A DNA stretch of 64,000 nucleotides from a virus. Taxonomy: Duplodnaviria; Heunggongvirae; Uroviricota; Caudoviricetes. The stretch is from the IMG/VR virus record IMGVR_UViG_3300006226_001702, positions 11,064 through 75,063 of that record. The stretch is one strand, 5' to 3'. A program made the translations under genes and the position numbers. Every line of letters starts with the position of its first letter. Positions within the stretch are counted from its first letter, which is position 1. This document shows, in pieces, positions 1 to 64,000 of the stretch. The notes beneath the pieces were generated by a model that was not told where the DNA came from, did no database searches, and saw only the letters and a program-made list of their open reading frames with translations.

Positions 1-398
1 TTTTTAATACCTTTTAATTTTTTACTTAAATGTTGTCTTTGTTCTTCTGTTCTTACTTTTCCAATATTCCATTTTCCTTTTATTTTATTAAAATCAGAAT
101 TAGAATTAACATAGTCCCAACCACCATTTCCACCTGTTGTCATGTTCAATCCATTATTTATTGTATCAAATTCTTTTATATAAAACATTTCCCAATAATC
201 TAATTCATTAGTTTCTTTTATTATTTCAAAAGAAAAATTATCAATACCATACTTTCTCATAGAATAATATAAATGACTATTTAATGTTAGATATAATTTC
301 TTATGTTCATACCATCTTTTATAAATGTTAGTTGACTTCCCAATGTACATTTTACCGTTTATTAAGTTTGTAATTTTATATATACCATTTATTTTCAT
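1..398 (-). CDS. GIY-YIG homing endonuclease (partial; 3' end runs off window start)
   Basis: Minus-strand frame open to position 1; N-terminus MKINGIYKITNLINGKMYIGKSTNIYKRWYEHK matches the GIY..YIG..R..E pattern of I-TevI-like nucleases; alternative in-frame ATG at 419; ATG at 398 lies in the conserved AACTAAATAATATG context. Confidence 0.65.
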   Translation of the reverse strand, partial: MKINGIYKITNLINGKMYIGKSTNIYKRWYEHKKLYLTLNSHLYYSMRKYGIDNFSFEIIKETNELDYWEMFYIKEFDTINNGLNMTTGGNGGWDYVNSNSDFNKIKGKWNIGKVRTEEQRQHLSKKLKGIK

Positions 399-472
399 AT
401 TATTTAGTTTTAATTCCATTTTAAGATATGTTTGTCCCAATTTAAGAATTGACGATTTAAACTCATTATATT

Positions 473-1483
473 ATGGTTAAAATAGAAAATGCAACTTTAT
501 ATAATGATGATTGCTTCAACGTTTTTAAGAAAATTCCAGATGAATCAGTAGATTTAATAGTAACAGACCCGCCTTACGGTATATCAGCAGGTAACACTTA
601 TCATAACCCAAATGAAGCTAAATGGGATAAGTTCAAAGATAGTGAGTTCATTGAGTTCACAACTAAATGGTTGTTAGAAGCTTATAGAGTTCTAAAACCA
701 ACAGGCTCATGTTGGTTCTTTTTTGGGCCCACTAAAATCCACGAGATATTTGAAGCTGTTCATTCTACTGAGTTCATCAATAATCTTGACAACTGGGCTA
801 TTTATGCTCGTGAATCAGGACGAGGCACAACTAAAAAATTGAAGTCACTTCGAGAGGATATCTTTCATTTAACTAAGAGCAAAACTTATCAATGGAATAG
901 TGTCGAATATCTTCGTAAAGTGATTGCTCCATACAAAATGAAAGGTGGGATTAAAAGAGGATGGGATTATGGCCCAGATGGAAAGACGCCATTGAGGTTC
1001 ACATCACTTGGTAACATAATGGCTTTTAGTAGCGAATGTCAATTTGATGAAAAATCTCAAAAGAAGGGAACAGTGTGTGATATAGCTTCTGGATTGCCAC
1101 TCAAGTTTGACGGCTATCCATCTGATGTAACTTTTTTCGTCAATCCATCATATAACAACAAATTTGACAAGGCAATTCATTCTTGTCAAAAACCAATTCT
1201 ATTGTTATCAATGCTAATTATGATTTCAAGTAGGGAAGGGGAAACTGTCTTGGACCCATTTTTTGGTTCTGGAAGTTGTGCAGTCGCTGCAAAAATTTGT
1301 GATAGAAAGTTCATCGGCTTTGAGCGTGAACTCGGCACATTCACATCCGCTGTCAAATTTATTAAAGATTTTCCGTATGAGACGGCAGAAAAGTATATTC
1401 AGAATCATGCGTCATCCTCTGAGAAAGGTTTTCGTTTTGGGCAGGATAAACGATTAGTGTGCAAAAAAGATTGTACCACTTAA
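473..1483 (+). CDS. DNA methyltransferase, beta-class amino-MTase (N6-adenine or N4-cytosine)
   Basis: Motif IV DPPY (LIVTDPPYG) precedes motif I FxGxG (LDPFFGSGS), the permuted order typical of beta-class N6A/N4C methylases. Confidence 0.8.
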   Translation: MVKIENATLYNDDCFNVFKKIPDESVDLIVTDPPYGISAGNTYHNPNEAKWDKFKDSEFIEFTTKWLLEAYRVLKPTGSCWFFFGPTKIHEIFEAVHSTEFINNLDNWAIYARESGRGTTKKLKSLREDIFHLTKSKTYQWNSVEYLRKVIAPYKMKGGIKRGWDYGPDGKTPLRFTSLGNIMAFSSECQFDEKSQKKGTVCDIASGLPLKFDGYPSDVTFFVNPSYNNKFDKAIHSCQKPILLLSMLIMISSREGETVLDPFFGSGSCAVAAKICDRKFIGFERELGTFTSAVKFIKDFPYETAEKYIQNHASSSEKGFRFGQDKRLVCKKDCTT

Positions 1484-1788
1484 AGCCAGTCCTCATCATC
1501 ACCAACTAAATCGTCTAATTTGATTTTTTCATTAACAGTTTCATAACCCAAGTCTTCTTCCTCTTGAGTGTTGTCAACTATGTCTTCATCATCGTCATAT
1601 AAGTCATAACTGTCATCAAACAACTCGCTATCCTCTTCAACATATTTCATGTCTTCAATGAGGGCTGATAGATTATCATTCATTATGCGGAATGCTTTTG
1701 CCTTATCAAATGAGTCTTCTACCATATCCTTGGCTATTTTTTGAATGTGTAATAGTCGATTATAGACTGTATCAATATCTCTTGTCAT
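1480..1788 (-). CDS. hypothetical acidic protein
   Basis: 102-aa ORF, ATGA overlap with methylase stop region, strongly acidic C-terminus (DDSYDLYDDDEDIVD). Confidence 0.45.
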   Translation of the reverse strand: MTRDIDTVYNRLLHIQKIAKDMVEDSFDKAKAFRIMNDNLSALIEDMKYVEEDSELFDDSYDLYDDDEDIVDNTQEEEDLGYETVNEKIKLDDLVGDDEDWL

Positions 1789-1814
1789 AGGTTTACAGAA
1801 TATAACAAAAAGTG

Positions 1815-2018
1815 TTACCTTTTGTTAACCTTCGCTCTCCCATTACATTTTTGGATTGCCTTGTCTAATACGCAAATTAAGTTGTTATAGTCGGAAGACA
1901 TTGCATCATCCATTACAACTTTAATCTCGTCAGCCGTGAACTTTTGGTCTTTCATTGCTCTTGAGGTGTAACCCATCAAAGAGAACGCATTTCCATCAAC
2001 ACCAACTAAATTATACAT
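1815..2018 (-). CDS. hypothetical protein
   Basis: 67-aa ORF packed between flanking minus-strand genes. Confidence 0.35.
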   Translation of the reverse strand: MYNLVGVDGNAFSLMGYTSRAMKDQKFTADEIKVVMDDAMSSDYNNLICVLDKAIQKCNGRAKVNKR

Positions 2019-2466
2019 TTAATTCTCCTTGCAATTTAAGATTCTCTAAACGAAAATCATTTTGGTCTCTATTTTCTTTTCTGACTCGTTCCCATTCATT
2101 TAAGTTTATGTTATTGAAATGTTCATAAATAAATCTCGCAGCTGATGTAGTTCCAAGCCAACCTTTTGAGAGGCGCCACTGAGCTGGAACAAAATAACCT
2201 TTTGAGTTTGTATATTCTTTTTGATATTTTAAGAATTGAACATTGCCTTTTATTTGAAGAGCGGCGTTTCCCCTGATAAAGTCAACCATCTCTTTTCCGA
2301 TGATTGTTATAAACCTTTCAGGATGTTTGTTAGGTGAAAGTCTAATTTGAAAGTTTTCGGCTTCATGGGATGATTGAAACATTCTAACAGTTTGAGCAGG
2401 TTCTCTTACTCTTTTACTTTTGCCTAAACTGTTCCTAATACCTTTGGCCATATTTAATGCCTCCAA
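2011..2466 (-). CDS. hypothetical protein
   Basis: 151-aa ORF, no recognisable motif. Confidence 0.5.
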   Translation of the reverse strand: MEALNMAKGIRNSLGKSKRVREPAQTVRMFQSSHEAENFQIRLSPNKHPERFITIIGKEMVDFIRGNAALQIKGNVQFLKYQKEYTNSKGYFVPAQWRLSKGWLGTTSAARFIYEHFNNINLNEWERVRKENRDQNDFRLENLKLQGELNV

Positions 2467-2476
2467 AAAAGATTAA

Positions 2477-2549
2477 AGCAGGTAAGGGGATTCGAACCCC
2501 TGACATGAAGTTTGGAAAACTCCAACTCTACCAACTGAGTTACACCTGC
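2477..2549 (-). tRNA. tRNA-Gly (anticodon UCC)
   Basis: Hand-folded cloverleaf on minus strand: acceptor GCAGGTG/TACCTGC, D-stem ACTC/GAGT, anticodon stem GGAGT/ACTTC with loop TTTCCAA (U33, anticodon TCC, A37), T-arm AGGGG-TTCGAAT-CCCCT; 73 nt, CCA not encoded. Confidence 0.8.
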
Positions 2550-2555
2550 ATCATT

Positions 2556-2837
2556 CTATTTCATGTAGAACTTGTAAGTGTTTACGTTAGAAATATCCAC
2601 AAATTTGGGGCTGGAAGGCTCCCAAGTGTAGACACTAACCCATCTTTCTACATGGCGGCGGGTAAAAATGCGAGCATTGTGATCGCAGATTTTCCAAGGG
2701 TTGTAAAGCCTTTTGTATGCCATGCCGTCTTCAACATCAGCGGTGTGGCGGACTTTTCTGTTAGCCGCTCTTTTCTGCCAAACTTTGCGGCAGTCATTGT
2801 CGCTGAATCCACCGAATTTTTTGTAGCTTCTTGCCAT
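2556..2837 (-). CDS. hypothetical basic protein
   Basis: 93-aa ORF preceded by AAGGAGAAAACTT-ATG Shine-Dalgarno. Confidence 0.5.
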   Translation of the reverse strand: MARSYKKFGGFSDNDCRKVWQKRAANRKVRHTADVEDGMAYKRLYNPWKICDHNARIFTRRHVERWVSVYTWEPSSPKFVDISNVNTYKFYMK

Positions 2838-2893
2838 AAGTTTTCTCCTTACTTACAACATATCAGCCTCCTTACGTTTTTATTTTAGATTAA

Positions 2894-3139
2894 CTATCTA
2901 CCAAAAATAGCTGCCAACGCAACCATTATGATTCCAATAAAAATTAGTAATCCCAGCCCAACTGCAGCTCCAATCCAAAGAGGGAAAAACACCCAGAACC
3001 AAGTTAACCAAGAGAAGTCGCCATTAAGCGCTCCTGCATTGTCCAAAAGTTTGAGTACAAGGAATACCACAAAGACTACTCCGCCCAAACCAATTCCACC
3101 TGACACTACGCGTGTTCTCTCTTCCATTTCAAACCTCAC
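2894..3139 (-). CDS. small membrane protein
   Basis: 81 aa with two long hydrophobic stretches (GGVVFVVFLVLKLL; FFPLWIGAAVGLGLLIFIGIIMVALAAIFG). Confidence 0.45.
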   Translation of the reverse strand: MRFEMEERTRVVSGGIGLGGVVFVVFLVLKLLDNAGALNGDFSWLTWFWVFFPLWIGAAVGLGLLIFIGIIMVALAAIFGR

Positions 3140-3284
3140 TCACTAGGAATTAGGACTTCCATCACATATATGAAATCGTCCCATGTCATCGTTTCTCCCC
3201 ATCTAAAGCTAATTTCTTTAGTGGTTCCATCATCTCGCATTATCACTAATCTGGGCTTTGGCCCATCTTGGTTTACATAAATTT

Positions 3285-3644
3285 TCATATCGCCATCAAC
3301 TCCGCAAATTGTCTCAGGTACACAATCCTGTCCTGGGTTGTCTGCTTGAATCTTGAATCACAATCCCCGCCAGTCATACCAGAAGTGCTGTACCCATCCC
3401 AATGATCCTTATAATCAAGGGTGCTGTAATAGTTGAATCCATCACCATTATCAAAAGTGAACATAATCTTAAACCAGTCAGTCCCATCAAACTTGCCTTT
3501 GCACATACTGACGGCACAGACATTTTTCCAGTCATAATTATCCCAGTCTCGCTTACCATAAAAGTTGTTATGTTCAGCAATTGACTTGAGAGCAGGGAAA
3601 AGCATTTTCGTATTTGCTGTTTTCTCTCTGATATTTAAGCCCAT
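3285..3644 (-). CDS. hypothetical protein
   Basis: 119-aa ORF. Confidence 0.4.
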   Translation of the reverse strand: MGLNIREKTANTKMLFPALKSIAEHNNFYGKRDWDNYDWKNVCAVSMCKGKFDGTDWFKIMFTFDNGDGFNYYSTLDYKDHWDGYSTSGMTGGDCDSRFKQTTQDRIVYLRQFAELMAI

Positions 3645-3787
3645 ACAAGCTCCGATTTCGCCTTGTTATTCCTTGCGGCACAGGCCTTAGCAGCAGAGTG
3701 AGATGTAAAGGCATGGCGCCTTTTACCCATCCAACATACCCACCAGATTTGCTCGTCTCTTTGCTTTCGTACGGTCCATTGGTTCAT
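3635..3787 (-). CDS. small hypothetical protein
   Basis: Track ORF 3635..3838 trimmed to internal Met (MNQWTVRK) because the upstream 50 nt is occupied by a conserved promoter element. Confidence 0.3.
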   Translation of the reverse strand: MNQWTVRKQRDEQIWWVCWMGKRRHAFTSHSAAKACAARNNKAKSELVWA

Positions 3788-3808
3788 GATAATCTCTCCC
3801 TTATGATA

Positions 3809-3838
3809 ATATATAAGATAAGGGAGATTATCGTTCAA
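3809..3838 (-). promoter_or_regulatory. sigma70-like promoter TTGAAC-N17-TATATA (copy 1)
   Basis: Minus-strand TTGAACgataatctcccttatctTATATATT; exact 17-nt spacing; shares CTTATATA and TTGAAC with four other copies. Confidence 0.5.
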
Positions 3839-3843
3839 AATAT

Positions 3844-5925
3844 CTAAGTTCTAAATTTATTCACTTCTTTAGTGAGATTGTTGATTATATCCTTATTTTT
3901 GACACTAATATCATTGAGATGATTGATAGCCTCATTTATTTGAGCTGTTCCAGAAGCCATTTCATTCATTGACTCAGTTATCTCTTGTGACATTTTCTCT
4001 AAGTTTTCACTCTCTTTGATTACTTCAACAGCACCCTCATTCATTTCATTTGAGCCTCTCATAACTTCTCCAGTGACTCCTTGAATATGGGCTGTTGATT
4101 GTAACAATTGCTTGCTTCCAACTTCTTGTTCTTCCATTGAACATTTGATATTCTCTTCCTGTTCAGCAACAGTTTGCACGCTAGAATCTATCGTTTCAAA
4201 TTTGATTAAGACATCATCGGCTGATGAGTTTATTTCGTCAATGCTTTTCTTAATGTTCTTCAATACACTACTAATCGTTTTTGATTGTCCAGAAGATTCT
4301 TCAGCTAATTTACGAATCTCATTTGCAACTACAGCGAACCCCTTACCAGCATCTCCGGCATGAGCAGCTTCAATGGCGGCATTCATTGAGAGTAAGTTAG
4401 TTTGTGAAGCAATGTCTGCCATAACTTTATTGATATCCATTAAGCTTTCTGACTCTTTTAGAATCTCTTTAGCATCTTCAACAACCTTCTGTAAGCCTGT
4501 CTTACCAATTTCAGCTGCTTCTTTTAAGTCAGTTACATTCTTTGAGTTGTTCACTAATGATGTTGTAACTGAGCGAATGTTTGCAACCATCTGTTCGATA
4601 GCAGATGAAGATTGAGCAATATCATCACTTTGACTTTCAACATGAGCATTGAGCTTTTTGATGTTAGTCACGAGTTGGTCCATTGTGGCATGTGTTTGAG
4701 AAACTGATGCCGTTTGATTTATGACTCTGTCTTTTATGCTTGTGATATTTGCTGTTATTTCATTAACAGCTGCTGCACTTTCAGTCATATTAGAAGATAA
4801 ATCACTACCAACATTTGATAGTATCTCAGCTTCTTTCTTAATGATGTTAACTAAATTACGAATCTTACCTAAAGTTTTGTTGAAATAAACAGCTAAATCA
4901 GTAATTTCATCTTTGCCCTTTTCTTCAATTGATTTAGTTAAGTCGCCTTCACCTTCTGATATATCTTTTAATGTGTTGCTAACTTTTGTTAGCGGTCTAT
5001 TTATTGATAAACTGATTAGGATTGATAAGCCAACACCAACTATGAAACAGATTAAGCCAATAGTCAACACTAAAAACAATGCTGCATTTAATTCAGCATC
5101 AATTTCTGACTCTTCCATTGTTATGAATAATAACCAAGGTCTATCTGGAACTTCTGTGAATGCTACTTTATAATTTATGTTGTTCCAAACATAATAACCA
5201 AATCCTGATTCTTCTTGAATAGCCTTTTGCATCATTTCTGATATGCTTACAAAACTTTGATTAGTTCTAGCTTCTTCAAATATGTTAACTTGATTTAACA
5301 CATAATCATTATTTCTTGGATAAGCAATAAAAGTCCCTCTTGTATCAATCATGTAAGCATAACCACTTGGAAAACGGGTACCAATACCGCTAACTAAAAA
5401 TGAAATGTCTTCTCTAGCAACTAAAAGAGCTATGAGTTCAGTTCTCTCTTCATCAGCAAACACTGGAGCAACTAACATAACTACTGCATTGTTAGTTATT
5501 CGACTAATCAATACATTTGATATGAGCGGTTGCTTTGTTCTGTATGCTTCAATAATATAATCTCTATCACCTAAGTTACTAACAGCATCATCTGAAAGAT
5601 ATCTATAGGTTCCGTCTGGCCAAACCATACCGAGTTCTAAATAGCCAATTCTATCTCTATCGTGAATTAAACTGTGTTTAATCACATCATCCCATTCCAA
5701 AGTTCTCACTGATGGCCTTGACGCAATTTCAACTAAGATATTGAGTCGTCCATAGAGTTTTTCATTTATTAGTAAAGAATAAACATCTGTTCTAGTTTTT
5801 AGTTCTTCGAAATGGTATGATTGTATGCTTTTTCTTTTCGCATTTTGAACTGGGATAACTATGCTTAACGTAGTTAAGAAGATAATTATCCCAAACAAAA
5901 TGGGTATCTTAAACTTTAATTTCAT
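3844..5925 (-). CDS. methyl-accepting chemotaxis protein (Cache-like sensor, HAMP, MCP signalling domain)
   Basis: N-terminal TM helix, ~250-aa periplasmic region, second TM ([24 protein letters not shown]), HAMP segment, and canonical signalling hairpin [34 protein letters not shown]. Confidence 0.85.
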
Positions 5926-5954
5926 CTTACTTCCTTCTTGTTAAGTGAAAAAAT

Positions 5955-7331
5955 TTAGGCTGATTGCCCAATACAACCAGTCACCTTCCTTTTGCCGTAA
6001 TGTTTCACGGCCTCTATAATGTCTTGTTTTGATAAGCTATATTTTTTGAGTATCTTAAATGCTTTATTTAAAAGCCACACTACATCTTTGCGTTTCATTT
6101 CATATTCTTCAGATAGTTCGTCTACATCTTTATAGTTTTCTTTTATCCACCAATTTAGCATATTAGCTGGGTTCGGCTTGTTTGCTGGAATCCAAAATTC
6201 CTCATCTTCAAAAGCTGATGAAAGATGTGTTAAGAAGTCAGTCTCTTTTGGAGGTTCCGCAATGGCTTCGATTTCTCTTTCAGTTTCAGCCGCTGGGCTA
6301 CTACTCATCGCATTTAGATATGATGCAACTTTACTGTTGCCCAAATGTTGAATAGCAGTCATCAACTCTTGACCAGATATGTTATAGTCAGCAAGTTTCT
6401 TTTGAGCTGTATCCATTAAAGTTGCAGCTGAATTTCTTGAAATGCCAAACTTGGCACCCATAGCTCTAAACTCAGCTTTTGGATTTTCTATTATCTCGTG
6501 AAAGATATCTGCTGCTGTAACTCCTTTTGTGTCCTTTCTAAGTGCAGGATCTTGTACATAATTTTTCCATTTTTTTAGAAACTCTGTAGCATATAGATTA
6601 TCATCTACTTCCTTAAACGAATTTTCATAAGCTGCTTCGAATGTGTCATCTTTATAACCACGAGATGTGTGTGACATTGACTCATCATCCCATTCATTAT
6701 CATCAACATCACTATCATACCAAGTTGGTTCATACTGATGTACTTTAACTGATGCACTACCACCGGAAAGTTCCTTACCAGTAATGCCACCTGTGTCCTT
6801 TGACAAATTAGAATTCACAGCTGCATTCTTCAAAAGCATCTTATATTTATTAGCAAAAACTCCCATGATACTTTCTTCGGAGTTTTTACTGACATCAAAT
6901 CCACCAGTTCTTTCTCCGTCTTTATTAGTTGTACCAAAAAGAGCACTTGTTCCTTCTTTACTATTGAACTCATCGAAACCACCAGTGAGAACCATCCATG
7001 CTATTCCAAGCCATTGTTCCCATGCACTTTCATGTTGAATACGATAACGTCGCATTTCTCCTGATGGACCAAGATAATTTTTCCAGAATGCTTGCTGAAT
7101 AACAGGCTCCATTTTGTAGAAAAGATATTCTAAAGCACCCTTATCTTTCTTTTTTGCTGCTTCAAAAACCTCTTTATTACTCTTTCCAGCCCATTTATTT
7201 ATAGAAGAAGGCAAGACTATTTTAGCTACACTAAAATCTTTGGCAGTTTTATATCCTTCTAGTAGTTTTTGATGTCTAACTCGTTCTTTTATTTGAGTAA
7301 GCATCTGAAAATTAAGTTCGTCTAAGTTCAT
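5955..7331 (-). CDS. hypothetical protein, possible sigma-70-family-like regulator
   Basis: 458 aa; C-terminal LSEEYEMKRKDVVWLLNKAFKILKK resembles a sigma region 4.2 HTH; weak region-2-like segment; first gene of a minus block with the AACTAAATAATATG start context. Confidence 0.3.
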   Translation of the reverse strand: MNLDELNFQMLTQIKERVRHQKLLEGYKTAKDFSVAKIVLPSSINKWAGKSNKEVFEAAKKKDKGALEYLFYKMEPVIQQAFWKNYLGPSGEMRRYRIQHESAWEQWLGIAWMVLTGGFDEFNSKEGTSALFGTTNKDGERTGGFDVSKNSEESIMGVFANKYKMLLKNAAVNSNLSKDTGGITGKELSGGSASVKVHQYEPTWYDSDVDDNEWDDESMSHTSRGYKDDTFEAAYENSFKEVDDNLYATEFLKKWKNYVQDPALRKDTKGVTAADIFHEIIENPKAEFRAMGAKFGISRNSAATLMDTAQKKLADYNISGQELMTAIQHLGNSKVASYLNAMSSSPAAETEREIEAIAEPPKETDFLTHLSSAFEDEEFWIPANKPNPANMLNWWIKENYKDVDELSEEYEMKRKDVVWLLNKAFKILKKYSLSKQDIIEAVKHYGKRKVTGCIGQSA

Positions 7332-7372
7332 ATTATTTAGTTAAATTGATAACTAACTATTAAGGAATAATA

Positions 7373-7909
7373 ATGAATTCACATTTTGATAACTTAAAAG
7401 AGAATAACACACTAGCTCCTGTTGATGGTGAGCAATTACAAGAATATTACAACCCAAAACATTTAACTAAACGAGATAGCGGACTATTAGCAACGATTTC
7501 TAAAAGTTCAATAACAGCAATTGAATCAACTATTGGTTCATTATCTCACTTACTTCAGAACTTAAAAATCTACAAAGAATGTATGATTGATTCAATTAAC
7601 TTACAAGCTGAAAGTGCTGATATTGCAACAAAATATGGCAATGAAATTCCACAACAAGTTAACTCACTTCCTGGCGTTATTTCAATTCCAGCATCTTATG
7701 ACTTGGGTTCAATTCGCACAGATAATGACAGAATGATGGCAATTAAAGACCAAAAAGATAAGGTGGCTAACCAGAAAGAAATCTATTTAAGAATCTCAAA
7801 TGAAGATGTTAGGTTATTCTTGTCTGCATGGAAAAGACTCAATTTGACTAATGCTGCGTTTGACGAGTTCATTGAAGGATTAAACAAGCAAATTAACCCT
7901 TCATACTAA
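7373..7909 (+). CDS. hypothetical protein
   Basis: 178-aa ORF, first gene of a plus-strand block, AGGA RBS. Confidence 0.5.
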   Translation: MNSHFDNLKENNTLAPVDGEQLQEYYNPKHLTKRDSGLLATISKSSITAIESTIGSLSHLLQNLKIYKECMIDSINLQAESADIATKYGNEIPQQVNSLPGVISIPASYDLGSIRTDNDRMMAIKDQKDKVANQKEIYLRISNEDVRLFLSAWKRLNLTNAAFDEFIEGLNKQINPSY

Positions 7910-7923
7910 GGACTAATTAAAAT

Positions 7924-10152
7924 ATGGCTAAGATAAAAGAATCACAATATGTCAGTAATGCTAAACCGCAATCCCAAATTTTTAAGTCAAGCTTCAATAA
8001 GAGATTGTCAAGCTTGTGGGGGTGGCAAGGTGTTAAGCGAAAAGATGCTCAAACTGAATTTGAAAGAGCTAATGGTTTACGTCTCGTTAAGGTAGACGTT
8101 GGTAATGATGCATATAGAGTTAAACATGCTGCTCTTGGAAGCATATTCAAATCAGCTCCGTTAGCAACAACACTCAATAAATACTTCAATGCTTATATAA
8201 ATGAAACTACACTCGTTTATTCTGATATTGCTGAAAGACAGCAACGGCTAAATGAATTACGATTCATGGTGCTTAATGACCCATTCGTATCTCGAGTTTG
8301 TCGTCTCGTTTCGGATGAAGCAACTCAATTAGATGACCAAAACAGATTACTTTCAGTAGAAAGCCCATCAATTCCATTCGTTAACAAATGTTATGAATTG
8401 TTTTCCCAGTGGGGTTTGACACAACAACGCATTTCATCTGCTTGTTATGATGTAGAACAATATGGTGAAGCGCTCTGGGCTCATAGAGTTACAGACAAAG
8501 GTGTTGAAAGAATCATCCCATTGAAAGTTCCAATGCTCAAAGAGAGATTAGAATTCTCAGCCGTTCACATGGCAGAAGTTGTAGCTCAAATGACTGGTGA
8601 ACAGGAAATGATGAAGAACAGAGATTCTAAAATTGGCAAATTAGTCGACTTACTAACGACAAAAGAAGGCAATGAAGCACTCTCTGATTTAGATGACAAT
8701 TTTGCTGATATGTTTGATACGAAACTATTAGGCTTCGAATTTGCAGATGGCATCATGGTTCCACCTTGGCTAATTACACACTTCCGCTATCAAGCTGATA
8801 ATAGTGAGTTTTTCCCTTATGGATATCCACCACTTTTAATGGCGTTAGCACCATTCAAACAATGTTACAGCACAATGGCACTCCAGGGATTAGCAAGAGC
8901 TTCTTCATTCCCAGTTCAAGTGTACAAAGTTAAGGGCACTGAAGGTGTTGGTGTTGCAACTGCTTTTGAAACTGTCAATAGTGTTCGTGAAGACTATGAG
9001 AATATTGGTGTATCTCCAATGACTAACTCTCTAGAAGTTTACACAGTCAACACAAAAGTTTGGGTGCCAGATGGTTTACTTCAAATGGAAATCATCGAAT
9101 CAAAAGTTGATATGGACTTTACTGGTGACTTAGAGTTGTACCAAGATAGAGTTGCAACAGCTTGTGGTGTTCCAAAAGGTTACCTTGACCAAGAGTTTGG
9201 CGGGTTTGGACAAAGTGGTATCGCACTCATGGAACAGTACAAACCATTTGCTAGACATGTATACACAATTCAGTCTGCTTTCCTTGAAGGGTTAGGCCAA
9301 CTTATCAGATTACATTTTGCTATTACTGGTGAATTTGACTATAATATGCCATTCGTTTTGAGCATGAGATTCCCCGCTGAAGATATGGGTGAAGAAAAAC
9401 GCGAAGCTAGATCATCTTCAGTTGAATTAGCAAACAGTATCATCGAATTGTTACAAGGTGTTTTAGGTATGGAAGAAGGCGAAGCTCTTCCAGAAGATGT
9501 TGTTGCTGATATTCTTAGCAAATACACCTTCTTAGACCCAACTGATTTACAACGCTGGTTACGACTTTCTGCTATCGCTAAAGCTGCAGCTGCAGCAGCC
9601 TCTGATGACGCCGATGCTGATGGTGAAGGCGGAGATGATATGGGTGGCGATGACATGGGCGGAGACGATATGGGTGGTGATGATATGGGAGATGATGGCG
9701 GTGAACCAATGCCTGAATCCATATCAGCTCATGAGCGCGCTTATTATCTACGAACTAAAAAACGATTAGCTGAAAACTTGAAAAGAGAAAAGCTAAAAGT
9801 CATAAAAGAAGCTAAATTAAGAAGACTAAAAGAGATAACTGAAAGATACAATGAATGCAAAAACGAAATCTATTTCAGTTGGTTAGCCGAACAAAATCTA
9901 ACTGAATGGCAAAAACCTGGCATATCACATGAGATGCTAATTCCAAAGATAAACACAGCTTCTCCATTATATGAAATGTTCCAAGTGTTAGCTGATAAAA
10001 CAACTCCAATTGGTAGCAGCGGTAGAGCTAGACTAAAAGAAATGTCAGTTCAAGACATGTTAAATGAAAAGAAAGACAATAACATGAACTTAGACCAAAT
10101 GTTGGCAACCCCATTACGTGAGATAAGTGATATAGTCAAGGACAACGAATAA
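7924..10152 (+). CDS. putative portal protein with acidic (GGDDM)n repeat
   Basis: 742-aa protein with no Walker A, upstream of other large virion-like ORFs; acidic repeat-containing C-terminus is common in portals; call rests on size and position only. Confidence 0.3.
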   Translation: MAKIKESQYVSNAKPQSQIFKSSFNKRLSSLWGWQGVKRKDAQTEFERANGLRLVKVDVGNDAYRVKHAALGSIFKSAPLATTLNKYFNAYINETTLVYSDIAERQQRLNELRFMVLNDPFVSRVCRLVSDEATQLDDQNRLLSVESPSIPFVNKCYELFSQWGLTQQRISSACYDVEQYGEALWAHRVTDKGVERIIPLKVPMLKERLEFSAVHMAEVVAQMTGEQEMMKNRDSKIGKLVDLLTTKEGNEALSDLDDNFADMFDTKLLGFEFADGIMVPPWLITHFRYQADNSEFFPYGYPPLLMALAPFKQCYSTMALQGLARASSFPVQVYKVKGTEGVGVATAFETVNSVREDYENIGVSPMTNSLEVYTVNTKVWVPDGLLQMEIIESKVDMDFTGDLELYQDRVATACGVPKGYLDQEFGGFGQSGIALMEQYKPFARHVYTIQSAFLEGLGQLIRLHFAITGEFDYNMPFVLSMRFPAEDMGEEKREARSSSVELANSIIELLQGVLGMEEGEALPEDVVADILSKYTFLDPTDLQRWLRLSAIAKAAAAAASDDADADGEGGDDMGGDDMGGDDMGGDDMGDDGGEPMPESISAHERAYYLRTKKRLAENLKREKLKVIKEAKLRRLKEITERYNECKNEIYFSWLAEQNLTEWQKPGISHEMLIPKINTASPLYEMFQVLADKTTPIGSSGRARLKEMSVQDMLNEKKDNNMNLDQMLATPLREISDIVKDNE
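9628..9702 (+). repeat. in-frame 15-bp tandem repeat x5 encoding GGDDM
   Basis: ggcggagatgatatg/ggtggcgatgacatg/ggcggagacgatatg/ggtggtgatgatatg/ggagatgatggcggt; units differ at synonymous positions. Confidence 0.8.
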
Positions 10153-10175
10153 GTTTTTCTCATACTAAATATTAA

Positions 10176-12239
10176 ATGAATGTTTTATATGAAGCAAAAA
10201 TGGACGATTTCGTCACTTCTGGAATTACTAATAAGTCAATTCATAAAAAAGGTGTAGGAAGAAGCCGTTTAGTTAAAGCAATATTAAATTATCCAAACTC
10301 ATTACATATACTTTATGAGGTAGACTCTTCAGATGATGACAACGGTGCAAAACATTTCGCAGTAAATGGTCAGTCTCTATCATTTCTAAATAAAGGTTAT
10401 GCCTCACAGTTACATTTCACTGACATTCAAAATATAGTCCCGCCAAACTTTATGCAGTTACCTTACAGTCAGCAAGAACAAATCCTTCAACAAGTGTTTG
10501 ACCAAGCTGAAATGAAAGTTCAATGTGACTGCGGTTCATTCTACTGGCAGGGAATGTGGGAAAAAGACGCTGAAAAAGATAACACTTACTCTTCATTCAC
10601 TGGACAGCACGGAAAAGACATTTGGGCTGGCAGGCATAATGCAAGTGGCAATGTGCAAGGTCAACAATTATGTAAGCACTTGTGGTCAGTTGTTGAACAG
10701 ATAGAAGAAGACATCCCAGCCATTCTAAAGCTTATGGGTTCAAACACATCTTCTGCTTCTTCAACAGTTCAAGATGATGCACTCGAAGCACCTGAAAGTC
10801 CAGCTGGTGTTCCAGACGAAAGACCAAGATCAGAAGGTGGAATCAAATCAGTCAAAGCAGCCGATACAATATCTGCCGACATTAACGAGATCAAATCACG
10901 AGCTGAACAAAATGACTTGCCAACTATGGACTTATCTGCTGTTGAAAGTAAGCCTGTTGAAGGTGATGCTGATGTTGTGGAAGGTGCTGAAGATTATGAG
11001 CCACCAATTGAAGAGCCCAACAAGGCAGAAAACTTAGATGCAGATGCTACTGAAGATAAGATGTTAGAAGAGCCACTTGACACTAAAACGAAAAGTGATA
11101 TTGGTTTAGTTGAATCTTTTGAGAGGATCTATCAACAGTCATTGAGAGAAAAGAAAGACCACATCATAAACAAATTACCTCGTTTATCTAATACTGAAAA
11201 AGAAGAAGTCATCAACTTTTTTAAGAATCATTCTAACCTCGAAAACAAAATAGATTGGAATAACAAATCACTTACTATAAATGATTTTAGGCAGGTGATG
11301 AAATCTGTTGAAACTTCTCGTTCTGCTAAAAAGGCAGAAGTTAAAGCTGACTTAAGAGTTGCTTTTGATGATTATGTCAAAAATGGGGAAGCACACGTTT
11401 GGTTCGCCAATGACAAACTTATTTTAGTGTCACCATTAAGTTGGGCTTGTGCTCAATTTATGGATTCATATAACTGTTATGGTGAAGGCGCAAAATGGTG
11501 CATTGGAAAAGAAAATGACCCGCAACATTGGAATGATTATGTTTGTGAAAAAAGACAACAATTCATTATGTTATACGATGCTGTTGAAAAAACAAAGTTC
11601 ATGATTGAGCGTTCAAACGAAGAATACTATGACATTTGGGACGCGAAAGATAATCACATTTATGCTGAATCAAAAGGATTAGTTGATGCTGTTGAGCATC
11701 TTATTGGTGATAGAATAAATGAATTCCCAATACAAGAAATTGAAGCTGATGTAAATGAAGATATTGAAGAACTTTTTTATAATTGTGATTATGAAGAACA
11801 TGTAAATAACAGAGAAGAATTGGGTGAAGAATTAAATGAATATTACATAGAGGAACTTCTAAAAGGCAGAGGCGAAAGTGAATTAGAAAGTCCAATAAAC
11901 TTATTTCCAACTTTAATGTATGAAATTAGAAAAAGAGGTGAGGGAATAGCTGATGAAGATGAAAATGAATTAGCCGATGAAGTTCTAGTTAGTGTTACTA
12001 ATACAGTTATTGCAACATTTCACAATGAAGTTAGAGCAGGTAGGCCAGTTGATGATGAATGGATGGTTGACTTGTATGCTGCCGACAAAGTTGATGTTGA
12101 TGGTGAAATATCTGAAAAGGATAGAGAGACATCACGAGAAGCTTGGTACGATAAAAAACGAACACTCTTAATGGATAAAGAAAGATCTTATGGACAACAG
12201 TTCTTGTTTGAATCTATTTACAGGAAGAGCCATGAATAA
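10176..12239 (+). CDS. hypothetical protein with SWIM-type zinc finger and acidic regions
   Basis: CDCGSFYW...CKHLW (CxCxnCxH); long acidic stretches; contains SFERIYQQSLREKK motif. Confidence 0.5.
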   Translation: MNVLYEAKMDDFVTSGITNKSIHKKGVGRSRLVKAILNYPNSLHILYEVDSSDDDNGAKHFAVNGQSLSFLNKGYASQLHFTDIQNIVPPNFMQLPYSQQEQILQQVFDQAEMKVQCDCGSFYWQGMWEKDAEKDNTYSSFTGQHGKDIWAGRHNASGNVQGQQLCKHLWSVVEQIEEDIPAILKLMGSNTSSASSTVQDDALEAPESPAGVPDERPRSEGGIKSVKAADTISADINEIKSRAEQNDLPTMDLSAVESKPVEGDADVVEGAEDYEPPIEEPNKAENLDADATEDKMLEEPLDTKTKSDIGLVESFERIYQQSLREKKDHIINKLPRLSNTEKEEVINFFKNHSNLENKIDWNNKSLTINDFRQVMKSVETSRSAKKAEVKADLRVAFDDYVKNGEAHVWFANDKLILVSPLSWACAQFMDSYNCYGEGAKWCIGKENDPQHWNDYVCEKRQQFIMLYDAVEKTKFMIERSNEEYYDIWDAKDNHIYAESKGLVDAVEHLIGDRINEFPIQEIEADVNEDIEELFYNCDYEEHVNNREELGEELNEYYIEELLKGRGESELESPINLFPTLMYEIRKRGEGIADEDENELADEVLVSVTNTVIATFHNEVRAGRPVDDEWMVDLYAADKVDVDGEISEKDRETSREAWYDKKRTLLMDKERSYGQQFLFESIYRKSHE

Positions 12240-12567
12240 TAAACAAGAAGCCGCACTTAAAATAGTTAAACTATTAAATCTCTATAATAATGAAGCATCA
12301 ACTAATAATGAAAAGATGATTGCTAAATCTAAAATAGATGAGCTCTGCGTTAAGTTCCATTTTAGAATTCAAGACAGTACTATAATTGATATTGATATAG
12401 AAAAAAGAAATGCAACACAGAATCAATATGTTGCAAAAGAAGTTGACCCATATAGAACTGGTTCATATGTTATTTACAAAGGTGTTAAATACTATCAACA
12501 AAAAGGAAAAGGACCGCCTGTCCCAAGACAAATGTTTGACAAAAGATACATTGGAGTTAGAAGATGA
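12232..12567 (+). CDS. hypothetical protein
   Basis: Track ORF 12190..12567 trimmed to ATG at 12232 (MNNKQE), 8 nt upstream of the preceding gene's stop. Confidence 0.4.
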   Translation: MNNKQEAALKIVKLLNLYNNEASTNNEKMIAKSKIDELCVKFHFRIQDSTIIDIDIEKRNATQNQYVAKEVDPYRTGSYVIYKGVKYYQQKGKGPPVPRQMFDKRYIGVRR

Positions 12568-12944
12568 AAACATTTGAACAAATATACCAATTAAGAGAAG
12601 ACAAAAAACCATTCGTTGGTGATTGTAGAGATTTAGAAGTGTCAAACAATTTACCATGGGAAGATACAACTGAATGTGCTAATGACTTAGGTTATTGGGC
12701 TAGAATGGATGAATATGATGGCAGTCCAGAAGATAGTAATTACGAAAAAATAACAAAAGAAGAATTTTGGGAAGCTTGCGAAAGACATAGAAACCCACAA
12801 TTTGATTGGGAAAGAAAAGCTAAAGATTACACAGATGACTGGGATGAATACATTGACGGAGATAAAATCTATCTCAAACGATATGACGGAAACATTTATC
12901 TAATTTATGATGAAAACGAAGACGTTCATTATTTTTGGTGGTAG
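12564..12944 (+). CDS. hypothetical protein (N-terminal MKTFEQIY motif)
   Basis: 126-aa ORF, ATGA-coupled to upstream gene. Confidence 0.5.
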   Translation: MKTFEQIYQLREDKKPFVGDCRDLEVSNNLPWEDTTECANDLGYWARMDEYDGSPEDSNYEKITKEEFWEACERHRNPQFDWERKAKDYTDDWDEYIDGDKIYLKRYDGNIYLIYDENEDVHYFWW

Positions 12945-12946
12945 TA

Positions 12947-14329
12947 ATGAAGTTATTTGAAGAAATCTACACTGGATATCGTGGAATGTCAGGTGGTAGT
13001 GATGAAGGCAAAAACTTCTGGGAGCCAGGAGAATTTGATAAGCTCACTTCAAAAAAATCAGTGGGAAAATGGTACTCATCAGACCCAGAAGTTGCTGAGT
13101 GGTACGGTGATGGGAAAGTTATTAAGAACACATTAGAATTTGACGACCCAATGATTGTTGATGCTGAAGGTTCTGACTATCACAACATACAAATTGATGG
13201 AAAAAGATACAATTCAGATAAACTATCTTTAATGGCTCATGAAGATGGCCATGATGGATTAGTTATAGAAAATGTTAAGGACCCAAAAATAGTTGCTGAT
13301 ACTTATGTTGCATTAAAACCTAACACAATTAAAGAGTCAAAATTATTTGAACAGATATATAGAAGCAGCAAATTGTACTATCACATCTCTCCAAATAAGT
13401 TTGACAAATTTGAAAGACGAAACTCTTTTAGAAAAGGAGATGGTGCTGAAGAGTTAGGTGGGACATTTTTAACTCCACAGCTTTATATGATTAATGCTTA
13501 TTTCGCTAATTATCTTTCAACTAAACATAAGAGAAAAGAATATTATCTATACTACTGCAAATTGAAAAAAGACTTAAACATCTTTAATCCATCATCTAAG
13601 AAAGATAGAACATTATTGATTGATAAAATTAGAGAAAATCCAAATCAGTTTTTCTTGAATTATTCTATTAAACAACCACGAGCTGTTCTTCCAGATTTGA
13701 AAAGAGAGTTAGCCTCAATGTTTCGCTCACATAATTGGTCTCAAATAGAAAATCCAGAACTTACTAAAATGATTAAGAGCCTTGGATTTGATGGCTATGT
13801 TTCTCAAGAAAATGAAGTGGGAAATATCATGGTGTTTGACCCAACTAATATTGAAATAGTTAGAAGCAAATCAATGAAAGCAGAAGACTTAAAAGATAGT
13901 TGGTCAGAAAAAGCTTTTTCTAAAGATGAGTACGAACAAATAAATGATAGATACAAATGGAAAGACGAAAAAGAAAATAGATGGGACTCAGTTGATGATA
14001 ATGAGTTCAACGACTTAAAATATACGACATCAGATATTTATGAGATAACTACAGACACTGACTTAGAACCATTCGATCTACTTTCTATGGTCGACAATGA
14101 TGGTAAAATAATCACTAACAAAATGAGAGACGTTTTAGACCCAGCGATTCATTATGCTAAAAAGTTTTTCTTTGACGGAAAAGAATTTGATAGCGTTAAC
14201 GAATTAGAAAAACATCTTGTCAAAACTTTTGGAAAAAGTGATAAGGAGTGGGGCGAAGTTTTCTCTGGAATGCTTGGCGAAGATGATGAAGACGAGCATG
14301 ACGCTGGTGATGGTGACTTAATCTTTTAA
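12947..14329 (+). CDS. hypothetical protein (two copies of LFE(E/Q)IY motif)
   Basis: Track ORF 12935..14329; start placed at MKLFEEIY to match the N-terminal motif pattern seen in paralogous contexts; internal second copy SKLFEQIYRSS. Confidence 0.5.
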   Translation: MKLFEEIYTGYRGMSGGSDEGKNFWEPGEFDKLTSKKSVGKWYSSDPEVAEWYGDGKVIKNTLEFDDPMIVDAEGSDYHNIQIDGKRYNSDKLSLMAHEDGHDGLVIENVKDPKIVADTYVALKPNTIKESKLFEQIYRSSKLYYHISPNKFDKFERRNSFRKGDGAEELGGTFLTPQLYMINAYFANYLSTKHKRKEYYLYYCKLKKDLNIFNPSSKKDRTLLIDKIRENPNQFFLNYSIKQPRAVLPDLKRELASMFRSHNWSQIENPELTKMIKSLGFDGYVSQENEVGNIMVFDPTNIEIVRSKSMKAEDLKDSWSEKAFSKDEYEQINDRYKWKDEKENRWDSVDDNEFNDLKYTTSDIYEITTDTDLEPFDLLSMVDNDGKIITNKMRDVLDPAIHYAKKFFFDGKEFDSVNELEKHLVKTFGKSDKEWGEVFSGMLGEDDEDEHDAGDGDLIF

Positions 14330-14332
14330 ACC

Positions 14333-14363
14333 AAAAAAAGCCCCCATTGCGGGGGCAAGTAGC
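14333..14363. terminator. bidirectional rho-independent terminator
   Basis: aaaaaaaGCCCCCATTGCGGGGGCaag; GC hairpin with A-run on plus strand, so a U-run for the convergent minus-strand gene. Confidence 0.7.
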
Positions 14364-14378
14364 AGAGTGAATTATAAA

Positions 14379-14765
14379 CTAAAAAATTTCAAGATCGGCA
14401 GGCTGGTCAGCAGGAACATCGGCTTCAACTGGAGCGGCCTCTACGACCTCGGCAGCAGCTGCGCGCTTGCGAGCAACGCGCTCGTTCACCTTGATTGCCA
14501 TCGCAGCCTTGAGCTTCGCTTCGGCTTCTGACTTGGCGGCGCGTGCCTCAGTAAGGGCAGCAGCTTTAGTCTCGCGTTTAGCGACCCGTTCGGCCTTGCG
14601 AGTTTCAACAGCGGCAGTGTACGCAGCACGTGCAGCGGGACGGAAGTCCTTCACAAGACTCTTAATGAGCTCGTCGGCTTCAACTGAAATGCCAGGGTTC
14701 TTAACCATTTCATCCTGCAGTGCGGCAAATGCCTTCGTCATTCGTTCTCTAAGTTCTTTTCTCAT
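14379..14765 (-). CDS. Ala/Lys-rich histone-H1-like / nucleoid-associated-like protein
   Basis: 128 aa dominated by KAA/AKA/AEA repeats (KAAALTEARAAKSEAEAKLKAAMAIK); gene is conspicuously GC-rich relative to flanks. Confidence 0.45.
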   Translation of the reverse strand: MRKELRERMTKAFAALQDEMVKNPGISVEADELIKSLVKDFRPAARAAYTAAVETRKAERVAKRETKAAALTEARAAKSEAEAKLKAAMAIKVNERVARKRAAAAEVVEAAPVEADVPADQPADLEIF

Positions 14766-14810
14766 CTCTTATCTCCTCAGATAGTTTTTCCAACATACGC
14801 TGGATTTAAT

Positions 14811-14841
14811 AATATATAAGAACATTCAAACGAATGTTCAA
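14811..14841 (-). promoter_or_regulatory. sigma70-like promoter TTGAAC-N17-TATATA (copy 2) with palindromic operator-like spacer
   Basis: Minus-strand TTGAACattcgtttgaatgttctTATATATT; spacer contains perfect inverted repeat GAACATTC-aaac-GAATGTTC (14820..14839). Confidence 0.5.
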
Positions 14842-14848
14842 AATCTCC

Positions 14849-15016
14849 TTAACAATCTCCACAGCCATTACATAAGTAAGGCCAGCGGTTTCCGTTGATT
14901 TCGCAGCACTGGACAGCATCATTGTTGAAACAATCGTCGCATACATATTTGAAGCTGCTATCACAATCCATATAGATATTGTCAGCTATCTCCTGTCCAC
15001 AATTTGCACAACGCAT
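14849..15016 (-). CDS. small Cys-rich (zinc-ribbon-like) protein
   Basis: 55-aa ORF below track cutoff: MRCANCGQEIADNIYMDCDSSFKYVCDDCFNNDAVQCCEINGNRWPYLCNGCGDC; GGAGA RBS. Confidence 0.35.
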   Translation of the reverse strand: MRCANCGQEIADNIYMDCDSSFKYVCDDCFNNDAVQCCEINGNRWPYLCNGCGDC

Positions 15017-15026
15017 GAGCATTCTC

Positions 15027-15176
15027 CTACCTAAAATTATTTCCGCTGGGCATGTTTTTGTTCAGCCAGCGACATAAGTCTTCAATTTGGGCTTTTGAAT
15101 CAGAGACGTTACCCCACTCTTTAGTTTTTCTGTGGTACGCTCTCCAAAGTCCTTGCCATCTCTTACATATCCACAT
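15027..15176 (-). CDS. small hypothetical protein
   Basis: Track ORF 15027..15227 trimmed to MWICKRW, which has a GGAGG RBS; upstream part is occupied by promoter copy 3. Confidence 0.35.
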   Translation of the reverse strand: MWICKRWQGLWRAYHRKTKEWGNVSDSKAQIEDLCRWLNKNMPSGNNFR

Positions 15177-15196
15177 ATAACATCCTCCGTTATAAT

Positions 15197-15227
15197 AATA
15201 TATAAGAAGAATTAGAATAGTGTTCAA
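15197..15227 (-). promoter_or_regulatory. sigma70-like promoter TTGAAC-N17-TATATA (copy 3)
   Basis: Minus-strand TTGAACactattctaattcttctTATATATT. Confidence 0.5.
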
Positions 15228-15230
15228 AAT

Positions 15231-15674
15231 CTAAAGGACTTTTCTCATTATAACACAGTCATTTACAGGTAATTCTTGATAGCCAAAACGTTGATAGTAG
15301 CTGATTAGTGAGGGATTTCTCGTTTGTAAAGTTATTGATGATAATTGAAGTGATCTAGCAATTCGTTCTAAGTCCTGCATAATAGTTGACCCAACATTTT
15401 TTCCACGAAACTCTGGGAAAACTTCAATGCATGAAAGATGTAGAGAATTTGGTAACCAATAATTGTTAGAAAGACAGATAATAGCAGTGGGGATTCCTCC
15501 AGTGTAAATGCTATCAGTTACTTCTGATAAACATTCAAACCATGAGAATTTAGTGTTGTCATAATATCCATTTCCTTTGACTCTATTTGGTCCAAGGTAC
15601 TCAAATATTAGCGGGAGTTCCTTCTCCCAATACTTCAGTTCGATGTCCGTCGCTGGAATCTTCACGTACTTCAT
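15231..15674 (-). CDS. GNAT family N-acetyltransferase
   Basis: Motif A-like VFPEFRGKNVGSTIMQDLERIA (acetyl-CoA binding R/QxxGxG/A). Confidence 0.65.
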   Translation of the reverse strand: MKYVKIPATDIELKYWEKELPLIFEYLGPNRVKGNGYYDNTKFSWFECLSEVTDSIYTGGIPTAIICLSNNYWLPNSLHLSCIEVFPEFRGKNVGSTIMQDLERIARSLQLSSITLQTRNPSLISYYQRFGYQELPVNDCVIMRKVL

Positions 15675-16086
15675 TTTCTTCCTTCAATTTGTTAATAACT
15701 TCTAATAAAATCTCTGGGTGCACTTTTTCATAAAAAGTTTGTTGCTTTAAAAAGTCACAAGCTTCTTCATATGTAAAAGTGTAAGGTTGATTATTTAGAA
15801 ATTCATACAGTTTCTCAAACGGCATGTAATTGTACTTACATAACTCAGAGGCTGCTTTAATCCTCAATTTACAATTTTCATTTTTAGTTAACTCAAATAT
15901 GCTCTGTTCTCTCTCAATAAATTTGTAAGCCATATCTGAAATTAACATAGTTTCGGATAATCTTGGTCCCCCATATTGCTCACACATTTTGATGATATCT
16001 TTTAATGCTTTGCCATATTCTTCAAAGTTATTACGATGAGAATTCAAAAGTGAGGCTTCTCTAAGTTTTAAGTCTTTTAATGTCAT
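15601..16086 (-). CDS. hypothetical protein
   Basis: 161-aa ORF; first gene of minus block with AACTAAATAATATG start context; 3' end overlaps the GNAT ORF by 74 nt. Confidence 0.45.
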   Translation of the reverse strand: MTLKDLKLREASLLNSHRNNFEEYGKALKDIIKMCEQYGGPRLSETMLISDMAYKFIEREQSIFELTKNENCKLRIKAASELCKYNYMPFEKLYEFLNNQPYTFTYEEACDFLKQQTFYEKVHPEILLEVINKLKEENEVREDSSDGHRTEVLGEGTPANI

Positions 16087-16111
16087 ATTATTTAGTTTTC
16101 TACTAACTATT

Positions 16112-16675
16112 ATGAATCTAAATAGAATCCGACATTCTACAGTTCAATCACGATTAGCAATGGTGCAAGACAGAGCTAGAAGAAAGTTAATCGATAACTC
16201 ACTCTTTTGGATAAGCAACCCAACTGACTGCATTAGAATGAGAATGAGAGAGAACTTTGAGGGAGATGCTATTTCCTGGATAGTTGAAAAGGCAGATGTC
16301 ATTTCAGCAGTTTTTCCACCTCTCACTGATGTTCCTTATAGAAAAGTCAATGTTGACCCAGTTACTAGAGCATGGAGTTTGACCTCATTAGTATCTGCTT
16401 TTGAAGATGATGCTCAAGAGAAATTCTATACGTTACAGATTCCATTTGAGTTTGATATAAATGCTAAAGATTTGTTGTTCAGAATTATGTTAGATGAAGC
16501 TCAAAAGTTTCCAATTATTATACCAATAATGTGTCAAGAATTATTAGGAACTTTTGGCGGTATGATGATAATAATGAATAAAGTAAAATGCACTATACCT
16601 ACAGATACTATACCACAGGAAATAGTTGACACTATTCATCAAATGGCGTTGCGTAGACAGATTATTAGATATTAG
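16112..16675 (+). CDS. hypothetical protein
   Basis: 187-aa ORF, start in ACTAACTATTATG context. Confidence 0.5.
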   Translation: MNLNRIRHSTVQSRLAMVQDRARRKLIDNSLFWISNPTDCIRMRMRENFEGDAISWIVEKADVISAVFPPLTDVPYRKVNVDPVTRAWSLTSLVSAFEDDAQEKFYTLQIPFEFDINAKDLLFRIMLDEAQKFPIIIPIMCQELLGTFGGMMIIMNKVKCTIPTDTIPQEIVDTIHQMALRRQIIRY

Positions 16676-17061
16676 TCAAACAGAATTTTTTCTTCTAAAA
16701 GAGCTAATCTTTTCTTTTCTAAATATCTATTATTCTTTAATTCAGTAAGCTCTTTTCTTAATACTTTAATTTGATATTTTAATTCAGCATTCTGTTCAGA
16801 TATTAAATCAACCTTCTTTTTAGCTTGATCTCTATTTAATCGTTTAATTGCTAAAACAAAGTCATTAAAAAATTGTTTTGAGTGTTTATATTTATATAGA
16901 ACTATATCTAAATCATACACAATTTTATCATATTCTTCTCTAAAACGTTCGTATGATTTAGTTCTATAAACTAGTGTGCTAAAAAAGTCACAGAAAATAG
17001 ATATTGGCGGCTTATATGCATTTTCAATAGCTTGTTCTCTGACTTGTTTCATGCTAATCAT
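16672..17061 (-). CDS. hypothetical coiled-coil protein
   Basis: 129-aa ORF, heptad-like C-terminal region. Confidence 0.4.
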   Translation of the reverse strand: MISMKQVREQAIENAYKPPISIFCDFFSTLVYRTKSYERFREEYDKIVYDLDIVLYKYKHSKQFFNDFVLAIKRLNRDQAKKKVDLISEQNAELKYQIKVLRKELTELKNNRYLEKKRLALLEEKILFD

Positions 17062-17392
17062 TGTCTGGGTCGCTTATTTCCTTTGTTTGAGATCCTAAAT
17101 CAATATTCTCTTCTAGCTCATTCCAATCCTGTCCAAGGTAAAGCGTTTCAGTATCTTTTAATTGATCATTTGGAAGTTTAGAAACATAATCAGATAACTC
17201 AATGCAACCTTTTCTCCAAAGAATGATTTCCTGAATTGCATATGCTCGTTTTAATTCATCTACTTTGAATGTGCTGTTTCGTTTTAAGTCACCATAATCA
17301 GTATCATATTTAGATTTTTTGAGAAACTTAATGTCATCAAAATATGATGAAGTTAAATACTTCTTGTTTTTCTTTTGAATTGTTCTAATCAT
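17054..17392 (-). CDS. hypothetical protein
   Basis: 112-aa ORF overlapping neighbours by 8 nt. Confidence 0.4.
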   Translation of the reverse strand: MIRTIQKKNKKYLTSSYFDDIKFLKKSKYDTDYGDLKRNSTFKVDELKRAYAIQEIILWRKGCIELSDYVSKLPNDQLKDTETLYLGQDWNELEENIDLGSQTKEISDPDND

Positions 17393-17756
17393 CTTTTACT
17401 TCCTCCAAATTTCCATCTTTATTTATGATATATGTTTTAGCAGTAACTTGACAATTGTTGGTAGTAGTCACCCATGGCACTTTTTCTTCAGTGTCTCTTG
17501 GATTACCATAGATATCAACTGGGTTGCCTTCTTTATCTATAAAGTTTCCCGCTCTAACATTCCAAACATAATGTTGTCCATCTTTAAAGCCTAACTCAAA
17601 AAGTTCACGAGCTTTTGCAACAAAGTCTGGACCTGGTTCTGAATTCCAACTATCTTTACCTTCTAAATAAAGCTCTTTAATTTTTTTGTTAATTACATTT
17701 TCTGGGTCTGTTGACCAAATTGTCTCACTCAAATAATTCTCCATCCAATGAAGCAT
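17385..17756 (-). CDS. hypothetical protein
   Basis: 123-aa ORF. Confidence 0.4.
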   Translation of the reverse strand: MLHWMENYLSETIWSTDPENVINKKIKELYLEGKDSWNSEPGPDFVAKARELFELGFKDGQHYVWNVRAGNFIDKEGNPVDIYGNPRDTEEKVPWVTTTNNCQVTAKTYIINKDGNLEEVKDD

Positions 17757-18528
17757 ATAAGCTTATTGTTTTCTTTAATTTGTCTATTTCTTCTTGTTGT
17801 TTAGATATTAACTCGTCTCTCTCATCAGTTATAGTTAAGCCTTTTTTGATTATCTCATTAAAGTCACAATTTACGTTGCATTCCCATAGACATTTTCCAC
17901 ATCCACCTTGATCAGGTTCAAATGGGTCTTTTTTCAAGTTAACTTTCCAATGAGTATGTCTTCTATGTACATCGTCAAACTTCTCTTTTCCCATTGGACA
18001 AGAACATCTTTTATGTTCTAAATCATCTATCTTAATTAAGCCATGGAATCTAATTCTCACATCAAACATTTTGAAAGTTATCCAATGTTTAATATCTTTG
18101 AAAGTTTGAGATGCTTTTATATTATCTTTTAATCTGTTTAATGGGAAAGGCAATTTACTAATTACATCTTTTCTGTCTAATGATTTGTTAATTCTTGCAG
18201 CAAACTCATCACAGTCTTCTTGTGTTAAATCATACAAACCTTTTAACCAAAAATGTAATTTATTATCATATAAAGAAGGATCTCCATGATTTGATTCAAT
18301 AACCCATTTAGTGCTTTTTGGAATGTACATCATCCAATAAAACTTATTATATTGAACTATGTTATTTGCTGTAATAAAAACCCAAGGTGTATGTTTATGA
18401 CTGCCACTTCCAAAGTGTCCACTTGATGTATAAATACCAGGATTTCTGTTTATAGCCCGAACTAATTCTCTCATTTCTGGGTCTATCTTTTCGTAATCAA
18501 TTTTCTTCTTTTTTCTTTCAAGTGTCAT
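17725..18528 (-). CDS. hypothetical protein with Cys/His-rich segment
   Basis: 267 aa; HKRCSCPMGKEKFDDVHRRHTHWK and CGKCLWECNVNC clusters. Confidence 0.45.
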   Translation of the reverse strand: MTLERKKKKIDYEKIDPEMRELVRAINRNPGIYTSSGHFGSGSHKHTPWVFITANNIVQYNKFYWMMYIPKSTKWVIESNHGDPSLYDNKLHFWLKGLYDLTQEDCDEFAARINKSLDRKDVISKLPFPLNRLKDNIKASQTFKDIKHWITFKMFDVRIRFHGLIKIDDLEHKRCSCPMGKEKFDDVHRRHTHWKVNLKKDPFEPDQGGCGKCLWECNVNCDFNEIIKKGLTITDERDELISKQQEEIDKLKKTISLYASLDGELFE

Positions 18529-18840
18529 TTCTTTTCCTTCTTGTAATTACTACATTCTGTTATAATGACTTCTAAAACTTCGTTATCAATTTCAACTTTG
18601 TCTTTGTGTTCACATTGATTCCTGCAATCTACACATTTACTTTTACTTTTCATAAATCAACCCACTTTTTTAGACAGGCATAATAAACTGGAATAGTTAA
18701 AAAATAGAAAATGAATGACCAACCAGTTTCAAACTGTAATGAAAAATGTGCGGGAGCAATTACACATAACCAAGATAAAATAATGAATCCAGACACTTTG
18801 AGCATCATTAAAAATGCTCTATAAACATTATAAATAAATA

Positions 18841-19725
18841 TCATTTTGGTATCAAGTTCCTATATTCTAAATTTGTCCCATGTTTTTTATTCCATTTTTC
18901 TAATTCAGTAGTTATATCATATTGCTCAATGTTTATTTCAACTCCATGATCATAATAATGTTCTGGATTATCCAAATCAGCTTCAACAACATCAATGTAC
19001 ATTCTTAAATCAAAATATGGTTCCCTATGTTCCAATGAAAGTTGATTTAACAGAGCATATATAACATCTTTTTCTGGTTTATAAACATAAAGAGACAAAC
19101 TATCATGAACATAATTATAGATTCTACTTTGGAATTCCCATTCAACTAATAAGTTATTCATAGCAGTAACATCTGGCATCGCTTGAAATACTTCAGCCGT
19201 TTGAATAGTTGTGTTACTTGCTTCATTCTTCATTCCAGAAAACATTTTGGAATAAAGTTTGACATCTACACCAACTAGATTATCTCTTGCATTTCTTTTT
19301 AGATAACGAAACTCTGGAAAGTGACGAACTGGCCCACTCCAAGTTCGAGCATAACCATGTTTCATCGCAAATTTTTGTTCTCTAGTTACACGCTCTAATA
19401 ATCCAGGATAAGTTTGAAAGAATAAATCTCTTAATTTATTTCCAACAATCATATACTTTAATTCAGCAATACTTTTTCCTTTTGTGTTTCCATAAATTGC
19501 ATTATCCAAAGCAGGTTTCAACTTAAATGTGTCAATAGTTAAATCACAATCATGTTCCGAGAACCCAGCCTGTTTCATTTGACGTCCAAGAGTTGGACCT
19601 GTGCAAGCAAATATTGTTGATAAGTTAACTGTCTTTCCATCAAATCTCATTTTCTTAAATGGAGGAAAACCTTTTAAGACTAGAAAATCTTGTAATGTTA
19701 TTTCTCGTTTCGTTATTTTATACAT
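18841..19725 (-). CDS. DNA polymerase I family, C-terminal fragment (motif C region)
   Basis: YNYVHDSLSLYV resembles PolA motif C (VHDE); overlaps the upstream pol ORF by ATGTATAA. Confidence 0.55.
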   Translation of the reverse strand: MYKITKREITLQDFLVLKGFPPFKKMRFDGKTVNLSTIFACTGPTLGRQMKQAGFSEHDCDLTIDTFKLKPALDNAIYGNTKGKSIAELKYMIVGNKLRDLFFQTYPGLLERVTREQKFAMKHGYARTWSGPVRHFPEFRYLKRNARDNLVGVDVKLYSKMFSGMKNEASNTTIQTAEVFQAMPDVTAMNNLLVEWEFQSRIYNYVHDSLSLYVYKPEKDVIYALLNQLSLEHREPYFDLRMYIDVVEADLDNPEHYYDHGVEINIEQYDITTELEKWNKKHGTNLEYRNLIPK

Positions 19726-21802
19726 AATCTAAAAATATGTCCTCTTCAGTAAATTCTTTTCCCTTGATAACAAGTTCTTTTTCATCATCAACTAATCCTA
19801 ATCTCTTAATCTTTATTTTCTGCTCTTCACCAAAGATAATCTTTTTTCCATTATCATCTTCAATTTCAATAACTTGCATATGAATTGGTGCACAGAATAC
19901 TCCATGAGTTGTCATTGAGTGAGCATCTTGACAACCATCGGGTCCATAAATATCATAAGCAATTTTATCAACACCATTTGGGTTTATTCCACAATCACAA
20001 AAAGCTAAGATTAACTGAAGTGACCTAAAGTCGGCATTGACTAATAGCCAATCAGATTTAGATTCTCCGACTAAATCATCTTCAATTACATTTGGTGGAA
20101 CTGTGAATAATCTTTTTATGTATGGAGCAATTTCACCACGAGATGGAATCTGTTGGAAGTTTGGATCATTCATTGCATGTCTAAATGATTCAGTACCGAA
20201 TGTGTTACAGTTTGGATGAATTCTCCAAGTTCCATCTGGATGTTCGAATAACCATTTTTTCCAACCTTCAATAAATGTTCCTAATGCTACATTATATGAA
20301 CGAAGTTTCTTTAACTCTTTTATTCCAGGTTTATTTAATAATTCATATTCAGTTAAAACGTCATCAGATGTTTTATAGCCTCCATCTTTTGCTTCGGCTA
20401 TTTTTTCCCAACCCATATCCTTAAATAATTGTCCAAGTTTTTTAGTTGATTCAAACTCAAAAGTTTCTTGAACACCCCATTCAACTGCTAATTTCTTTTT
20501 TAAGTCAACTATTTTTTCTTTAATTGCTTTTTCAGAGATATCAAATTGGTCTTTATTTACATAAACACCTTTATATTCAACATCAGTTACAACATTAGCA
20601 TTTGGAATCATTACTTCTTTATAGAATTTTTTAATTGTCCAAGTTGGGTCTTTTTCATTTGGATATTTTTTATCTAATTTTTCTACATGTTTATCTAAAG
20701 CCTTTTGTAATCTCCAAGTTACTATTGGGTCAAGGCCTGCATATTTATGTAAAATATCTTTTGGAATTTGTAGATAATTTTCGACTTTTAATCTCTTTTT
20801 TGCTAAATCTAATTCATGTTCATAACCAGTAAACTTTCCACAATAAAATATTGCACCAGATTTTAAGCTCTTCGAACGATTTGAATTAAGAGCATGAGAT
20901 AATAAAACTGTGTCATCAGTTGGTAACCAGCCAGTTACACCATTTCTCCAAATAAACTTTGTATCAAATTTTGCATTTGCTAAAGTCAATCTTTTTGCTG
21001 ACATTAAAACTTTTTTTAATAATCTTTTATCAACATTTTCCCAATCAAAAACATACCCAGTTTCACCATCATTAGATAAACTTAAAACACCAAGTCTATC
21101 TTTTAAGAATGATAATCCACTCGTTTCAGTATCTGCTGCTAATAAAACAGAGTTCTCTAAAAGTTTTAGATATCTTGATGAATCTTGTTTATCCTCAGCA
21201 TAAATTATTTTATAATCTCTCATGTCAAGATTTTTAGTTGACATATCATCTTTTTGAATACGAGCTAATTTGTCATAAAAAAATCTAGTGAGAAAATTAG
21301 TTGGGTCATTACTTAAATCAATTGGGTATAAATCTCTAATTGGAGCAACTGGATAAACCCATCTGTCTGGGCCATTAATGAATTCTTTTCCACACCAATA
21401 TCTTGGTTCATTAAAAACATCATCTAAAAAATCATAATAATTTACATCACCAGATTTATTTAAGACACGAAGTGCTGGGCCGAATGCAATTACACACTCA
21501 CATTCAGTTCCATCAAATGTTAGATATTGTCGCCAATTACTTTCTAAAGATAAGAGTTCTTCTGTTGAATCATTTTTTGGATCTTTTACTGATATTACAG
21601 AAACGATGTTATATGATTTGATGCCATATCTATCAATATCTTTACAAAGAATGTCAAGATAAACTTTATGTAGAATATTATCAACCAAGAATAAAAAATA
21701 TTTATGTCCTGGTTGATAATTTTCTTTTAATAAAGCATCAAATTTCTCTAAGTTTTGTTTTGGTCTTTCGCTTGCACGAACATTACCGAATTGAAATGCC
21801 AT
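19718..21802 (-). CDS. DNA polymerase I family, N-terminal fragment (3'-5' exonuclease + motif A)
   Basis: Exo I motif LLAADTETSGL; PolA motif A analogue NADFRSLQL (cf. DYSQIELR / T7 DASGLELR). Confidence 0.7.
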   Translation of the reverse strand: MAFQFGNVRASERPKQNLEKFDALLKENYQPGHKYFLFLVDNILHKVYLDILCKDIDRYGIKSYNIVSVISVKDPKNDSTEELLSLESNWRQYLTFDGTECECVIAFGPALRVLNKSGDVNYYDFLDDVFNEPRYWCGKEFINGPDRWVYPVAPIRDLYPIDLSNDPTNFLTRFFYDKLARIQKDDMSTKNLDMRDYKIIYAEDKQDSSRYLKLLENSVLLAADTETSGLSFLKDRLGVLSLSNDGETGYVFDWENVDKRLLKKVLMSAKRLTLANAKFDTKFIWRNGVTGWLPTDDTVLLSHALNSNRSKSLKSGAIFYCGKFTGYEHELDLAKKRLKVENYLQIPKDILHKYAGLDPIVTWRLQKALDKHVEKLDKKYPNEKDPTWTIKKFYKEVMIPNANVVTDVEYKGVYVNKDQFDISEKAIKEKIVDLKKKLAVEWGVQETFEFESTKKLGQLFKDMGWEKIAEAKDGGYKTSDDVLTEYELLNKPGIKELKKLRSYNVALGTFIEGWKKWLFEHPDGTWRIHPNCNTFGTESFRHAMNDPNFQQIPSRGEIAPYIKRLFTVPPNVIEDDLVGESKSDWLLVNADFRSLQLILAFCDCGINPNGVDKIAYDIYGPDGCQDAHSMTTHGVFCAPIHMQVIEIEDDNGKKIIFGEEQKIKIKRLGLVDDEKELVIKGKEFTEEDIFLDYV

Positions 21803-21811
21803 AATATGATA

Positions 21812-22492
21812 TTAACTGTCTTCTTCAATCTCAGTTATAGTCAGTATCTCTTTTGCACTTTTTTTCAATGGTAATATGATTCTTAGAATTCCCCTATGTA
21901 ATTCAGTTTTCATCTTTAATTTGTCATACATATCAAAATCAATAAAGAATTCTGCCTTAATTTCGTTTTTGATTCCATAACAAAGAAATTCAAAATCATC
22001 ACCAATTAAGTCATCTTCATCATCAATTTTTGCTGATAATAATAACTTATTATCTTCAGTACTTAATTTGATTTCTTCTTTTGAAAATCCCGCACAACAA
22101 ATCTCATATATCAAATTATCTTTATAATCTTTTTTGATATTGTAAGGAATTTTTGTATCAACTATTTCCTTATCAACTTTGTTTGGAAGATTTTTGATTA
22201 ACTCTCGATAATTCTTTAAGTCATCTAATTCAAGTGGCTTGTACTCATAATGACCTTTTTGCCAGCCACCTGTGTAATCATTGATATTTGGTTCAATATG
22301 CTGTGGTGTGTATGGAGCAATCCAAACTGGTTTTCCGACTTGGTAATCACCTGTTGTAAAACTTGGGTTATAGACATATTCATTTACTGCACTGTCTCCA
22401 GTGTTTGAATGATAAGTAACTTTTACAGATGAATTGACTTGTGTGTTGTGAGAAGTCCCGACTAATGCTTGAAATTTTTCTTTAGCATTCAT
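21812..22492 (-). CDS. Hsp20/alpha-crystallin family small heat-shock protein
   Basis: C-terminal AGFSKEEIKLSTEDNKLLLSAK...FxxxFxLP..IxxxxxxAxxxNGILRIILPLKK pattern; start moved to MNAKEKF, which has an AAGGAGG RBS. Confidence 0.6.
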   Translation of the reverse strand: MNAKEKFQALVGTSHNTQVNSSVKVTYHSNTGDSAVNEYVYNPSFTTGDYQVGKPVWIAPYTPQHIEPNINDYTGGWQKGHYEYKPLELDDLKNYRELIKNLPNKVDKEIVDTKIPYNIKKDYKDNLIYEICCAGFSKEEIKLSTEDNKLLLSAKIDDEDDLIGDDFEFLCYGIKNEIKAEFFIDFDMYDKLKMKTELHRGILRIILPLKKSAKEILTITEIEEDS

Positions 22493-22713
22493 AACGCAAT
22501 GCCTCCTTATATGTTTGAGTCCAGTTACGCAACTCATAATATTTAGTTAAAAAATGGGACTCCAGGTCTATATTCCGCCTCCTGAAGTTATCCCCGGACT
22601 GTTTTCCGCATCCGTTTTTAAATTCCTTACTAATTGAGCTCCCCCAAACTTTCAGGATAATTTTAGATTAACTTAAAAAAGAATTGGCATATTCTCATGA
22701 CAGATTGCTTGGA

Positions 22714-23400
22714 CTATTCATATATGTGAATTCCACCTCTATTATATAAATAAGTTCTTGATTTACAACCAATTTCTTTTAACGCTAATGTTACATTATT
22801 ATATAAAACACCATCAAATAAAAATTTTGATACCTTTTTTCTTGGTCTTAAAATTCCTTTTTGTGAACTAACATTAGTTCTTCCTCTTTTATAATTTTCA
22901 CCAGGACAATCATTTGACCATGTATCAATTTCTCCATTAGTCCACCAATGATAATTTTTATCTTTTAATGTTTCTTTTCTTTTTTTAATAGATTCATCTG
23001 TAATAATTCTATTTTTCATATAAGCCGATGCACCTGGATTAGGTTTTCCTTTATTAGGAGGTTTTCTTCCTTTATTTAATTCACTCATATATTCACTATG
23101 TTTTTCTCTTAATTCAGCATATTCATCATGACTTAATATAGTATTATTTTGTTTATCATAAATAAGTCTATTATAAGCACACCACATTCCCTTTCCATAA
23201 ATATAAGCTAATAATTTATGAGCATCAACATGCTCCTTTGCTGTTAATAAAACTATATTACTTTTTCTTTTTTCCCATAATGGAAATAAAGCCTTCGGTA
23301 AAATATGATGTTTTTCATAATAGATATTATCATTCTTTTTTCTATTTTCTAATAAAGCCTTTTTAATTATTTTTATATAATCTTGTTTAATACTTTTCAT
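22714..23400 (-). CDS. HNH homing endonuclease
   Basis: YYEKHHILPKALFP...NIVLLTAKEHVDAH (HH..P...N...H HNH core); very AT-rich gene next to thyX. Confidence 0.65.
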   Translation of the reverse strand: MKSIKQDYIKIIKKALLENRKKNDNIYYEKHHILPKALFPLWEKRKSNIVLLTAKEHVDAHKLLAYIYGKGMWCAYNRLIYDKQNNTILSHDEYAELREKHSEYMSELNKGRKPPNKGKPNPGASAYMKNRIITDESIKKRKETLKDKNYHWWTNGEIDTWSNDCPGENYKRGRTNVSSQKGILRPRKKVSKFLFDGVLYNNVTLALKEIGCKSRTYLYNRGGIHIYE

Positions 23401-23428
23401 AAATAATTAGTTATTACTTCATAACTAT

Positions 23429-24079
23429 TTATGTTTTTAATCTTTCAAAATTTAATGTAAAAATTTGCGGAAGATTTTCATGACATACATCATATATTTT
23501 TTCCATAACACTTCTAATATCAGGATGAGCTGCCTTAGATAATCTTAATTTTAATATATGTAATAATTCTCTAAAATTTGTTTTCATTACTATCTCTGTT
23601 TTGAGACTATTTGGGAGAACAGCTCTTGCTTGCTGCGGTGTGCACTGTTCATCTAACAATTTCAAATAAGCAGCTTCAGCTTTTTCCATTGCATATTTCC
23701 AATTATTTTCAGCAGCACTTCCTTCATAACCTAACACTTCAGATGGCTTAATTACAGTTATCTCATTATTGAACTTATCTTTGCCATAATTGCAATAGCG
23801 AGTTGATTCTTGCGCATAAGATGCAAGACGGTGTCTCACAAGTTCATGAGTGACACCTCTGTCAGTTATTATCTTGCAAATAAAATTACCAAACTCAATC
23901 ATAGCTCCATGCTCTTTTTCTTTGAGCATTTTAACCATCTTTTCCCAACTGTTATGTGTTATCTTATCTTCTGACTTGTAACAAGTTCGTGCTGCTAATT
24001 CAATTAGCCTCGCTTCTTTTATCCACTCTTCACTTGTTCGAGGGTAAATCATTTCAATTGAATTTTCAATTATCTTCAT
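23429..24079 (-). CDS. thyX: flavin-dependent thymidylate synthase
   Basis: Exact ThyX signature RHRx7S: LVRHRLASYAQESTRY. Confidence 0.8.
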   Translation of the reverse strand: MKIIENSIEMIYPRTSEEWIKEARLIELAARTCYKSEDKITHNSWEKMVKMLKEKEHGAMIEFGNFICKIITDRGVTHELVRHRLASYAQESTRYCNYGKDKFNNEITVIKPSEVLGYEGSAAENNWKYAMEKAEAAYLKLLDEQCTPQQARAVLPNSLKTEIVMKTNFRELLHILKLRLSKAAHPDIRSVMEKIYDVCHENLPQIFTLNFERLKT

Positions 24080-24087
24080 CGTTTCTC

Positions 24088-24324
24088 CTACAGATTCATC
24101 TTAAATATTCTACCACCAGGTTGTGGTCCTCTTTGTTGTTGCTGTTGTTGCATTCTTTCCATTCTCATTCTATCTTCTTGAGTCAAACTAACCCCAGCGG
24201 GACAACCACATTTGGTACATGCGTTTGGTGGCCCATTAGCCGAGGGATTTGCAATCATTAAAGTTTGGCACTCATCACATCTATATACTGATAATGCTAT
24301 TTGTCTAGTTATCATAATTTTCAA
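24088..24324 (-). CDS. small zinc-ribbon protein with poly-Q
   Basis: CDECQ...CTKCGC plus QQQQQQ tract. Confidence 0.4.
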   Translation of the reverse strand: MKIMITRQIALSVYRCDECQTLMIANPSANGPPNACTKCGCPAGVSLTQEDRMRMERMQQQQQQRGPQPGGRIFKMNL

Positions 24325-24661
24325 AATTGAGGGCTACTTTTGGTTTCATAGCCCTCGTACTCCTTTTTCATAGAGCACCGATGCGACAATTTATAGAGCG
24401 ATGGCACCTACCGCTTATACTCTCTACGCTTTTGACAGACTATAGAGAGTCAAAATCTACAACCTTTTAGCTTTAAACCTCTAGTTGTCAAGAGGTTGTT
24501 TTGCTTTTAATTCATTCAATAAGTTCGTTATACCATTATGATAGATAGCAACAATTTCTTCGTAAGTTTTTAAGTCATCATCATATTCTTCTTTTGCAAT
24601 AAACTCTTCCACACTGTCCATTAAATTGTTTAATCTTTCAATAATTACTCTTTTAGTCATT

Positions 24662-25036
24662 TTAGCAATCTCTTGTACCAGTTATAATCTCAATTGCAGG
24701 TGGATCATAACCAGTTATTTCCATTACCTTTTGAAGTGCTTCTGAACAACCAATGTCTTGTAGATCCGTATGGGTGAACTCTAAAAAGTCATCTCCTTCA
24801 GTAATGCATTCCCCCACGACATATAGATTATTTTCATAATCTTCCCAAACCCATATCTCATCATGAATCTTTTCTAAGAGTTCATAAAAATCAAAATCTT
24901 CATCATCAAATTCAATATTATTGTCTTTCGCATATTTCTTGAATTTGTCTAAATCATCACCTTTTCCAATTCTAAATCCTGCAACTACAAATGATGAAGT
25001 TGAACTATTGCTGACAAATCCATGTCTGATTTTCAT
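24662..25036 (-). CDS. MKIRxGFVSNSSSSSF-family protein (member 1, acidic)
   Basis: N-terminus MKIRHGFVSNSSTSSFVVAG, then divergent acidic body. Confidence 0.6.
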   Translation of the reverse strand: MKIRHGFVSNSSTSSFVVAGFRIGKGDDLDKFKKYAKDNNIEFDDEDFDFYELLEKIHDEIWVWEDYENNLYVVGECITEGDDFLEFTHTDLQDIGCSEALQKVMEITGYDPPAIEIITGTRDC

Positions 25037-25045
25037 TATATACTC

Positions 25046-26224
25046 CTAAGTGTTAACTATTTTTGCTAAAATTATATCAGCAATTTTATTTGATATTTTA
25101 ATTGCTAATCCATTTGTATCATTTACATCTGCTGAAGAATATTGAAGTTTAAAAGTTGGTTCATTCATTAAAATGTTTTCCAAAAACTTAAAATGTAAAG
25201 TTGGAATCATAAACTCGAAATCTTCAGTTGTGTCAGTTGCCGTTTTAATATCTACTGAAAGTGTATTAAACATTTCAGTTGACATATTGTCATAATGAAG
25301 TTTTAATTCTTTCTTATTTGCAAAATCAGTTGGTGTGTTAACTTTTATTTGTCCATATCTCCAAGTTCCAGACTCAAAAATATTGTCAAATTTCCCAATA
25401 GCTTCATAAAACTTTTCACTATCTATTTCTAATTCTAAAATCTTATTTGCATCTGGAACTATATCTTTTAATTCGTCATCAGTTGGATAACTCCAATTAA
25501 ATGATTTTGGTGCGAATATGATTTTAATTCCATATTTGTCAATATCAAAATAATAGTACTTTTTATCAGAAGAAATCTTAAATGTATCAACATGACGGAA
25601 AAGTGGCATTATATCTCTGTCAATTAAGATTTCATTTTCTGAAGATATCTGTTTAGTTGATTTATAGTTTATGATACAAAGAATATCAGCTGTTTTGATA
25701 CTGTTTTTATTAAGAAGAATTTCGTGATTAGTATCTTGAAACTTAGTTAAATTACCAAGTTCAACCATTACATCTTTTAAAGTTAAATCAACTTCAATTG
25801 GATTTTCAAACTCTGGTTGGCCCAAAACATCAGACACATAATCAGTCAATTCTTTAATAGCAACATCATTTATATCTGAAGTTATTATTGCTTGATTTAT
25901 AGTTGCATCTTTCGCATCACCATTTATTTTAAGTTTATCATTATTTAATTGAACTTTGATAACATCACTTTTAATCTTTTCGAGATAATTTATGAATTGC
26001 GTTAGTTGCATTTCAAATACATTCTTTCCAATTTTTCCAGTTTTAATATCAAAAGATGATTCAACATGGGAAGTTGTTGATGTACCATAAATGTTGAGCT
26101 TATCTTTATTTACGATAAAAATCTGTTTTCCACTAATTGGTGAAAAACCCTCGACCTTCTTTATATAATCAGATAACATTTTTAATCTGGATATTTGGTC
26201 TTTGTTGATTTCAAAATCAGTCAT
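25046..26224 (-). CDS. hypothetical protein, possibly a three-domain sliding-clamp-like processivity factor
   Basis: 392 aa (DnaN-like size), weak N-terminal similarity pattern to beta clamps; no decisive motif. Confidence 0.3.
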   Translation of the reverse strand: MTDFEINKDQISRLKMLSDYIKKVEGFSPISGKQIFIVNKDKLNIYGTSTTSHVESSFDIKTGKIGKNVFEMQLTQFINYLEKIKSDVIKVQLNNDKLKINGDAKDATINQAIITSDINDVAIKELTDYVSDVLGQPEFENPIEVDLTLKDVMVELGNLTKFQDTNHEILLNKNSIKTADILCIINYKSTKQISSENEILIDRDIMPLFRHVDTFKISSDKKYYYFDIDKYGIKIIFAPKSFNWSYPTDDELKDIVPDANKILELEIDSEKFYEAIGKFDNIFESGTWRYGQIKVNTPTDFANKKELKLHYDNMSTEMFNTLSVDIKTATDTTEDFEFMIPTLHFKFLENILMNEPTFKLQYSSADVNDTNGLAIKISNKIADIILAKIVNT

Positions 26225-26247
26225 ATTTTATACCTCTAGTTTTTAGA

Positions 26248-26502
26248 TTAACTAAGTGTTGCTAAAACAGCTCCAAGACTGTCTATTGGACATACGTCCC
26301 GTTTTCCATTTTGGTTTATATCAATCGTTTCTAAGATTACAGTGTCAGGAGTTTCTCTATAATCATATTCAATGAGAATAGCATTTGAACCAATAGCCCC
26401 TCTAACTTTAGAAAAGCCCTCCTCTGGAAAATCTGTAGCTTCGCTAAGCGCAAAACTATCAGGTAATGCATTTGCTAATTTTAGTCTTAATTCTTCTGGC
26501 AT
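26248..26502 (-). CDS. hypothetical protein
   Basis: 84-aa ORF. Confidence 0.4.
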   Translation of the reverse strand: MPEELRLKLANALPDSFALSEATDFPEEGFSKVRGAIGSNAILIEYDYRETPDTVILETIDINQNGKRDVCPIDSLGAVLATLS

Positions 26503-26544
26503 CTTTATTCCTTATTGTTGTTATATTAACTTCTACTAATTATT

Positions 26545-26787
26545 ATGAATAACATATATAAGGGGATTCCCGCAGTAAATCTAAATTCAGATGGCACTAT
26601 TGATGTTGGCTATGAAATCTACGCAAGAAGAATGAAAGAAGCCTATAATGAACATGTCATTGATAATATGAACATATACGACCATAACTATCATCAATAT
26701 TATAAGCATCACGAAAAACCTGGAGTTACAAGCTCTCCTGGTGCTATTCCAACTACTAGAAGTTCAACTGAGGTTGATGGTGACTAG
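26545..26787 (+). CDS. hypothetical protein
   Basis: 80-aa ORF with ACTAATTATTATG start context. Confidence 0.4.
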   Translation: MNNIYKGIPAVNLNSDGTIDVGYEIYARRMKEAYNEHVIDNMNIYDHNYHQYYKHHEKPGVTSSPGAIPTTRSSTEVDGD

Positions 26788-27103
26788 TAGATATGATTTG
26801 ATGCAAGAATCTCTCGTTCTTGATGAAGACGGACAAAAATGGCCTGACCCATTACTTGACTTTAATACAGGCTCAATGTCTAAAATTCCAACTGAATATC
26901 AAATTACTAATAGAGATTTGCAGCGTTTCTGGGTTTGTATGTATGAACAATATGGAATGACTGAATTAGATGATATGTGGCTTAACATAAATGGAATCAA
27001 ATATCTAATGGATCTCAAACCTGGAGATATCCTATATAAAGTCTCTCAAAATGAATTAACAAGTTTCTTATCTAATAAGCAAATTGGATATGAAGACGAT
27101 TAA
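26741..27103 (+). CDS. hypothetical protein
   Basis: 120-aa ORF; true start may be the internal Met after the upstream stop. Confidence 0.4.
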   Translation: MLFQLLEVQLRLMVTSRYDLMQESLVLDEDGQKWPDPLLDFNTGSMSKIPTEYQITNRDLQRFWVCMYEQYGMTELDDMWLNINGIKYLMDLKPGDILYKVSQNELTSFLSNKQIGYEDD

Positions 27104-27116
27104 TTTGGATTAGATT

Positions 27117-27539
27117 TTAATTTCCAATTTCATCTAATATGTGCTTGAACTCTTTTTCTAAATGCTGTTCCATATAACGATAATATCTCAATGAAGGTGT
27201 TTTAGTTCTTGAAGAAACACCACTTCCATTTCCTGCGCCATATCCAGTTTCAGTTTGAAGATACCATTGCTGTTTCTGTGAAACTCCATGTCCTTGGTCA
27301 TAACCACCAGTGTAATAAGCCCAATTATTTATGACTCTTTTTCCACCAGGACCTTCAAATACTAAATCAAAGCCATGGCCTGGTCTTTCGTCTTTATTTC
27401 GTCGGCAGTATGCTTTAACACCACGGGCTAATTTAACGCCATCATTTTTAACAGCATCTGGATTTGGTGGGTGCCTCATACATTTTGGCATCCCGGCTTC
27501 ATTTAATTTGTAAATATCTTCAAAGGATTTTATTCTCAT
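27117..27539 (-). CDS. hypothetical protein (N-terminal IKSFEDIY motif)
   Basis: 140-aa ORF, Gly-rich. Confidence 0.45.
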   Translation of the reverse strand: MRIKSFEDIYKLNEAGMPKCMRHPPNPDAVKNDGVKLARGVKAYCRRNKDERPGHGFDLVFEGPGGKRVINNWAYYTGGYDQGHGVSQKQQWYLQTETGYGAGNGSGVSSRTKTPSLRYYRYMEQHLEKEFKHILDEIGN

Positions 27540-28117
27540 TTTCTAGTCCTAAATTTTCCTAATGATGTTGTTTCTAATATTTCACATTGAACACTATCCA
27601 TTCTTTTTCCATATATGCTAACAATATCACCAACTTGAGCTCTTGCAATTTTTGACATTATTTCTTTAGTGGATTCTTGAAAACCTTCATAATCGTCATC
27701 ATCACCAAAAAGGTCACCCTCTTTAATGAGATTAGCAAAATCTAAAATGTTACCAGTAAACTCATAATCATCATCACCTAATTCTATCCAGTCGCCTTCA
27801 CGATACATTAAACTTGGTGGTAATAAACAATTTGGGTCCATAACTCTAATTCTTGCTTCAACATCTCTCATTCTTTGAGGTTTAGATTCTCTTAATGATT
27901 TCTGATAAACTTTTTCAAAGTCCATAGATTCTCCTAAATAGTCTTCACCAAACATTTCTCTACCTTTTGATACACCAGCTTTGAGATACTGTAAAACTCC
28001 AATAAGCTTCATTATATCATCATCAGATAAATCTGGGTCATCTAAAGCATTTTCAATTACATCAAGAGCATCATTTGAATCTTTTGCTAATTTGATATAC
28101 TCTTCTACTGATTTCAT
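27536..28117 (-). CDS. hypothetical acidic protein (MDFEKVYQKSLRE motif)
   Basis: 193-aa ORF, ATGA-coupled. Confidence 0.45.
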   Translation of the reverse strand: MKSVEEYIKLAKDSNDALDVIENALDDPDLSDDDIMKLIGVLQYLKAGVSKGREMFGEDYLGESMDFEKVYQKSLRESKPQRMRDVEARIRVMDPNCLLPPSLMYREGDWIELGDDDYEFTGNILDFANLIKEGDLFGDDDDYEGFQESTKEIMSKIARAQVGDIVSIYGKRMDSVQCEILETTSLGKFRTRK

Positions 28118-29487
28118 TATTTGTTAGCCTTATAGTCATCACATCTACATGGGTCATGTCCACAATCTTCACAATCTTTTCCAGTTGGCTTTTTAGCTTT
28201 TTTCTCTTTTTTGCCAGCTTTGTAATATTCTTCATATTCCTTACATCTACAAGGACTGTGTCCACAATTATCACATTCTTTACTTTCAGTAAGAGGTGCA
28301 GTTGCTACTTGATTGGCTGCCTGATTTGCAACTTTCGCTGCTTTTTTAGCTTCCTTAGCAGCTTCTTTTGCATTTTTTTCTGCAATTAAAGCAAATAATT
28401 TATCGCATGCTTCTTGCCTAGCAACTGGGTCTTTAATTAAACAGAATTGATGAGCTATTCCTTCGTAATCAATATTCTTACGAGGACCGCCTTCTCTTAA
28501 ACTATCATTATATATCTCATTAAAGTTTATGCTTTCATTATATTTTTGCTCATTATCAAAATTAGCTGCATATGTACATTTAATATTTGCACCTGGTCTA
28601 CCACCAATGTATCTTAAAGCTTTTTGTATTTTGTCTTTATTATCTGGGTCTTTTATGTTGCCTGCAAATTCTGGGCCTCTTGTGCTTCCATCAACAAAAA
28701 CTTGGAAAGTGTTTGCTCGCTTAACAGATGCCTTTTTCGGTATAATGTCTTCTTTTAATTGATTTTGATTTATGATTTTTTCTAAGAGTTTATCTTGTTT
28801 TTCAGTAAGTTTACCAACAATTTTTGCGCTGTCTTCACCCTCGCCTGTTGCCTTTGCAAGAAGTCCCAATGCTTTTGAAACTGATGCATCATCAACTGGA
28901 CTAAATGGTGCTGTTAAGTCTCTACCACCAGCCTTTGCTTTGAAAATTCCAAATTCATGAAGTTGTCTCTCACCTAATGGAGTTAAACCTTCTTCAGCAG
29001 CAGCTGCATCCATTTCTGACCAGTCTTCTTCGTCATCATCGTAATATTCAAATTCGGCTTCGTCATCTTCATCATCCCATTCAAAATCACCATCATGACC
29101 ACCAGTTGCAAAATACTCTTCTTCGTCTTCATCAGTTGGGTAATCTCCACCCATTTCATCGAAGTCATCATCGTCATCAAATGGGCCAATTCCTACACCA
29201 TTCTGTCTATCATCGTAAATTTCTGGATATAAGTCAGCATCAGATTCTTCATCATCTTCGTCATCACCATAACCACGATAAGACTGCTCACTCTCATAAG
29301 CTGCTCTTTGGTCTGGGTTCATCCATCCTATATCGCTTGCGTCATAAGACATTTCATCATCATCTTCAAATAATTCAGGTGCATCAAATTCTTTTGCTGC
29401 GGAAGGAACGTCATAAGTTTCTAACTCATCTTCGAAGGTCATATCGTCAAGGGCAGGATCCCAATCTTCTTTTAAAGGTTTCATCAT
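28117..29487 (-). CDS. highly acidic protein with two C-terminal CxxCGHxPCRC repeats
   Basis: N-terminal 170 aa very rich in D/E/Y; C-terminus CDNCGHSPCRC ... CEDCGHDPCRC. Confidence 0.5.
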   Translation of the reverse strand: MMKPLKEDWDPALDDMTFEDELETYDVPSAAKEFDAPELFEDDDEMSYDASDIGWMNPDQRAAYESEQSYRGYGDDEDDEESDADLYPEIYDDRQNGVGIGPFDDDDDFDEMGGDYPTDEDEEEYFATGGHDGDFEWDDEDDEAEFEYYDDDEEDWSEMDAAAAEEGLTPLGERQLHEFGIFKAKAGGRDLTAPFSPVDDASVSKALGLLAKATGEGEDSAKIVGKLTEKQDKLLEKIINQNQLKEDIIPKKASVKRANTFQVFVDGSTRGPEFAGNIKDPDNKDKIQKALRYIGGRPGANIKCTYAANFDNEQKYNESINFNEIYNDSLREGGPRKNIDYEGIAHQFCLIKDPVARQEACDKLFALIAEKNAKEAAKEAKKAAKVANQAANQVATAPLTESKECDNCGHSPCRCKEYEEYYKAGKKEKKAKKPTGKDCEDCGHDPCRCDDYKANK

Positions 29488-29496
29488 ATTATTTAG

Positions 29497-30393
29497 TTAT
29501 GATTGTTGTTTTTCTTTCTTTAATATGTCAAGCTGCTCTTTTGTCATTATTTTGTTAGATCTAGCAAATCTAACACCCGCTTTATATGTAGTTGGGCAAT
29601 AATCAGGATGTCCGGCAAATGAGCACCAATTACAATGATATGCCATACTTGCATTTTGTTCTAAATCTAAATTGTCCCAGTCCTCATTTTCGGATGCTTT
29701 AATTAATGAAGTGTATTCACTAATCATATCTTTAACTTGATCTTCAGTAAAAATTAGCTGCTTAAAAGTTTTGAGCATAAACTTTCTAGTTGATTCAATA
29801 TCATCAACATCTTCATCTTTTAATCCAGCCATTGGAAAAAATGCATAAGTTTTAATTTTATCATATTTAGTTTTGAGCTTATTTTTAATCATATAAGCAT
29901 ACAACATTAATTGATTTTCATAACCATTTATTTTAGCAGTACTACCAGTTTTAAAGTCGATAATTACAGCTTCTTTTGTGACTTCATTAATCAATAATAA
30001 GTCCATTGCCCCAACTACTGATTTCTTATTTATTGCACTATATTCCCAAGACTCTTTAGTTACAGTAAAACCTTGCTCTTCGTATGGTTTAATTATTTCA
30101 TTCCAAAACAAATAAAACCTGGGAATTGCTTTAATGACTGGATATTTTTCTTGATCAAAATCATATCCTTCTAATATTGTTGCTGCATGATTTTTTAAGT
30201 CTTCTAAAGTTTTAGTTGAATCCATAAATTCAGCAATTTGGTGGAATGCTAAACCTTTTTCTTGAACATCAATATCTTTGCCAATTACTACCAATTGCCA
30301 AATGTAAGTTAACAGATACTTTGTTCTACAACTGTTGTAAGCTCCAAACCTAGATGCACTCCACCTGGGATTCTGTTTTTCAGATTTTAACAT
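29497..30393 (-). CDS. Cas4/RecB-like PD-(D/E)xK exonuclease with Fe-S cysteine cluster
   Basis: IIDFK (D/ExK), QLMLY (QxxxY), and one N-terminal Cys plus CNWCSFAGHPDYC. Confidence 0.65.
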   Translation of the reverse strand: MLKSEKQNPRWSASRFGAYNSCRTKYLLTYIWQLVVIGKDIDVQEKGLAFHQIAEFMDSTKTLEDLKNHAATILEGYDFDQEKYPVIKAIPRFYLFWNEIIKPYEEQGFTVTKESWEYSAINKKSVVGAMDLLLINEVTKEAVIIDFKTGSTAKINGYENQLMLYAYMIKNKLKTKYDKIKTYAFFPMAGLKDEDVDDIESTRKFMLKTFKQLIFTEDQVKDMISEYTSLIKASENEDWDNLDLEQNASMAYHCNWCSFAGHPDYCPTTYKAGVRFARSNKIMTKEQLDILKKEKQQS

Positions 30394-30401
30394 AAAATTC
30401 C

Positions 30402-30761
30402 TTAAGAGGGATAAGTTTCCTCATGATAATCAAATTTGTCTTCGGATATATTAACTTTAGTTTTGGCGTTTATTTCATCCCTAATTTGCTTCTTAAAGTC
30501 ACCCATAGTTTGGTCATCAGCACATTCTGATAGTGACTCACCAAAATAATAGCCGTCCCACATTTCACTTGGGCCATAATAAGACAAACCAATGGCTTCT
30601 ACTTTTTCCCAAATTTCATCTTCATCATAATCTTCATCGTCTGGGTCAGAAACACAATCAATGCCAAAGTGTTTGATAACTTCTTCTTCTTCGAGATAAA
30701 CACCATAAATTAAGAATGAAGAGCTGCTACTATTACTTACGAATCCATTTCTAATCTTCAT
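30402..30761 (-). CDS. MKIRxGFVSNSSSSSF-family protein (member 2)
   Basis: MKIRNGFVSNSSSSSFLIYG then acidic divergent body. Confidence 0.6.
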   Translation of the reverse strand: MKIRNGFVSNSSSSSFLIYGVYLEEEEVIKHFGIDCVSDPDDEDYDEDEIWEKVEAIGLSYYGPSEMWDGYYFGESLSECADDQTMGDFKKQIRDEINAKTKVNISEDKFDYHEETYPS

Positions 30762-30911
30762 GTTTCACTCTCCTGAAAACAATGACACATTTCATAATGC
30801 TCGCAAGTTTCTGCAAATCTGCGCAAATCACCACTAACATCTCCGCCATGAGGACAGAACGGAGTGTGTTCAACTCCTTCACAAGTTCCTTTACAATTTC
30901 CACATTCTTTC
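30758..30911 (-). CDS. small Cys/His-rich protein coupled to family member 2
   Basis: 50 aa, MKECGNCKGTCEGVEHTPFCPHGGDVSGDLRRFAETCEHYEMCHCFQESET; its stop overlaps the next ATG (ATGA). Confidence 0.35.
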
Positions 30912-30912
30912 A

Positions 30913-31419
30913 TTAGTTGTACTCCACTCTAATATGTGAGTCTGGGCTATAAAGCCAGTTTCTCAAAGTTTCAGCACTCTCAAAGATTTCCTTACCAAGA
31001 TTTTCTGCTGAATTATGACCGAAGAAACTATCAACATAAACACACATTGGGTCCATATAAGCATATTGTGTGCTTCCGTTATCCCATCTAAAGTTGATCT
31101 TGACATCATCAAATTCTTCAAAATCTTCCAGTAAAGTTTCTTCTAACAATGAAGTGTAATGAAAGTTTGACATATCAGAACCCTCAGGTCCTTCCTTCAT
31201 GTAACACAACATTGCAGCGGCATTCAATCTTTCTTCAAATGAGTTGTACTTTTCTTGAGTGCTATCAAATTCATAATTTCCGCCAAAAGTTTGGGGAATC
31301 ATTAGCGTATCATTTCTCATATAAGCACGATGTATCACTGGCTGTTTCCATTCTTCTTTTCCAATTATGAGAAAAGAGCTTGATGATGAATTACTGACAA
31401 ATCCATTTCTAATTTTCAT
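30913..31419 (-). CDS. MKIRxGFVSNSSSSSF-family protein (member 3)
   Basis: MKIRNGFVSNSSSSSFLIIG; body shares PxTFGG..F....Y..F..RLN segment with member at 49750..50478. Confidence 0.6.
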   Translation of the reverse strand: MKIRNGFVSNSSSSSFLIIGKEEWKQPVIHRAYMRNDTLMIPQTFGGNYEFDSTQEKYNSFEERLNAAAMLCYMKEGPEGSDMSNFHYTSLLEETLLEDFEEFDDVKINFRWDNGSTQYAYMDPMCVYVDSFFGHNSAENLGKEIFESAETLRNWLYSPDSHIRVEYN

Positions 31420-31484
31420 TTTATTTCCTCTTATATAGATAGATTAACTATGGCGGGAAAGTTTCCCTTCCCGCTCAAGTTAAG

Positions 31485-32486
31485 TTATCTATTACCAGAG
31501 TTTGGTACGTTAACTATACCACCCGCTGCTGTAAGCGGCAGATATTCAGTAACACGACGGCCATCCCAACGCTCTGCTTCAGTTTGCGCAATAGTTAAAT
31601 TACGCAACTGGATTTCAACATTCAAGTTCTGTGCAATAAGTCTGTTGGCTTCGTTACGAGCCTGAGCTGCAACTCTAACTGCTTCTGCATCAAGTTCTGC
31701 TGCTGCAAGTCTACCACGAGCTTCCGCTTCAACTGCTTGTGCCTGAGCTTCAGCACGGATTCTAGCCTGTTGTGCTTCCTGTTCAATCATTCTCAATTCT
31801 GCTTCTGCTCTCTGAGCTGACTGCTGCATTTCAACAGTTCGCTGTATCATCTGGTCATATCCTTCTGACCAATCCCAGTTGTTCAACTGCAACTGAGTTA
31901 TTTCAACAGGTATGCGAGCATTAATTAGCTGCCTCTGTGCTTGTTCTCTTGCCTCTGCTGATATTTTTTCCTGCTCTGGGACAATGTTTGCAATATCATA
32001 ACGGCCAACTACTTGGCGAATGGCTGAGTTTATTTCACGAGTTACTTGGTCAGTCAATCTTGATATACTACTAAAGTTTCTAGCAATATCTAAGATTCTC
32101 GTTTCATCATAACGCCATGCATAAAATCCGCCAATACCAATCGTCTGTCTGTCTCTTGAAAGAGCACCATCATCACCAACTGGTATGCGAACATTGACAG
32201 TTGTCGGTGTCAAGTCGTAAGTTTCAATCGTCTGAGCAATTGGAACTCTAAACTTCAGACCTGGTTCAAGCACCACTTCCTGTACTTCACCAAACGTTTT
32301 AAGAACACCGCGCTCAGTTGCGCCAATAGTTCTCAATGGCCATGCAACAATTAGGAAGATAATTGCAGCCACAATTCCAACAGTCAACTTGACAATATTG
32401 CCAACGTTAACTTCCGTCTCCGTGTACTCACCAGACCTACCTTGGCGAGTTACTTCTTTTGTGAAAAAGCTTTTCTTTTCACTCAT
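31485..32486 (-). CDS. SPFH/band-7 (prohibitin/HflKC-like) membrane protein
   Basis: TM helix then ERGVLKTFGEVQEVVLEPGLKFRVPIAQTIETYDL, then Ala/Gln/Glu-rich coiled coil. Confidence 0.65.
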   Translation of the reverse strand: MSEKKSFFTKEVTRQGRSGEYTETEVNVGNIVKLTVGIVAAIIFLIVAWPLRTIGATERGVLKTFGEVQEVVLEPGLKFRVPIAQTIETYDLTPTTVNVRIPVGDDGALSRDRQTIGIGGFYAWRYDETRILDIARNFSSISRLTDQVTREINSAIRQVVGRYDIANIVPEQEKISAEAREQAQRQLINARIPVEITQLQLNNWDWSEGYDQMIQRTVEMQQSAQRAEAELRMIEQEAQQARIRAEAQAQAVEAEARGRLAAAELDAEAVRVAAQARNEANRLIAQNLNVEIQLRNLTIAQTEAERWDGRRVTEYLPLTAAGGIVNVPNSGNR

Positions 32487-32722
32487 TCTTCGTTCTCCTT
32501 GAGAAATAGTTTGTTATATTCATTTTCAGTGAATAACTCAGATTCTTTGAGTTTAGCAGTTCGCCATTCTTCTTCACGACGACTTAATTCTGCTTTCTCT
32601 TCGTCAATAATAGCCCGTTTGATCATATCATCTAAAGTGAATGACTGTCCACCATAATGGCCGCCCATCATAGTTTGCATAATCGCATTAAAGTTTTCTA
32701 AAGTTGCTTTATTCTCGGGCAT
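32483..32722 (-). CDS. hypothetical protein
   Basis: 79-aa ORF, coupled. Confidence 0.4.
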   Translation of the reverse strand: MPENKATLENFNAIMQTMMGGHYGGQSFTLDDMIKRAIIDEEKAELSRREEEWRTAKLKESELFTENEYNKLFLKENEE

Positions 32723-32916
32723 ATCTTTTCAAATTCCTTTTCAGAAAATAGTTCAACCTCATTCTGTTTTTCTTCAAACATATCACCATGCTTTTCTAGC
32801 ATAGTTCCAACCCACTCTTCAAATGATGGCGGTTTTGGTTTTGGCACTTCAACTGAACCTTTGTAATATCTGTCAAGTTTATTCTCGAACAGTTTGTGTA
32901 GCCAATCTTGTGCCAT
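32698..32916 (-). CDS. hypothetical protein
   Basis: 72-aa ORF. Confidence 0.35.
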   Translation of the reverse strand: MAQDWLHKLFENKLDRYYKGSVEVPKPKPPSFEEWVGTMLEKHGDMFEEKQNEVELFSEKEFEKICPRIKQL

Positions 32917-33067
32917 TTAATTCCAACCATTCATCATCAGAAAATAAAAGTTCCTCTCTTCTTTCTTCTTTTCTTTTAGCATCATATCTCCTGGCAGCCT
33001 CAAAAAGAGCCTGCCATTCAGGAGTTGTTTTGTCAATTTCAAACATCAGTCGCCATTTTTTATGCAC
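32879..33067 (-). CDS. hypothetical protein
   Basis: 62-aa ORF. Confidence 0.3.
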   Translation of the reverse strand: MHKKWRLMFEIDKTTPEWQALFEAARRYDAKRKEERREELLFSDDEWLELNGTRLATQTVRE

Positions 33068-34356
33068 TTAAACACTGGGAAGCGAAGAGACTTAACACCA
33101 GCTGCATTTTGACTTTCCTCGAAATAAACTATTTCAGCAACTCTTCCTTTGAGATTGTTTCTGTTTTTCCAGAACTCATCTCTCTGTGCATCTGAAAAGC
33201 CGCTTCCGCATTTTACGATATTCCCTTTGTAACCAAGTTCAAAAGCTCCGAGGCGACCTTTGTGTCTGCCACGACCTTCTTGAAAACCAAGGATTTGCAA
33301 ATCAATATCAAAAAAGCTCTTCACTTTTGCACAAGCTATAGTGCGGTCCCATTCATAAAAACCATCCATGTCTTTTACGATGACGCCTTCCTTTTCGTTT
33401 TCCTTTGCCCACTCGAGGCCTTTTTCAATTTGACCAACATCATCACCGATGTAAAGACAAGGAAGGGGAAACAAGTAATCATATTTTGCAACACCGGGAC
33501 TTGAAGTTAAAGTTGCCTGGTATGCAGAATAACGCTCGCTGTATGTCATTGTGCATTTGCGATTTTCCCACTGCTTGAGCGGCATGTAATCATAAACGGC
33601 GAGACATACTTCCTTCGAACCACCTTTGCGAGTTGAATTGGAAACAAGTTTGTACTGCTGTTTGGAATCCATCTCCATAAAACCCACCGGCATCCTTTCA
33701 CCATCGAGCACAACATCTTGACCTTTATAAGCCTCAAGCACATCCTGTTCGATAAGCGGGAAGTTTCCAGTTTGGTCTTTTCCAGAGCGGGACAACACAG
33801 TAATTTTGTTTCCCTTTTTGAATATCGTCATTCGGAATCCGTCAAGCTTAACTTGATAACCGAACTTAGTTCCAACATAATAGTCGGGATTGGAAAAATA
33901 GTCAGCACAGAGCATCACTTCATGAATTGGAATAAAGTCATCACCAAAAACAGCGTTACAAGTTGTGCGGCCAATTCCCAGGCCCTTATCCCATGATTTT
34001 GAAGCAATGCGAAGAATTCCAATTTCAGTCTGTTCATCATATTGAGAAGCAAAGGCTTGGATAACTGCGGCATCAATATCACGCCCAGTGTTATTTTCAT
34101 TGAGGTACTCTAACATATCAATGAGGCCCCAATCTGCCCAGTCAATTGAATCAATGGCAGCAAGCTTAATCTGCTTTTGGAGCTTTCGTTCTTTGAGACC
34201 AGTTACTATGAGATTATCAAAATACCATTGAAGAGTGTGAATGAAAGCGCCGTCATCCTTGTACTTTCTGAGGACATCTTTCTTCGCATTCGTTCCTTGT
34301 GTGTTCTGAATTTCATAGAACATATCAATAACTTTTGAAGTGTGCTTATTTCCCAT
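33046..34356 (-). CDS. ATP-dependent DNA ligase
   Basis: Nucleotidyltransferase motif I KxDGxR: YQVKLDGFRMTIF. Confidence 0.75.
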   Translation of the reverse strand: MGNKHTSKVIDMFYEIQNTQGTNAKKDVLRKYKDDGAFIHTLQWYFDNLIVTGLKERKLQKQIKLAAIDSIDWADWGLIDMLEYLNENNTGRDIDAAVIQAFASQYDEQTEIGILRIASKSWDKGLGIGRTTCNAVFGDDFIPIHEVMLCADYFSNPDYYVGTKFGYQVKLDGFRMTIFKKGNKITVLSRSGKDQTGNFPLIEQDVLEAYKGQDVVLDGERMPVGFMEMDSKQQYKLVSNSTRKGGSKEVCLAVYDYMPLKQWENRKCTMTYSERYSAYQATLTSSPGVAKYDYLFPLPCLYIGDDVGQIEKGLEWAKENEKEGVIVKDMDGFYEWDRTIACAKVKSFFDIDLQILGFQEGRGRHKGRLGAFELGYKGNIVKCGSGFSDAQRDEFWKNRNNLKGRVAEIVYFEESQNAAGVKSLRFPVFKCIKNGD

Positions 34357-34368
34357 TTTAATCTCCCT

Positions 34369-34638
34369 TTATAAATTAACTCCGTAGCATTTCTTAGCTA
34401 CAGTTTTCGTTTTATTGTCAATGGGCCAAGTTTTAGCATCTTGGACCTTATCCATTGCATCATTCCAAGAGAGAGAATTACCCTCTTCTTTTGCAGCTCT
34501 GGTGAAATACCAAGCCAAATTGTTATCGGACATATATCCGCGTTGATTTAGAAAGACTGCAAGATTAGCCTGCAAAGCATCCTCCTCTGGGGTGTTCCGA
34601 TTTGATGAATTCAACGAGGTCAGTATCATCATCACCAC
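34369..34638 (-). CDS. hypothetical protein
   Basis: 89-aa ORF. Confidence 0.35.
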   Translation of the reverse strand: MVMMILTSLNSSNRNTPEEDALQANLAVFLNQRGYMSDNNLAWYFTRAAKEEGNSLSWNDAMDKVQDAKTWPIDNKTKTVAKKCYGVNL

Positions 34639-35026
34639 AATCAGAAAGCCTCATGTCAAGACGGGGAAATTGATCCAGATAACTGAAAATGAGCTCCTGA
34701 ATGGCATGATTCCGTTCAGCCAAGCCAAGACCTAAATCACGACCATAGTTGTAGAAAAGATCCTTAAACTTGGGTTCATCAATACAATCGTGAGCCCAAT
34801 GATACATATCAGTTGGAACCTTGAAGCCACAAAGACCAGAAGTGTTGCGTTCGCCATTCCGGAGATAACGGCGCCGATAAATGAAGTTACCAGAAGAGTA
34901 TCCTACATCAATTATTCCGTTTGACCACATTTGTCCAGTCATTCTGGAAGTTGTGACATTCCGAAAGCCCCACTTCGTGCAGAAGTCCACAGCAGACATT
35001 GTAGTTGGTTCCCATTCTGATCTCAT
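34565..35026 (-). CDS. hypothetical protein
   Basis: 153-aa ORF downstream of promoter copy 4. Confidence 0.45.
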   Translation of the reverse strand: MRSEWEPTTMSAVDFCTKWGFRNVTTSRMTGQMWSNGIIDVGYSSGNFIYRRRYLRNGERNTSGLCGFKVPTDMYHWAHDCIDEPKFKDLFYNYGRDLGLGLAERNHAIQELIFSYLDQFPRLDMRLSDCGDDDTDLVEFIKSEHPRGGCFAG

Positions 35027-35053
35027 ATTATCTCCCTTAATCTCGTTATAATG

Positions 35054-35083
35054 TTATATAAGATCGTTTAGAGAGCTGTTCAA
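35054..35083 (-). promoter_or_regulatory. sigma70-like promoter TTGAAC-N17-TATATA (copy 4)
   Basis: Minus-strand TTGAACagctctctaaacgatctTATATAAC. Confidence 0.5.
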
Positions 35084-35174
35084 AATCTTAGAATTGTCCA
35101 AAGTTAGTTAGAACTATGTTAGATATAAATATCTTGACCTATGAAAACTCTTTCATGTTTAAAGATAAATTTAG

Positions 35175-35786
35175 CTATGAAAGAAAAGCGGGTGGTCGAG
35201 CTAACTTTTCTAATAAGTTATTGTCTCGATCAAATTTTAAGTGTATGTATTTTCTGCTTGCTAAATAGTCTGCTAAATGTAACATTTGTTCATCGAATTC
35301 TTGTGGTGTGGGAGTATTACCTGATTTGTCTCTTGCTGCGTCCCATCTTCCCATGTGGCTTGCGCATAATCTTGCTTCTTCAGATAGACCAACTTCATCT
35401 AATTTGTCGGCTATATCTTTGGCATGATGTTTTGATGTATATTCACTTTCATCAGTTGCATATTTGTAAGCATCATGAGCAATTGCTGCAATTACGAGTG
35501 AGTCTTGATTTAGTTGTGGGAATGCATCACATATCGTCATTACGAATTTGACTACAGCTTTAGTGTGTCGTGATAGACCAAAATCTCCTTGTGAGTATTC
35601 TGGGTGGTATTTTCCAGTAGAAGAAGCTTGACCTGCAATATTTTTATATGCAGCTGTTCTCAAAACGTTCTCTAATTTTGCTCTTTTTTCTTTTGATTGA
35701 ATTAAGTCTAATTCTTTCATGTAAATTTTAACATTTGGTGACTCAAGCATGAGTGCTTCTTCATAGATTCTCTGGAACGTTTTCAT
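35175..35786 (-). CDS. HD-domain phosphohydrolase (paralog A)
   Basis: SSTGKYHPEY...LSRHTKAV...AAIAHDAYKY (H, HD, D metal ligands); N-terminal MKTFQRIY. Confidence 0.65.
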   Translation of the reverse strand: MKTFQRIYEEALMLESPNVKIYMKELDLIQSKEKRAKLENVLRTAAYKNIAGQASSTGKYHPEYSQGDFGLSRHTKAVVKFVMTICDAFPQLNQDSLVIAAIAHDAYKYATDESEYTSKHHAKDIADKLDEVGLSEEARLCASHMGRWDAARDKSGNTPTPQEFDEQMLHLADYLASRKYIHLKFDRDNNLLEKLARPPAFLS

Positions 35787-35813
35787 ATTAGTTAGTAGAC
35801 TTAACTAAATAAT

Positions 35814-38800
35814 ATGAACTTTTTAAATGAGCTCGTTTCACTATCTAGAGATGAAATGGTCGATGAATATAATAAGACTAATAGAGATCCCATAGAAAAT
35901 GTTAAATTTGATAAAAGGGCAGCAAGTAGTTTTTCAGCCTCAAGAAAAGCTACTAGACATAAAATAACGGATAAACTCTTTCCAGATGGTTTTAATGAGT
36001 TTGATTTGCATAGTGCAGGAATTGCTATTCAAAGATTGATGAACACTGGGGAATTTGACCCAGATTACGATATAAAAGATGATATTGAAAAACTAACTGG
36101 CGCAGATAGAGACTTAATTAAAGCAGTTTTAGTCAAATCACAATATCATATTGATAAAGAAAACGTTAAGGGAAGTGTTGAACGAAATTATCCACATCTT
36201 GACATATCACAATTTGATGATATTTACGAAGTCTTTACTGATATAATTGGCCCAAACCATGGTGATACATCTTTATATGGAATTGAAGCCGAAATTGAAT
36301 TGTTGACTTGCATTGCTTTAAGAAAGATGGGATATCATACATCAAATGTTTATGACAACTTTTATTCAGAAGCTAGTGAGGCTCAAATTAAGGAGACTTT
36401 AATTAAAGTGGCTAAAGCATATTATCAAAGCAAACAGCATAAATTAGAAGAAAGTTTCAAACTTAGAATTCAGAACTTGAGGGAAGGTAAAACTTCCACA
36501 ATGCATTTAGAAGATTCAATAATTCGTGGTCCAGCGACTATGAATAAAATGATTGAATTTTTTAATTATCTCTATGGATTATTAGAAGGAACTTATACTG
36601 GAGATAATCCACCAATTTCACAAAAGATTGATGGTGGTCCAGTTATCTTTATGTGGTCGTCATTCCCAGGTCTTCCAGGCCCAGGATGTGCGGGCAAAGG
36701 ACTCCTTAATAAGACTCCAGTTCATTACACAACTCATGAACAAATAGATGCTGATGACAAACCACAAGGTTATAAAGACAAATTACATTACGTTTTGAAA
36801 TTAGCACAAGCTGTTAAAATCCCAGCAAATCAAGTTTGGATGGGCGACATGCTCTTCTCAAAAGGTGACGCCAAAACTTATGAGCAAGACGGTGAGAAAT
36901 TCGTTTATGTTAAGCCTGTAACTATTGCGTATGCAGCTCCATTTGATTCAGATATTGGTAAGAAGTTTTTGAATTGTGAAGTTGGAGCTGTTTTTCATAC
37001 GAGATTTAGAGATAACTTAACTAACAAGACTAATGATATTTCAATTTCAGAATTGGGAGATATTCCAGATTGGGCATTCGTTAAAGATGCTCAAATAAAT
37101 AACTTAAGTGGTAAGGTATCATTCAATAAGCAAGAATCCGCTTTCGTAAAACGTGAGATTGATAAACTTAAAAAGCTTGTAAACGAGCTAAACAATAATG
37201 AAGCATATCATGAGTTAACTAAAAATCAGAAGTTTATTGACTCATACGTTACAACATTACAGAATAATAAGATTGATAGACAAAGTAAAATTGACCCAAA
37301 TGAATTCGTAAATGAATTAGTGAGTTGGATTGGCACTAAAATGGATAATAATAGATCCAAATTGGATAGCCTCAAAACAGAAGCAGGCCGAATTAAAAAG
37401 GCAGCCTCATTAGATACGACTCAAAAAGAGTTAAATTATCTCGTAACTAACAATAAAGATGTAATTCAAAAAATAGCAACTTGTCTCAAACTTGCAACTG
37501 ACATTAAAGAGTACATGGTTGAAAAGATAAACGAAGCAGATGAATGGATATCTCAAATAGAAACTAAAGACGGTTTTTCTAAAACTGGTGGGGAAGGTTT
37601 TATCGCATCAGATGTTGATGGTGATTTCGTTAAGCTTGTAGACAGAGCAGCATTCACTTATTTTGCTCGCTCACCTGACATCATCAAAGGCGGGGCACAT
37701 TCAGCTTCTCGTGAAAACACTGAGAAGAAAACTGCGGTAGTAAACTTTGGCAGACTTAATCCTGTTTCAATTGGCCACAGAAAAATGGCAGAAGCAATTA
37801 GAGCTAAAGCAGATGAACTTGGTGGTGAAGCATTCATCTATCTTTCTCATTCATATGATGGTGTTGACTCTAAGAAGTTCAAGAAAGGAACAACTAAGAA
37901 TCCGCTCAAGTATGAAGACAAGATAACTTTCGTACAGGATGCTATTGGTGATATTGTAACAGTTGTAAATAGCAAAGCAGACCAAGCATTTGCTGTTTAT
38001 GGTGAACTCTATCGAAAAGGATTTACTGACCTCGTTATAATTGCTGGTGAAGATAGAATTGAAGTCTTTGAAAGAGATGCTCAGAACCACAATGGAAAGT
38101 ATGATGCTGAACCAATGAGATGTTTTGATTTTGATAGCATTAAAGCGGTGAATGCTGGTGTTAGAGATGAAGATAGTGATGATGAAGCTGAGCAGGCAAG
38201 TGCATCATTGTTACGTAGAGCTGTTAGTGATAATGATTTTGAAACTTTTGAGAAGTTTGTTGGTGCAAAGTCATATGCTCAAGAAATGTTTGATCTTCTT
38301 AAGTATGAGATGGGTTTATCTGAAAAATTAAAAGAAAATGAAGAACTAACAATAGATGAACTCATAAATAGATTAGACAATGAAGATAATAATATTGAAA
38401 TAGAAATCGATGTGAATCCTGATCCAAATGAAGAAACAAATTTTAATATAATAGAAGAACCTGAAAATAAAAATGAAGTAAATGATTCTACTGAAAATAG
38501 AGAAAGTTCTCCAGAGGAAATTAGTAGTGAAATAAATTCAGCAATTGATTCCTATATGAATGAATCAATAAATATTTTTAATAAAATATTTTATAAAAGT
38601 TTAAAAGAAGAGACAAAAAGAGGAAAAACTTATACAGTAAAAGGTAAAGAAAATATAAAGAAAGTTTTATTTAATATAAAGAAAAGACACAAAGATTTAA
38701 CTTTTTATAATGCAAAGCATCTTGGTGGCGGTAAGTGGGAAATAAAAACATCATATGCTAAGAGTAGATCAAACTTAAGTAATCGTGAGATTGAATGGAA

Positions 38801-40409
38801 TGATTTTGATATTGAGGAAGAAGCTATTTCTGAAAAACAAATAAAAGGAAGCTTATTAAATAAAATAGCTTTATATTTAGAAAATAAAATAAATTATAAA
38901 GACACACCCGAGAAAGAATATATAAGATTTAGTTTTAAAATTAGCCCAAAAGGTTCAGGACAATTAAAAATCGGATTTAATTTTAAAGGAAGTGGTAATA
39001 AAGCTTTAATTGGAAATAGAATAAATAAAGATAAAATAAAAGATCTAATTGATGAAATTAATATCTCACAAGATAACGAAAAAGTTATTTGTACTGGTAA
39101 TATAACAAATTTTATTGTTTATCAAAAAGGTGATACTCAAATTGATTTTAAATATCATCCATCAGACCAAGCTATAAATGAATCAGGGGCTTCAAAAATA
39201 GTAAATGAAACTGATATTCAAGAAGCTTTATTTGCTTATATTTTAAGTAGATATAATGAAGTAAGAAGTGGTAAATTGAATATTGAAAATATTTTAAATT
39301 TTAATAATTTTGATAATATTTTAATAGATCATTTTAATTCTGAAGAAGAATTTAATAATTTCTTTGCACCAAAATCAACAACTGGTAAAGAATTTAGTCA
39401 ATATGGTACTGACGGTAAAAATTGGGTGTTCTTTTTCAATACATTAATTAATGAAATAAAAAGTGATGAATTTTTGAATAAAATAAAAGATTGCTATAAT
39501 AATAAAATAAAAAATCAAATAGATTTAAATCAATATAAAGTTTATCATCCTAATTTAAAAAACTCTGAAAATCAAAAACATGATTTTTTAATTAGACAAT
39601 TTGGTGCTACTCAAGGATCATTTTTTAAAGATACTATTAATCCAACAGATGTAATTTTGTATAAAGATTTAAAAGAATTTGATTTATTATATAAAAGTTT
39701 TGATAATGTCGATGAATATAAAAAAAATTGGAATAAACATATAGAAAATTTAAATATTATAGGATTATCATTAAAGAAAAATACGAAAAGTAATTTAAAA
39801 ATATATAGAACAAATCCTGAACCAATAGGCACGAGTAAAGCATTTGATGAGAAAAGATTAGTTTGTTTTAGATTTAATAATGAAAATCCAGAGGTTTGTA
39901 CAGTAAAAATAAATGAAAAAACTATAAATAAAAATTATAGTTTGATGAGAAATAAAAATGATATTCCTACAGGAATTATGATTGAAATACCTGTTGATGA
40001 AAAACATATTCATATGAATGCAATAGGCTTAACATTTAGAAGTTCTTTAGGAAATGACAAATTAAAACCTGGTATTAAAGTAGGTCTTGATTTTAGACAA
40101 AAAGGTGGTAGTCCTGAGGCACAATTAGGAAGAGCTTCTGATTCTTTAGAATATCTATTTAAAAATAATAGAAAAGCTTATGATGAGTGTTCTACACTAA
40201 TATCAGTAGATGATAATGGTTGGAATAATATTAAAAATAATTTTATAAAAAATTTATCATTATTAGGAGATAAAAATTTAAAATTAAACATCACAAAACT
40301 TTTAGCTTTTGGATGTAAATATGCAATTTTATTTGTTGATAGCAATGGAAATATAGATAAAAATAGACCAAGTGAATCACTTGCTGTTGATTATATAAAA
40401 ATATCATAA
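35814..40409 (+). CDS. giant multidomain protein: Rnl1-like RNA ligase domain + HxGH nucleotidyltransferase domain + Asn/Lys/Ile-rich low-complexity C-terminal half
   Basis: Motif I KIDGG; motif IV/V EGFIASDVDGDFVKLVDR (cf. T4 Rnl1 EGYVAVMKDGSHFKIKSDW); GRLNPVSIGH = (T/H)xGH adenylyl/cytidylyltransferase signature; sharp composition shift near 38330. Confidence 0.5.
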   Translation: MNFLNELVSLSRDEMVDEYNKTNRDPIENVKFDKRAASSFSASRKATRHKITDKLFPDGFNEFDLHSAGIAIQRLMNTGEFDPDYDIKDDIEKLTGADRDLIKAVLVKSQYHIDKENVKGSVERNYPHLDISQFDDIYEVFTDIIGPNHGDTSLYGIEAEIELLTCIALRKMGYHTSNVYDNFYSEASEAQIKETLIKVAKAYYQSKQHKLEESFKLRIQNLREGKTSTMHLEDSIIRGPATMNKMIEFFNYLYGLLEGTYTGDNPPISQKIDGGPVIFMWSSFPGLPGPGCAGKGLLNKTPVHYTTHEQIDADDKPQGYKDKLHYVLKLAQAVKIPANQVWMGDMLFSKGDAKTYEQDGEKFVYVKPVTIAYAAPFDSDIGKKFLNCEVGAVFHTRFRDNLTNKTNDISISELGDIPDWAFVKDAQINNLSGKVSFNKQESAFVKREIDKLKKLVNELNNNEAYHELTKNQKFIDSYVTTLQNNKIDRQSKIDPNEFVNELVSWIGTKMDNNRSKLDSLKTEAGRIKKAASLDTTQKELNYLVTNNKDVIQKIATCLKLATDIKEYMVEKINEADEWISQIETKDGFSKTGGEGFIASDVDGDFVKLVDRAAFTYFARSPDIIKGGAHSASRENTEKKTAVVNFGRLNPVSIGHRKMAEAIRAKADELGGEAFIYLSHSYDGVDSKKFKKGTTKNPLKYEDKITFVQDAIGDIVTVVNSKADQAFAVYGELYRKGFTDLVIIAGEDRIEVFERDAQNHNGKYDAEPMRCFDFDSIKAVNAGVRDEDSDDEAEQASASLLRRAVSDNDFETFEKFVGAKSYAQEMFDLLKYEMGLSEKLKENEELTIDELINRLDNEDNNIEIEIDVNPDPNEETNFNIIEEPENKNEVNDSTENRESSPEEISSEINSAIDSYMNESINIFNKIFYKSLKEETKRGKTYTVKGKENIKKVLFNIKKRHKDLTFYNAKHLGGGKWEIKTSYAKSRSNLSNREIEWNDFDIEEEAISEKQIKGSLLNKIALYLENKINYKDTPEKEYIRFSFKISPKGSGQLKIGFNFKGSGNKALIGNRINKDKIKDLIDEINISQDNEKVICTGNITNFIVYQKGDTQIDFKYHPSDQAINESGASKIVNETDIQEALFAYILSRYNEVRSGKLNIENILNFNNFDNILIDHFNSEEEFNNFFAPKSTTGKEFSQYGTDGKNWVFFFNTLINEIKSDEFLNKIKDCYNNKIKNQIDLNQYKVYHPNLKNSENQKHDFLIRQFGATQGSFFKDTINPTDVILYKDLKEFDLLYKSFDNVDEYKKNWNKHIENLNIIGLSLKKNTKSNLKIYRTNPEPIGTSKAFDEKRLVCFRFNNENPEVCTVKINEKTINKNYSLMRNKNDIPTGIMIEIPVDEKHIHMNAIGLTFRSSLGNDKLKPGIKVGLDFRQKGGSPEAQLGRASDSLEYLFKNNRKAYDECSTLISVDDNGWNNIKNNFIKNLSLLGDKNLKLNITKLLAFGCKYAILFVDSNGNIDKNRPSESLAVDYIKIS

Positions 40410-40419
40410 AGGAAATATA

Positions 40420-41106
40420 ATGAATAAATTAAAAGAAGGATATCCAATTTTTCCAAAAAATTCATCTATAGGTGGTTGGGATAAATATGAAAAAGAAACT
40501 ATTTATGACCCAATAAGAAAAAAAGTTAGTTGGATAATAGATAAACTTGATTACACTGGAGATGAGAGTGACCTTAGGAAATTACTTCATAAATATTTCT
40601 TGCCTCAAAGTAGAAAATCTTCAATATGGGATGAAAGACTAGCTGAATTTGACCTCACAAGAGAAGATGTGAGCAAAGTTAATTATGATTATAGTGTTTG
40701 GCAAGCTAAACAAAAAGATAAAATAGAGGAAAGCAACATGAATAAATTATTTGAAGAAGTTTATAAAAAATCACTAAAAGAAGAAATAGAAATATGCGAT
40801 AGTTGTGGTGACCCAACCTCTGATAATTATAGTCAAGATGAAGGAAAGGTTCTTTGTCATGATTGTGCTGTTGAAGAAGATTATGAAAATGACCCAGGTT
40901 GGATTAGTTGTGAATTATGCGGACAAGATTTTGATTCAACTGAAGAAGGTGAAGAATGCGGTCATATACCAGATTCTAAATATTGGCTTTGTGATGAATG
41001 TTACAATGATGAAGATAATTGGTGCCCAGAATGCAATGGTATTATAGGCCTCGAAGTTGAGAATGAAGATGGGGAATGTTCAGGCTGTGGTTGCCCATTA
41101 GAATAA
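40420..41106 (+). CDS. Cys-rich multi-zinc-finger protein
   Basis: C-terminal CDSCG...CHDCA...CELCG...CGH...CDECY...CPECNG...CSGCGC; internal MNKLFEEVYKKSLKEE motif. Confidence 0.5.
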   Translation: MNKLKEGYPIFPKNSSIGGWDKYEKETIYDPIRKKVSWIIDKLDYTGDESDLRKLLHKYFLPQSRKSSIWDERLAEFDLTREDVSKVNYDYSVWQAKQKDKIEESNMNKLFEEVYKKSLKEEIEICDSCGDPTSDNYSQDEGKVLCHDCAVEEDYENDPGWISCELCGQDFDSTEEGEECGHIPDSKYWLCDECYNDEDNWCPECNGIIGLEVENEDGECSGCGCPLE

Positions 41107-41107
41107 A

Positions 41108-41272
41108 ATGAAATCATTTGATGAGATTTATATAATAAACAAAATAGAAGACGATTATAAAGCAGGTGAGATATCAAAAGAAGAAGCTATTAAAAGCCTC
41201 AGAAAAATTTGGGGACAATTAGGTTATTCTGTTGATAATGAAAATACTGAAATATATTTAGATGCTCTTTAA
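41108..41272 (+). CDS. small protein starting MKSFDEIY
   Basis: 54-aa ORF below track cutoff; N-terminus carries the recurrent motif. Confidence 0.3.
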   Translation: MKSFDEIYIINKIEDDYKAGEISKEEAIKSLRKIWGQLGYSVDNENTEIYLDAL

Positions 41273-41808
41273 TCAATATAATGAAAATAGTATCTAGGTT
41301 TTCCTTCATGTGGGACTTCAACTCGAATCATAACAGTATGATTTTCCCCATCTAATTCCACATCACTAGAGAAAGTTACATACTTCTCTATATCAGGTTT
41401 TTTGAATTGTTTGTAATTTGGTTTCTGATACTCAAAATCCATATCACCAATTATGTCATCAAGTTCTACAACTATAGATAGGACATCATACCAATAATTT
41501 TCGTCATCAGCACGAGATTTGAACACATTAGCGGCCCCCTTATCACCACCTCTCATTGCTTCAGCAATAGAAAAGAAAAGCTCTTTGAATCCTCGCTCAG
41601 TTATTTTAATATCACGACCTTCTTTAGTTTTGAAAGTTCTATCGAGAAAATTACGCTTAAAATAGTTTTGGGCAAACTTATACACATCTCTAACAGGCTT
41701 TTTGTAATCACCTTCGCCTTCTAAAGATTTAGCATACACTCTTTCAAATAGGCTATTCACGTGATTTGAAGTAATCCTTAATGTCGCTAATTTCTCTTTG
41801 AACTCCAA
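41269..41808 (-). CDS. hypothetical protein
   Basis: 179-aa ORF; contains SLFERVYAKSLEGE. Confidence 0.45.
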   Translation of the reverse strand: MEFKEKLATLRITSNHVNSLFERVYAKSLEGEGDYKKPVRDVYKFAQNYFKRNFLDRTFKTKEGRDIKITERGFKELFFSIAEAMRGGDKGAANVFKSRADDENYWYDVLSIVVELDDIIGDMDFEYQKPNYKQFKKPDIEKYVTFSSDVELDGENHTVMIRVEVPHEGKPRYYFHYID

Positions 41809-41941
41809 TTAGAGCATTAAACACATCAGAATTAGCATCAATATCAGTGAGTCGTTGCATTAACTTCAATGCATCCATAACATTCTTTGAAGCACCATTT
41901 ATGCTTGTAATAATATCGCCAATGATTATATCGTCATCCAT
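41753..41941 (-). CDS. small hypothetical protein
   Basis: 62-aa ORF with ACTAATTATTATG start context. Confidence 0.35.
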   Translation of the reverse strand: MDDDIIIGDIITSINGASKNVMDALKLMQRLTDIDANSDVFNALIGVQREISDIKDYFKSRE

Positions 41942-41966
41942 AATAATTAGTAACTCACTAAATAAT

Positions 41967-42578
41967 ATGGATAAATCTACTTATATACTACGACAATCAC
42001 TTGGCTGGTTGGGAGCAGCACTTCCCTTCATGTGTCTCATCTTTGGGGCACTTGGAATGTACAATGAACCAACATGGTTTCACACTATGTCACAAACATT
42101 TTACACTCCAGCAATAACTCCATTCGTTGGTGTTCTTTGGGCAGTTGGAATCTTCCTCATTGCTTATGGAGCAGCAAATCTTTATGACTATTGGGGTGAC
42201 AGAGTAGTCAACATTGCCTCTGGTATCTTTGCTATTGGCGTTGCTGTTTTCCCATGTCAAACGGCTCTATTCACACACGTTGGAATGTTCATGTTACCAG
42301 TTGGCACATCAGCAATCCTTCACTATATATCAGCAGGCGGGCTATTCATTATGCTTGCCATCAACATTCTTTGGCTCTTTAGAAAAGGCAAATCAGAAGT
42401 TCATAATAGAATCTATCTAATATGTGGGCTCGGCATTGTGTTCGGGTTCCTCCTCATTGGCGCAACTGTTCTATTTGGCTTGTGGGGCTTTTTGGGTTGG
42501 ATTGCTGAAGCAATTATGTTGCTATGTTTCTCCTTCGCTTGGTTGGTGAAAGGAAAAGCATTCAAGTTAATATCATAG
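41967..42578 (+). CDS. polytopic membrane protein
   Basis: Track ORF trimmed to MDKSTYIL (CACTAAATAATATG context); about 6 hydrophobic helices. Confidence 0.5.
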   Translation: MDKSTYILRQSLGWLGAALPFMCLIFGALGMYNEPTWFHTMSQTFYTPAITPFVGVLWAVGIFLIAYGAANLYDYWGDRVVNIASGIFAIGVAVFPCQTALFTHVGMFMLPVGTSAILHYISAGGLFIMLAINILWLFRKGKSEVHNRIYLICGLGIVFGFLLIGATVLFGLWGFLGWIAEAIMLLCFSFAWLVKGKAFKLIS

Positions 42579-42579
42579 A

Positions 42580-42972
42580 GTGTGCATGCCTGGAAGAAGA
42601 AGTAGTGATGACCCAAAATGGAAGCTGACAAAAGCTGCAGTTGATAAGAGGGATAAAAGAAGGTGTCAATTTGATAGATGTTTGTTGGCAAAAGAAGCCC
42701 ACTCTTTAAGAAATGGCGGGCCAACGACATTAGACAGAGCCCATATTTTTGCAGCATCCACTTGGCCTGAACAGATTTACAACACTAAGAACATAGTCAC
42801 ATTGAAACGATTCCTTCACAGAAGATTAGATGATTATCAGTCCCCATTAGATGGAACGCCAATATCTCACAATGAAAGAATGTGGTGGTTCTATCGGATA
42901 TATACAAAAAGTCACTTACATTATGATGAAAATGAGGACTATGAGCTTAAACTTAAAACCGAAATCTTCTAA
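42580..42972 (+). CDS. possible HNH-like nuclease
   Basis: RRCQFDRC...EAHSL...LDRAHIF...N...LHRRLDD; loose CxxC..H..N..H pattern. Confidence 0.3.
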   Translation: MCMPGRRSSDDPKWKLTKAAVDKRDKRRCQFDRCLLAKEAHSLRNGGPTTLDRAHIFAASTWPEQIYNTKNIVTLKRFLHRRLDDYQSPLDGTPISHNERMWWFYRIYTKSHLHYDENEDYELKLKTEIF

Positions 42973-42987
42973 AACTTACTAATTATT

Positions 42988-45975
42988 ATGTCTGATGGAA
43001 TTAGCCAAATAGTTGGCAGTGTTAGCGACGGAGCCCAACAAGTAACTGGTGGGCTTAATGCTGTTAATGCTACACTTGGCGCAATCAATGAGAAAATAGA
43101 AGGTCTCCATGAAACTAAAACTGAACAACTACAGGTCGAGGTAACAGCTCTTCCTGATTTTGTTCGTGACATTTATGACAAAGTTGCGCAAATAACTGAT
43201 GGCTTAACTGATAGTAAAGATATCCTTTCAGACATTCGTGACACTGGAGATGAACCATTAGAAGTTGGTGAAGGCCCAATTTACATTGGCGAGACTTTAG
43301 ATAGATTATTAGGTGACCAATCAATACTTGTCACTTCAATCAATGATATCCTTCAAAACTTAACTGGTGAACAAGCTGTAGCAGGAAATGCAACTGGGCC
43401 ATCGTTGGACTTTCAAGATGAGGGTTGGCAATCATTAGCTCAAACTATAGTTGCATTCGTTGATACGGCATCAGCAGCAGGCGCATCTGACATTCAGGCA
43501 GGGCTAACTGCCATTCAAAATGTGTCGCAATTCATTGATGAAGCTCAAGCTATTTTTGCTGATTTTACTGTTCCGGGTTCAGTGTTAGAACTTTCCACAT
43601 TCATTGGCCAAATTGAACCATTACTAAGTTCCATTCAAGAAGTAGCTGATTTTGCTGCAACTATTCCTGACTTTGAAGTTCCATCATTTGACAATGTGTC
43701 TCTGTTGTTTCAATCACTACAGACGATTACGACAGAAGCAAGCAATATATCAGCCATCTCAAGTGAGGCAATAGAAGGTTTGGGTTCAATTGACACATTC
43801 GTTGAAGCTGTACAACTTATTGCTAATGAACTACAAGATGTGGCTATTCCAGACATTGATGTTAGTGGACTATTTAGCGGGATAAATGAAGCAGCTGAAC
43901 TTGCTGCCAATATGAACTCACTTATATCAGATGCAAACAACACAGTAACTCAACTTGGCGGTTTTGTAACTGCCGTTAACGAAATAAGCGAACAATTTAT
44001 AGACTACTCAGATGCTGGTGCTGCCTCTACAATGATGGCTTCATTCATAACTGACTTGTCAACAGCTATAACAAGCATATCGGCAACTGGAGAATTAGCT
44101 GCATCATCAGTAGACAATCTTGCGGCTATCGCTGACTTTGTTGGTGGTATGAACCAACTATTTGGCACTTTAGCAATAGTTGAAGTTAGTGATGCTGTTG
44201 CAGTGTCTGATGAGATTCGTTCATTCTTCACTGACATCGCCGGCACATTTGAGTCGCTCAATGCTATTCAAGATCTAGTCACGGACGCAAGTGGAACTTT
44301 ACAGAACATTTCATCTTTCATTGTTGGAGTAGCCGAACTAACTGGTGCTGCCGATACATTGGAATTAGACGACTTTACTGAGTCAATGGTTGGCATTGCT
44401 AACTCATTGACATCATTAAGTACAACTCTATCAGCTCTTCAAGAAATCGATGAAACTCAAATAGAAGAAGCCGGCTCAATTCTCACTGAGGTTGCAGGAC
44501 TATTCACAACAGTTAGCGGACTATCATTAGCAGCAGAAGAAGCTCTATCATCAGTGCCTGCTTTAACAGATGCAGCTAGCCAAATAGCTGCTGTTTCAAC
44601 ATCACTCACTACGATGTTAAGTGCTGTTGATATGCTAAATGAAAGTGAGATAGATAGTGGCTCATTAGAACAGATAGCAAGCTTAATCACAACTTTCCAA
44701 TCACTGTCAATGGTAGCAGCAGAAAGCTTAAGTACCATGTCAGATTTAGACGACTTTGCAACAACAGCTACTGCCACATTAGCTCCGCTTCTTGGAGTTG
44801 TTGACTTACTAAATGACACTACAGACATACCAGCCAATCGCATTGGCGAACTTCAACAAATCATAGCATCGCTTGGCGAGCTTGGAGAAGTTGCAACACT
44901 ATCAGCAGCTCCATTAGATGACTTGAGTTCATTCTCAGAGCAAGCACAAGCAGCATTGGGCCCGCTACTTAATGTACTTCCAATAGTTAACGAACTATCA
45001 GACATAGTTCAAGAAGTGGACTTGAGCCAATTGAACAGGATAGGCGACATTTTTGGCAGGCTTTCAGCATTGGGAGAAGATACGACTCTAACTGGCAACA
45101 TCGAGAATTTAGCCGACATCACCTCATCAGTCAACACATCAATGGCCTCAGTAGCAGAAGCATTCAGTGCGGTGCAAGAACTTTCAATGTTCAGCGAGCA
45201 AGTCAACATGGGCGGTATCGCTGGAATGTTTGAGCAGTTGGGTGAGCTTGGAGATGTTGCATCCGAAAGCATGAACAGCATTGGCGATGTGAATGCAGTA
45301 GCAACTGAAATAGCTCAGGCTTTCCAATCAATGGGCGCAATCACTGACTCACTAGAAGTAGTTGGTGAACTCACTGAGCAGTCAGGCGTCATAATTGATG
45401 GCTTCAAAATGATGGATGATATGATGGATGTGCTTGGCAATCTTGCCGGAAAGAGTGAGATGCTTGGCGGAGTTGCTGGCTCATTGTCAAACATTGAACA
45501 GTTTACTGCATTGGGTGATTTGTTTGGCCAACTCGCATTGAACCAAGATGCATTAGCAGATAGCAAATCACTCACACAGGATATGATGGGCGCCATTCAG
45601 AACTTGATAGTCGTTGGCGAATTTGCTGATGAATTGGGCGACTTCAAATTGAACCTTGAAGAGAACTTAATCACACCGTTGTCTGGATTAGCAGAAGGGG
45701 CTGAGAACCTTCGCAACATTGCAAGTAGTGTGCGCGAGATCAATTCAGAATTGACTAAATTATCAAGTGATAATGCAGATACGTTAAAGTCACTGAACGT
45801 TGAAGATAGTGATAGCGTGTTTGGTTCACGAGGTGATAGTTTTGGAATGGAGCCTCAACAGCAGCAGAATGAGCAGCAAGGGAATGACCCACAGTTGGCA
45901 GCTATATTGCAGGAGTTGAGTGCGATTAAAGAAGTTTTAAGTAAGGAAGAAAGTTCCTCATGGTTGGAGAATTAA
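42988..45975 (+). CDS. tape-measure-like or internal virion protein (Ala/Ser/Leu/Thr-rich, 995 aa)
   Basis: Low-complexity helical composition with recurring LGELGEVA-like segments and a Gln-rich C-terminus; call rests on size and composition. Confidence 0.35.
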   Translation: MSDGISQIVGSVSDGAQQVTGGLNAVNATLGAINEKIEGLHETKTEQLQVEVTALPDFVRDIYDKVAQITDGLTDSKDILSDIRDTGDEPLEVGEGPIYIGETLDRLLGDQSILVTSINDILQNLTGEQAVAGNATGPSLDFQDEGWQSLAQTIVAFVDTASAAGASDIQAGLTAIQNVSQFIDEAQAIFADFTVPGSVLELSTFIGQIEPLLSSIQEVADFAATIPDFEVPSFDNVSLLFQSLQTITTEASNISAISSEAIEGLGSIDTFVEAVQLIANELQDVAIPDIDVSGLFSGINEAAELAANMNSLISDANNTVTQLGGFVTAVNEISEQFIDYSDAGAASTMMASFITDLSTAITSISATGELAASSVDNLAAIADFVGGMNQLFGTLAIVEVSDAVAVSDEIRSFFTDIAGTFESLNAIQDLVTDASGTLQNISSFIVGVAELTGAADTLELDDFTESMVGIANSLTSLSTTLSALQEIDETQIEEAGSILTEVAGLFTTVSGLSLAAEEALSSVPALTDAASQIAAVSTSLTTMLSAVDMLNESEIDSGSLEQIASLITTFQSLSMVAAESLSTMSDLDDFATTATATLAPLLGVVDLLNDTTDIPANRIGELQQIIASLGELGEVATLSAAPLDDLSSFSEQAQAALGPLLNVLPIVNELSDIVQEVDLSQLNRIGDIFGRLSALGEDTTLTGNIENLADITSSVNTSMASVAEAFSAVQELSMFSEQVNMGGIAGMFEQLGELGDVASESMNSIGDVNAVATEIAQAFQSMGAITDSLEVVGELTEQSGVIIDGFKMMDDMMDVLGNLAGKSEMLGGVAGSLSNIEQFTALGDLFGQLALNQDALADSKSLTQDMMGAIQNLIVVGEFADELGDFKLNLEENLITPLSGLAEGAENLRNIASSVREINSELTKLSSDNADTLKSLNVEDSDSVFGSRGDSFGMEPQQQQNEQQGNDPQLAAILQELSAIKEVLSKEESSSWLEN

Positions 45976-45976
45976 A

Positions 45977-47281
45977 ATGAGTTATGGTAGTACTAGAGTA
46001 GCAATAAATAGTGAAGGATTTGCAAATGCAGGAAAAATAACTGATGCTGTTTATACTTCAGATTCAGATGCAACTAGAATACTCCCAAGTGATAGTGGAG
46101 TGGCTATGACTAACCCAGTTTGGGAAACTTATGGCCAAAGTAAATATACAGATGAAAGAAATCATGCATATCAATATATAAATAAATATAAGGTAGTTGA
46201 AATAGCATTAGTAAATGCAAGTAGAAAATTTCCTCCTGATCTTACAAGTAATGAATGGGGGAATTGGAGAGAAACTAATGCTGGAGCAACACAACCAATA
46301 AAAGTTGATAAAAGTGTTTTATTATTAAAACAAGGACAAGGAGAAGGGGGAGACCAGAAGTTTAAATTTCGTTATACGAATGAATATGGAGATAAAATTT
46401 TTGATACTTTTTCAGGTGGATTTGCTCAAAATTTAAAAGGTGGGTTTGAATTACTTAGAAATATCGCTGATAAGTTTAAAGATAAAAAAGTTGATGCAGC
46501 TTCTGAGGCTGGAGAAGATGATGGTTCTTCAATGTCGACCGGCGGGAAATTTATGTCATTATATCATAAAACACCATCATGGGAAGGAATAACTCCATTA
46601 AGTTTTGAAGATACAATGGCTTTTGATTTTAATTTTGGACAGGCTGGTATTTTTTCTGCTGAACACGAGGTGGTTAGACCAATTTTAGCATTAGCTTTAA
46701 TATTTCTCCCATATTCTCCAGAAGGAGATAATTATTTTCTTGGCCCATTACCCACTGCACCTCATTTTTATTCAAATTATCTTTTAACTTTTGGACAACA
46801 AGAAGACACAACGGAAAAAAGAGAAGATTTTGGTAGAAGTTTTCTTCAAGAAACAAAACGAGCTGAAGCTTTTATGCTAGCAAAACAGGTTACAGCTGTA
46901 GAAAAGTCATTAGAAGGCCCTCTTCATAAAGGTAATACTAAAAGTTCAGATGGTTTTTCAACAGCTATATGTTTCAAAATTGGAAGAATGACTATCGGTC
47001 CTTTTATTGCTTCTACCATAGATTGGACTTTTGATTATAAACAAGTTGATGAGTTTGGTTTTCCATATAAAGGTTCTATTACATTTGGTGGTCTTAAATC
47101 AAATATAATTCCAACAGAAAAATTTGTTGGGTCATTTTTTCAAGGTCTAGATTTCACAGATAAATTAAATGACCCAGGTAATTCTGAAGTAGGTAGAGAC
47201 CCATCTTTATCTCCAGATGAAATATTAATGAATATGAATAATAATAGTGGTCATGATGCTAGATTAATGTCAATGTCTTAA
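45977..47281 (+). CDS. hypothetical protein (possible distal tail/baseplate protein)
   Basis: 434 aa, ATGA-coupled to the preceding large ORF. Confidence 0.4.
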   Translation: MSYGSTRVAINSEGFANAGKITDAVYTSDSDATRILPSDSGVAMTNPVWETYGQSKYTDERNHAYQYINKYKVVEIALVNASRKFPPDLTSNEWGNWRETNAGATQPIKVDKSVLLLKQGQGEGGDQKFKFRYTNEYGDKIFDTFSGGFAQNLKGGFELLRNIADKFKDKKVDAASEAGEDDGSSMSTGGKFMSLYHKTPSWEGITPLSFEDTMAFDFNFGQAGIFSAEHEVVRPILALALIFLPYSPEGDNYFLGPLPTAPHFYSNYLLTFGQQEDTTEKREDFGRSFLQETKRAEAFMLAKQVTAVEKSLEGPLHKGNTKSSDGFSTAICFKIGRMTIGPFIASTIDWTFDYKQVDEFGFPYKGSITFGGLKSNIIPTEKFVGSFFQGLDFTDKLNDPGNSEVGRDPSLSPDEILMNMNNNSGHDARLMSMS

Positions 47282-47507
47282 CGCTCAAATAAAGGTTCCA
47301 AATCATTAATGTAAGTCATCGTAATAACATCATGATTCTTTCCCCTTAACAGGACAATATTCTTATTAAAGATATCTTCAACAATCAAAGGAATTCCTCT
47401 CTTGAGGTGGCAAGGACAAATCAATAGCGGGCTATATCGTAAATAGGATCTAAAGAGATAGTAACTTGGTTTTGATAAATTTGCTATTCGAACTACAGTC
47501 CCAGGAA

Positions 47508-47699
47508 TTAGTAGTGCCTTCGTCTTCTTCGCTCACTATGCTGGTCAGTCATAAAATCATCAACAACTCGACGAACAGTTTCAAAATCTTCTATTCCTTC
47601 AAGTTGGTCAACAACTTCTTGCCAACCCTCATATAGTTTGTACATGTCAGTTTCAGAATGCTTATATTCGGACTGTAGATAGTTATATGCTATTTCCAT
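47508..47699 (-). CDS. small hypothetical protein
   Basis: 63-aa ORF with ACTAATTATTATG start context. Confidence 0.35.
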   Translation of the reverse strand: MEIAYNYLQSEYKHSETDMYKLYEGWQEVVDQLEGIEDFETVRRVVDDFMTDQHSERRRRRHY

Positions 47700-47704
47700 A
47701 ATAA

Positions 47705-48292
47705 TTAGTCCACAATTATTTGGTTCAAATCATCGAACTTAATTGTGATTACCTTTTTAGCACAAAGATAATCAGCATATGCAACAATATAGTGCTCGGG
47801 TTTAGTGGGTGGCTTGCCTAACTCTTTTCCATTCTTATCAGTGTGCCAACGACTCATGTGCGTGTCAACTATATCGGCTATCAATGGCCAATAAATAGAA
47901 TCAGCAAACTTGCTTCTAATAGCATCACCCATCATAATAGCATGTTCATTGTGAATGTACTTCTGATCTTTTTCAGTGTACTTTTTCATATCGTGAAGAA
48001 GAGCACCAATGTAAATGATGTCCCATTCTATGTCATTGTCATACTTTGGGTCTTGCTGTAACATTAGTTCAGTCAATTTACAAACGGCTCTCGTGTGTCT
48101 TAAAAGACCACCCACCCCGTTTGACCAAGGTGGGTGATATTTCCCGCTGCTACTTGCCGGCGCATCACAAATGTAATCAGAACATTCCATTAGAAGTGCT
48201 TTACAATCGATGCGTAGATATTCTGTTTTGATTTTTTCAATTTCAGTCTTAAAACAGTTTAGTATTCTTCTTCCCATAAGTCTGGATGGCAA
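47705..48292 (-). CDS. HD-domain phosphohydrolase (paralog B), candidate RNA 3'-end healing enzyme
   Basis: SSSGKYHPPWS...LLRHTRAV...ALLHDMKKY; paralogous to 35175..35786. Confidence 0.65.
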   Translation of the reverse strand: MPSRLMGRRILNCFKTEIEKIKTEYLRIDCKALLMECSDYICDAPASSSGKYHPPWSNGVGGLLRHTRAVCKLTELMLQQDPKYDNDIEWDIIYIGALLHDMKKYTEKDQKYIHNEHAIMMGDAIRSKFADSIYWPLIADIVDTHMSRWHTDKNGKELGKPPTKPEHYIVAYADYLCAKKVITIKFDDLNQIIVD

Positions 48293-48591
48293 CCAATTGG
48301 TCCGTCATTTGTAGATAATTCTTGATCTTCAAATGGGAAGACACCATTTCTTGCCGCTATCTCCTTCTCGCTTCTCAACTTCATCCAAGTTGGTTTTGGT
48401 GCAATCACTTTGAAACAACATATTGGTACGTTGTTCAAATGGAGATATTCAGCTGCTGCTCTATAATCCTCAGGAAAACGAGATACATATATTTGATAGT
48501 TCAACCTAACGTCTTCTGAGAAATAAAAATATACAATTTCATCTGCGTATTCTAGGTAAACAGACTCTTCATTAAGTCGTTCTATAATCAT
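48259..48591 (-). CDS. hypothetical protein
   Basis: 110-aa ORF within the RNA-repair operon. Confidence 0.4.
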   Translation of the reverse strand: MIIERLNEESVYLEYADEIVYFYFSEDVRLNYQIYVSRFPEDYRAAAEYLHLNNVPICCFKVIAPKPTWMKLRSEKEIAARNGVFPFEDQELSTNDGPIGCHPDLWEEEY

Positions 48592-48618
48592 TTTAGGCTC
48601 CTATTCATTTAGTTCAAT

Positions 48619-49131
48619 TTACCTATTTACGTTAATGAAATCAATCAGCTTTTCTATATCTCCATCATATTTATGATACACCAAATCACTATTTTCAATT
48701 CTATCAATACAGTTGTGATATTTAATGAACTTATTCTCGATGATACTATCAGTCAAAGCTGATCTATCCTTTCCCTTTTCTAAATCAGTTGCTACGCGCT
48801 TCTGACAAAGCTTCAAATCTTTACTGTCTTCCATTAAGATGAAAATGACTTTACATGGAAAAATCGCTTTGTATCTAACGAGATTCTTAAACGATATATT
48901 CATCGCATTAAAGTACACTGTCTTATCATCGATGATAGCATCTAAAGCTCTTTCCTCAGCAATCTTGAATATCTTATGTCCGTCACGCTGTTCATTCACA
49001 TCACCGAAAACTTCTCTTCTAATATCGTCTGGTTCTATATTAACGAGATCGTCTAATCGTTTTTCCAACTGCTCTTTTAAGTGGCTTTTCCCACTACCAG
49101 GAATTCCCACAGTCATAACTACTAATGCCAT
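48619..49131 (-). CDS. polynucleotide 5'-kinase (T4 Pnk kinase-domain-like P-loop protein)
   Basis: MTVGIPGSGKSHL...IEPDDIRREV parallels the T4 Pnk N-terminus LTIGCPGSGKST...NINRDDYRQS; no DxDGT phosphatase domain. Confidence 0.6.
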   Translation of the reverse strand: MALVVMTVGIPGSGKSHLKEQLEKRLDDLVNIEPDDIRREVFGDVNEQRDGHKIFKIAEERALDAIIDDKTVYFNAMNISFKNLVRYKAIFPCKVIFILMEDSKDLKLCQKRVATDLEKGKDRSALTDSIIENKFIKYHNCIDRIENSDLVYHKYDGDIEKLIDFINVNR

Positions 49132-49799
49132 TTATCTACTCCACTAACATATACTTCGTTCTTTTCCCATTTTTTAGTCCAATGCTCATCCGTTTGAACA
49201 TGATTAGCTCTAACGTACTTAGCGATATTTTCATCCCAATCAGCTTCAAGAAACTCATCGGCATTTCTTAACACATAACCTTCATGATGCTCTTCATTAA
49301 ATGCATCTTTCCAAACTCTTTCAGGCAAACCTCTTGGCATTGCGCTATTTAGAATAACAGGCACAGTTTCCAAATTAAGCAATTCACACCATTCCATCGT
49401 TTCTTCCCAAGATAGAACGCCAAACTTATCCGTAATCATAAACACTTGAAATAGCGGAACATGAGAATATCTAATCGAATGACAGGCATACAAGTTTTCA
49501 CCAATGATTCTCATTTCAGGTGGAATGTTACAGAACAATTTTCTCGCTATGTAATTGATGTCCCGTCTCCATTTGGCTGATTGATCACTGTCTAAACTTC
49601 GAGCATGAACGTAATCATAACCAATTACAGTGCATTCTCCATCCATTTTTTCAGTCATTAGAATTGGCCCAGAAGGACAGAAGATGTCATTCTTTCTATC
49701 ATCTTTAGTCAATCCCTTCGAGTTCGGTAAGTGTCCAATGCGAGGAAACTTACGCTTGTACTTTAGTGCTATCTCCGAGGAAGTTTCCGTCTTCATCAA
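49122..49799 (-). CDS. ATP-dependent RNA ligase (Rnl2/Rnl5-like adenylyltransferase domain)
   Basis: Motif I TEKMDGE (KxDG) and motif IV HHEGYVLR. Confidence 0.6.
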   Translation of the reverse strand: MMKTETSSEIALKYKRKFPRIGHLPNSKGLTKDDRKNDIFCPSGPILMTEKMDGECTVIGYDYVHARSLDSDQSAKWRRDINYIARKLFCNIPPEMRIIGENLYACHSIRYSHVPLFQVFMITDKFGVLSWEETMEWCELLNLETVPVILNSAMPRGLPERVWKDAFNEEHHEGYVLRNADEFLEADWDENIAKYVRANHVQTDEHWTKKWEKNEVYVSGVDKWH

Positions 49800-50478
49800 A
49801 CTTTTCAGGATTATCCCACCTGCTCCAATATAAGTCTACATATTTTCCATCATCATCTTGTAAATCGTATGAATAGTCCATGCGATGATCCACTTCTAAT
49901 TCGTCGGCATCACCATACTCATCAGAACGATTTGCAACATAATTTCCTTCACCAAATAACCAATGGAAAATTGAGTCATTGTCTTCAAAAATCATCCAGT
50001 AATTATCAGTTCTATCAAACCACTGTGACTGATGATCGATATGCCCGCTCATTTTGGCCTTATTCATTGAATAGTTTTCTTCAGTTAAAAGCCAATTGAT
50101 GTTAGTCACATTTGGAATGTTGTCTTTAATCACAGTTTCAAGCATCAATACTTCATCAACATCTCTGTCATAAATCTTTCTAACATCATCACTCATATTC
50201 TTAACGAAGTCTTTATGAAAATCAGCAGCTTTATTTATCCTAACTCTTTGAAGTCTTTCCGCTAAAAGCCAAGCAAAGTTTAGTCGGCTACCGAAGTCTT
50301 TGTAGTTTTCTCGCTGCCTACCAAAATCAACCTCACCACCAAATGTGAAAGGCACATATAAAGTGCTTGGGTCTTTATACATCTTTGGCATGTGAGGAAT
50401 TACATAAATACCTTCTCCACCAAAAACGAGAAACGAACTACTTGAACTGTTACTAACGAAACCTGCTCTAACTTTCAT
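49750..50478 (-). CDS. MKIRxGFVSNSSSSSF-family protein (member 4, 242 aa)
   Basis: MKVRAGFVSNSSSSSFLVFG; body homologous to member 3 over the TFGG..F...Y..F..RLN segment; acidic C-terminus. Confidence 0.6.
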   Translation of the reverse strand: MKVRAGFVSNSSSSSFLVFGGEGIYVIPHMPKMYKDPSTLYVPFTFGGEVDFGRQRENYKDFGSRLNFAWLLAERLQRVRINKAADFHKDFVKNMSDDVRKIYDRDVDEVLMLETVIKDNIPNVTNINWLLTEENYSMNKAKMSGHIDHQSQWFDRTDNYWMIFEDNDSIFHWLFGEGNYVANRSDEYGDADELEVDHRMDYSYDLQDDDGKYVDLYWSRWDNPEKFDEDGNFLGDSTKVQA

Positions 50479-50479
50479 C

Positions 50480-50722
50480 TTAATCTCCTATATAAGAAAA
50501 TCGGCTAACCCATTCTCCATTAACATTTACTTTTTCAGTCCACATTTCAATTGGACGAGCCCAAATTTGTCCACCTTCAGACTGATATATGACTAACCAG
50601 TCATCAGTTTCCGTGTGTCGTGCTGTATGAATGGCTGTGTAAATGCCACCCTTATAATGTTTATACTTGCCCATTTTCAGCATTTTTAGCCTCCTCATAT
50701 TGTTCGGCCGAAGTGTACACAT
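50480..50722 (-). CDS. DUF1653-like small protein
   Basis: KYKHYKGGIYTAIHTARHTETDDWLVIYQSEGGQIWARPIEMW pattern; true start probably MGKYKHYK. Confidence 0.45.
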   Translation of the reverse strand: MCTLRPNNMRRLKMLKMGKYKHYKGGIYTAIHTARHTETDDWLVIYQSEGGQIWARPIEMWTEKVNVNGEWVSRFSYIGD

Positions 50723-50848
50723 TTACTTCTAAGCCAGTTTTACCACAGACGTTCTCACTGAGAAAATCACACATCACACCTTCTAAATGTCCCCAAGACT
50801 TTCCATTTTCAAAGCAGGGCTCTTTACAACCACACAGCATAAATTCTC

Positions 50849-51157
50849 CTAATCAAATAATTCTCCATTTTCAGAATCAACATATTCACTAAATTGGTCA
50901 CCCTTAAAATGAATAGTCATTCTATCTTTTTGACGCTGAAACATTTCAATCATCTCTTCAAAAGATGATGTCACATTTTGTACTCTAATTTGCCAATAGT
51001 AGTCTGGTTTGTATCTCACTTGAATGTCAGCATTCTTTTTGTCGGCAAAAGCATTTGCATCCTCTCTAGTCAAGAACACATGAAAATGCTCAGGCTTAAC
51101 GCCAAATCCTGCTTCACATTCAAAATCAATTGCAACGACATACATAATCAATTCCAA
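50849..51157 (-). CDS. hypothetical protein
   Basis: 102-aa ORF. Confidence 0.4.
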   Translation of the reverse strand: MELIMYVVAIDFECEAGFGVKPEHFHVFLTREDANAFADKKNADIQVRYKPDYYWQIRVQNVTSSFEEMIEMFQRQKDRMTIHFKGDQFSEYVDSENGELFD

Positions 51158-51567
51158 AATTTGATTTCAATATTCTTGTCTTTGAACTCTTTTGGCATAG
51201 CAGTTCTCAATGCGCCTTCAATTCTGCCGCCACCATCACCACCATCTTTAATCGTAACTTCATGCACAAACTTCCAGTTGTCAAAGAATGGCTTCCAAAT
51301 TGCTTCGCATTCCTCAGTTAGTCCTTCACTCCACCAGTTGTTCTTGACATGAACTAAAAAGCTATTCCAATCAGGCCAAGTGTTGTGGTCCTCAAGTTCA
51401 TAAACGGCGTATCGTCTAAGCTCTCTGATGAGCATACGAGCCGCACCATGTGCTGGAAAGATCTCTTCCCAGTTGTCTTCAATCGTTTGCTCAAATGAGC
51501 TACAATTTGAACCAACTATAAACGAGCTGCTTGAACTGTTACTAACAAAACTTGTCCTAATCTTCAT
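51148..51567 (-). CDS. MKIRxGFVSNSSSSSF-family protein (member 5)
   Basis: Start set at MKIRTSFVSNSSSSSFIVG; stop of the upstream member lies 2 nt before this ATG. Confidence 0.6.
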   Translation of the reverse strand: MKIRTSFVSNSSSSSFIVGSNCSSFEQTIEDNWEEIFPAHGAARMLIRELRRYAVYELEDHNTWPDWNSFLVHVKNNWWSEGLTEECEAIWKPFFDNWKFVHEVTIKDGGDGGGRIEGALRTAMPKEFKDKNIEIKFWN

Positions 51568-51568
51568 T

Positions 51569-51952
51569 TTAGCCTTCCTCAATACCCATAAACAATTTGA
51601 TGGGCCATTTCTTCTTAATCAACTTAATTGCCGGAGTTTCAGCTTGTAATTGGCTGATAAACTCTTTTGGGTCAATTTCACTAACTTCATCAAATCCATA
51701 GAATCCTTTCAAGCTAATGTTTTCCCCAACGTAAACTGAATCACCATCAGGTGCCACCTCACATGATATATAAGATAATTCACCCTCATCAGCAAATGCA
51801 ATCATATCATAGAGATCAATATCGTCTAATTCTTCATCTTCTTTTAACTGGTAATCTATCAATTCGGCAAAGTCCGCCTTAGTGATATGCGCACCAAGAA
51901 TTAGAAAAGAGCTTGAAGAACTGTTACTAACGAATCCATTTCTAATTTTCAT
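51569..51952 (-). CDS. MKIRxGFVSNSSSSSF-family protein (member 6)
   Basis: MKIRNGFVSNSSSSSFLILG; ATG overlaps the upstream stop (TGATG). Confidence 0.6.
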   Translation of the reverse strand: MKIRNGFVSNSSSSSFLILGAHITKADFAELIDYQLKEDEELDDIDLYDMIAFADEGELSYISCEVAPDGDSVYVGENISLKGFYGFDEVSEIDPKEFISQLQAETPAIKLIKKKWPIKLFMGIEEG

Positions 51953-52359
51953 CAATATCCTCCTTCTTGTTTTAACACGAGTTCATGATCAGAATAATGA
52001 ATGTCCGAGTTACATAGGATGTAATCTTCTGGTTCTCCGCCATCATCTGAAAAACTACAGAATCTAACTGTAAAGCCTTTGTCAAGAAGATCTAAAATCT
52101 CCTCATCACCATCATCCCAATCTTCATAAGAATCATATCCTTCATATTCAGCATAATCATCTCTCGTCTTTATTTCATCTTCATTTCTAATAGTGTCATA
52201 AATATGTTTTGAAAAATCGGGAAGCTTAATCGGGTAATCTTTCGGCCATTCACCAAATATTTTCTTAATCTTTTGTTCCAAATCTTTCCCATGAATTCTA
52301 TGAGCAACTAAAAATGAGCTACTACTTGAATTACTGACAAATCCGCTTCTTATCTTCAT
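51952..52359 (-). CDS. MKIRxGFVSNSSSSSF-family protein (member 7)
   Basis: MKIRSGFVSNSSSSSFLVAH, acidic body. Confidence 0.6.
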   Translation of the reverse strand: MKIRSGFVSNSSSSSFLVAHRIHGKDLEQKIKKIFGEWPKDYPIKLPDFSKHIYDTIRNEDEIKTRDDYAEYEGYDSYEDWDDGDEEILDLLDKGFTVRFCSFSDDGGEPEDYILCNSDIHYSDHELVLKQEGGY

Positions 52360-52364
52360 ATTTA

Positions 52365-52652
52365 TTACCCATCATACCATGCATTACTGAGAATGCTTGG
52401 ATTACTTTCTATCCCAAGCTCATCGAAGAGCTTTTTAGCTCTTTCAGAAAACTGATTTTTAGTTTCATCTCCACCCATTTTGGAGATGTCTAAACCAATA
52501 TAAACGCCATCCATTTCTGGTGGTGAATAAATGTCAAGACCTAATTTATAAGCCTTGCTTTCGAGTTCTTCATTAAACTCTTCTAACCATTCACCCATTA
52601 TGCAGAATGAACATGAAGAGCTATTACTAACGAATCCGCTTCTTATTTTCAT
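52365..52652 (-). CDS. MKIRxGFVSNSSSSSF-family protein (member 8)
   Basis: MKIRSGFVSNSSSCSFCIMG; ATG overlaps the stop of the membrane-protein gene (TAATG). Confidence 0.6.
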   Translation of the reverse strand: MKIRSGFVSNSSSCSFCIMGEWLEEFNEELESKAYKLGLDIYSPPEMDGVYIGLDISKMGGDETKNQFSERAKKLFDELGIESNPSILSNAWYDG

Positions 52653-53152
52653 TATCGTCTCCTCTCAGCATCTCGTAAACGCTGCTCTAATTCGGCCCTA
52701 CTTAACTCTTCAATTGGCCTTTCAGCTATAGGCCTCGTCATTACTTCAAGTCCGGAAGCCAATCTGTTTATATATTCTGGTAGATTAACTGCTGTGTTGA
52801 CTATACCTTTGATAGTTGAATCTAACGCTGTCAATGCAATATCAGGATTGTAGACACTCTCTGGATTTCTCTCAGCATAATCATCCAACACTATCGCTAC
52901 TTGTCTTGCCACAACTACTTCCTCTTTCAAATGAGGTATGTTGTAAACTGATATACAGAAGATACATAGTAAAGTCAAAAATATTGAACTTGAAACTGGA
53001 AAAAGCTTCTTGTAATTTTGATAAGTGCTCGTTCCATAACCAATACGAATCCATAAGATAATTGACCCGATAGCAGCTACCCATCCAACTGCAGTTATGG
53101 CGATGCGGAGCATCCCGATAGTAATGATAGTTTCAATAAGTTGACTATACAT
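52652..53152 (-). CDS. membrane protein (2-3 TM helices)
   Basis: Hydrophobic N-terminal half (IITIGMLRIAITAVGWVAAIGSIILWI; VSSSIFLTLLCIFCISV), charged C-terminus. Confidence 0.5.
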   Translation of the reverse strand: MYSQLIETIITIGMLRIAITAVGWVAAIGSIILWIRIGYGTSTYQNYKKLFPVSSSIFLTLLCIFCISVYNIPHLKEEVVVARQVAIVLDDYAERNPESVYNPDIALTALDSTIKGIVNTAVNLPEYINRLASGLEVMTRPIAERPIEELSRAELEQRLRDAERRR

Positions 53153-53161
53153 TATTTCCTC

Positions 53162-53251
53162 CTACTTAATTTTTAAGCATCTCAATATAATTCCCGCTAT
53201 CATTCCAGCACAGAATATCAAGATGCAAACTGTAATAAACACACCACTCAT
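53162..53251 (-). CDS. very small hydrophobic peptide
   Basis: 29 aa, MSGVFITVCILIFCAGMIAGIILRCLKIK, with GGAGA RBS at 6-nt spacing. Confidence 0.25.
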   Translation of the reverse strand: MSGVFITVCILIFCAGMIAGIILRCLKIK

Positions 53252-53420
53252 AAATGTCTCCACATATATCCTAATCCATAAGCACAAAGGCAAAGGATCA
53301 TATAAATTACTGCGAGCCACATTAGTTACCCCCGTTGCCTAACCCAATACAGAATGCGACAATACAAGCTAATATAAACAAAATGAAAATCACCATCCAA
53401 TGCATGGGCTCTCCAATTCA

Positions 53421-54647
53421 CTATACTTCGTATTCCGGGCAGCTTCTTTTTGATTCACGCAGTTTCATTCTCCATAATTCTAATCCAAAATCCCAATGAT
53501 GTTTGAAACGAACAGGCTTGTCTTTGAAATCTTCCAATGATTCACCGTTGATAACATCAAATTTGTAGCAAGGTTTCTCATTAAAGCTACAGGGATAAAA
53601 GTTTCCGTTAACATCTACATAAGAACTGAATAACCCGCTTTCACATGGTTCAATCATCTGAATCAATTCTTTCAGTCTTTCTTCTTGCATTTCGATATAA
53701 GCATTTCTGGCAAAGCTTCCACCATCTCTATCTGGGTCAGAATCTTTTTCCCATCTTTTGCCAATCTTTTCTGACACATCATCTCGTGCCCAAGCTTCAA
53801 AACGATTTGCACTACAGGAATCAAATCCAAAACCAATTGAGTTTGACATAAATAGATTAACGAGATTAGAAAAGTGTTCATCACTAAGCCGGTTGAATCC
53901 CTTTTCAGCTCGACCGCACTTTTTGAGCCCGAGCAAGACGACTGCATTTAGTCCTTCAAATCGAGCATCAGTCTTAATCATTTCGACTAACTTAAGACAT
54001 TCCTCATAAGTTTCTTCGGATATCATAAAGTGAATGTTTATTTGTTGTAGCGTTTTCTTTATGAGATAAAAGGGGGATGAATCATCCCTTTCAGTTTTAA
54101 GTTTGTTAAGCAAATCCACAGTGTCAGCAAGCACTTCAAAATCAGAATGGTAGCTTATTGCAACCCCACCAAAGTTCTGGACTATCTTAACTGCATTTGC
54201 CATAGTGAGTTGTGCAACTGTTCCATTTGGTATGATGTGATTTTCTCTGAGGTAGTCACACATTGCCCACAAGTCTGGGTTGGCTTCTGCTGTGCTGTCT
54301 AAACCAAAAGCAACTTGAGTTAGTTGCTGATTAAAGTTGACTTCATCTATCACCTTTTTGAAAGTTTCAAGAGACATATTAGTTCCCTTGGGTGTGTTTG
54401 ACTTGTAGCAGTAAGCGCAGAGTTTTCCATCAATTCCGTTGCACTTAGTTGTGACTTCAATGTCGAGGATCTCTGGCCCATAAATTGACATCTCTGGGTC
54501 ATCTTCTTCTTTTTCTCCCCAGCGAGCAAAATAGCCATTCTTTAAGTTGAAGTCATAGTTGTAGTTTTTTGACCTAAAACATTTTCTGCTTCCTTCAAGA
54601 AAGACAGTGTAATCAGTTGCTCTTTTTAAGAAATTCATTTCCGCCAT
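53421..54647 (-). CDS. radical SAM enzyme with C-terminal SPASM/twitch-like Cys-rich domain (non-canonical Cx7CxxC)
   Basis: ILDIEVTTKCNGIDGKLCAYCYK resembles the radical-SAM cluster loop (canonical CxxxCxxC with a 4-residue insertion); C-terminal CGRAEKG...DSCSANRF...EPCESG...VDVNGNFYPCSF...PCYKF includes the SPASM-type GxxxPC motif. Confidence 0.55.
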   Translation of the reverse strand: MAEMNFLKRATDYTVFLEGSRKCFRSKNYNYDFNLKNGYFARWGEKEEDDPEMSIYGPEILDIEVTTKCNGIDGKLCAYCYKSNTPKGTNMSLETFKKVIDEVNFNQQLTQVAFGLDSTAEANPDLWAMCDYLRENHIIPNGTVAQLTMANAVKIVQNFGGVAISYHSDFEVLADTVDLLNKLKTERDDSSPFYLIKKTLQQINIHFMISEETYEECLKLVEMIKTDARFEGLNAVVLLGLKKCGRAEKGFNRLSDEHFSNLVNLFMSNSIGFGFDSCSANRFEAWARDDVSEKIGKRWEKDSDPDRDGGSFARNAYIEMQEERLKELIQMIEPCESGLFSSYVDVNGNFYPCSFNEKPCYKFDVINGESLEDFKDKPVRFKHHWDFGLELWRMKLRESKRSCPEYEV

Positions 54648-54856
54648 CCTTCATTATAGAAGTCCATCTTTTGAAGAAGAGCTTCCACAGCCTCATCAAT
54701 GTTTGGTCCTTCACCCGTTATGTATTGTGATTTTTCATCCTGAACGTACATCTCAACTCGGGCTTTGTAACTATGTTTCCCTCTCAAGATATCAACATCA
54801 AATGTCATCTTATTTGAATGTGGTAAGTTGAGTTTAACTTCTACCTGTGTTTTCAT
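54635..54856 (-). CDS. hypothetical protein
   Basis: 73-aa ORF overlapping the radical SAM start by 13 nt. Confidence 0.4.
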   Translation of the reverse strand: MKTQVEVKLNLPHSNKMTFDVDILRGKHSYKARVEMYVQDEKSQYITGEGPNIDEAVEALLQKMDFYNEGWRK

Positions 54857-54994
54857 TTTGTTTCCTCATGTATAATATAAGACGGTATGCGCAAGCTTTC
54901 CAGTACAACGTGTGTGGCCGCTTGCAAAAATTTAGAAGGGAAATGATTTGATGATTCATATTCCATAATTCTCCCTAAAATTATGTTTTTGTAG

Positions 54995-55067
54995 CTCCCC
55001 AGGGAGGGTTCGAACCTCCATCAGCAGAGTCAAAGTCTGCTGTGATAACCAATTTCACTACCGGGGA
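54995..55067 (-). tRNA. tRNA-Gln (anticodon UUG)
   Basis: Acceptor TCCCCGG/CTGGGGA, D-stem GTGA/TCAC, anticodon stem GCAGA/TCTGC with loop CTTTGAC, T-arm GGAGG-TTCGAAC-CCTCC; 73 nt. Confidence 0.8.
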
Positions 55068-55070
55068 ATG

Positions 55071-55274
55071 TTACCACACTTGATTCTTAATCTGTGTTAC
55101 AGCAGCATCAAGTGCGCTTGACATTACGTCCTCTCTCGTTTCAATGTACTTCTGCATCACACTGGCGATTGCATCCTTGAAGTCATCAGTAATTTCATCA
55201 AAGATTTTATCGTCCATTTCGTACTTGATATAATCCTTAATCACACTTTTACTTGTGTCCATTCTCCATCCCAC
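55071..55274 (-). CDS. hypothetical protein
   Basis: 67-aa ORF. Confidence 0.35.
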   Translation of the reverse strand: MGWRMDTSKSVIKDYIKYEMDDKIFDEITDDFKDAIASVMQKYIETREDVMSSALDAAVTQIKNQVW

Positions 55275-55696
55275 TCATAAATGAACTGCTGTCCTCGATC
55301 TTGCCTGCGTGCTGCATTTAGCGAATGAAACTCACGATATCCAGAGCCATTTCTCCGGGGCGGGTTCCACCAAGGCGAGCCGTCTTTTTCTTTGGCTACT
55401 CTGTCAAAAAAGGAAAGTCCAGGTTTATCTTCATCCCAGGGTTCACCACGATCTCGACAGTATGAAACACACACGCCCTTGATTGGGCTTTCAAAATCAT
55501 GATGCTCTCCCATACGAGGTGATGGCCGTTCTCCTAATGAGGACAAATCACCAAGTGAAACGAGTGTATCTGCTAATTCCTGTGAATTGTAATGTTCCTG
55601 AAGAATGGGAAGATGGCCATAACCATCCCAATGACAGTAAATTGATCTGATTTTATCATCAGAACACTTAACATTTATCAGTGATCTTGTTGCCAT
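55241..55696 (-). CDS. hypothetical protein
   Basis: 151-aa ORF. Confidence 0.45.
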   Translation of the reverse strand: MATRSLINVKCSDDKIRSIYCHWDGYGHLPILQEHYNSQELADTLVSLGDLSSLGERPSPRMGEHHDFESPIKGVCVSYCRDRGEPWDEDKPGLSFFDRVAKEKDGSPWWNPPRRNGSGYREFHSLNAARRQDRGQQFIYEWDGEWTQVKV

Positions 55697-55721
55697 ATTT
55701 TAGCTCCCTTAAAAGTGATAG

Positions 55722-55794
55722 TCGGGAATCCCGGACTCGAACCGGGGACATCTTGGTCCCAAACCAAGCGGTATAGCCACTAACCTAATTCCCG
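55722..55794 (-). tRNA. tRNA-Pro (anticodon UGG)
   Basis: Acceptor CGGGAAT/ATTCCCG, anticodon stem CTTGG/CCAAG with loop TTTGGGA, T-arm CCCGG-TTCGAGT-CCGGG; 73 nt. Confidence 0.8.
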
Positions 55795-55795
55795 A

Positions 55796-55831
55796 TAAAA
55801 ATGGGCTAATCTTTAACCAGGTTAGCCCGAA
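55796..55831 (-). terminator. rho-independent terminator
   Basis: Minus-strand GGGCTAACCTGGTTAAAGATTAGCCC hairpin followed by ATTTTTAT. Confidence 0.5.
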
Positions 55832-56032
55832 TCCTTTTACTTTCATAAATGCTCTACATTTGTTATCGAAGTTTTCTCTCCGCGATTCGGCAATTCATTT
55901 CTGGTGGCAGCGCGATTCCCACTTAGCCATCTTATAATCCAGCCCGTTACCGTAGCTTTCACCCATGATCTTATTCCTCATAAACCCGGGAAGGATCGGC
56001 ATTGGTAACACAGAATAGGAAGTGGCTTCCTT

Positions 56033-56215
56033 TTATTTAGTTATATTAACATCCTCTTTTGCATCTTCCTCCATCACTCGGAAAAATTCCCGAAGTGACA
56101 TATTTCCAGCCATACGCTCTGGATAGAATGGCCTCTCAACTCTGAGCTCATTTTCTTTCCAGTTGGCCTTAAAGCCTTCATGTGCTAATCCAATGATAGC
56201 AGATATCGCCATCAT
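56033..56215 (-). CDS. hypothetical protein
   Basis: 60-aa ORF, coupled. Confidence 0.3.
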   Translation of the reverse strand: MMAISAIIGLAHEGFKANWKENELRVERPFYPERMAGNMSLREFFRVMEEDAKEDVNITK

Positions 56216-56619
56216 AGAAAAGCCTTAATCGTCATTGGAGAAGTGCGGTACTTCGCACCTGTTGTAGTCTCAACGATGAAAGGCACTTTGCTCGCTCGAC
56301 TATTGAAGTCGATAATCTTTGCCTCGCCAATTCCGAGGACATCAACCAGCGAACCAATGACTGGGCCAGTATGAAAAGTCGCACCATGGTTGACTCTAAT
56401 TGATCGAGCCGCCTTCGCTTCTTTTACTGGACACACCGTCATTTCGCCGGCGTAATCTAATCTTTTAACTGTCATCTTTGTGGAGAATTCGTTCTCAGTG
56501 AACCGGATATTACCAAGCTCAATTTTAATGCCGGCATGCTTTTCAAGTGTTTTAACTGCCTGCATAATTTCTTTTCTTAGATATGAAACTTCGTAATTAT
56601 TAAACTTTGATACTCCCAT
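56212..56619 (-). CDS. hypothetical protein
   Basis: 135-aa ORF downstream of promoter copy 5. Confidence 0.45.
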   Translation of the reverse strand: MGVSKFNNYEVSYLRKEIMQAVKTLEKHAGIKIELGNIRFTENEFSTKMTVKRLDYAGEMTVCPVKEAKAARSIRVNHGATFHTGPVIGSLVDVLGIGEAKIIDFNSRASKVPFIVETTTGAKYRTSPMTIKAFL

Positions 56620-56642
56620 TTAACTCTCCTTCCGTTATAATA

Positions 56643-56672
56643 TAATATAAGAAGAGCTCAAATATCGTTCAA
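56643..56672 (-). promoter_or_regulatory. sigma70-like promoter TTGAAC-N17-TATATT (copy 5)
   Basis: Minus-strand TTGAACgatatttgagctcttctTATATTAT. Confidence 0.5.
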
Positions 56673-56676
56673 ATAT

Positions 56677-56895
56677 CTAATCGAAAAGCTCAGAATCTGT
56701 GGGTGCATACGTTGCTTTTTTGTTGCCTCTAACTTTAACCATGAATCCATGATCGCTTATTATCTCAATAAGTTCATCAAAAGTCTTAGTTTTAGCAAGC
56801 TCAACCATTTCCGTTTGACTGATCTTTTTCTTGAGCCAAAGCCACCTAGCAAGAAAGAATGTGTCTGAACGGTTGCTAATGTACAACGTTTCCAT
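56677..56895 (-). CDS. hypothetical protein
   Basis: 72-aa ORF. Confidence 0.35.
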   Translation of the reverse strand: METLYISNRSDTFFLARWLWLKKKISQTEMVELAKTKTFDELIEIISDHGFMVKVRGNKKATYAPTDSELFD

Positions 56896-56909
56896 ACAAT
56901 TATATTAAC

Positions 56910-56942
56910 CAAAAAAAAGAGGTAGCCTTTCGACTACCTCTG
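56910..56942 (-). terminator. rho-independent terminator
   Basis: Minus-strand AGAGGTAGTCGAAAGGCTACCTCT hairpin followed by TTTTTTTTGG. Confidence 0.65.
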
Positions 56943-56966
56943 TAAACTTTTTAGAAGGTTATTAAA

Positions 56967-59054
56967 TTAGGCTTGCCATCTTCCTTGATTAAGAACGAAG
57001 TTCTCATGAATTCTCAAATATCCTTCGTTATCAAATTCAGTTGTAACACCATCAGGAACATTAACTCTGTCAGCCATATATTGCCAATCCATATAAAATG
57101 GTCTACCTGTTGTTGGGTCTATTGCATCACTAGAGTTGTACCAAATACGACCTTGTCTATGTTCATCACCTGGTTCTTCCCAATAATTAGCTACTCTTAC
57201 TTCTAATTTATTAGCAAAAGTAACTATATCTTCCATTTCAACAGTTGCTGTTGTGCCACCTGCGCCAGTTGAATAACTTAATTTTCCACCTGGTCTTTGA
57301 TCTCCAAAAATAACGCCATAACGTCTTTTAATGTATGCATCTAGAGTTGTTGATTTAAAACCATTTTGTGTTCCTACTAAATCACTCCTATCTTTTCCAA
57401 AATCCCATGTCCAATATTTCCAAACATGATCTTTGTAACTTTTTGTTGATGATTCTCTATCTAAACCAATTTTATATAATCCCTTAAGAGATGGAACATT
57501 GAATTGAGTACCATTTCGTGGTCTCCATACAATCTCTTCTTGATTATCAAAATGTTCAATTATTGCTTCTACTATAACTTTATCTAATGAACCTGAAGGA
57601 GCATTCATTGCATCTTGATATGCTTTATAATTCTCAAAGTTTTTTCTAATACTATCACCTTTGATTACACCACTAACCCAGTTTTGGTCATTAATATCTG
57701 TAACTTTTGGTGTTGTTAAGGTACTTTCATAATTAAATCCAGCAGGCATCCAAGCTTCACGATTATAAACCCAAGAAGGATTTGTTGTTGGATTAGTGGG
57801 GAAACCATCTTGCCCAGTTGGACCACCAATATTTTCATAGAAGAATGGATTGTAGTAAAAACTTCCTGGTAGTGCTTCAATTTCAGCAAATGTATTTCTC
57901 TTAAATGCTACAAATGTTGCTTCAGAAGCTAAACCAAATAATTTTAATATTTGACTATCATGTTTTGATAATCTATTGTCAACAGTTATTTCAAGATCTT
58001 CGCCTCTAACATGGTCTTCTAAATCTTTAAATTGTCCATAAGTAACAGCTGTATCATTGGGTCTTTCAGTTGTTCCGCCAGGAGCACCCAACCAAATTTG
58101 GCCACCAGCTACTTCAAATACTGCTCCATCATTAGTAGGACCAGTACCACCTTTTGAAAAAATTATATTTTCAGAAGACATACTTATGCTTCTAGCATTA
58201 GCATTACTGATTCTTTTTGTTGTAAGTCTTTGACCACCATTACTTAAAATAATTTCATTAAGTAAATCGTCAAATTCTGTGCTCATTTCAACACCAGTAC
58301 TATTTTGTTTATGGAAATGTTTTGTATTTCCATGTTCTACTTCTTGTCTAACGAATGTATTTCCAAAATATTCTGCTGTCCATGTTTTTGTTAATTGATT
58401 ACAAATTTCTTCAAATCTATCATCAACATATTCTTGTCTAGCATAATTATAATCAATCCAACCACTAATAGTTTTGTCATTTGAATAATCTACATTTGGT
58501 CCAAAATTACCGCTAGTTGTTGTGTAATCATCAATTTCTTTCTTTTCCCATGTTTTTGGGATTTGATCTCCAATAGGAGCCCAGCCAGGAAGTTTTCCGT
58601 ATCTTTCCCAGTCTACAAAAGATCTTCTTAAAACTTCAAATAAGTTTCTATAATCACTTTGTGGGGCATCAGGCTCCGCGCCAAAATTAATAGTGCCGTC
58701 TGGATTAAATGTAACAGTACCTTGGGTTCTATTTAAGTAATCAGTAACAATTTGAGTAACGCGTCGTTTACCTTTATGTATGCCTTCAGCATCTGTTCTT
58801 TGATATAAATTATCATCACCGAGCCAATCAAAAATTGCATCATTAGTAAAGCCATGTCCTGCAAAACGAACAACATTACTATCAATAAAACTGTTTATAT
58901 AACCAGTTGCATCCTTATCACCAATAAAAAGATCTTTTCTACGTAAGTCAAATCCTAATTGTCCATCATAGATACTGTTATCAGTTAAGTAATTGCCAGC
59001 AACTTGTGATAAATAACCAGGAGCACCTTCGCCTCGTTTTATTTGTACAATCAT
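56967..59054 (-). CDS. putative tail fibre / structural protein
   Basis: 695 aa, Gly/Asn/Thr-rich, in a block of large virion-like ORFs. Confidence 0.4.
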   Translation of the reverse strand: MIVQIKRGEGAPGYLSQVAGNYLTDNSIYDGQLGFDLRRKDLFIGDKDATGYINSFIDSNVVRFAGHGFTNDAIFDWLGDDNLYQRTDAEGIHKGKRRVTQIVTDYLNRTQGTVTFNPDGTINFGAEPDAPQSDYRNLFEVLRRSFVDWERYGKLPGWAPIGDQIPKTWEKKEIDDYTTTSGNFGPNVDYSNDKTISGWIDYNYARQEYVDDRFEEICNQLTKTWTAEYFGNTFVRQEVEHGNTKHFHKQNSTGVEMSTEFDDLLNEIILSNGGQRLTTKRISNANARSISMSSENIIFSKGGTGPTNDGAVFEVAGGQIWLGAPGGTTERPNDTAVTYGQFKDLEDHVRGEDLEITVDNRLSKHDSQILKLFGLASEATFVAFKRNTFAEIEALPGSFYYNPFFYENIGGPTGQDGFPTNPTTNPSWVYNREAWMPAGFNYESTLTTPKVTDINDQNWVSGVIKGDSIRKNFENYKAYQDAMNAPSGSLDKVIVEAIIEHFDNQEEIVWRPRNGTQFNVPSLKGLYKIGLDRESSTKSYKDHVWKYWTWDFGKDRSDLVGTQNGFKSTTLDAYIKRRYGVIFGDQRPGGKLSYSTGAGGTTATVEMEDIVTFANKLEVRVANYWEEPGDEHRQGRIWYNSSDAIDPTTGRPFYMDWQYMADRVNVPDGVTTEFDNEGYLRIHENFVLNQGRWQA

Positions 59055-59080
59055 TTTATATTTTTCTCCTTCAAAAAAGT

Positions 59081-59740
59081 TTAACCATTAGTTGGTGGAA
59101 CCATAAATGGAAATAAGCCATTAATTGAAGATATTTCTCCAACAAACTCAATTACATTTGGTCTCATATATCTCACCTTAGCGTTTGGATTATTAAAAAT
59201 CTCAACGTTATTTATTCGGCAATATCCACCTCTGCATTTATCTGCAACGAAATATAAAGTTATCTTATCTGTAGCAGCTTGTGGGCCGTTAATGCAGATA
59301 TGAAGGTCCTTATTTAATAAATTAGTAATGGCTCCGTAGATATTTATATCTCGTTGCTCATTTTCTATATCAATTGATGTGAACACTGTTCCAATCATCA
59401 TTTCAGTAGTGAACTCAGCATCAAGAGGATTTGAATTTGAACGTACTTTATGATAATAAGTTACATCAAATTTTAACGTTATATTCTTCGTAAAGTCAAC
59501 ATTATTGATGGTTGCTAACTCATAAAATCTTGGTTCATCATTCTCTTCTGGAAGATTTATAGTTACTTCACCAAAATCTAACCAATGTTCAGGTCTACCT
59601 TTTGTTAAGTTTATAATTCTATCATCGCCATCTTTTATATACAACTCATTAGTTGTAGTACAAAATCCTAATTGAAATCTTTCGAGATCATCAGGTTGAG
59701 GCACCGTTGGTCCATATCTAGTTGTTGCTACCATTGCCAT
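59081..59740 (-). CDS. putative structural protein
   Basis: 219-aa ORF in the tail block. Confidence 0.35.
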   Translation of the reverse strand: MAMVATTRYGPTVPQPDDLERFQLGFCTTTNELYIKDGDDRIINLTKGRPEHWLDFGEVTINLPEENDEPRFYELATINNVDFTKNITLKFDVTYYHKVRSNSNPLDAEFTTEMMIGTVFTSIDIENEQRDINIYGAITNLLNKDLHICINGPQAATDKITLYFVADKCRGGYCRINNVEIFNNPNAKVRYMRPNVIEFVGEISSINGLFPFMVPPTNG

Positions 59741-59743
59741 ATT

Positions 59744-60427
59744 TTACCATCTTCCTAAATCTATTTTGTCACCAAAGAGAATCATTCTTTGGGATGCTTC
59801 TAATTCATTAAGGTACACATTATCGGGTGTGAAAATGAGTCTTCCATTATCACCACTAATAAAAATTGTATCTCCACTTATATAATTTACTTCACCAGTT
59901 AATTCTAAAATAATTCCAGAAATTGCTTTTAATGTGCCAGAGACTGCTTCAAGCTTTCCGCTAACCTCATCAATTCGTTTCTGGATTTTAGTATCATCAA
60001 AAAGCTCACCACATTCCAATGTAGCGATAGTTCTGTTTTTATCTCTTGAAATAGTTATGCTAAGAATTAAGTTTGTTCCAGCCTCACAAAAGAGTTCTGG
60101 CTTTTTCCTGTTGTATAAGAATGTTTCAACAGGAAGACGAATCTTTGTGTTAACTAAAGCTTTGAAGATAATCTTATATTCTCTATTCTGAGCTTCATCA
60201 TAGAGAATTTGATATTCAGGTCTATCTGCTTCTATTAGAGTGACTTCTTTTCTGAGTTGTGCTAATCTAATAATTGGTCTTTGTTTATGTATGACATCAT
60301 TTTCAAAGAGAACCTTGTTATTCAAAATATAGACAGGTCTTTTTTCACTCTCTTTATGTTTTGGTGTTCTCTCAAAATCGTCTTGAACATATATTGTATT
60401 ATCAACAAGATAATATTCAGGTTGCAT
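59744..60427 (-). CDS. putative structural protein
   Basis: 227-aa ORF in the tail block. Confidence 0.35.
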   Translation of the reverse strand: MQPEYYLVDNTIYVQDDFERTPKHKESEKRPVYILNNKVLFENDVIHKQRPIIRLAQLRKEVTLIEADRPEYQILYDEAQNREYKIIFKALVNTKIRLPVETFLYNRKKPELFCEAGTNLILSITISRDKNRTIATLECGELFDDTKIQKRIDEVSGKLEAVSGTLKAISGIILELTGEVNYISGDTIFISGDNGRLIFTPDNVYLNELEASQRMILFGDKIDLGRW

Positions 60428-60449
60428 CTATATTTATCTCCTTATTAAA

Positions 60450-62867
60450 TTAGTTTAAATATTGGTCATTTATGGTAGCACTTAAATCTTCTGTATAAAT
60501 CAAATTAATGACTTTTCTAAAATCTGTTTTACCAATTTTATCACCACGATTCTCATCAATTGCCACAATAGTTATTATGTCGCCTTCTTCAGCAGAATCA
60601 GCAACTATTAAATTATAAATGTTACCACCTAAAATATCTAAAGTTGCGCCTTTCTTAGTGAGTAATTTCCATTTAATAACATCTGTGATAGAACTAACGT
60701 TGGAATTATCCATAAAACAAACTCTTTCAAAAACTTCATTTAAATTTATAGTTCCTGATGTTACATAATTATAACAAATAAGTGGATGTGTTGAACTTTC
60801 CCCGCCTGCTTCTAATTTATTTCTAATGTCTATTGTGTAATTTCTGAAATAATTTAATGTAACTCTTTTTAGCCATTTATTATTTTTTGATCTTAATCTA
60901 TATGAACCTTTGCCATATCCAAGAAGATCAGCAGCACGAAGACCAGCAATATCAGTTGGAATATTGATTATATTTCCATGACTTGAATCCCATTCAGCTA
61001 ATTCATGAACTATATTATTTTCGGTATAAGGTGATGGTAAGAAAACAGTTGACCATAAATCAAAATTAGTTATTCCATCCACATTAACGTCAAATATAAC
61101 TTGTTGTGGAAGTATATATTCCTGTTCATCAGTCCAATGAATTCCTTCTGATTTCTTAAAATTAGTTCTATAAAATCTATCATCATCTAAGCCAGCAGGA
61201 TCTTTGAACTCAACTTCATCAAATAAAGTTAGTGAATCTGTAACTGTTAAATTCTTAATAGTTGCTGTTTTTTCAGCAATAAGATTCTCAGTAAATCTAC
61301 CATTTTCAGCTGCTAATTCATTTTCATCAATTACTAAATCTGGACTATCTGATATTTTAATTCGTTTAACTTCTAATAAATCATTTACTTTCACATTACT
61401 AGCAGTTACATCTTTAATAGTAATGTCACATTTTTCAGCATCAATTTCTCCGCCTTCAGTCATTGTAAACTTGCCACTAATATCAATATGTTCAGTTGTT
61501 AATTTTTCTTCTATTTCAATTTCTTTAGCTACAATTTTATTTGAAGTGACATCAGCTACAGTTAAATCTCCACCAATTGAAACGTTTGCATTTACATCAA
61601 TTTCATCAGCATTAAGTTTGCTTAAAGTTAAGTCACTTAATTCATCATCAGTATCTCGTAAAGCTAATCCAGCAGTTATAATTCTATCAGTTTTAACTTC
61701 ATCCGTTTGTAATGTGCCATTTACTTCAACAGTTCCAATGAACTCAGCATCTTCACCACGAAGTTTTGCTCCAGAAGATAATTCTAATAAACCAGTGTTG
61801 CCATCAATAACTAAACTGTTGTTGACTGTAATGTCATCTGAAGTGAACTCTTTAATTTCCCCTTCATCAAAATCAGCTCTTTCCCCAACAATGCTTCCTC
61901 TAATAGTTGCATTATCCATTATTAAGTCTTCAGTTAAAGTGAGTTCTTGTTGCAAAGTAACTTTCTCTTGAACTGTTAAATCTTTGGTTGTTATGAGATT
62001 ATCAACTGTTAAATTTTCTATTTCAGTTGCAGCTTCATCACCATCTTTTTCATCGTTAACCCAAAGTCTTCCAGTTACATGAATATTTTCAAATTGAGCA
62101 TAATTACCAACTACATCTGCCCCAATAGTTATTCGTCCATCTTTATTTTCATCAGCATTTGGCTCATATCTAAGTTCATCATTTATGTTTACATTACCGT
62201 TTAGTGTAGTATCACCATCAACTGTTAAATCACCAGTTAAATCACTATCCCCAATTACTTTAAATGTACCAGTTACTTGAGTGTTAGCAAGACTCGTTTG
62301 CCCTCCCACTGTAAGATTTTGGCTTATATTTACTGATGTGAAACCTGATGTAGTAAATGTTGTGGCTCCTTTGAACTCAGTAATACCGTGTACAATTAAG
62401 TCATCATATAATTCTGTTTTACCAAGAACTTCTAAATATGATAGATGTGTTACATCAATCTCATCTTTTAATTCATGAATTGCTACATTATCAGTTTCTT
62501 TGTCATTTAATCTCCAGCGTTGTATAGCTGTTAAGTATTTAACAACTTGTTCTTCTCCGCTTAAGTCTTCATAAGTTCTACTACCGTCAAAAACTGGTCG
62601 TAATTCATCATCCCAACCAACTTTTACCACATTACCCATCCAAACTTCTTTGTTGCTTTCTGGGTCTAACACACCATAACCAAGTTCATTTGTGTTTCTA
62701 TTATAAATCAATCTATAATGTGGTAAGCCGACTTTTATATCGAGCTGATCTTTGTCAGTAAAAACAAGTCTAAATCTATCAGAATTAGGTTCCTGTTCAA
62801 TTGTGAATGTGAGATCATCAATAGTAAAAATATGTTTTCTATCAGCTTCTGTTATTCTATAACTCAT
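60450..62867 (-). CDS. putative tail fibre protein with beta-helix-like repeats
   Basis: 805 aa with repeated T/D/N/G-rich segments (TVDGDTTLNGNVNINDEL; GTFKVIGDSDLTGDLTVDGD). Confidence 0.45.
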   Translation of the reverse strand: MSYRITEADRKHIFTIDDLTFTIEQEPNSDRFRLVFTDKDQLDIKVGLPHYRLIYNRNTNELGYGVLDPESNKEVWMGNVVKVGWDDELRPVFDGSRTYEDLSGEEQVVKYLTAIQRWRLNDKETDNVAIHELKDEIDVTHLSYLEVLGKTELYDDLIVHGITEFKGATTFTTSGFTSVNISQNLTVGGQTSLANTQVTGTFKVIGDSDLTGDLTVDGDTTLNGNVNINDELRYEPNADENKDGRITIGADVVGNYAQFENIHVTGRLWVNDEKDGDEAATEIENLTVDNLITTKDLTVQEKVTLQQELTLTEDLIMDNATIRGSIVGERADFDEGEIKEFTSDDITVNNSLVIDGNTGLLELSSGAKLRGEDAEFIGTVEVNGTLQTDEVKTDRIITAGLALRDTDDELSDLTLSKLNADEIDVNANVSIGGDLTVADVTSNKIVAKEIEIEEKLTTEHIDISGKFTMTEGGEIDAEKCDITIKDVTASNVKVNDLLEVKRIKISDSPDLVIDENELAAENGRFTENLIAEKTATIKNLTVTDSLTLFDEVEFKDPAGLDDDRFYRTNFKKSEGIHWTDEQEYILPQQVIFDVNVDGITNFDLWSTVFLPSPYTENNIVHELAEWDSSHGNIINIPTDIAGLRAADLLGYGKGSYRLRSKNNKWLKRVTLNYFRNYTIDIRNKLEAGGESSTHPLICYNYVTSGTINLNEVFERVCFMDNSNVSSITDVIKWKLLTKKGATLDILGGNIYNLIVADSAEEGDIITIVAIDENRGDKIGKTDFRKVINLIYTEDLSATINDQYLN

Positions 62868-62882
62868 TTAAGTTGTTCTCCT

Positions 62883-64000
62883 TTATATTTTCTGTGCCTT
62901 AATATCGAGACTTAAATTACGATATGGCATCTTAAACACGAATCTAAATACACTTTCAGATGAGATATTACCAGGTGTTGACACAAGTTCCTCATAATGT
63001 GGAAGTGCTCTAATTATTGCTAATGTATCATCATGAACTCTATAATTCATCGCAAATGTAACTGTTATTACTATGTTTGATTCAGCCATAACAAGTTTAT
63101 TTGCTGGGTTTGCTGAAACATTAAGAATTGTTGTTTCATCTACGTCATCTTTAAATACTTCAAAATCATAGAATTTATTTCCAACAGTTATGTAAGAATG
63201 GTCATGTTTAACTTCTGGTATCAATGTAATTCCACCAACATTAGTACTTGTTCTAAATTCTAATGATTTATTTGCTGTGTTAAATCTTGGTGATTTTGGT
63301 TGGAATTGTAAGTTGAAGTTATCCAATTGGCTAACACCCATTGTTCCTAAGAAATTACTCATAATTACAGGCTCTTCAGTTACATAAACATTAATACTAC
63401 TATCTTCATTAGATAATGCTGGTCCTTTTACAGGTTCAAAGAAACTATTTTCTTCAAAATGTTTCATACCAGGTTTTACAAATCTAGCTCTAGTACATAG
63501 GTCTCCAATTTTTAATCCAAATTGTGAAAGATAACGTTCATCAATTGCACCAGCATCTTGACTTGGGTCTAATCCTAATGGACCATAAGTTTTTCTATCA
63601 ACAGGAACATCATAAGTCCAATTTCCTGTAGTATCATCAATTTCTAAGTAGTTAATTGGTGTATTAGCATCAGACTCAAAGCCGCCCTTTTGCCAAATAA
63701 TTTCTGGTGTATAAGTTTGTCCAATTGTTGTAGTAACAGGAGCAACCATTACAGCTGCTTCAGGATGTACTTCAACCCTAATGTCTTGATAAACAGTTTG
63801 TGATGGGTCAAATGCATTAGTAAATTTAAGTGTAAATGTTCCTCTTCTTTCAACATAGATATCAACTCTTTCCATTGCGTCTCTGTTTTTTTCATCATTC
63901 CAAGTATCATTAGATGGAATAGTTTCTTTAATTGTTGCTACAGCTCCATCACCACCAGCATAAGGAACTTGATTAATGATTTCCCATGTTCCATCTCTAT
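62883..64000 (-). CDS. putative structural protein (5' end runs off window end)
   Basis: Frame of ORF 62883..63875 stays open upstream through position 64000 (…NDEKNRDAMERVDIYV…), so the listed Met is probably internal. Confidence 0.4.
   Translation of the reverse strand, partial: RDGTWEIINQVPYAGGDGAVATIKETIPSNDTWNDEKNRDAMERVDIYVERRGTFTLKFTNAFDPSQTVYQDIRVEVHPEAAVMVAPVTTTIGQTYTPEIIWQKGGFESDANTPINYLEIDDTTGNWTYDVPVDRKTYGPLGLDPSQDAGAIDERYLSQFGLKIGDLCTRARFVKPGMKHFEENSFFEPVKGPALSNEDSSINVYVTEEPVIMSNFLGTMGVSQLDNFNLQFQPKSPRFNTANKSLEFRTSTNVGGITLIPEVKHDHSYITVGNKFYDFEVFKDDVDETTILNVSANPANKLVMAESNIVITVTFAMNYRVHDDTLAIIRALPHYEELVSTPGNISSESVFRFVFKMPYRNLSLDIKAQKI

Follow-up and report, generated by a model that had tools for sequence, protein, structure and literature searches.

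The GC-rich island of a huge, uncultured, AT-rich phage was found to consist of one monocistronic transcription unit, in which a promoter, a leader, a strong ribosome-binding site, a gene of 128 codons and an intrinsic terminator follow one another, and the promoter of this unit belongs to a phage-specific class whose genes share a distinctive codon preference. The coupling of the promoter class with this preference is the more interesting result of the analysis, and it has been conserved within a whole clade of uncultured huge phages. The gene is a syntenic core gene of that clade and not a recent import, and its product founds an orphan family confined to the same phages. The conservation of the unit, the promoter-linked codon bias and the case against recent import are regarded as highly probable, and the explanation taken as a whole, in which a GC-rich unit of the promoter class encodes a nucleic-acid-binding architectural protein, has about even chances of being right. 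The features of the unit and of the other promoters of the class are presented in Table 1, in which the window refers to the whole stretch of DNA that was analysed (64,000 nucleotides).

Table 1. Features of the GC-rich transcription unit and of the promoter class in the window.
Feature	Coordinates	Strand	Remarks
Class promoter	3810..3838	-	First downstream gene GC3 0.51
Intrinsic terminator	14333..14356	-	Hairpin GCCCCCGCAAUGGGGGC (14356->14340), then UUUUUUU (14339->14333)
Target gene (CDS, 128 aa)	14379..14765	-	ATG start, TAG stop at 14379-14381; GC 0.55
Residues 110-128	14382..14438	-	Predicted disordered acidic tail with Pro, pLDDT below 50; ends ...PADLEIF-COOH
Residues 55-109	14439..14603	-	Most conserved part; predicted long polar Ala-rich helix
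Residues 1-54	14604..14765	-	Amphipathic helix 3-22, turn and start of long helix; predicted helical hairpin
Shine-Dalgarno sequence GAGGAG	14773..14778	-	7 nt before ATG; read off the sequence
Small hairpin UCCAGC-GUAU-GUUGGA	14789..14804	-	Near predicted mRNA 5' end; in MFE fold
Target promoter, phage-specific class	14809..14848	-	AGATT-TTGAAC-N14-TCTTATATATTAT; also directly 5' of all five orthologues
Perfect palindrome GAACATTC-GTTT-GAATGTTC	14820-14839	-	8-bp arms; overlaps -35 hexamer and spacer
Class promoter (second copy near target)	15199..15227	-	Predicted to drive two small Cys/Trp-rich genes between GNAT gene and target
Class promoter	35055..35083	-	Upstream of 153-aa gene (GC 0.44) and ATP-dependent DNA ligase
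Class promoter, one mismatch	56644..56672	-	Upstream of 135-aa gene (GC3 0.40)

An earlier note on this DNA had described a 387-bp GC-rich gene against an AT-rich background, and both the reading frame, located on the minus strand, and its composition were confirmed. The GC content of the gene (0.550, against 0.349 for the window) was the highest among 76 ORFs (z = 4.3), and the binned GC profile revealed a true local deviation, since the maximum of the 400-bp bins was found at 14401-14800 (0.55) and the runner-up bin reached 0.463. The minus-strand frame is considered to be coding, as indicated by the order of its codon-position values (GC1 0.71, GC2 0.46 and GC3 about 0.48-0.49, that is, GC1 > GC3 ≈ GC2), by the Shine-Dalgarno sequence at a short distance from the ATG and by the maintenance of the frame in every orthologue. 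The elevation of GC1 and GC2 results from a protein that is 26% Ala and also contains Arg, Glu, Val and Pro. When this protein was recoded with the window-average codon usage, a GC content of 0.44 was obtained, which indicates that amino-acid composition accounts for about half of the GC excess. The remaining excess corresponded to synonymous choice, with a GC3 of 0.48 versus 0.22 expected (z about 8) and the over-use of CGC, GCC and AAG.

The signals surrounding the gene were those of an autonomous unit. The promoter that had been attributed to it is present upstream, with a -35 hexamer TTGAAC (14841-14836), a 17-nt spacer and a -10 hexamer TATATA (14818-14813); the hexamers are sigma70-like, the spacer falls within the 16-18 nt of sigma70-type promoters, and the placement relative to the gene is that of such promoters. 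Where the ribosome-binding site would be expected, the orthologues carry AAGGAG or a related sequence that includes GGAG. At the place of the small leader hairpin they present instead a conserved AAGGGAA...CCC element, and a role of the hairpin in mRNA stability may be inferred. Downstream of the gene, the hairpin GCCCCC-N5-GGGGGC (14340-14356) folds at -12.4 kcal/mol. It had been presented as a strong bidirectional terminator, and the first part of this description holds; however, a run of seven T comes after the hairpin only when the minus strand is read, AAGTAGCAG being what follows it on the plus strand, and the terminator scan reported at this position a minus-strand site and no plus-strand site. 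Because the U-run is restricted to the minus strand, the hairpin ends the target gene and, by the usual criteria, is not bidirectional. GC-rich hairpins (-13 to -19 kcal/mol) were also observed after the stop codon of the five orthologues, followed by a T-run in all but the L012 copy, and three of them (L002, L005 and L006) displayed A-rich and T-rich tracts on both sides of the hairpin.

It was also claimed that the promoter contained an operator-like palindrome. The palindrome is indeed perfect, but the operator reading was rejected, since no counterpart was found in any of the five orthologous promoters. It was scored as terminator-like, with 8 pairs, a U-rich tail (TTATATATTA) and a fold of -7.9 kcal/mol, and it is placed exactly at the end of a cassette that is unique to the window genome. 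This cassette of two genes (15027-15176 and 14849-15022), present only in the window among the compared loci, comprises an extra promoter copy (15227) and two ORFs, one of 49 aa rich in Trp and Cys and one of 57 aa rich in Cys; in the relatives, the target promoter comes directly after the GNAT gene, without the cassette between them. The palindrome would most likely represent the terminator of the upstream cassette, overlapping the next promoter, rather than a conserved operator.

The distribution of the gene was remarkably narrow. When 1.84 billion representative proteins were searched in full with HMMER, only eight relatives were recovered, with 24-53% identity to the query, and a profile search added one further relative beyond these eight; the target itself was 100% identical to P0001, encoded by the ENA contig ERZ27257348:k141_1331966. 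The relatives were placed by look-ups of their encoding contigs and by scans of IMG/VR and JGI metagenomes. All of them were located on phage contigs, including contigs of 108, 261 and 329 kb, and the matches in the metagenome and IMG/VR scans were confined to the same phage clade. Homologues were absent from 185,579 species genomes of bacteria and archaea, from 50,697 GenBank phage records searched by tblastn and, outside the clade, from the 1.84 billion representative proteins, and a blastn search of the neighbourhood against phages gave no match. Among cultured phages, no polymerase exceeds about 25% identity to the DNA polymerase A of this phage. Almost every gene in uncultured huge phages is unannotated. 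Regarding the host, two genome scans provided no lead, including the one with a phage-borne chemoreceptor gene, for which no close bacterial relative was found.

Five further phage contigs (12-329 kb) carry an orthologue at the equivalent position, with 41-56% amino-acid identity and alignments free of frame disruption. The gene order was constant and consisted of ThyX, DNA polymerase A split in two ORFs, small ORFs, a 187-aa gene on the opposite strand, a 147-aa gene, the GNAT acetyltransferase, the target gene and convergent genes. Among about 45 annotated neighbouring ORFs, the split DNA polymerase A, ThyX, ligase, exonuclease, kinase, methyltransferase and homing endonuclease were recognised, and the target gene lies at the edge of the replication module; no SSB, sliding clamp or head gene was recognised among them. 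Each of the five orthologues was accompanied by the same promoter and by a terminator hairpin, and their GC contents (0.49-0.53, with GC3 of 0.38-0.52) stood out from flanks of 0.26-0.36. At the four loci tested, the z values against their own background were 9-13, and the GC3 of the orthologues was 9-12 standard deviations above that expected from their amino acids and this background.

The codon preference was also kept across the orthologues, which favoured AAG, CAG, CGY, CTY and GCC and avoided TTA, AGA, ATA, CAA and CCA. When six orthologues were pooled and compared with the background, AAG accounted for 81% of Lys codons (21% in the background) and CAG for 20/20 Gln codons (20%), and the avoided codons fell to 4% for TTA among Leu codons (53%), 23% for AGA among Arg codons (60%), 7% for ATA among Ile codons (37%) and 22% for CCA among Pro codons (62%). 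In contrast, GAA for Glu (74% versus 83%) and GAT for Asp (75% in both sets) were not shifted in this way, indicating that the shift was codon-specific and not a general GC shift. At residues identical between orthologue pairs, the same codon was used in 43% of cases, versus 41% expected for independent draws, and synonymous sites are thus saturated between the orthologues. Under such saturation, a composition imported once would long have decayed, and a preference found at equilibrium over saturated synonymous sites indicates selection on expression, not foreign origin. In addition, three tRNA genes were found in the window, Gly-UCC for GGA, Gln-UUG for CAA and Pro-UGG for CCA, all of them codons ending in A. 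The gene family strongly avoided CAA and CCA, and GGA was somewhat rarer than in the background (27% versus 38%).

The promoter of the target gene is not isolated in this genome. The motif TTGAAC-N14-TCTTATATA was found in four exact copies in the window, versus 0.01 expected, plus one single-mismatch copy, and all five class promoters were on the minus strand, at 3838, 14841, 15227, 35083 and 56672. The conservation of the class extends upstream to AGAT(T/A)T and downstream to TTAT-TATAAC. A codon index trained solely on the five foreign orthologues was used to score 84 window ORFs. The target ranked first, and the top 7 of the 84 ORFs were all located behind the five class promoters, a result with a chance of about 7e-8 given about 11 class ORFs among 84 and a class defined post hoc. 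The seven other class genes, one of which is the ATP-dependent DNA ligase, presented a GC3 of 0.41 versus 0.24 in the remaining 59 ORFs, and their AAG, TTA, AGA and CCA usage was shifted in the same direction as that of the target (Fisher p 4e-3 to 9e-9). Since the codon preference is common to the genes behind the four other promoter copies, the GC island corresponds to the extreme member of an expression class.

Considering its sequence features, this class is probably early and highly expressed. Both hexamers are of the sigma70 type, and the genes of the class encode a DNA enzyme and small proteins, from which we infer that they are transcribed early by the RNA polymerase of the host and translated with its tRNAs; the extended promoter motif could equally be read by a phage factor instead. 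The GC-richness of the target would have two causes, the Ala-rich composition of its protein and the selected synonymous-codon preference of the promoter class, and the latter would most likely take the form of an early, high-level translation from host tRNAs, before or without the action of the phage tRNAs that read A-ending codons. Codon usage may follow temporal classes in phages, with phage tRNAs that serve the AT-rich codons of late genes. A previous study found that early and late phage genes differed in codon usage in half of the 14 phages analysed (PMC5683454). Here too, a discrete gene set uses distinct synonymous codons, and the avoided codons include ones read by the phage's own tRNAs. 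In the present case, however, the class is set by a sharply conserved promoter motif, with a GC3 contrast of 0.41-0.49 versus 0.24. Moreover, the pattern has been kept among uncultured huge phages that have diverged to saturation.

The protein encoded by the unit is composed of 26% Ala, 12.5% Glu, 10% Lys and 9% Arg (20% Lys plus Arg), so that its description as Ala/Lys-rich is correct for Ala and overstated for Lys. An AlphaFold2 model, built on an alignment of eight sequences only (pTM 0.42), predicted a helix at residues 3-22, a turn at N23-P24-G25 and a long helix at residues 24-109, with pLDDT above 90, and disorder at residues 110-128. A clear hydrophobic periodicity of 3.5-3.8 residues was observed at residues 3-60, and the N-terminal helical hairpin of the model is likely to be an oligomerisation core. 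Along the helix 55-109, Lys and Arg line one side and the acidic residues the other, and the conserved basic stripe comprises R56, K57, R60, K63, R64, K67, R75, K78, K84, K92, R96, K100 and R101. Residues 51-109 showed no hydrophobic periodicity of 3.5-3.6 residues, residues 55-109 presented no hydrophobic face, and only about 7.5 hydrophobic residues were counted in the 51 residues from 55 to 105.

Charge is unevenly distributed between the body and the tail. The body (residues 1-105) has a net charge of +10 and a pI of 10.2, and values of +10 to +16 (+9 in P0008), with pI of 10.0-10.75, were obtained across the eight family members. The tail (residues 106-128), whose C-terminal peptide is ...VPADQPADLEIF-COOH, has a net charge of -7; the tails of seven members ranged from -5 to -8, and that of the short-tailed P0008 was -2. 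It is this acidic tail that renders the charge of the whole protein mild relative to its body (net +3, pI 9.2). An (E/D)IF-COOH end is present in 5/8 members, and the IF end is absent from P0007 and P0008. Acidic-[LI]-F ends were also observed in other proteins of the phage (9 versus 1.0 expected, P about 1e-6 for a post hoc comparison), and a 129-aa protein of the phage presents an LFD end that is conserved in its orthologues. The basic helical body makes a nucleic-acid-binding role plausible, and an acidic protein would be an equally possible ligand of the basic stripe.

Family searches did not assign the protein to any known group. Pfam, PHROG, NCBIfam and PDB searches with the target protein gave no match (Pfam and NCBIfam at E <= 1-10), the same was verified for Pfam and PHROGs with all eight family members and for a PDB profile search, fold and sequence libraries provided no specific match, and the structural search returned generic coiled-coil matches only. 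The earlier note had perceived KAA/AKA-type repeats and had proposed a histone-H1-like protein, such as AlgP or Hc1, or possibly a phasin. KAA occurs twice and AAK once in the protein, AKA, KPAA and KKAA are absent from it, and no tandem repeat was found in the DNA of the target; the claimed repeats are therefore not there. With neither Lys/Ala repeats nor a Pfam, NCBIfam, PHROG or PDB match, the assignment to the H1-like proteins was not sustained. The phasin proposal fared no better, as Phasin and Phasin_2 gave no match and the long helix has no hydrophobic face; PHA_gran_rgn was the only PHA-related model retrieved, for one member and at a non-significant E = 0.17. The target resembles AlgP/Hc1 and phasins in being Ala-rich, partly basic and small. 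It differs from them in the absence of Lys/Ala tandem repeats, of homology and of a lipid-coating amphipathic face, in its Lys content of 10% and in its acidic tail.

Closer parallels are found among DNA-handling proteins. The tail of bacterial SSB ends in ...DDDIPF-COOH, and the acidic tails of T7 gp2.5 and gp4 end in Phe. As in SSB and T7 gp2.5, the target combines a basic body, for which binding is proposed by analogy, with a disordered acidic tail and a conserved hydrophobic-Phe end, and its gene adjoins replication genes. Unlike SSB, it presents a predicted all-helical body in the place of an OB fold, it has no sequence homology with that protein, and its tip is (E/D)IF and not [IL]PF. 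By functional analogy only, the tail is SSB-like in being disordered, acidic and ended by a conserved hydrophobic-Phe-COOH, whereas the body is not that of an OB-fold protein. Another parallel is provided by Caulobacter GapR and T4 DsbA, which are homologous and for which a DNA-encircling model was described (PMC7824862). These proteins are small, basic and all-helical, with long helices lining the DNA, and the target is likewise small, basic and predicted to be all-helical; homology to DUF2312/GapR or to the solved GapR structures was not found.

The basic surface, the acidic tail and the terminal Phe, together with the failure of the family tests, lead with modest confidence to the model of an architectural protein. 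The protein would be abundant, probably early, and architectural or coating in function, and its basic stripe would bind nucleic acid, most likely DNA. Its acidic tail would inhibit this binding by folding back on the stripe and/or would recruit a partner, in the manner of SSB, T7 gp2.5 or HMGB1. The nucleic-acid-binding mechanism itself, suggested by the predicted structure and by these analogies, is put forward tentatively.

The main rival is a pure protein-protein takeover factor, that is, an early adaptor or inhibitor seizing a host machine (RNA polymerase, ribosome, replisome, clamp or SSB-interaction network), in which the long helix would be a coiled-coil spacer or a binding surface and (E/D)IF a docking element. 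Many small early phage proteins act as adaptors or inhibitors of host machines, and this counts in favour of such a role, as do the conservation of the tail and of its carboxy-terminal Phe, the location of the gene at the edge of the replication module, the enrichment of acidic-[LI]-F ends among the phage proteins and the LFD end kept in the orthologues of the 129-aa protein. However, the most conserved part of the protein is the basic stripe and not the tail, two members have no IF end, no partner was identified, and the window ORFs that were scanned included no recognisable sliding clamp or SSB. An adaptor function is accordingly judged possible, though rather unlikely. A bolder form of the architectural reading, in which the target would be a new, purely helical phage DNA-coating protein and its (E/D)IF tail one of several shared docking peptides plugging into one hub, is doubtful. 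The set of docking peptides in that case would consist of ...DLIF, ...EIF, ...ELFD/E and ...ILFD, distributed over at least seven phage proteins, and the sliding clamp, the phage polymerase and host SSB-interaction partners are among the candidates for the hub. If this were true, the early, host-codon-adapted class would supply huge phages with a takeover network addressed by peptides.

The GC-richness could also serve a function at the nucleotide level, as a structured RNA, as an overlapping antisense gene or as a means for early genes to escape from AT-directed silencing or nucleases. GC-richness is conserved where the sequence itself is not, and a long antisense ORF of 105 aa exists in the window, both of which speak for such a function. 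Nevertheless, the mRNA folded no better than shuffled sequences (z = 0.25), no Rfam family was found for the target and the Rfam matches in the window were three tRNAs only, and the antisense ORF varied in frame and length between the orthologues. The structured RNA and the antisense gene were rejected on these grounds, and the codon-specific shift fits selection at the tRNA level better than a general demand for G+C. The nucleotide-level function is quite improbable, with some chance left to an escape from silencing. A structural role, as a capsid scaffolding, internal-core or coating protein, is even less probable: other small phage proteins are likewise charged and all-helical, the target is predicted to be all-helical, is highly charged and has high-expression features, and the structural matches were generic coiled-coils only, but its gene lies in a DNA-metabolism region far from recognisable head genes, its promoter class also serves the DNA ligase and small proteins of regulatory appearance, and residues 55-109 have no heptad hydrophobic core.

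The recent horizontal import of an H1-like (AlgP or Hc1) protein or phasin from a high-GC organism, to which a GC and GC3 far above the background (the highest in the window) and an Ala-rich protein with a basic body had lent appeal, is largely refuted and hardly credible, since the gene is syntenic in six contigs (the window's and all five others recovered) diverged to 41-56% identity, its GC3 is held at 0.38-0.52 despite saturated synonymous sites, seven further genes that carry the phage's own class of promoter share its codon preference, no donor or homologue exists in the bacterial genomes, the GenBank phages or, outside the clade, the representative proteins searched, no member has a Pfam match to Hc1, histone or phasin models, and the target protein has neither repeats nor a hydrophobic helix face.

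These results altogether indicate that an AT-rich genome may contain a sharp GC island that is not foreign DNA, and that in the present case the island marks an expression class tied to a promoter. The combination of promoter motif and codon preference offers a means, requiring nothing other than sequence, of finding genes that are likely to be early or highly expressed in uncultured huge phages. The orphan protein, with its basic helix and its acidic, Phe-ended tail, is of simple architecture and a good first candidate for studies of phage DNA handling or of host takeover.

The promoter motif AGAT(T/A)T-TTGAAC-N14-TCTTATAT(A/T)TTAT-TATAAC found in the window is a phage-specific class, with four exact core copies against the 0.01 expected and a fifth site that is a near copy. 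The genes located behind this motif form a distinct codon-usage class, in which the GC content at third codon positions (GC3) is 0.41-0.51, against 0.24. Only in the window, a two-gene cassette was found inserted between the acetyltransferase (GNAT) gene and the GC-rich target gene, and it is the end of this cassette that corresponds to the palindrome interpreted as an operator in the earlier note.

It was also observed that a TGTAAGGGAA...(A/T)CCCAA element is kept at the predicted mRNA 5′ end of the target's orthologues in four loci of related phage contigs (L002, L005, L010 and L012), falling within the ~30 nt that immediately follow the -10 hexamer in their promoters. This element may form a structure that stabilises the 5′ end, or it may mark a start region that is conserved; in the window target it is replaced by a small hairpin of a different kind (14789-14804).

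Besides the target region, a near-identical N-terminus, MKIR(N/S/A)GFVSNSS, opens at least seven paralogous ORFs in the window. None of the four paralogues tested matched Pfam, and the first 37 residues of one paralogue weakly matched a PHROG of unknown function. Two separate ORFs encode the family A DNA polymerase in the window and likewise in every relative; in some relatives small ORFs separate the two halves, and an endonuclease gene lies near the split polymerase in the window. Other window cargo is unusual in phages, comprising SPFH/Band-7, radical-SAM/SPASM, Hsp20-like and 1531-aa proteins. Bacterial-type sensory genes are present in this phage and in its relatives, which are huge phages; no close bacterial relative of the window chemoreceptor was found among 185,579 bacterial and archaeal species genomes.

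Coordinates of the features discussed (in the window unless a locus is named)
Feature	Position	Strand	Remarks
Promoter-class sites	3810-3838, 14813-14841, 15199-15227, 35055-35083, 56644-56672	-	motif match
Cassette	14849-15227	-	own promoter copy; 49-aa Trp/Cys-rich ORF; 57-aa Cys-rich (zinc-ribbon-like) ORF
MKIR(N/S/A)GFVSNSS ORFs	24662-25036, 30402-30761, 30913-31419, 49750-50478, 51569-51955, 51952-52359, 52365-52652	-	
Family A DNA polymerase	18841-19725, 19718-21802	-	two ORFs
Homing/HNH endonuclease	22714-23400	-	
SPFH/Band-7 protein	31485-32486	-	
Radical-SAM/SPASM protein	53421-54647	-	
Hsp20-like protein	21812-22537	-	
1531-aa protein	35814-40409	+	internal cytidyltransferase-like region
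Methyl-accepting chemotaxis protein	3844-5925	-	dCache, HAMP, MCPsignal
Hybrid histidine kinases and periplasmic solute-binding proteins (relatives)	L002 1602-2636, 3880-6006; L005 8671-10770; L006 11820-12878; L012 4256-5044		
Convergent neighbour of target, 464 aa	12935-14329	+	N-terminal ART-PolyVal ADP-ribosyltransferase domain; acidic-[LI]-F end
Acidic-[LI]-F end	42580-42972	+	
Acidic-[LI]-F end	14379-14765 (target), 16672-17061, 17725-18528, 50849-51157, 56677-56895	-	
Acidic-[LI]-F end, other loci	L002 2712-3887; L006 5985-6221		

The 464-aa neighbour shares 41-59% identity with its orthologues in L012, L010 and L002, whose C-termini vary, and has a strongly acidic tail (...EDDEDEHDAGDGDLIF). 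An acidic-[LI]-F C-terminal peptide was found in nine ORFs, a count that takes in two probable false ORFs, where 1.0 would be expected (post hoc P about 1e-6), and the peptides seen were ...DGDLIF, ...DLEIF, ...KILFD, ...GELFE, ...TEIF, ...GELFD and ...SELFD. In a 129-aa protein, the ...LFD terminus is retained in the orthologues. The acidic-[LI]-F peptide may be a C-terminal docking motif common to these proteins.

Follow-up and report, generated by a model that had tools for sequence, protein, structure and literature searches.

A phage family-A DNA polymerase encoded by two overlapping cistrons that divide it between motifs A and B

RESULTS

Two overlapping polymerase cistrons on the minus strand

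The window, the whole 64,000-nucleotide stretch of phage DNA that we analyzed, carries a family-A DNA polymerase in two pieces. An earlier note had claimed ORFs of 694 and 294 aa with an 8-nt stop/start overlap. Both ORFs are present where it placed them, the overlap was seen at 19718-19725, and the strand, which the note left unstated, is minus. The genes are arranged as follows.

19718..21802, minus strand: ORF1, the putative "N+A" subunit, 694 aa (UDG-like domain, 3'-5' exonuclease, thumb, N-terminal palm, motif A, first fingers helices, and β-rich insertion)
18841..19725, minus strand: ORF2, the putative "C" subunit, 294 aa (O-helix and remaining fingers, palm strands with motif C)
19718..19725, minus strand: 8-nt ORF1/ORF2 overlap, ATGTATAA, with the ORF2 ATG 5 nt before the ORF1 stop
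22714-23400: homing endonuclease gene, two genes upstream (phrog_655, 4.4e-32)

The minus-strand sequence of the junction is ...GAT TAT GTA TAA, and ATG TAT AAA opens ORF2, whose frame relative to that of ORF1 is +1. A TAG stands in the ORF2 frame two codons 5' of the ORF2 ATG. ORF2 has no well-spaced Shine-Dalgarno sequence; a GAGGA sits 14 nt upstream. Scans of the region between the two polymerase cistrons found no terminator, and promoter-like sites occurred only at the chance rate. An Hsp20-like gene lies upstream of both cistrons.

ORF1 and ORF2 carry complementary parts of one enzyme

The two ORFs cover complementary, non-overlapping stretches of the family-A profile (PF00476). ORF1 matches positions 6 to 165 of 381 (3.5e-17), in addition to the exonuclease profile PF01612 (5.7e-10), and ORF2 matches positions 238 to 356 (1.2e-7; 31.5 bits, slightly below the 34.3 cut-off). 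Against PHROGs, they match phrog_17 at positions 646 to 1070 (ORF1) and 1057 to 1254 (ORF2). ORF1 aligns to residues 12 to 377 of the Klenow chain. The elements of the two ORFs are listed below.

21218..21802, minus strand: N-terminal, degenerate UDG-like domain of ORF1
20684..21202, minus strand: 3'-5' exonuclease domain of ORF1, residues 201-373 (PF01612, 5.7e-10)
20012..20038, minus strand: motif A of ORF1, NADFRSLQL, residues 589-597, with the catalytic D591 equivalent to Klenow D705
19721..19894, minus strand: C-terminal β-rich insertion of ORF1, residues ~637-694, after the helix-N equivalent (...THGVF) and ending in the conserved ...DIFLDYV
19702..19725, minus strand: conserved ORF2 N terminus, MYKITKRE, a predicted β-strand beside the ORF1 insertion and a proposed docking element
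19609..19647, minus strand: motif B/O-helix of ORF2, RFDGKTVNLSTIF, residues 27-39, with R27, K31, L35, and F39
19096..19113, minus strand: motif C of ORF2, YVHDSL, residues 205-210, with H207, catalytic D208, and S209 replacing Glu

All three motifs that the earlier note had named, AADTETSGL (Exo I), NADFRSLQL (motif A), and YVHDSL (motif C), were found. Its domain reading was right for the exonuclease and motif A, but it overlooked the N-terminal UDG-like domain and the β-rich insertion. The N-terminal family-4 UDG-fold domain is joined to the exonuclease and polymerase, which places ORF1 among the UDG-PolAs, a class for which active UDG motifs are not needed. Neither of the UDG catalytic motifs, GE[AG]PG (GEAPG) and HP[SA] (HPS), is present in ORF1 residues 1 to 195. 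Judged by these residues, the domain looks catalytically dead, like the N4-like state.

In an alignment that includes fused relatives (A3), the residues of Exo I (D224/E226), Exo II (N276/F279/D280), and Exo III (Y354/D358) are invariant, as are D591 and Q596. The latter replaces Klenow E710 by Gln across the clade, and Gln also occupies this position in many unsplit relatives.

Motif B had been described as poorly recognizable, which was wrong. When the C-piece family profile (A1) was aligned to Klenow, ORF2 R27, K31, L35, and F39 fell on Klenow R754, K758, F762, and Y766. R27, K31, and F39 are invariant in A1; the position of Klenow 762 is Leu in ORF2 and Phe in many relatives. Motif B is thus located in ORF2, and therefore the split, correctly placed between motifs A and C before, can be narrowed to between motifs A and B. 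Motif C aligns to Klenow H881-D882-E883. Its HDS in place of HDE was confirmed and is nearly invariant across the C-piece family: H207 and D208 do not vary, and S209 is at least 90% conserved.

The full-length AF2 model, from a 10-sequence alignment, has a mean pLDDT of 58 and a pTM of 0.50. Low in confidence as it is, the model of concatenated ORF1 and ORF2 matched the Bst large fragment (Foldseek E 9.4e-18; target-normalized TM 0.74; ~770 columns). The predicted overall fold is Klenow-like, with exonuclease, thumb, palm, and fingers.

The break lies in a clade-specific β-rich insertion

The break falls past motif A, at about position 165 to 238 of the 381 in the PF00476 profile. It lies in a clade-specific β-rich insertion of ~75 aa between the helix-N and helix-O equivalents, just before the O-helix. 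There are 84 residues from THGVF to ORF2 R27, versus 10 in Klenow. In the AF2 model the insertion has strands at residues 641-648, 654-656, 662-666, and 676-680, and the concatenated chain has another strand at 696-702 (block pLDDT ~75-79). This N-terminal strand of ORF2 would pair with the insertion strands of ORF1. The MYKITK sequence is kept in most C pieces, to ~45% identity. The insertion is retained by fused relatives; it has no Pfam match, and no Hint/intein domain was found in it even at E up to 10.

Relatives share the break in varied genomic contexts

We found that relatives with 36 to 77% identity are broken at the same residue (...DYV* / MYKITKR...). The termini at the break, ...[DE][YH][VA]* and MYKITKR..., are conserved in independent assemblies from many samples. 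Every relative found of the window's own clade has this break, as do over 100 protein clusters in the family at large. The nearest relative of the window polymerase is only 68 to 77% identical. Among the 35 ORF1 homologues, the forms of ~685 to 701 aa stop at the same residue. None of the 45 ORF2 homologues is full length: 43 of them, of 166 to 357 aa, lack the N-terminal half, and the other two, of 465 to 469 aa, are A+C forms. In a profile search, 39 of the best 60 representatives were stand-alone proteins beginning at the split site.

Fused forms also occur. One of them, P0078, has 187 relatives, most of which are ~680 to 735 aa long and terminate at the split site. In a neighbor-joining tree of 184 N-regions, the split state is dominant, and fused forms occupy at least five separate nested positions. 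P0078 and other fused relatives are colinear across the junction, with an extra linker of only 10 to 24 residues. Therefore, nothing is missing at the junction in the window, which was one of the checks that the earlier note had proposed. Another fused protein, P0202, is an apparent circularly permuted C-A fusion.

The other proposed check, of whether relatives have the same split, showed one shared break in many arrangements. The halves are separated by spacers of 33 nt (L014), 160 nt (L002), or 545 nt (L001), by a LytB/IspH gene (L003; Pfam 1.7e-61), or by ~2.5 kb of variable genes (L010/L011). The L011 gap includes an HNH homing endonuclease gene that directly adjoins the N+A stop codon (phrog_559, 6.5e-48), and L019 and L004 have homing endonuclease genes beside polymerase pieces. 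In L005-7 and L020-26 the C-piece gene is upstream of the N-piece gene. Some relatives carry a second split before motif A ("site 1") and so have three pieces. In L017-19 a stand-alone motif-A piece is on the opposite strand, 3 to 4 kb from the C piece, and L008 is a three-piece version, of 621, 120, and 305 aa, with intervening opposite-strand genes. An N piece and a C piece (or an A+C fusion) are both present in 18 of 21 distinct relative loci, duplicate fetches uncounted. In L017-19 the search out to 10 kb gave no N piece, and tblastn and regular-expression searches of the L020-L026 lineage gave no motif-A pieces. Against 50,697 cultured-phage records, tblastn with ORF2 gave no match, and tblastn with ORF1 gave only matches of less than 27% identity.

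DISCUSSION

A naturally split polymerase

ORF1 and ORF2 together are one complete family-A polymerase, encoded by two separate cistrons and colinear with the intact enzyme. The break is common to more than 100 relatives and is therefore a real gene fission rather than a sequencing error. We conclude that the two genes very probably encode a heterodimeric, naturally split replicative DNA polymerase of family A, belonging to a large uncultivated phage. This is the genuinely two-subunit PolA that the earlier note had offered as one alternative, and the same break in a clade with different spacers, gene orders, and strands supports it. A sequencing or programmed frameshift, which the note gave as the other possibility, cannot be squared with relatives in which the pieces are re-ordered, on opposite strands, or interrupted by other genes.

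Among competing readings, the least unlikely is a decaying gene, in which fission inactivated the polymerase and left remnants or proteins with a non-polymerase role. The E710Q and E883S changes, which replace two active-site carboxylates, speak for it. However, unsplit relatives and the cultured phage MEP401 have the same Gln and Ser variants, both pieces are conserved over a clade diverged to ~36% identity, and they co-occur in most of the relatives whose flanking sequence is long enough. In addition, no variation is seen in the aspartates of motifs A and C, in Arg and Lys of motif B, or in any Exo motif. We consider decay improbable.

A programmed +1/-2 ribosomal frameshift or bypass at the overlap, with the fused polymerase as the functional form, is less probable still. 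In its favor are the compact overlap and, immediately upstream, a T-rich stretch (ATATTTTTAG). But only ~10 nt are usable, between the in-frame TAG and the ORF1 stop, and they hold no recognizable slippery or stimulatory element. Neither the overlap nor the frame relation is conserved, the halves in relatives being distant or re-ordered. Some relatives have the C piece upstream of the N piece, pieces on opposite strands, or three pieces, and ribosomal joining is therefore excluded there. In this particular phage, a minor frameshift-fused product may be made.

Rejoining of the halves by a split intein after translation, or by an intron at the RNA level, deserves hardly any credence. Inteins and group I introns are frequent in phage polymerase genes. 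Metagenomic fractured genes with split inteins are known (PMC2677866), and the β-rich insertion is superficially Hint-like. However, the Cys after ...GVF is not conserved (Val in L001), ORF2 lacks a C-intein start ending in HN plus Cys/Ser/Thr, and the whole insertion stays in the mature chain of fused relatives. A split intein was rejected for want of splicing residues and of a Hint match (Pfam, E up to 10). A group I intron of the SPO1/Bastille type was rejected as well: the window has no intervening sequence, and Rfam at the gathering threshold found no intron in or between the polymerase genes of the window, L001, L002, L003, L008, or L014.

A sequencing or assembly indel in a single 988-codon ORF is just as implausible: the frames are one nucleotide apart with an overlap of just 8 nt, so that one indel would fuse them, and rare fused relatives exist, but independent assemblies share the break residue while their spacers range from 33 nt to 2.5 kb and, in some, other genes intervene or the pieces are re-ordered or lie on opposite strands, and a TAG stands in the ORF2 frame two codons before the ATG.

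Proposed expression, assembly, and origin

For the two-chain polymerase, we suggest that both cistrons are transcribed together with the upstream Hsp20-like gene. Termination-reinitiation at the ATGTATAA overlap would drive translation of ORF2, giving the two chains in near-equal amounts. These would then associate non-covalently, with the conserved N-terminal strand of ORF2 (MYKITKR) docking on the β-insertion at the end of ORF1. The outcome would be a polymerase with an active site composed of two chains. Coupled translation and non-covalent assembly into such a composite polymerase appear most likely. The coupling arrangement pointed out by the earlier note is plausible for the window only, since the overlap is not shared by relatives.

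The fission probably arose by homing-endonuclease "gene fracturing," a link that is circumstantial. Loss of the endonuclease gene afterward would have left the compact overlapping arrangement of the window. A homing endonuclease gene is absent from the window junction itself; one lies in the gap in L011, and others flank the pieces in L019 and L004.

A broader view, which we regard as speculative and rather unlikely, is that a large undescribed clade of phage UDG-PolAs, with the window's enzyme among them, has a modular core of two or three chains, and that its fragmentation is kept because it is useful rather than being a neutral scar. An N/exonuclease/thumb chain, a ~120-aa motif-A mini-subunit, and a motif-B/C chain would be joined at β-rich docking insertions. 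Possible benefits are the removal of homing-endonuclease targets, a fingers/palm module whose assembly is regulated or exchangeable, or an adjustment of nucleotide selectivity. On this view, an evolvable multi-subunit family-A replicase would have left its footprints in the recurrent fusions and fissions, the permuted gene orders, and P0202.

Comparison with known systems

Family-A polymerases are textbook single-chain enzymes and are central to biotechnology. Split polymerases as such are already known. In the literature searched, we did not find a family-A split between motifs A and B, and the only analyzed PolA gene split ran between the exonuclease and polymerase domains. In the window the cut is within the polymerase domain, which leaves the two metal-binding aspartates and the O-helix distributed over different chains. 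Relatives show still more extreme states: three chains, shuffled gene order, and, in one, a possible circular permutation.

One precedent is the DNAP-N/DNAP-C pair of the chimallivirus phiKZ (Basu et al. 2026, preprint; PMC13648687), also a two-gene phage replicative polymerase. It too is broken in a lineage-specific insertion domain, which in phiKZ is formed by segments from the two chains, and has the motif A and C aspartates on different chains. Unlike the window's polymerase, it is a family-B enzyme broken in a palm rather than a fingers insertion, and its genes are far apart. Its stable, active 1:1 complex has been shown experimentally, by structure and activity, whereas for the window pair we infer assembly.

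The PolA of S-SBP1-like T7-like cyanophages shares with the window a family-A fission into adjacent cistrons with a new start near the stop. Czernecki et al. (2023; PMC10201439) call it the first split seen in PolAs, and by their AF2 prediction the exo and pol pieces still associate. Its break is between the exonuclease and polymerase domains, so that each catalytic site is on one chain. The window is excluded from this type, since its break falls after motif A.

The OM43 phages MEP401 and MEP402 (Microbiol Spectr 2023; PMC10580990) also have a family-A polymerase split inside the polymerase domain, as ORF13 and ORF15, with an HDS motif C; the authors suspected an intron. In our translation of MEP401, ORF13 ends just before motif A and ORF15 starts MILNADAKALEW..., which agrees with "site 1" among relatives of the window polymerase. 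A single chain holds all of motifs A, B, and C, in contrast to the window. This PolA is of a different lineage (no tblastn match), without a UDG domain or β-insertion. The "small unknown ORF" ORF14 was rejected as a motif-A mini-subunit, because it is ORF15 that begins with motif A.

Aeromonas phage 25 gp43 and Aeh1 nrdA are intein-less genes fractured at the point where a homing endonuclease inserted, and their halves reconstitute the enzyme (reviewed by Dassa et al. 2009; PMC2677866). They share with the window an essential replication gene broken into two cistrons, and endonuclease genes lie in or beside the gaps of the window's relatives. The window differs in having no endonuclease gene in the gap and in encoding a family-A polymerase, and its family differs in having two breakpoints and permuted orders.

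Described UDG-PolAs (N4-like cluster 17, the SPO1 group, and the phiLo polymerase with solved structure 9qhs) have, like ORF1, an N-terminal family-4 UDG fold whose catalytic residues are often lost. They are single chains, and their similarity to the window is too low for detection by phmmer.

The break offers natural, evolution-tested split points for engineering a split or conditionally assembled Pol I, and a clade with many toggles between fission and fusion is a system for studying homing-endonuclease gene fracturing. It is also a warning for annotation: in large phages, ORFs of ~300 or ~120 aa called "hypothetical" or "partial DNA polymerase" are probably subunits, not pseudogenes. To judge from the E710-to-Gln and E883-to-Ser changes, the activity of the window polymerase could differ from that of canonical Pol I; the HDS motif C is found in the polymerase of the cultured phage MEP401 as well.

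Two overlapping genes encode the polymerase

The earlier note had placed a family-A DNA polymerase in two ORFs of the window (34.9% G+C). Both are present, on the minus strand, and every motif quoted for them was found.

19718-21802, minus strand, ORF1, 694 aa (N+A piece: UDG-like domain, exonuclease, thumb and motif A)
18841-19725, minus strand, ORF2, 294 aa (C piece: motifs B and C)

At the junction, the minus strand reads …GAT TAT GTA TAA, and ATG TAT AAA… begins 5 nt ahead of the stop. The ORFs overlap by 8 nt, and ORF2 is in the +1 frame. A match to PF01612, the 3'-5' exonuclease family, falls in ORF1 (5.7e-10). On the 381-position family-A polymerase profile, ORF1 covers positions 6-165 (3.5e-17) and ORF2 covers 238-356 (1.2e-7). 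Both match one PHROGs polymerase family over adjoining stretches (ORF1, 646-1070; ORF2, 1057-1254). Motif B had been described as poorly recognizable. However, an ORF2-homologue profile aligned to Klenow shows it, with R27, K31, L35 and F39 equivalent to R754, K758, F762 and Y766; motif C is H207-D208-S209, equivalent to H881-D882-E883. Motif B lies in ORF2, and therefore the break falls between motifs A and B.

Throughout the clade, Gln (ORF1 Q596, window ~20015-20017) occupies the equivalent of Klenow E710, the steric gate in motif A, and Ser (ORF2 S209, window 19099-19101) occupies that of E883 in motif C. Many unsplit relatives share the Gln (DYSGLQ). Motif C also reads HDS in MEP401 (translated here), a phage that replicates in culture.

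Relatives are broken at the same residue

No close relative of ORF1 or ORF2 was found in cultured phages; metagenomic collections do contain them. Three IMG/VR contigs (L001, L002 and L003; 108-329 kb) carry both halves at 62-77% identity, broken at the exact window residue (…[DE][YH][VA]* then MYKITKR…). The halves of these and a fourth contig are separated as follows.

L002, 160-nt spacer
L001, 545-nt spacer
L003, whole LytB/IspH gene (Pfam 1.7e-61)
L014, 33-nt gap

The L003 gene (8088-8930, the L015 region; jumbo-phage contig 3300010167_000010, 329 kb) sits exactly between the polymerase halves. It encodes 4-hydroxy-3-methylbut-2-enyl diphosphate reductase (PF02401) and is an unusual auxiliary gene of the isoprenoid pathway.

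A 5.8-billion-protein collection yielded 45 ORF2 homologues, not one of them a full-length polymerase; 43 are 166-357 aa long without the N-terminal half, and two are A+C forms of 465-469 aa. Of the 60 top-ranked cluster representatives from an exhaustive profile search, 39 were stand-alone proteins beginning at the split site. In loci L005-L007 and L020-L026 the gene order is reversed, with the C piece encoded upstream of the N piece. L017-L019 have a separate motif-A piece of 124 aa, encoded 3-4 kb away from the C piece and on the other strand, and in gut phages of the DAL61182.1 type (~215-235 kb) the halves are ~2.5 kb apart with variable genes between them. Permuted order, opposite strands and distance therefore exclude ribosomal joining in distant relatives.

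The earlier note had weighed a genuinely two-subunit PolA against a programmed or sequencing frameshift, and had suggested looking for the same split in relatives. The gaps, gene orders and strands of the relatives are incompatible with a frameshift of either kind: a sequencing indel cannot account for spacers, reordered genes and opposite strands, and separated, reordered, opposite-strand halves rule out programmed frameshifting. The same-residue break in differing contexts bears out gene fission. These sequence comparisons indicate that the split is a real, natural gene fission. The window is predicted to encode a UDG-PolA of two chains that share one active site, with the assembly and activity of the chains likewise predicted.

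On the 12.5-kb L019 contig, the tblastn C-piece alignment (1877-2926, plus strand) runs from 1877, and the longest ORF starts at 2027 (TTG). This mismatch may reflect a frameshift or stop in that copy, or an assembly error.

Fused, three-piece and apparently permuted forms

Fully fused relatives are few (P0078 and eight others, 987-1057 aa). The suggested alignment to intact PolA showed that they are colinear with the concatenated window proteins over the junction, with 10-24 additional linker residues, and that they keep the window's insertion. The aligned proteins show no variation in the Exo motifs, the motif A Asp, the motif B Arg and Lys, or the motif C His-Asp, and by this alignment no sequence has been lost at the ORF1/ORF2 junction. 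Most of the 187 P0078 relatives are ~680-735 aa long, ending at the window's site.

In a neighbor-joining tree of 184 N-regions, a large superclade is mostly split. Fused proteins occupy at least five separate positions nested within split ones, two-piece and three-piece forms are interleaved in the window's own clade, and unsplit phage PolAs (845-1000 aa, without the insertion) form a separate clade. This interleaving, seen by neighbor joining, indicates repeated switching between the fused and split states, whichever way each change ran.

Many relatives are broken additionally just ahead of motif A (site 1). Together with the window's site, this divides the polymerase among three genes, for an N piece (~613-640 aa), a motif-A piece (~120 aa) and a C piece. 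An example is L008, where gene order follows that of the window (ThyX, then a 251-aa gene and the polymerase). Its pieces are separated by one 184-aa gene and two opposite-strand genes, the latter between the N and motif-A pieces.

L008 8844-9362, minus strand, ORF
L008 9397-10173, minus strand, ORF

These two look paralogous by eye, and the first has a sub-threshold match (4e-6; 28.1 bits vs a cut-off of 31.2) to ART-PolyVal, an ADP-ribosyltransferase of polyvalent proteins. P0030 and P0035 are split at site 1 and fused at the window's site, and in P0072 site 1 holds an in-frame insertion of ~100 aa. P0202 (491 aa), a predicted protein of the representative library, looks like a C piece (1-301) joined by a ~70-aa linker to a motif-A piece (~373-467), so that its polymerase core appears circularly permuted. 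We conclude that the window polymerase belongs to a large clade whose polymerase gene is fragmented at two hot spots.

The break lies in an insertion

From …THGVF (helix-N equivalent) to the motif B Arg, the window proteins have 84 residues, 58 at the ORF1 end and 26 at the ORF2 start. The corresponding Klenow spacing, anchored on the profile-Klenow alignment, is 10 residues. An AF2 model of concatenated ORF1 and ORF2 has low confidence overall (mean pLDDT 58, pTM 0.50) and still superposes on the entire Bst/Klenow large fragment (E 9e-18, target-normalised TM 0.74). In it, the ORF1 tail forms four β-strands and ORF2 residues 2-8 form a β-strand (block pLDDT ~75-79), with the O-helix next. MYKITKR is strongly conserved at the new N terminus of C pieces, which is compatible with a docking role for the ORF2 N terminus through a putative contact.

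Possible origin of the split

Homing endonuclease genes occur within or beside the gaps in relatives, and one lies in the window.

L011 9117-10196, abutting the N+A gene stop (phrog_559, 6.5e-48)
L011 12593-13549, adjoining the C piece
L019 1046-1855, GIY-YIG, immediately ahead of the C piece
L019 6857-7495, further gene
L004 2160-2927, further gene
Window 22714-23400, minus strand (phrog_655, 4.4e-32)

This circumstantial evidence fits an origin of the window polymerase as a "fractured gene" of the intein-less kind covered in the review of Dassa et al. (PMC2677866). An endonuclease would invade the polymerase gene and later disappear, and the pieces might then scatter. Split inteins and introns were rejected: splicing residues and a Hint match were both lacking, and Rfam gave no intron within the polymerase genes of the window and five relatives or in the gaps separating them. 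A truncated group I intron match (RF00028, 55.6 bits; L014 16339-16459, minus strand) lies at a contig end, far from the polymerase genes.

Known split polymerases

Split replicative polymerases are already established for phiKZ family B (PMC13648687) and T4-like gp43 (PMC2677866). In phiKZ, the break falls within an insertion domain; the two chains associate 1:1 into an active enzyme, to which one contributes the motif A aspartate and the other that of motif C (PMC13648687). Czernecki et al. called the exo/pol gene split of S-SBP1-like cyanophages the first in PolAs (PMC10201439). OM43 phages MEP401 and MEP402 have the polymerase in two ORFs, for which the authors suspected a possible intron (PMC10580990); as translated here, the break is just ahead of motif A, at the equivalent of site 1. 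Our search of open-access text turned up no account of family-A polymerases split between motifs A and B, or of three-piece or permuted forms.

Expression and neighboring genes

A scan between 18400 and 22700 found no terminator, and promoter-like sites there occur at chance rate. Well-placed Shine-Dalgarno sequences are absent before both ORF1 and ORF2. In most other window genes, either AAGGAG occurs at -9 to -16 or the ATG directly follows a conserved motif, ACTAAATAAT; the latter is true of the Hsp20-like gene that immediately precedes ORF1. This gene, ORF1 and ORF2 would form one operon, with ORF2 probably translated by termination-reinitiation at ATGTATAA. The 8-nt overlap is found in the window only and is absent from relatives.

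The motif TTAACTAAATAAT (variants ACTAAATATT, ACTAACTAAT and ACTAATTATT) abuts the start codon in about a quarter of long window ORFs (~10), for example:

5955-7331, minus strand, ORF
10176-12239, plus strand, ORF
15601-16086, minus strand, ORF
16112-16675, plus strand, ORF
21812-22537, minus strand, Hsp20-like gene
22714-23400, minus strand, homing endonuclease gene
28117-29487, minus strand, ORF
35175-35786, minus strand, ORF
35814-40409, plus strand, ORF
42988-45975, plus strand, ORF

Most ORFs without it have an ordinary AAGGAG-type Shine-Dalgarno sequence, and two divergent gene pairs have near-palindromic intergenic regions made of the motif. Possibly it acts as a phage promoter yielding leaderless or very short-leader mRNAs.

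The Hsp20-like protein (241 aa) has a C-terminal Hsp20/alpha-crystallin domain (PF00011, 1.6e-4, above cut-off), and could be a small heat-shock protein of the phage, expressed from one transcript with the split polymerase. L001, L002, L003 and L008 have a 247-289 aa ORF in the matching position, with a C terminus similar by eye. The window also carries three tRNA genes.

2477-2549, minus strand, tRNA gene
54995-55067, minus strand, tRNA gene
55722-55794, minus strand, tRNA gene

Follow-up and report, generated by a model that had tools for sequence, protein, structure and literature searches.

Related phage proteins

Synechococcus phage S-PM2 encodes p138 (S-PM2d138, UniProt A0A0M6VVW4), in which T4-like gene cluster 71 (T4-GC71), a DUF6267 protein, is fused to a cytidyltransferase domain (T4-GC190); at least three other proteins in the viral predicted-structure library BFVD carry the same fusion. 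Seven phages, T4-like and others, have the two genes as neighbours; the genes are adjacent or near-adjacent in DLP_6, HTVC008M, S-SZBM1, P-SSM4, S-RIM8, and Melnitz-2, and the T4-GC71/T4-GC190 pair is found in cyanomyoviruses, pelagiphage HTVC008M, Methylophilales phage Melnitz-2, and Stenotrophomonas phage DLP_6. The pairing of the DUF6267 and cytidyltransferase genes is conserved among phages, some of which carry them fused, and is already known, though unstudied; no biochemical characterisation of S-PM2 p138, T4-GC71, or T4-GC190 was found in the literature searched. A preliminary description of the locus reported below had overlooked this precedent.

Two other comparisons come from outside this family. 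The internal proteins of T4 and its Alt protein carry the capsid-targeting sequence MKTYQEFIAE and are cleaved by the gp21 protease at L/I-x-E. Polyvalent proteins, which occur in phages and conjugative elements, resemble the protein described here in combining several unrelated enzymatic domains in one large polypeptide that may be delivered during invasion and processed; their catalogue includes neither ligase-like nor HxGH domains (Iyer et al. 2017, PMC5512222). Lastly, a 334-kb metagenomic jumbo phage contig (JGI 3300042605) encodes P0121, a 1123-aa protein read as one ORF.

Organisation of the gene

The locus lies in a window of 64 kb, the whole stretch of phage DNA that was analysed, and contains the following features.

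35814..40409, plus strand: whole gene, one uninterrupted ATG-to-stop ORF of 1531 aa
35814..36497, plus strand: orphan N-terminal extension, residues 1–228, relatives not detectable
36498..37700, plus strand: DUF6267 domain (cyanophage T4-GC71), residues 229–629, with a predicted ligase-superfamily-like nucleotidyltransferase fold
37713..38357, plus strand: nucleotidyltransferase domain of the phage "cytidyltransferase" family (T4-GC190), residues 634–848 (phrog_3041, 1e-35)
37767..37778, plus strand: S652-I-G-H, family variant of the HxGH nucleotide-binding motif (alignment A8)
38199..38216, plus strand: S796-A-S-L-L-R, ISST-type second nucleotide-binding motif, S and R invariant in A8
38358..38555, plus strand: acidic low-complexity linker, residues 849–914 (SEG 847–865 and 893–908; entropy 3.03 bits)
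38556..38612, plus strand: junction peptide M915-NESINI-FNKIFYKSLKE-E933, resembling a capsid-targeting signal that leads into an L-x-E cleavage motif; putative cut after E932
38613..40406, plus strand: C-terminal orphan domain(s), residues 934–1531, the core well conserved from about 1117 (39162) to the end

The ORF represents a single genuine gene encoding a modular protein, and its extent was given correctly in the preliminary description, as were KIDGG at residue 271 (36624), EGFIAS at 594 (37593), GRLNPVSIGH at 646 (37749), the internal Met915 at 38556, and FNKIFYKSLKEE at residue 922 (38577). The modules run from the orphan extension through DUF6267, the nucleotidyltransferase, and the acidic linker to the targeting-like peptide (915–933) and a conserved C-terminal domain whose fold is not assignable; the domain memberships are established. 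Searches of Pfam, PHROG, PDB, and phage tblastn with residues 1–228 returned zero matches, and this extension is missing from both P0121 and stand-alone DUF6267 proteins. The DUF6267 domain opens with M-H-L-E-D, canonical for the family. S-PM2 p138 matches in both domains and in their order (phmmer 6e-41 over residues 258–815; Foldseek TM 0.81, E 3e-23), and it and the T4-GC71/T4-GC190 proteins share invariant residues with the 1531-aa protein. However, proteins of the S-PM2 p138 type are 590–730 aa or two separate genes, are only 25–30% identical to the 1531-aa protein, and lack its 228-aa N-terminal extension, its acidic linker with internal targeting-like peptide, and its 600-aa tail.

The nucleotidyltransferase domain also matches phrog_395 at 9e-27 and, by tblastn, 505 phage records; PF01467 scores 16.7 bits, under its cut-off, and matches to the NMNAT, FAD synthetase, and TmcAL families all fall under their thresholds. 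F-x-R-x-N-P-x-x-x-G-H is invariant in alignment A8, and S796-A-S-L-L-R aligns with the equivalent motif of MJ0951. The family-wide motif is [T/S/H]-x-G-H; the original call of an HxGH nucleotidyltransferase was right about the type of enzyme domain but not about the literal motif, which reads S-I-G-H here.

A targeting-like peptide and proposed function

The best reading overall, in which we place about even confidence, is that this modular product of a single gene is delivered by the virion, is probably proteolytically processed, and acts on nucleic-acid ends or nucleotides, a predicted function. The protein would be translated as one chain, the most confident part of the proposal. With less confidence, the targeting-like peptide would lead to loading into the prohead and the prohead protease may cut after SLKE, and the enzyme half and the tail could then enter the host along with the DNA. 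The least confident step is that in the host, early in infection, both nucleotidyl-transfer domains may act with the neighbouring HD phosphohydrolase on nucleic-acid ends (activation or sealing of RNA or DNA ends) or on a nucleotide cofactor.

Peptides of the FNKIFYKSLKE type occur in seven proteins of the window, six by a strict pattern (0 in 2000 shuffles) and one as an N-terminal variant. Their Ser codons differ between copies (AGT, TCA, TCT), which places the conservation at the level of the peptide. P0121 has F-L-R-E-A at the corresponding position, L-[KR]-E being kept in both homologues. Two peptide carriers and the divergent HD gene lie close by.

40420..41106, plus strand: downstream gene, peptide copy MNKLFEEVYKKSLKEE at residue 107, then a Cys-rich zinc-ribbon-like region
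41269..41808, minus strand: LPD3-domain (polyvalent-protein-associated) protein with the same peptide motif near its N-terminus (PF18798, 6e-11)
35175..35786, minus strand: divergent neighbour, HD-domain phosphohydrolase starting MKTFQRIYEEA (PF01966, 7e-10; phrog_5889)

As in T4, several unrelated proteins of one phage have in common a short peptide in which aromatic or hydrophobic residues precede L-[KR]-E, and one carrier starts MKTFQRIYEEA, comparable to MKTYQEFIAE. Among nine stand-alone cytidyltransferases, seven open with M-[KR]-x-[FI]-x-x-[FI]-[IL]-x-E-A, again like the T4 targeting sequence, and two proteomic studies detected T4-GC190 proteins in S-SM1 and S-SZBM1 virions (PMC3037559, PMC9146016). 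Whereas the T4 signal is N-terminal, the peptide here is longer (F-x-x-[IV]-Y-x-x-S-L-x-E) and is internal in five of the seven carriers. The phage itself is unlike T4, having a family A polymerase, and packaging and cleavage are here putative. Published work ties LPD3 and ART-PolyVal domains to proteins that are delivered on invasion; both are encoded near the 1531-aa ORF, the ART-PolyVal protein at 12935-14329, directly downstream of motif-carrying ORF 10176-12239. The 1531-aa ORF, however, holds none of the hallmark domains of the polyvalent class, and a built-in metallopeptidase is absent.

It is also conceivable, though rather unlikely, that the protein is a single cytoplasmic multidomain enzyme, neither packaged nor cut, whose peptide is a docking motif through which several phage proteins bind the same partner, for instance a chaperone, a clamp-like hub, or a factor for import into a compartment. 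The mostly internal position of the peptide would fit such a role, as would the surrounding replication and repair genes, the lack of a recognisable prohead protease gene within the 64-kb window, and the one virion proteome checked, in which the DUF6267 protein S-SZBM1_141 was not reported. The resemblance of the peptide to the T4 targeting sequence, L-x-E included, the similar N-terminal peptides of homologous cytidyltransferases found in virions, and the LPD3 protein among the carriers argue instead for packaging.

A role at nucleic-acid ends, for the virion-delivered protein that we favour, is suggested by gene neighbourhoods in two genomes. The HD gene, 27 bp from the 35814 ORF, has a paralogue (E 9e-24) in the RNA-repair cassette of the window at 47.7–49.8 kb (RNA ligase, P-loop kinase, and HD), and an ATP-dependent DNA ligase gene lies 1.5 kb upstream. 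Rnl1, metallophosphoesterase, and Macro genes lie no more than 7 kb from P0121.

Relationship of DUF6267 to ligases

The N-terminal half was at first taken for an Rnl1-like RNA ligase. Membership of that family is rejected, as Pfam, hhalign, and Foldseek all gave no significant ligase match; no sequence-profile method links DUF6267 to ligases. Three features of the domain are considered below.

36624..36638, plus strand: candidate motif I, K271-I-D-G-G, with the candidate nucleotidyl-accepting lysine; K, D, and G invariant (30 sequences)
37128..37532, plus strand: helical insertion of about 135 residues (439–573) between candidate motifs IIIa and IV
37593..37646, plus strand: candidate motifs IV and V, E594-G-F-I-A-S-D-V-D-G-D-F-V-K607-L-V-D-R611; E, G, K, and R invariant (30 sequences)

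DUF6267 is ligase-like, in that it is predicted to have a ligase-type lysine-nucleotidyltransferase fold, interrupted by the helical insertion. Its structural model is confident and places the candidate motifs on β-strands, ordered I, III, IIIa, IV, V, with K271-I-D-G-G directly after strand 40–42 and motifs IV and V on strands 368–371 and 377–380. In 30 DUF6267 sequences, K271, D273, G274, G344, D345, E594, G595, K607, and R611 are invariant. The first out-of-family Foldseek matches in two libraries were T4 Rnl1 and phage 133 RnlA, neither significant. Compared with the ATP-dependent RNA ligases Naegleria NgrRnl (5cot), T. brucei REL1 (1xdn), and T4 Rnl1 (2c5u), to which sequence and profile similarity is non-significant, DUF6267 is set apart by its insertion, by the absence of OB, N-terminal, and Rnl1 C-terminal domains, and by a motif V with a single lysine rather than two. 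These non-significant links and the atypical motif V, together with large domain parts missing from short cyanophage versions, are consistent with an improbable alternative in which DUF6267 has a structural or binding role, the KxDG...EG...K pattern and fold likeness being convergent or vestigial and the cytidyltransferase domain alone catalytic.

The C-terminal tail and continuity of the ORF

Among 1.84 billion representatives the tail has a single relative, P0121. There an acidic linker comes after the DUF6267 domain (about 39% identical), then an L-R-E junction and a tail matching that of the 1531-aa protein (40% identity, E 7e-70); P0121 lacks the cytidyltransferase domain. The DUF6267-linker-tail fusion is kept as one ORF in this second, distant jumbo phage. 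The tail has zero Pfam or PHROG matches, and its AF2 model is unusable (pLDDT 39).

The AT-rich shift noted previously is real: GC3 falls from 0.20–0.30 to 0.05–0.15 from about residue 800 (~38,200), just upstream of the acidic linker, and GC is 0.21 over 39,001–40,000 vs about 0.35 window-wide. From 38330 onward the protein is indeed rich in N, K, and I (N+K+I+Y 0.31–0.44), but the tail is not of low complexity as had been supposed, given its alignment with the P0121 tail: of roughly 600 tail residues SEG masks only about 40, the 40-residue entropy stands at 3.63 bits vs 3.72–3.79 for the enzyme domains, and meaningful tandem repeats were not found in it. The sole truly low-complexity stretch of the protein is the acidic linker, at about 847–908.

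The preliminary description suggested two genes, fused or read through. Origin from once-separate genes is reasonable, with residues 230 and 915 being vestigial start-like Mets where composition shifts, but a read-through artefact is rejected because the fusion is old and conserved. A stop codon near 38560 in relatives would have counted against the preliminary description; P0121, the sole tail-bearing relative, is one ORF including the tail, its parts are therefore not separated by a stop there, and this check does not refute the description.

We consider it doubtful that an internal start at Met915 (38556) yields the tail as a protein of its own, with the MNESINIFNKIFYKSLKEE signal at its head, besides or instead of the full-length chain. 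Met or GTG stands 1–7 residues ahead of the peptide in five of seven carriers, in ORF 40420-41106 an AGAGGA-like ribosome-binding site precedes the internal Met at the peptide copy, and composition changes near the junction; on the other hand, Met915 is preceded by neither a ribosome-binding site nor a start motif, and P0121 has no Met at the equivalent site, yet is one ORF with the same linker. An assembly chimera, read-through, or decaying pseudogene joining unrelated genes is highly improbable, for although GC3 drops sharply and the gene collection lacks an exact copy of the protein, the independent P0121 contig, from another sample, has the same DUF6267-linker-tail order and GC3 drop without stops, and the ORF is intact over 4.6 kb of 21–35% GC DNA, in which stop codons are frequent.

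The start of the gene carries a motif common to 14 gene starts in the window (14 sites vs 0.8 expected).

35804..35816, plus strand: start-abutting motif ACTAAATAAT, directly against the ATG, promoter- or leader-like
35784-35796, minus strand: divergent copy of the motif, paired with the copy at 35804..35816

Architecture and start of the ORF

The ORF at 35814..40409 (+) is uninterrupted and encodes 1531 amino acids, as given in the preliminary description, and the motifs named there lie where they were placed (KIDGG at 271, EGFIAS...VKLVDR at 594-611, and GRLNPVSIGH at 646, with Met915 at 38556 and FNKIFYKSLKEE at residue 922). Its modules, by residue, are as follows:

1-228, N-terminal extension
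229-629, DUF6267 domain
634-848, cytidyltransferase domain
~847-908, acidic linker
915-933, junction peptide
934-1531, tail

The described shift in composition is real, third-position GC (GC3) falling from 0.20-0.30 to 0.05-0.15 beyond approximately residue 800. The tail is not the low-complexity sequence it was taken for: SEG covers roughly 40 of its 600 residues and no more, its local entropy of 3.63 bits comes close to the 3.72-3.79 of the enzyme domains, no real tandem repeats were found in it, and the acidic linker is the only low-complexity stretch of the ORF. The exact protein is absent from the gene-position index, and IMG/VR yielded no close relative of the full-length protein.

The ATG is adjoined by ACTAAATAAT, and the ORF opens a transcription-unit-like block. 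Many genes have the motif ACTAA[AC]TA[AT]T directly against their ATG (14 sites, with 0.8 expected from shuffling), often as back-to-back divergent copies approximately 20-30 bp apart. The sites include:

396-408 (-)
7329-7341 (-)
16084-16096 (-) and 16102-16114 (+)
29485-29497 (-)
35784-35796 (-) and 35804-35816 (+)
41939-41951 (-) and 41957-41969 (+)
42978-42990 (+)

This motif looks like a phage promoter yielding leaderless or nearly leaderless mRNAs; other genes of the window have ordinary GGAG-type ribosome-binding sites. A promoter and terminator scan within the ORF gave nothing above chance. Separately, the ribosome-binding-site-like AGGGAAGG lies about 13 nt ahead of Met230 (window 36470-36503), the residue that matches the start of stand-alone DUF6267 proteins (M-H-L-E-D), and may be the vestige of a formerly separate gene start or an internal start.

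The DUF6267 domain

Homology ties residues 229-629 to phage proteins some 400 amino acids long, which Pfam groups as DUF6267 (PF19782) and which cyanophage annotation lists as T4-like gene cluster 71 (T4-GC71). Searches with phmmer matched Stenotrophomonas phage DLP_6 gp066 (2e-38) and S-PM2 p138 (6e-41), tblastn of the region matched 86 phage records, and one query alone yielded over 8000 DUF6267 clusters. Pfam's own DUF6267 HMM (gathering score 27 bits) matches 29 of the 30 aligned sequences, and hmmscan with it did not report the ORF, either because the ORF is divergent or because the match was lost to speed filters. Despite this silence, a home-made profile built from 28 stand-alone members only scored the ORF at 204.5 bits over almost its whole length (profile 9-396 of 407, residues 220-616), so the ORF is a divergent but firm member of the family.

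The preliminary description had assigned this region to Rnl1-like RNA ligases. Membership in Rnl1 (PF09511) did not hold up: there is no Pfam match, and hhalign against an Rnl1 homologue gave a probability of 0.6%. The T4 Rnl1 family has a C-terminal tRNA-binding domain, whereas the DUF6267 domain ends 20 residues past motif V, and where the covalent nucleotidyltransferase superfamily has K-x-K as motif V, DUF6267 has one lysine. Motif I reads K271-I-D-G, with K, D, and G invariant in 30 sequences; further candidates for motifs III, IIIa, IV, and V (G344-D345, P368/T370/Y373, E594-G595, and K607...R611) show no variation either and map to beta-strands of the model. The DUF6267 profile found nothing in the PDB, hhalign of DUF6267 against the Rnl1 homologue and the window's own DNA ligase was not significant, and none of the 30 members has even a weak Pfam ligase match. 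A link between DUF6267 and RNA/DNA ligases at the level of the fold, new here, is proposed as a lead.

The homologues of S-RIM8 (L011 454-1350) and P-SSM4 (L009 345-1271) are only about 300 amino acids long; they are without large internal parts, including much of the helical insertion, and retain the N-terminal HLEHLED, the KWDG, and the C-terminal blocks.

The cytidyltransferase domain and its pairing with DUF6267

Residues 634-848 match the PHROG families annotated as cytidyltransferase (phrog_3041, 1e-35; phrog_395, 9e-27), which correspond to cyanophage cluster T4-GC190 and occur in 505 phage records, among them cyanomyoviruses, pelagiphage, and Rak2-like and other jumbo phages. The nucleotidyltransferase assignment of the preliminary description therefore stands, while its literal HxGH does not, as the ORF reads S652-I-G-H. 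The family alignment shows F-x-R-x-N-P-x-x-x-G-H, in which T, S, or H takes the place of the first His of HxGH; this and a second, ISST-type motif, S-A-S-x-x-R (S796-A-S-L-L-R in the ORF), are invariant. PF01467 scored the ORF at 16.7 bits, under its 21-bit cut-off. Weak, sub-threshold likeness was seen to NMN adenylyltransferases, FAD synthetase, and the TmcAL-like MJ0951. The NCBIfam/TIGRFAM cut-offs for NMN/NaMN adenylyltransferase (NadD/NadR/NadM) were far from reached (best E-value of a family member 8e-8), and the ORF's own top match was FAD synthetase, scoring 24 bits where the cut-off is 461. One paper calls the function of the cyanophage cytidyltransferase unclear, and our literature search found no paper on the function of DUF6267 or the T4-GC190 family.

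In marine T4-like cyanophages and pelagiphages, the genes for the two domains form a core pair. The genes are adjacent, or one to two small genes apart, in DLP_6, HTVC008M, S-SZBM1, P-SSM4, S-RIM8, and Melnitz-2. The pairing had been described as having no obvious precedent, but S-PM2 p138 (591 aa) consists of DUF6267 and the same cytidyltransferase domain, and at least three further fusions of this kind, 599-728 aa long, are in BFVD. The two enzyme domains, like the fusion between them, are already catalogued, and the ORF supplies a third independent fusion partner. What is new is the four-module architecture with a two-member orphan tail family, together with a recurring internal targeting-like peptide that ties in with T4-GC190 N-terminal peptides and virion proteomics.

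The tail and its single relative

An exhaustive HMMER search with residues 915-1531 against 1.84 billion representatives found exactly one relative, P0121 (E-value 7e-70, 40% identity), a 1123-aa protein on a 334-kb metagenomic phage contig (L003; JGI 3300042605). In P0121, DUF6267 is followed by an acidic linker and then by the same tail; the cytidyltransferase domain is absent. The preliminary description had looked to relatives for a stop codon between the parts; P0121 has none there, and the GC3 of its gene falls at the same boundary as in the ORF. The tail is therefore a conserved domain, most clearly so between approximately residue 1117 and the C-terminus, and the fusion is old.

The tail matched nothing in Pfam, PHROGs, or phage genomes, and Pfam and PHROGs were equally silent for the P0121 tail. 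It showed no similarity to the long C-terminal regions of stand-alone cytidyltransferases, nor to S-PM2d140. Viral and metagenome contigs were scanned with the alignment, and two back-translated peptide patterns were tried as well; no further relatives came to light, and the two 10-residue matches obtained lie outside any ORF and are due to chance. The predicted structure of the tail has a pLDDT of 39. A reading of the tail motifs NPTD...SLKK as a PD-(D/E)xK nuclease was dropped, as no result supported it. As a side observation, GC3 in both tail-encoding regions (window 38200-40409; L003 11200-13372) is 0.05-0.15, below the remaining gene and genome; the tail proteins are only 40% identical, yet the low-GC3 bias has persisted over this long divergence.

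The junction peptide

The pattern F-[NE]-x-[IV]-[YF]-x-x-S-L-[KRE]-[EG] has six matches within real ORFs of the window and none in 2000 residue shuffles, a significance somewhat overstated since the pattern was built from its own instances. The copies are:

11118 (+), strict pattern
27919 (-), strict pattern
28524 (-), strict pattern
38577 (+), strict pattern
40750 (+), strict pattern
41748 (-), strict pattern
35777 (-), seventh, N-terminal variant MKTFQRIYEEALMLE, at the start of the divergent HD neighbour

Carriers of F-x-x-[IV]-Y-x-x-S-L-[KR]-E are seven otherwise unrelated ORFs, with the peptide internal in five. Its Ser codons differ between copies (AGT, TCA, TCT), so conservation is at the peptide level. 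In two carriers, the ORF and ORF 10176-12239, an acidic linker lies ahead of it, and at the equivalent place P0121 reads ...IVKRFLRE-A.

The junction peptide resembles the T4 capsid-targeting sequence MKTYQEFIAE, in which the residues at positions 4 and 7 send the protein to the prohead core, and the site of prohead-protease cleavage is specified by positions 8 and 10, I-x-E (PMC8442874, PMC9026906). In the ORF (F922...Y927...L930-K-E932), aromatic or hydrophobic targeting-like positions are likewise followed by an (L/I)-x-E pattern; the T4 signal is N-terminal, however, whereas this copy begins at residue 922 of 1531. The recurring peptide may label proteins for capsid targeting or mark a protease site. 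Of the nine stand-alone T4-GC190 proteins read, seven also start in a T4-targeting-like manner (compare M-K-x-F-x-x-F-[IL]-x-E-A). The N-termini recorded are:

MKKFSAFLKEA
MKKFSAFLTEA
MKNFHQFITEA
MRFRQFIIEA
MKKFSEIIEA
MKNIKDILEA
MKTLKELLRK (weaker fit)

Stand-alone cytidyltransferase genes whose products begin in this way lie at the following loci:

L009 1258-2409
L010 1159-2481
L008 3926-5014
L011 1352-2509
L013 1562-3514
L002 6709-8877

The cytidyltransferase has been found by mass spectrometry in S-SM1 and S-SZBM1 virions (PMC3037559, PMC9146016). The targeting-like N-termini of the stand-alone enzymes fit this detection and agree with both proteomes; our literature search found no paper joining the two.

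Possible delivery in the virion, and alternatives

The ORF offers three leads: the link between DUF6267 and the ligase fold, a third independent fusion partner, and the tie of the enzyme pair to capsid packaging through targeting-like peptides. On the reading that we favour, at about even odds, the ORF is translated as one chain, which the junction peptide would address to the prohead and a glutamate-specific prohead protease would cut after SLKE. The enzyme half and the tail would enter the host along with the DNA, where the ligase-like and HxGH domains would transfer nucleotidyl groups to nucleic-acid ends or a nucleotide cofactor, perhaps with the participation of the HD protein that carries the N-terminal peptide copy. 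A wider proposal, which we offer tentatively and consider unlikely, is that the gene pair in general is a virion-delivered, two-step nucleotidyl-transfer system, an unrecognised ligase-superfamily enzyme with an adenylyltransferase. Arriving with the DNA ahead of any phage gene expression, it would mend or alter the ends of nucleic acids or restore a nucleotide cofactor. The ORF would be its polyprotein form, cut at the internal peptide, which would serve this phage as a general address label for a set of ejected proteins. If true, a mechanism would be assigned to a core cyanophage gene pair, and a non-T4 phage would be loading head enzymes by a T4-style address peptide, even an internal one. 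If packaging is wrong, the ORF is a larger fusion of catalogued, uncharacterised domains.

Against packaging, the peptide is internal in the ORF, the phage is not T4-like, no prohead protease or head-morphogenesis genes were identified within the 64-kb window, and DUF6267 was not reported in the S-SZBM1 virion. A cytoplasmic enzyme for which the recurring peptide is a docking motif is a possible reading, if a doubtful one. Internal initiation at Met915 would make the tail a separate product and is improbable; no ribosome-binding site or start motif precedes this Met, and P0121 is without it, from which translation as one chain is inferred. We likewise see little likelihood in a non-catalytic DUF6267 domain. 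The shared tail, missing stop, and GC3 drop of P0121 make an artefact, whether assembly chimera or read-through, very unlikely.

Genomic neighbourhood

The divergent partner of the ORF, 27 bp away, is an HD phosphohydrolase, and its paralogue (E-value 9e-24) closes a classical RNA-repair cassette. Directly upstream of the cassette, ORF 49750-50478 overlaps the ligase start and is without a family match. Two genes downstream of the ORF also encode the peptide, one for a zinc-ribbon protein, the other for an LPD3 protein. The features concerned are:

47705-49799 (-), RNA-repair cassette: RNA ligase PF09414 (49122-49799), P-loop AAA_33 kinase (48619-49131), a small ORF, and HD phosphohydrolase (47705-48292)
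33046-34356, ATP-dependent DNA ligase
41269-41808 (-), LPD3 protein (PF18798), a separate gene
12935-14329 (+), ART-PolyVal, a "polyvalent protein"-type ADP-ribosyltransferase (PF18760), ~21 kb upstream of the ORF

Residues 142-316 of the ART-PolyVal protein have a 43%-identical homologue adjoining P0121 (L003 14099-15013), followed by a Macro-domain gene; Rnl1, metallophosphoesterase, and Macro genes lie near P0121. None of the hallmark domains of polyvalent proteins (metallopeptidase, LPDs, ART, MuF, and others) was found inside the ORF, and the list of Iyer et al. (2017) includes no ligase-like or HxGH domains.

No close relative was found among isolated phages. The phage records matched by the DNA polymerase (at 25% identity) and by the HD protein (~30%) come mostly from Firmicutes phages. 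The replication and nucleotide genes at 18841-21802 (-), 23429-24079 (-), 473-1483 (+), and 29497-30393 (-) are those of a divergent phage; they comprise a family A DNA polymerase apparently split in two ORFs, ThyX, an N6/N4 DNA methylase, and a PD-(D/E)xK nuclease, and their best phage matches, only ~25% identical, lean to Clostridium and Bacillus phages, a hint of a Firmicutes host.
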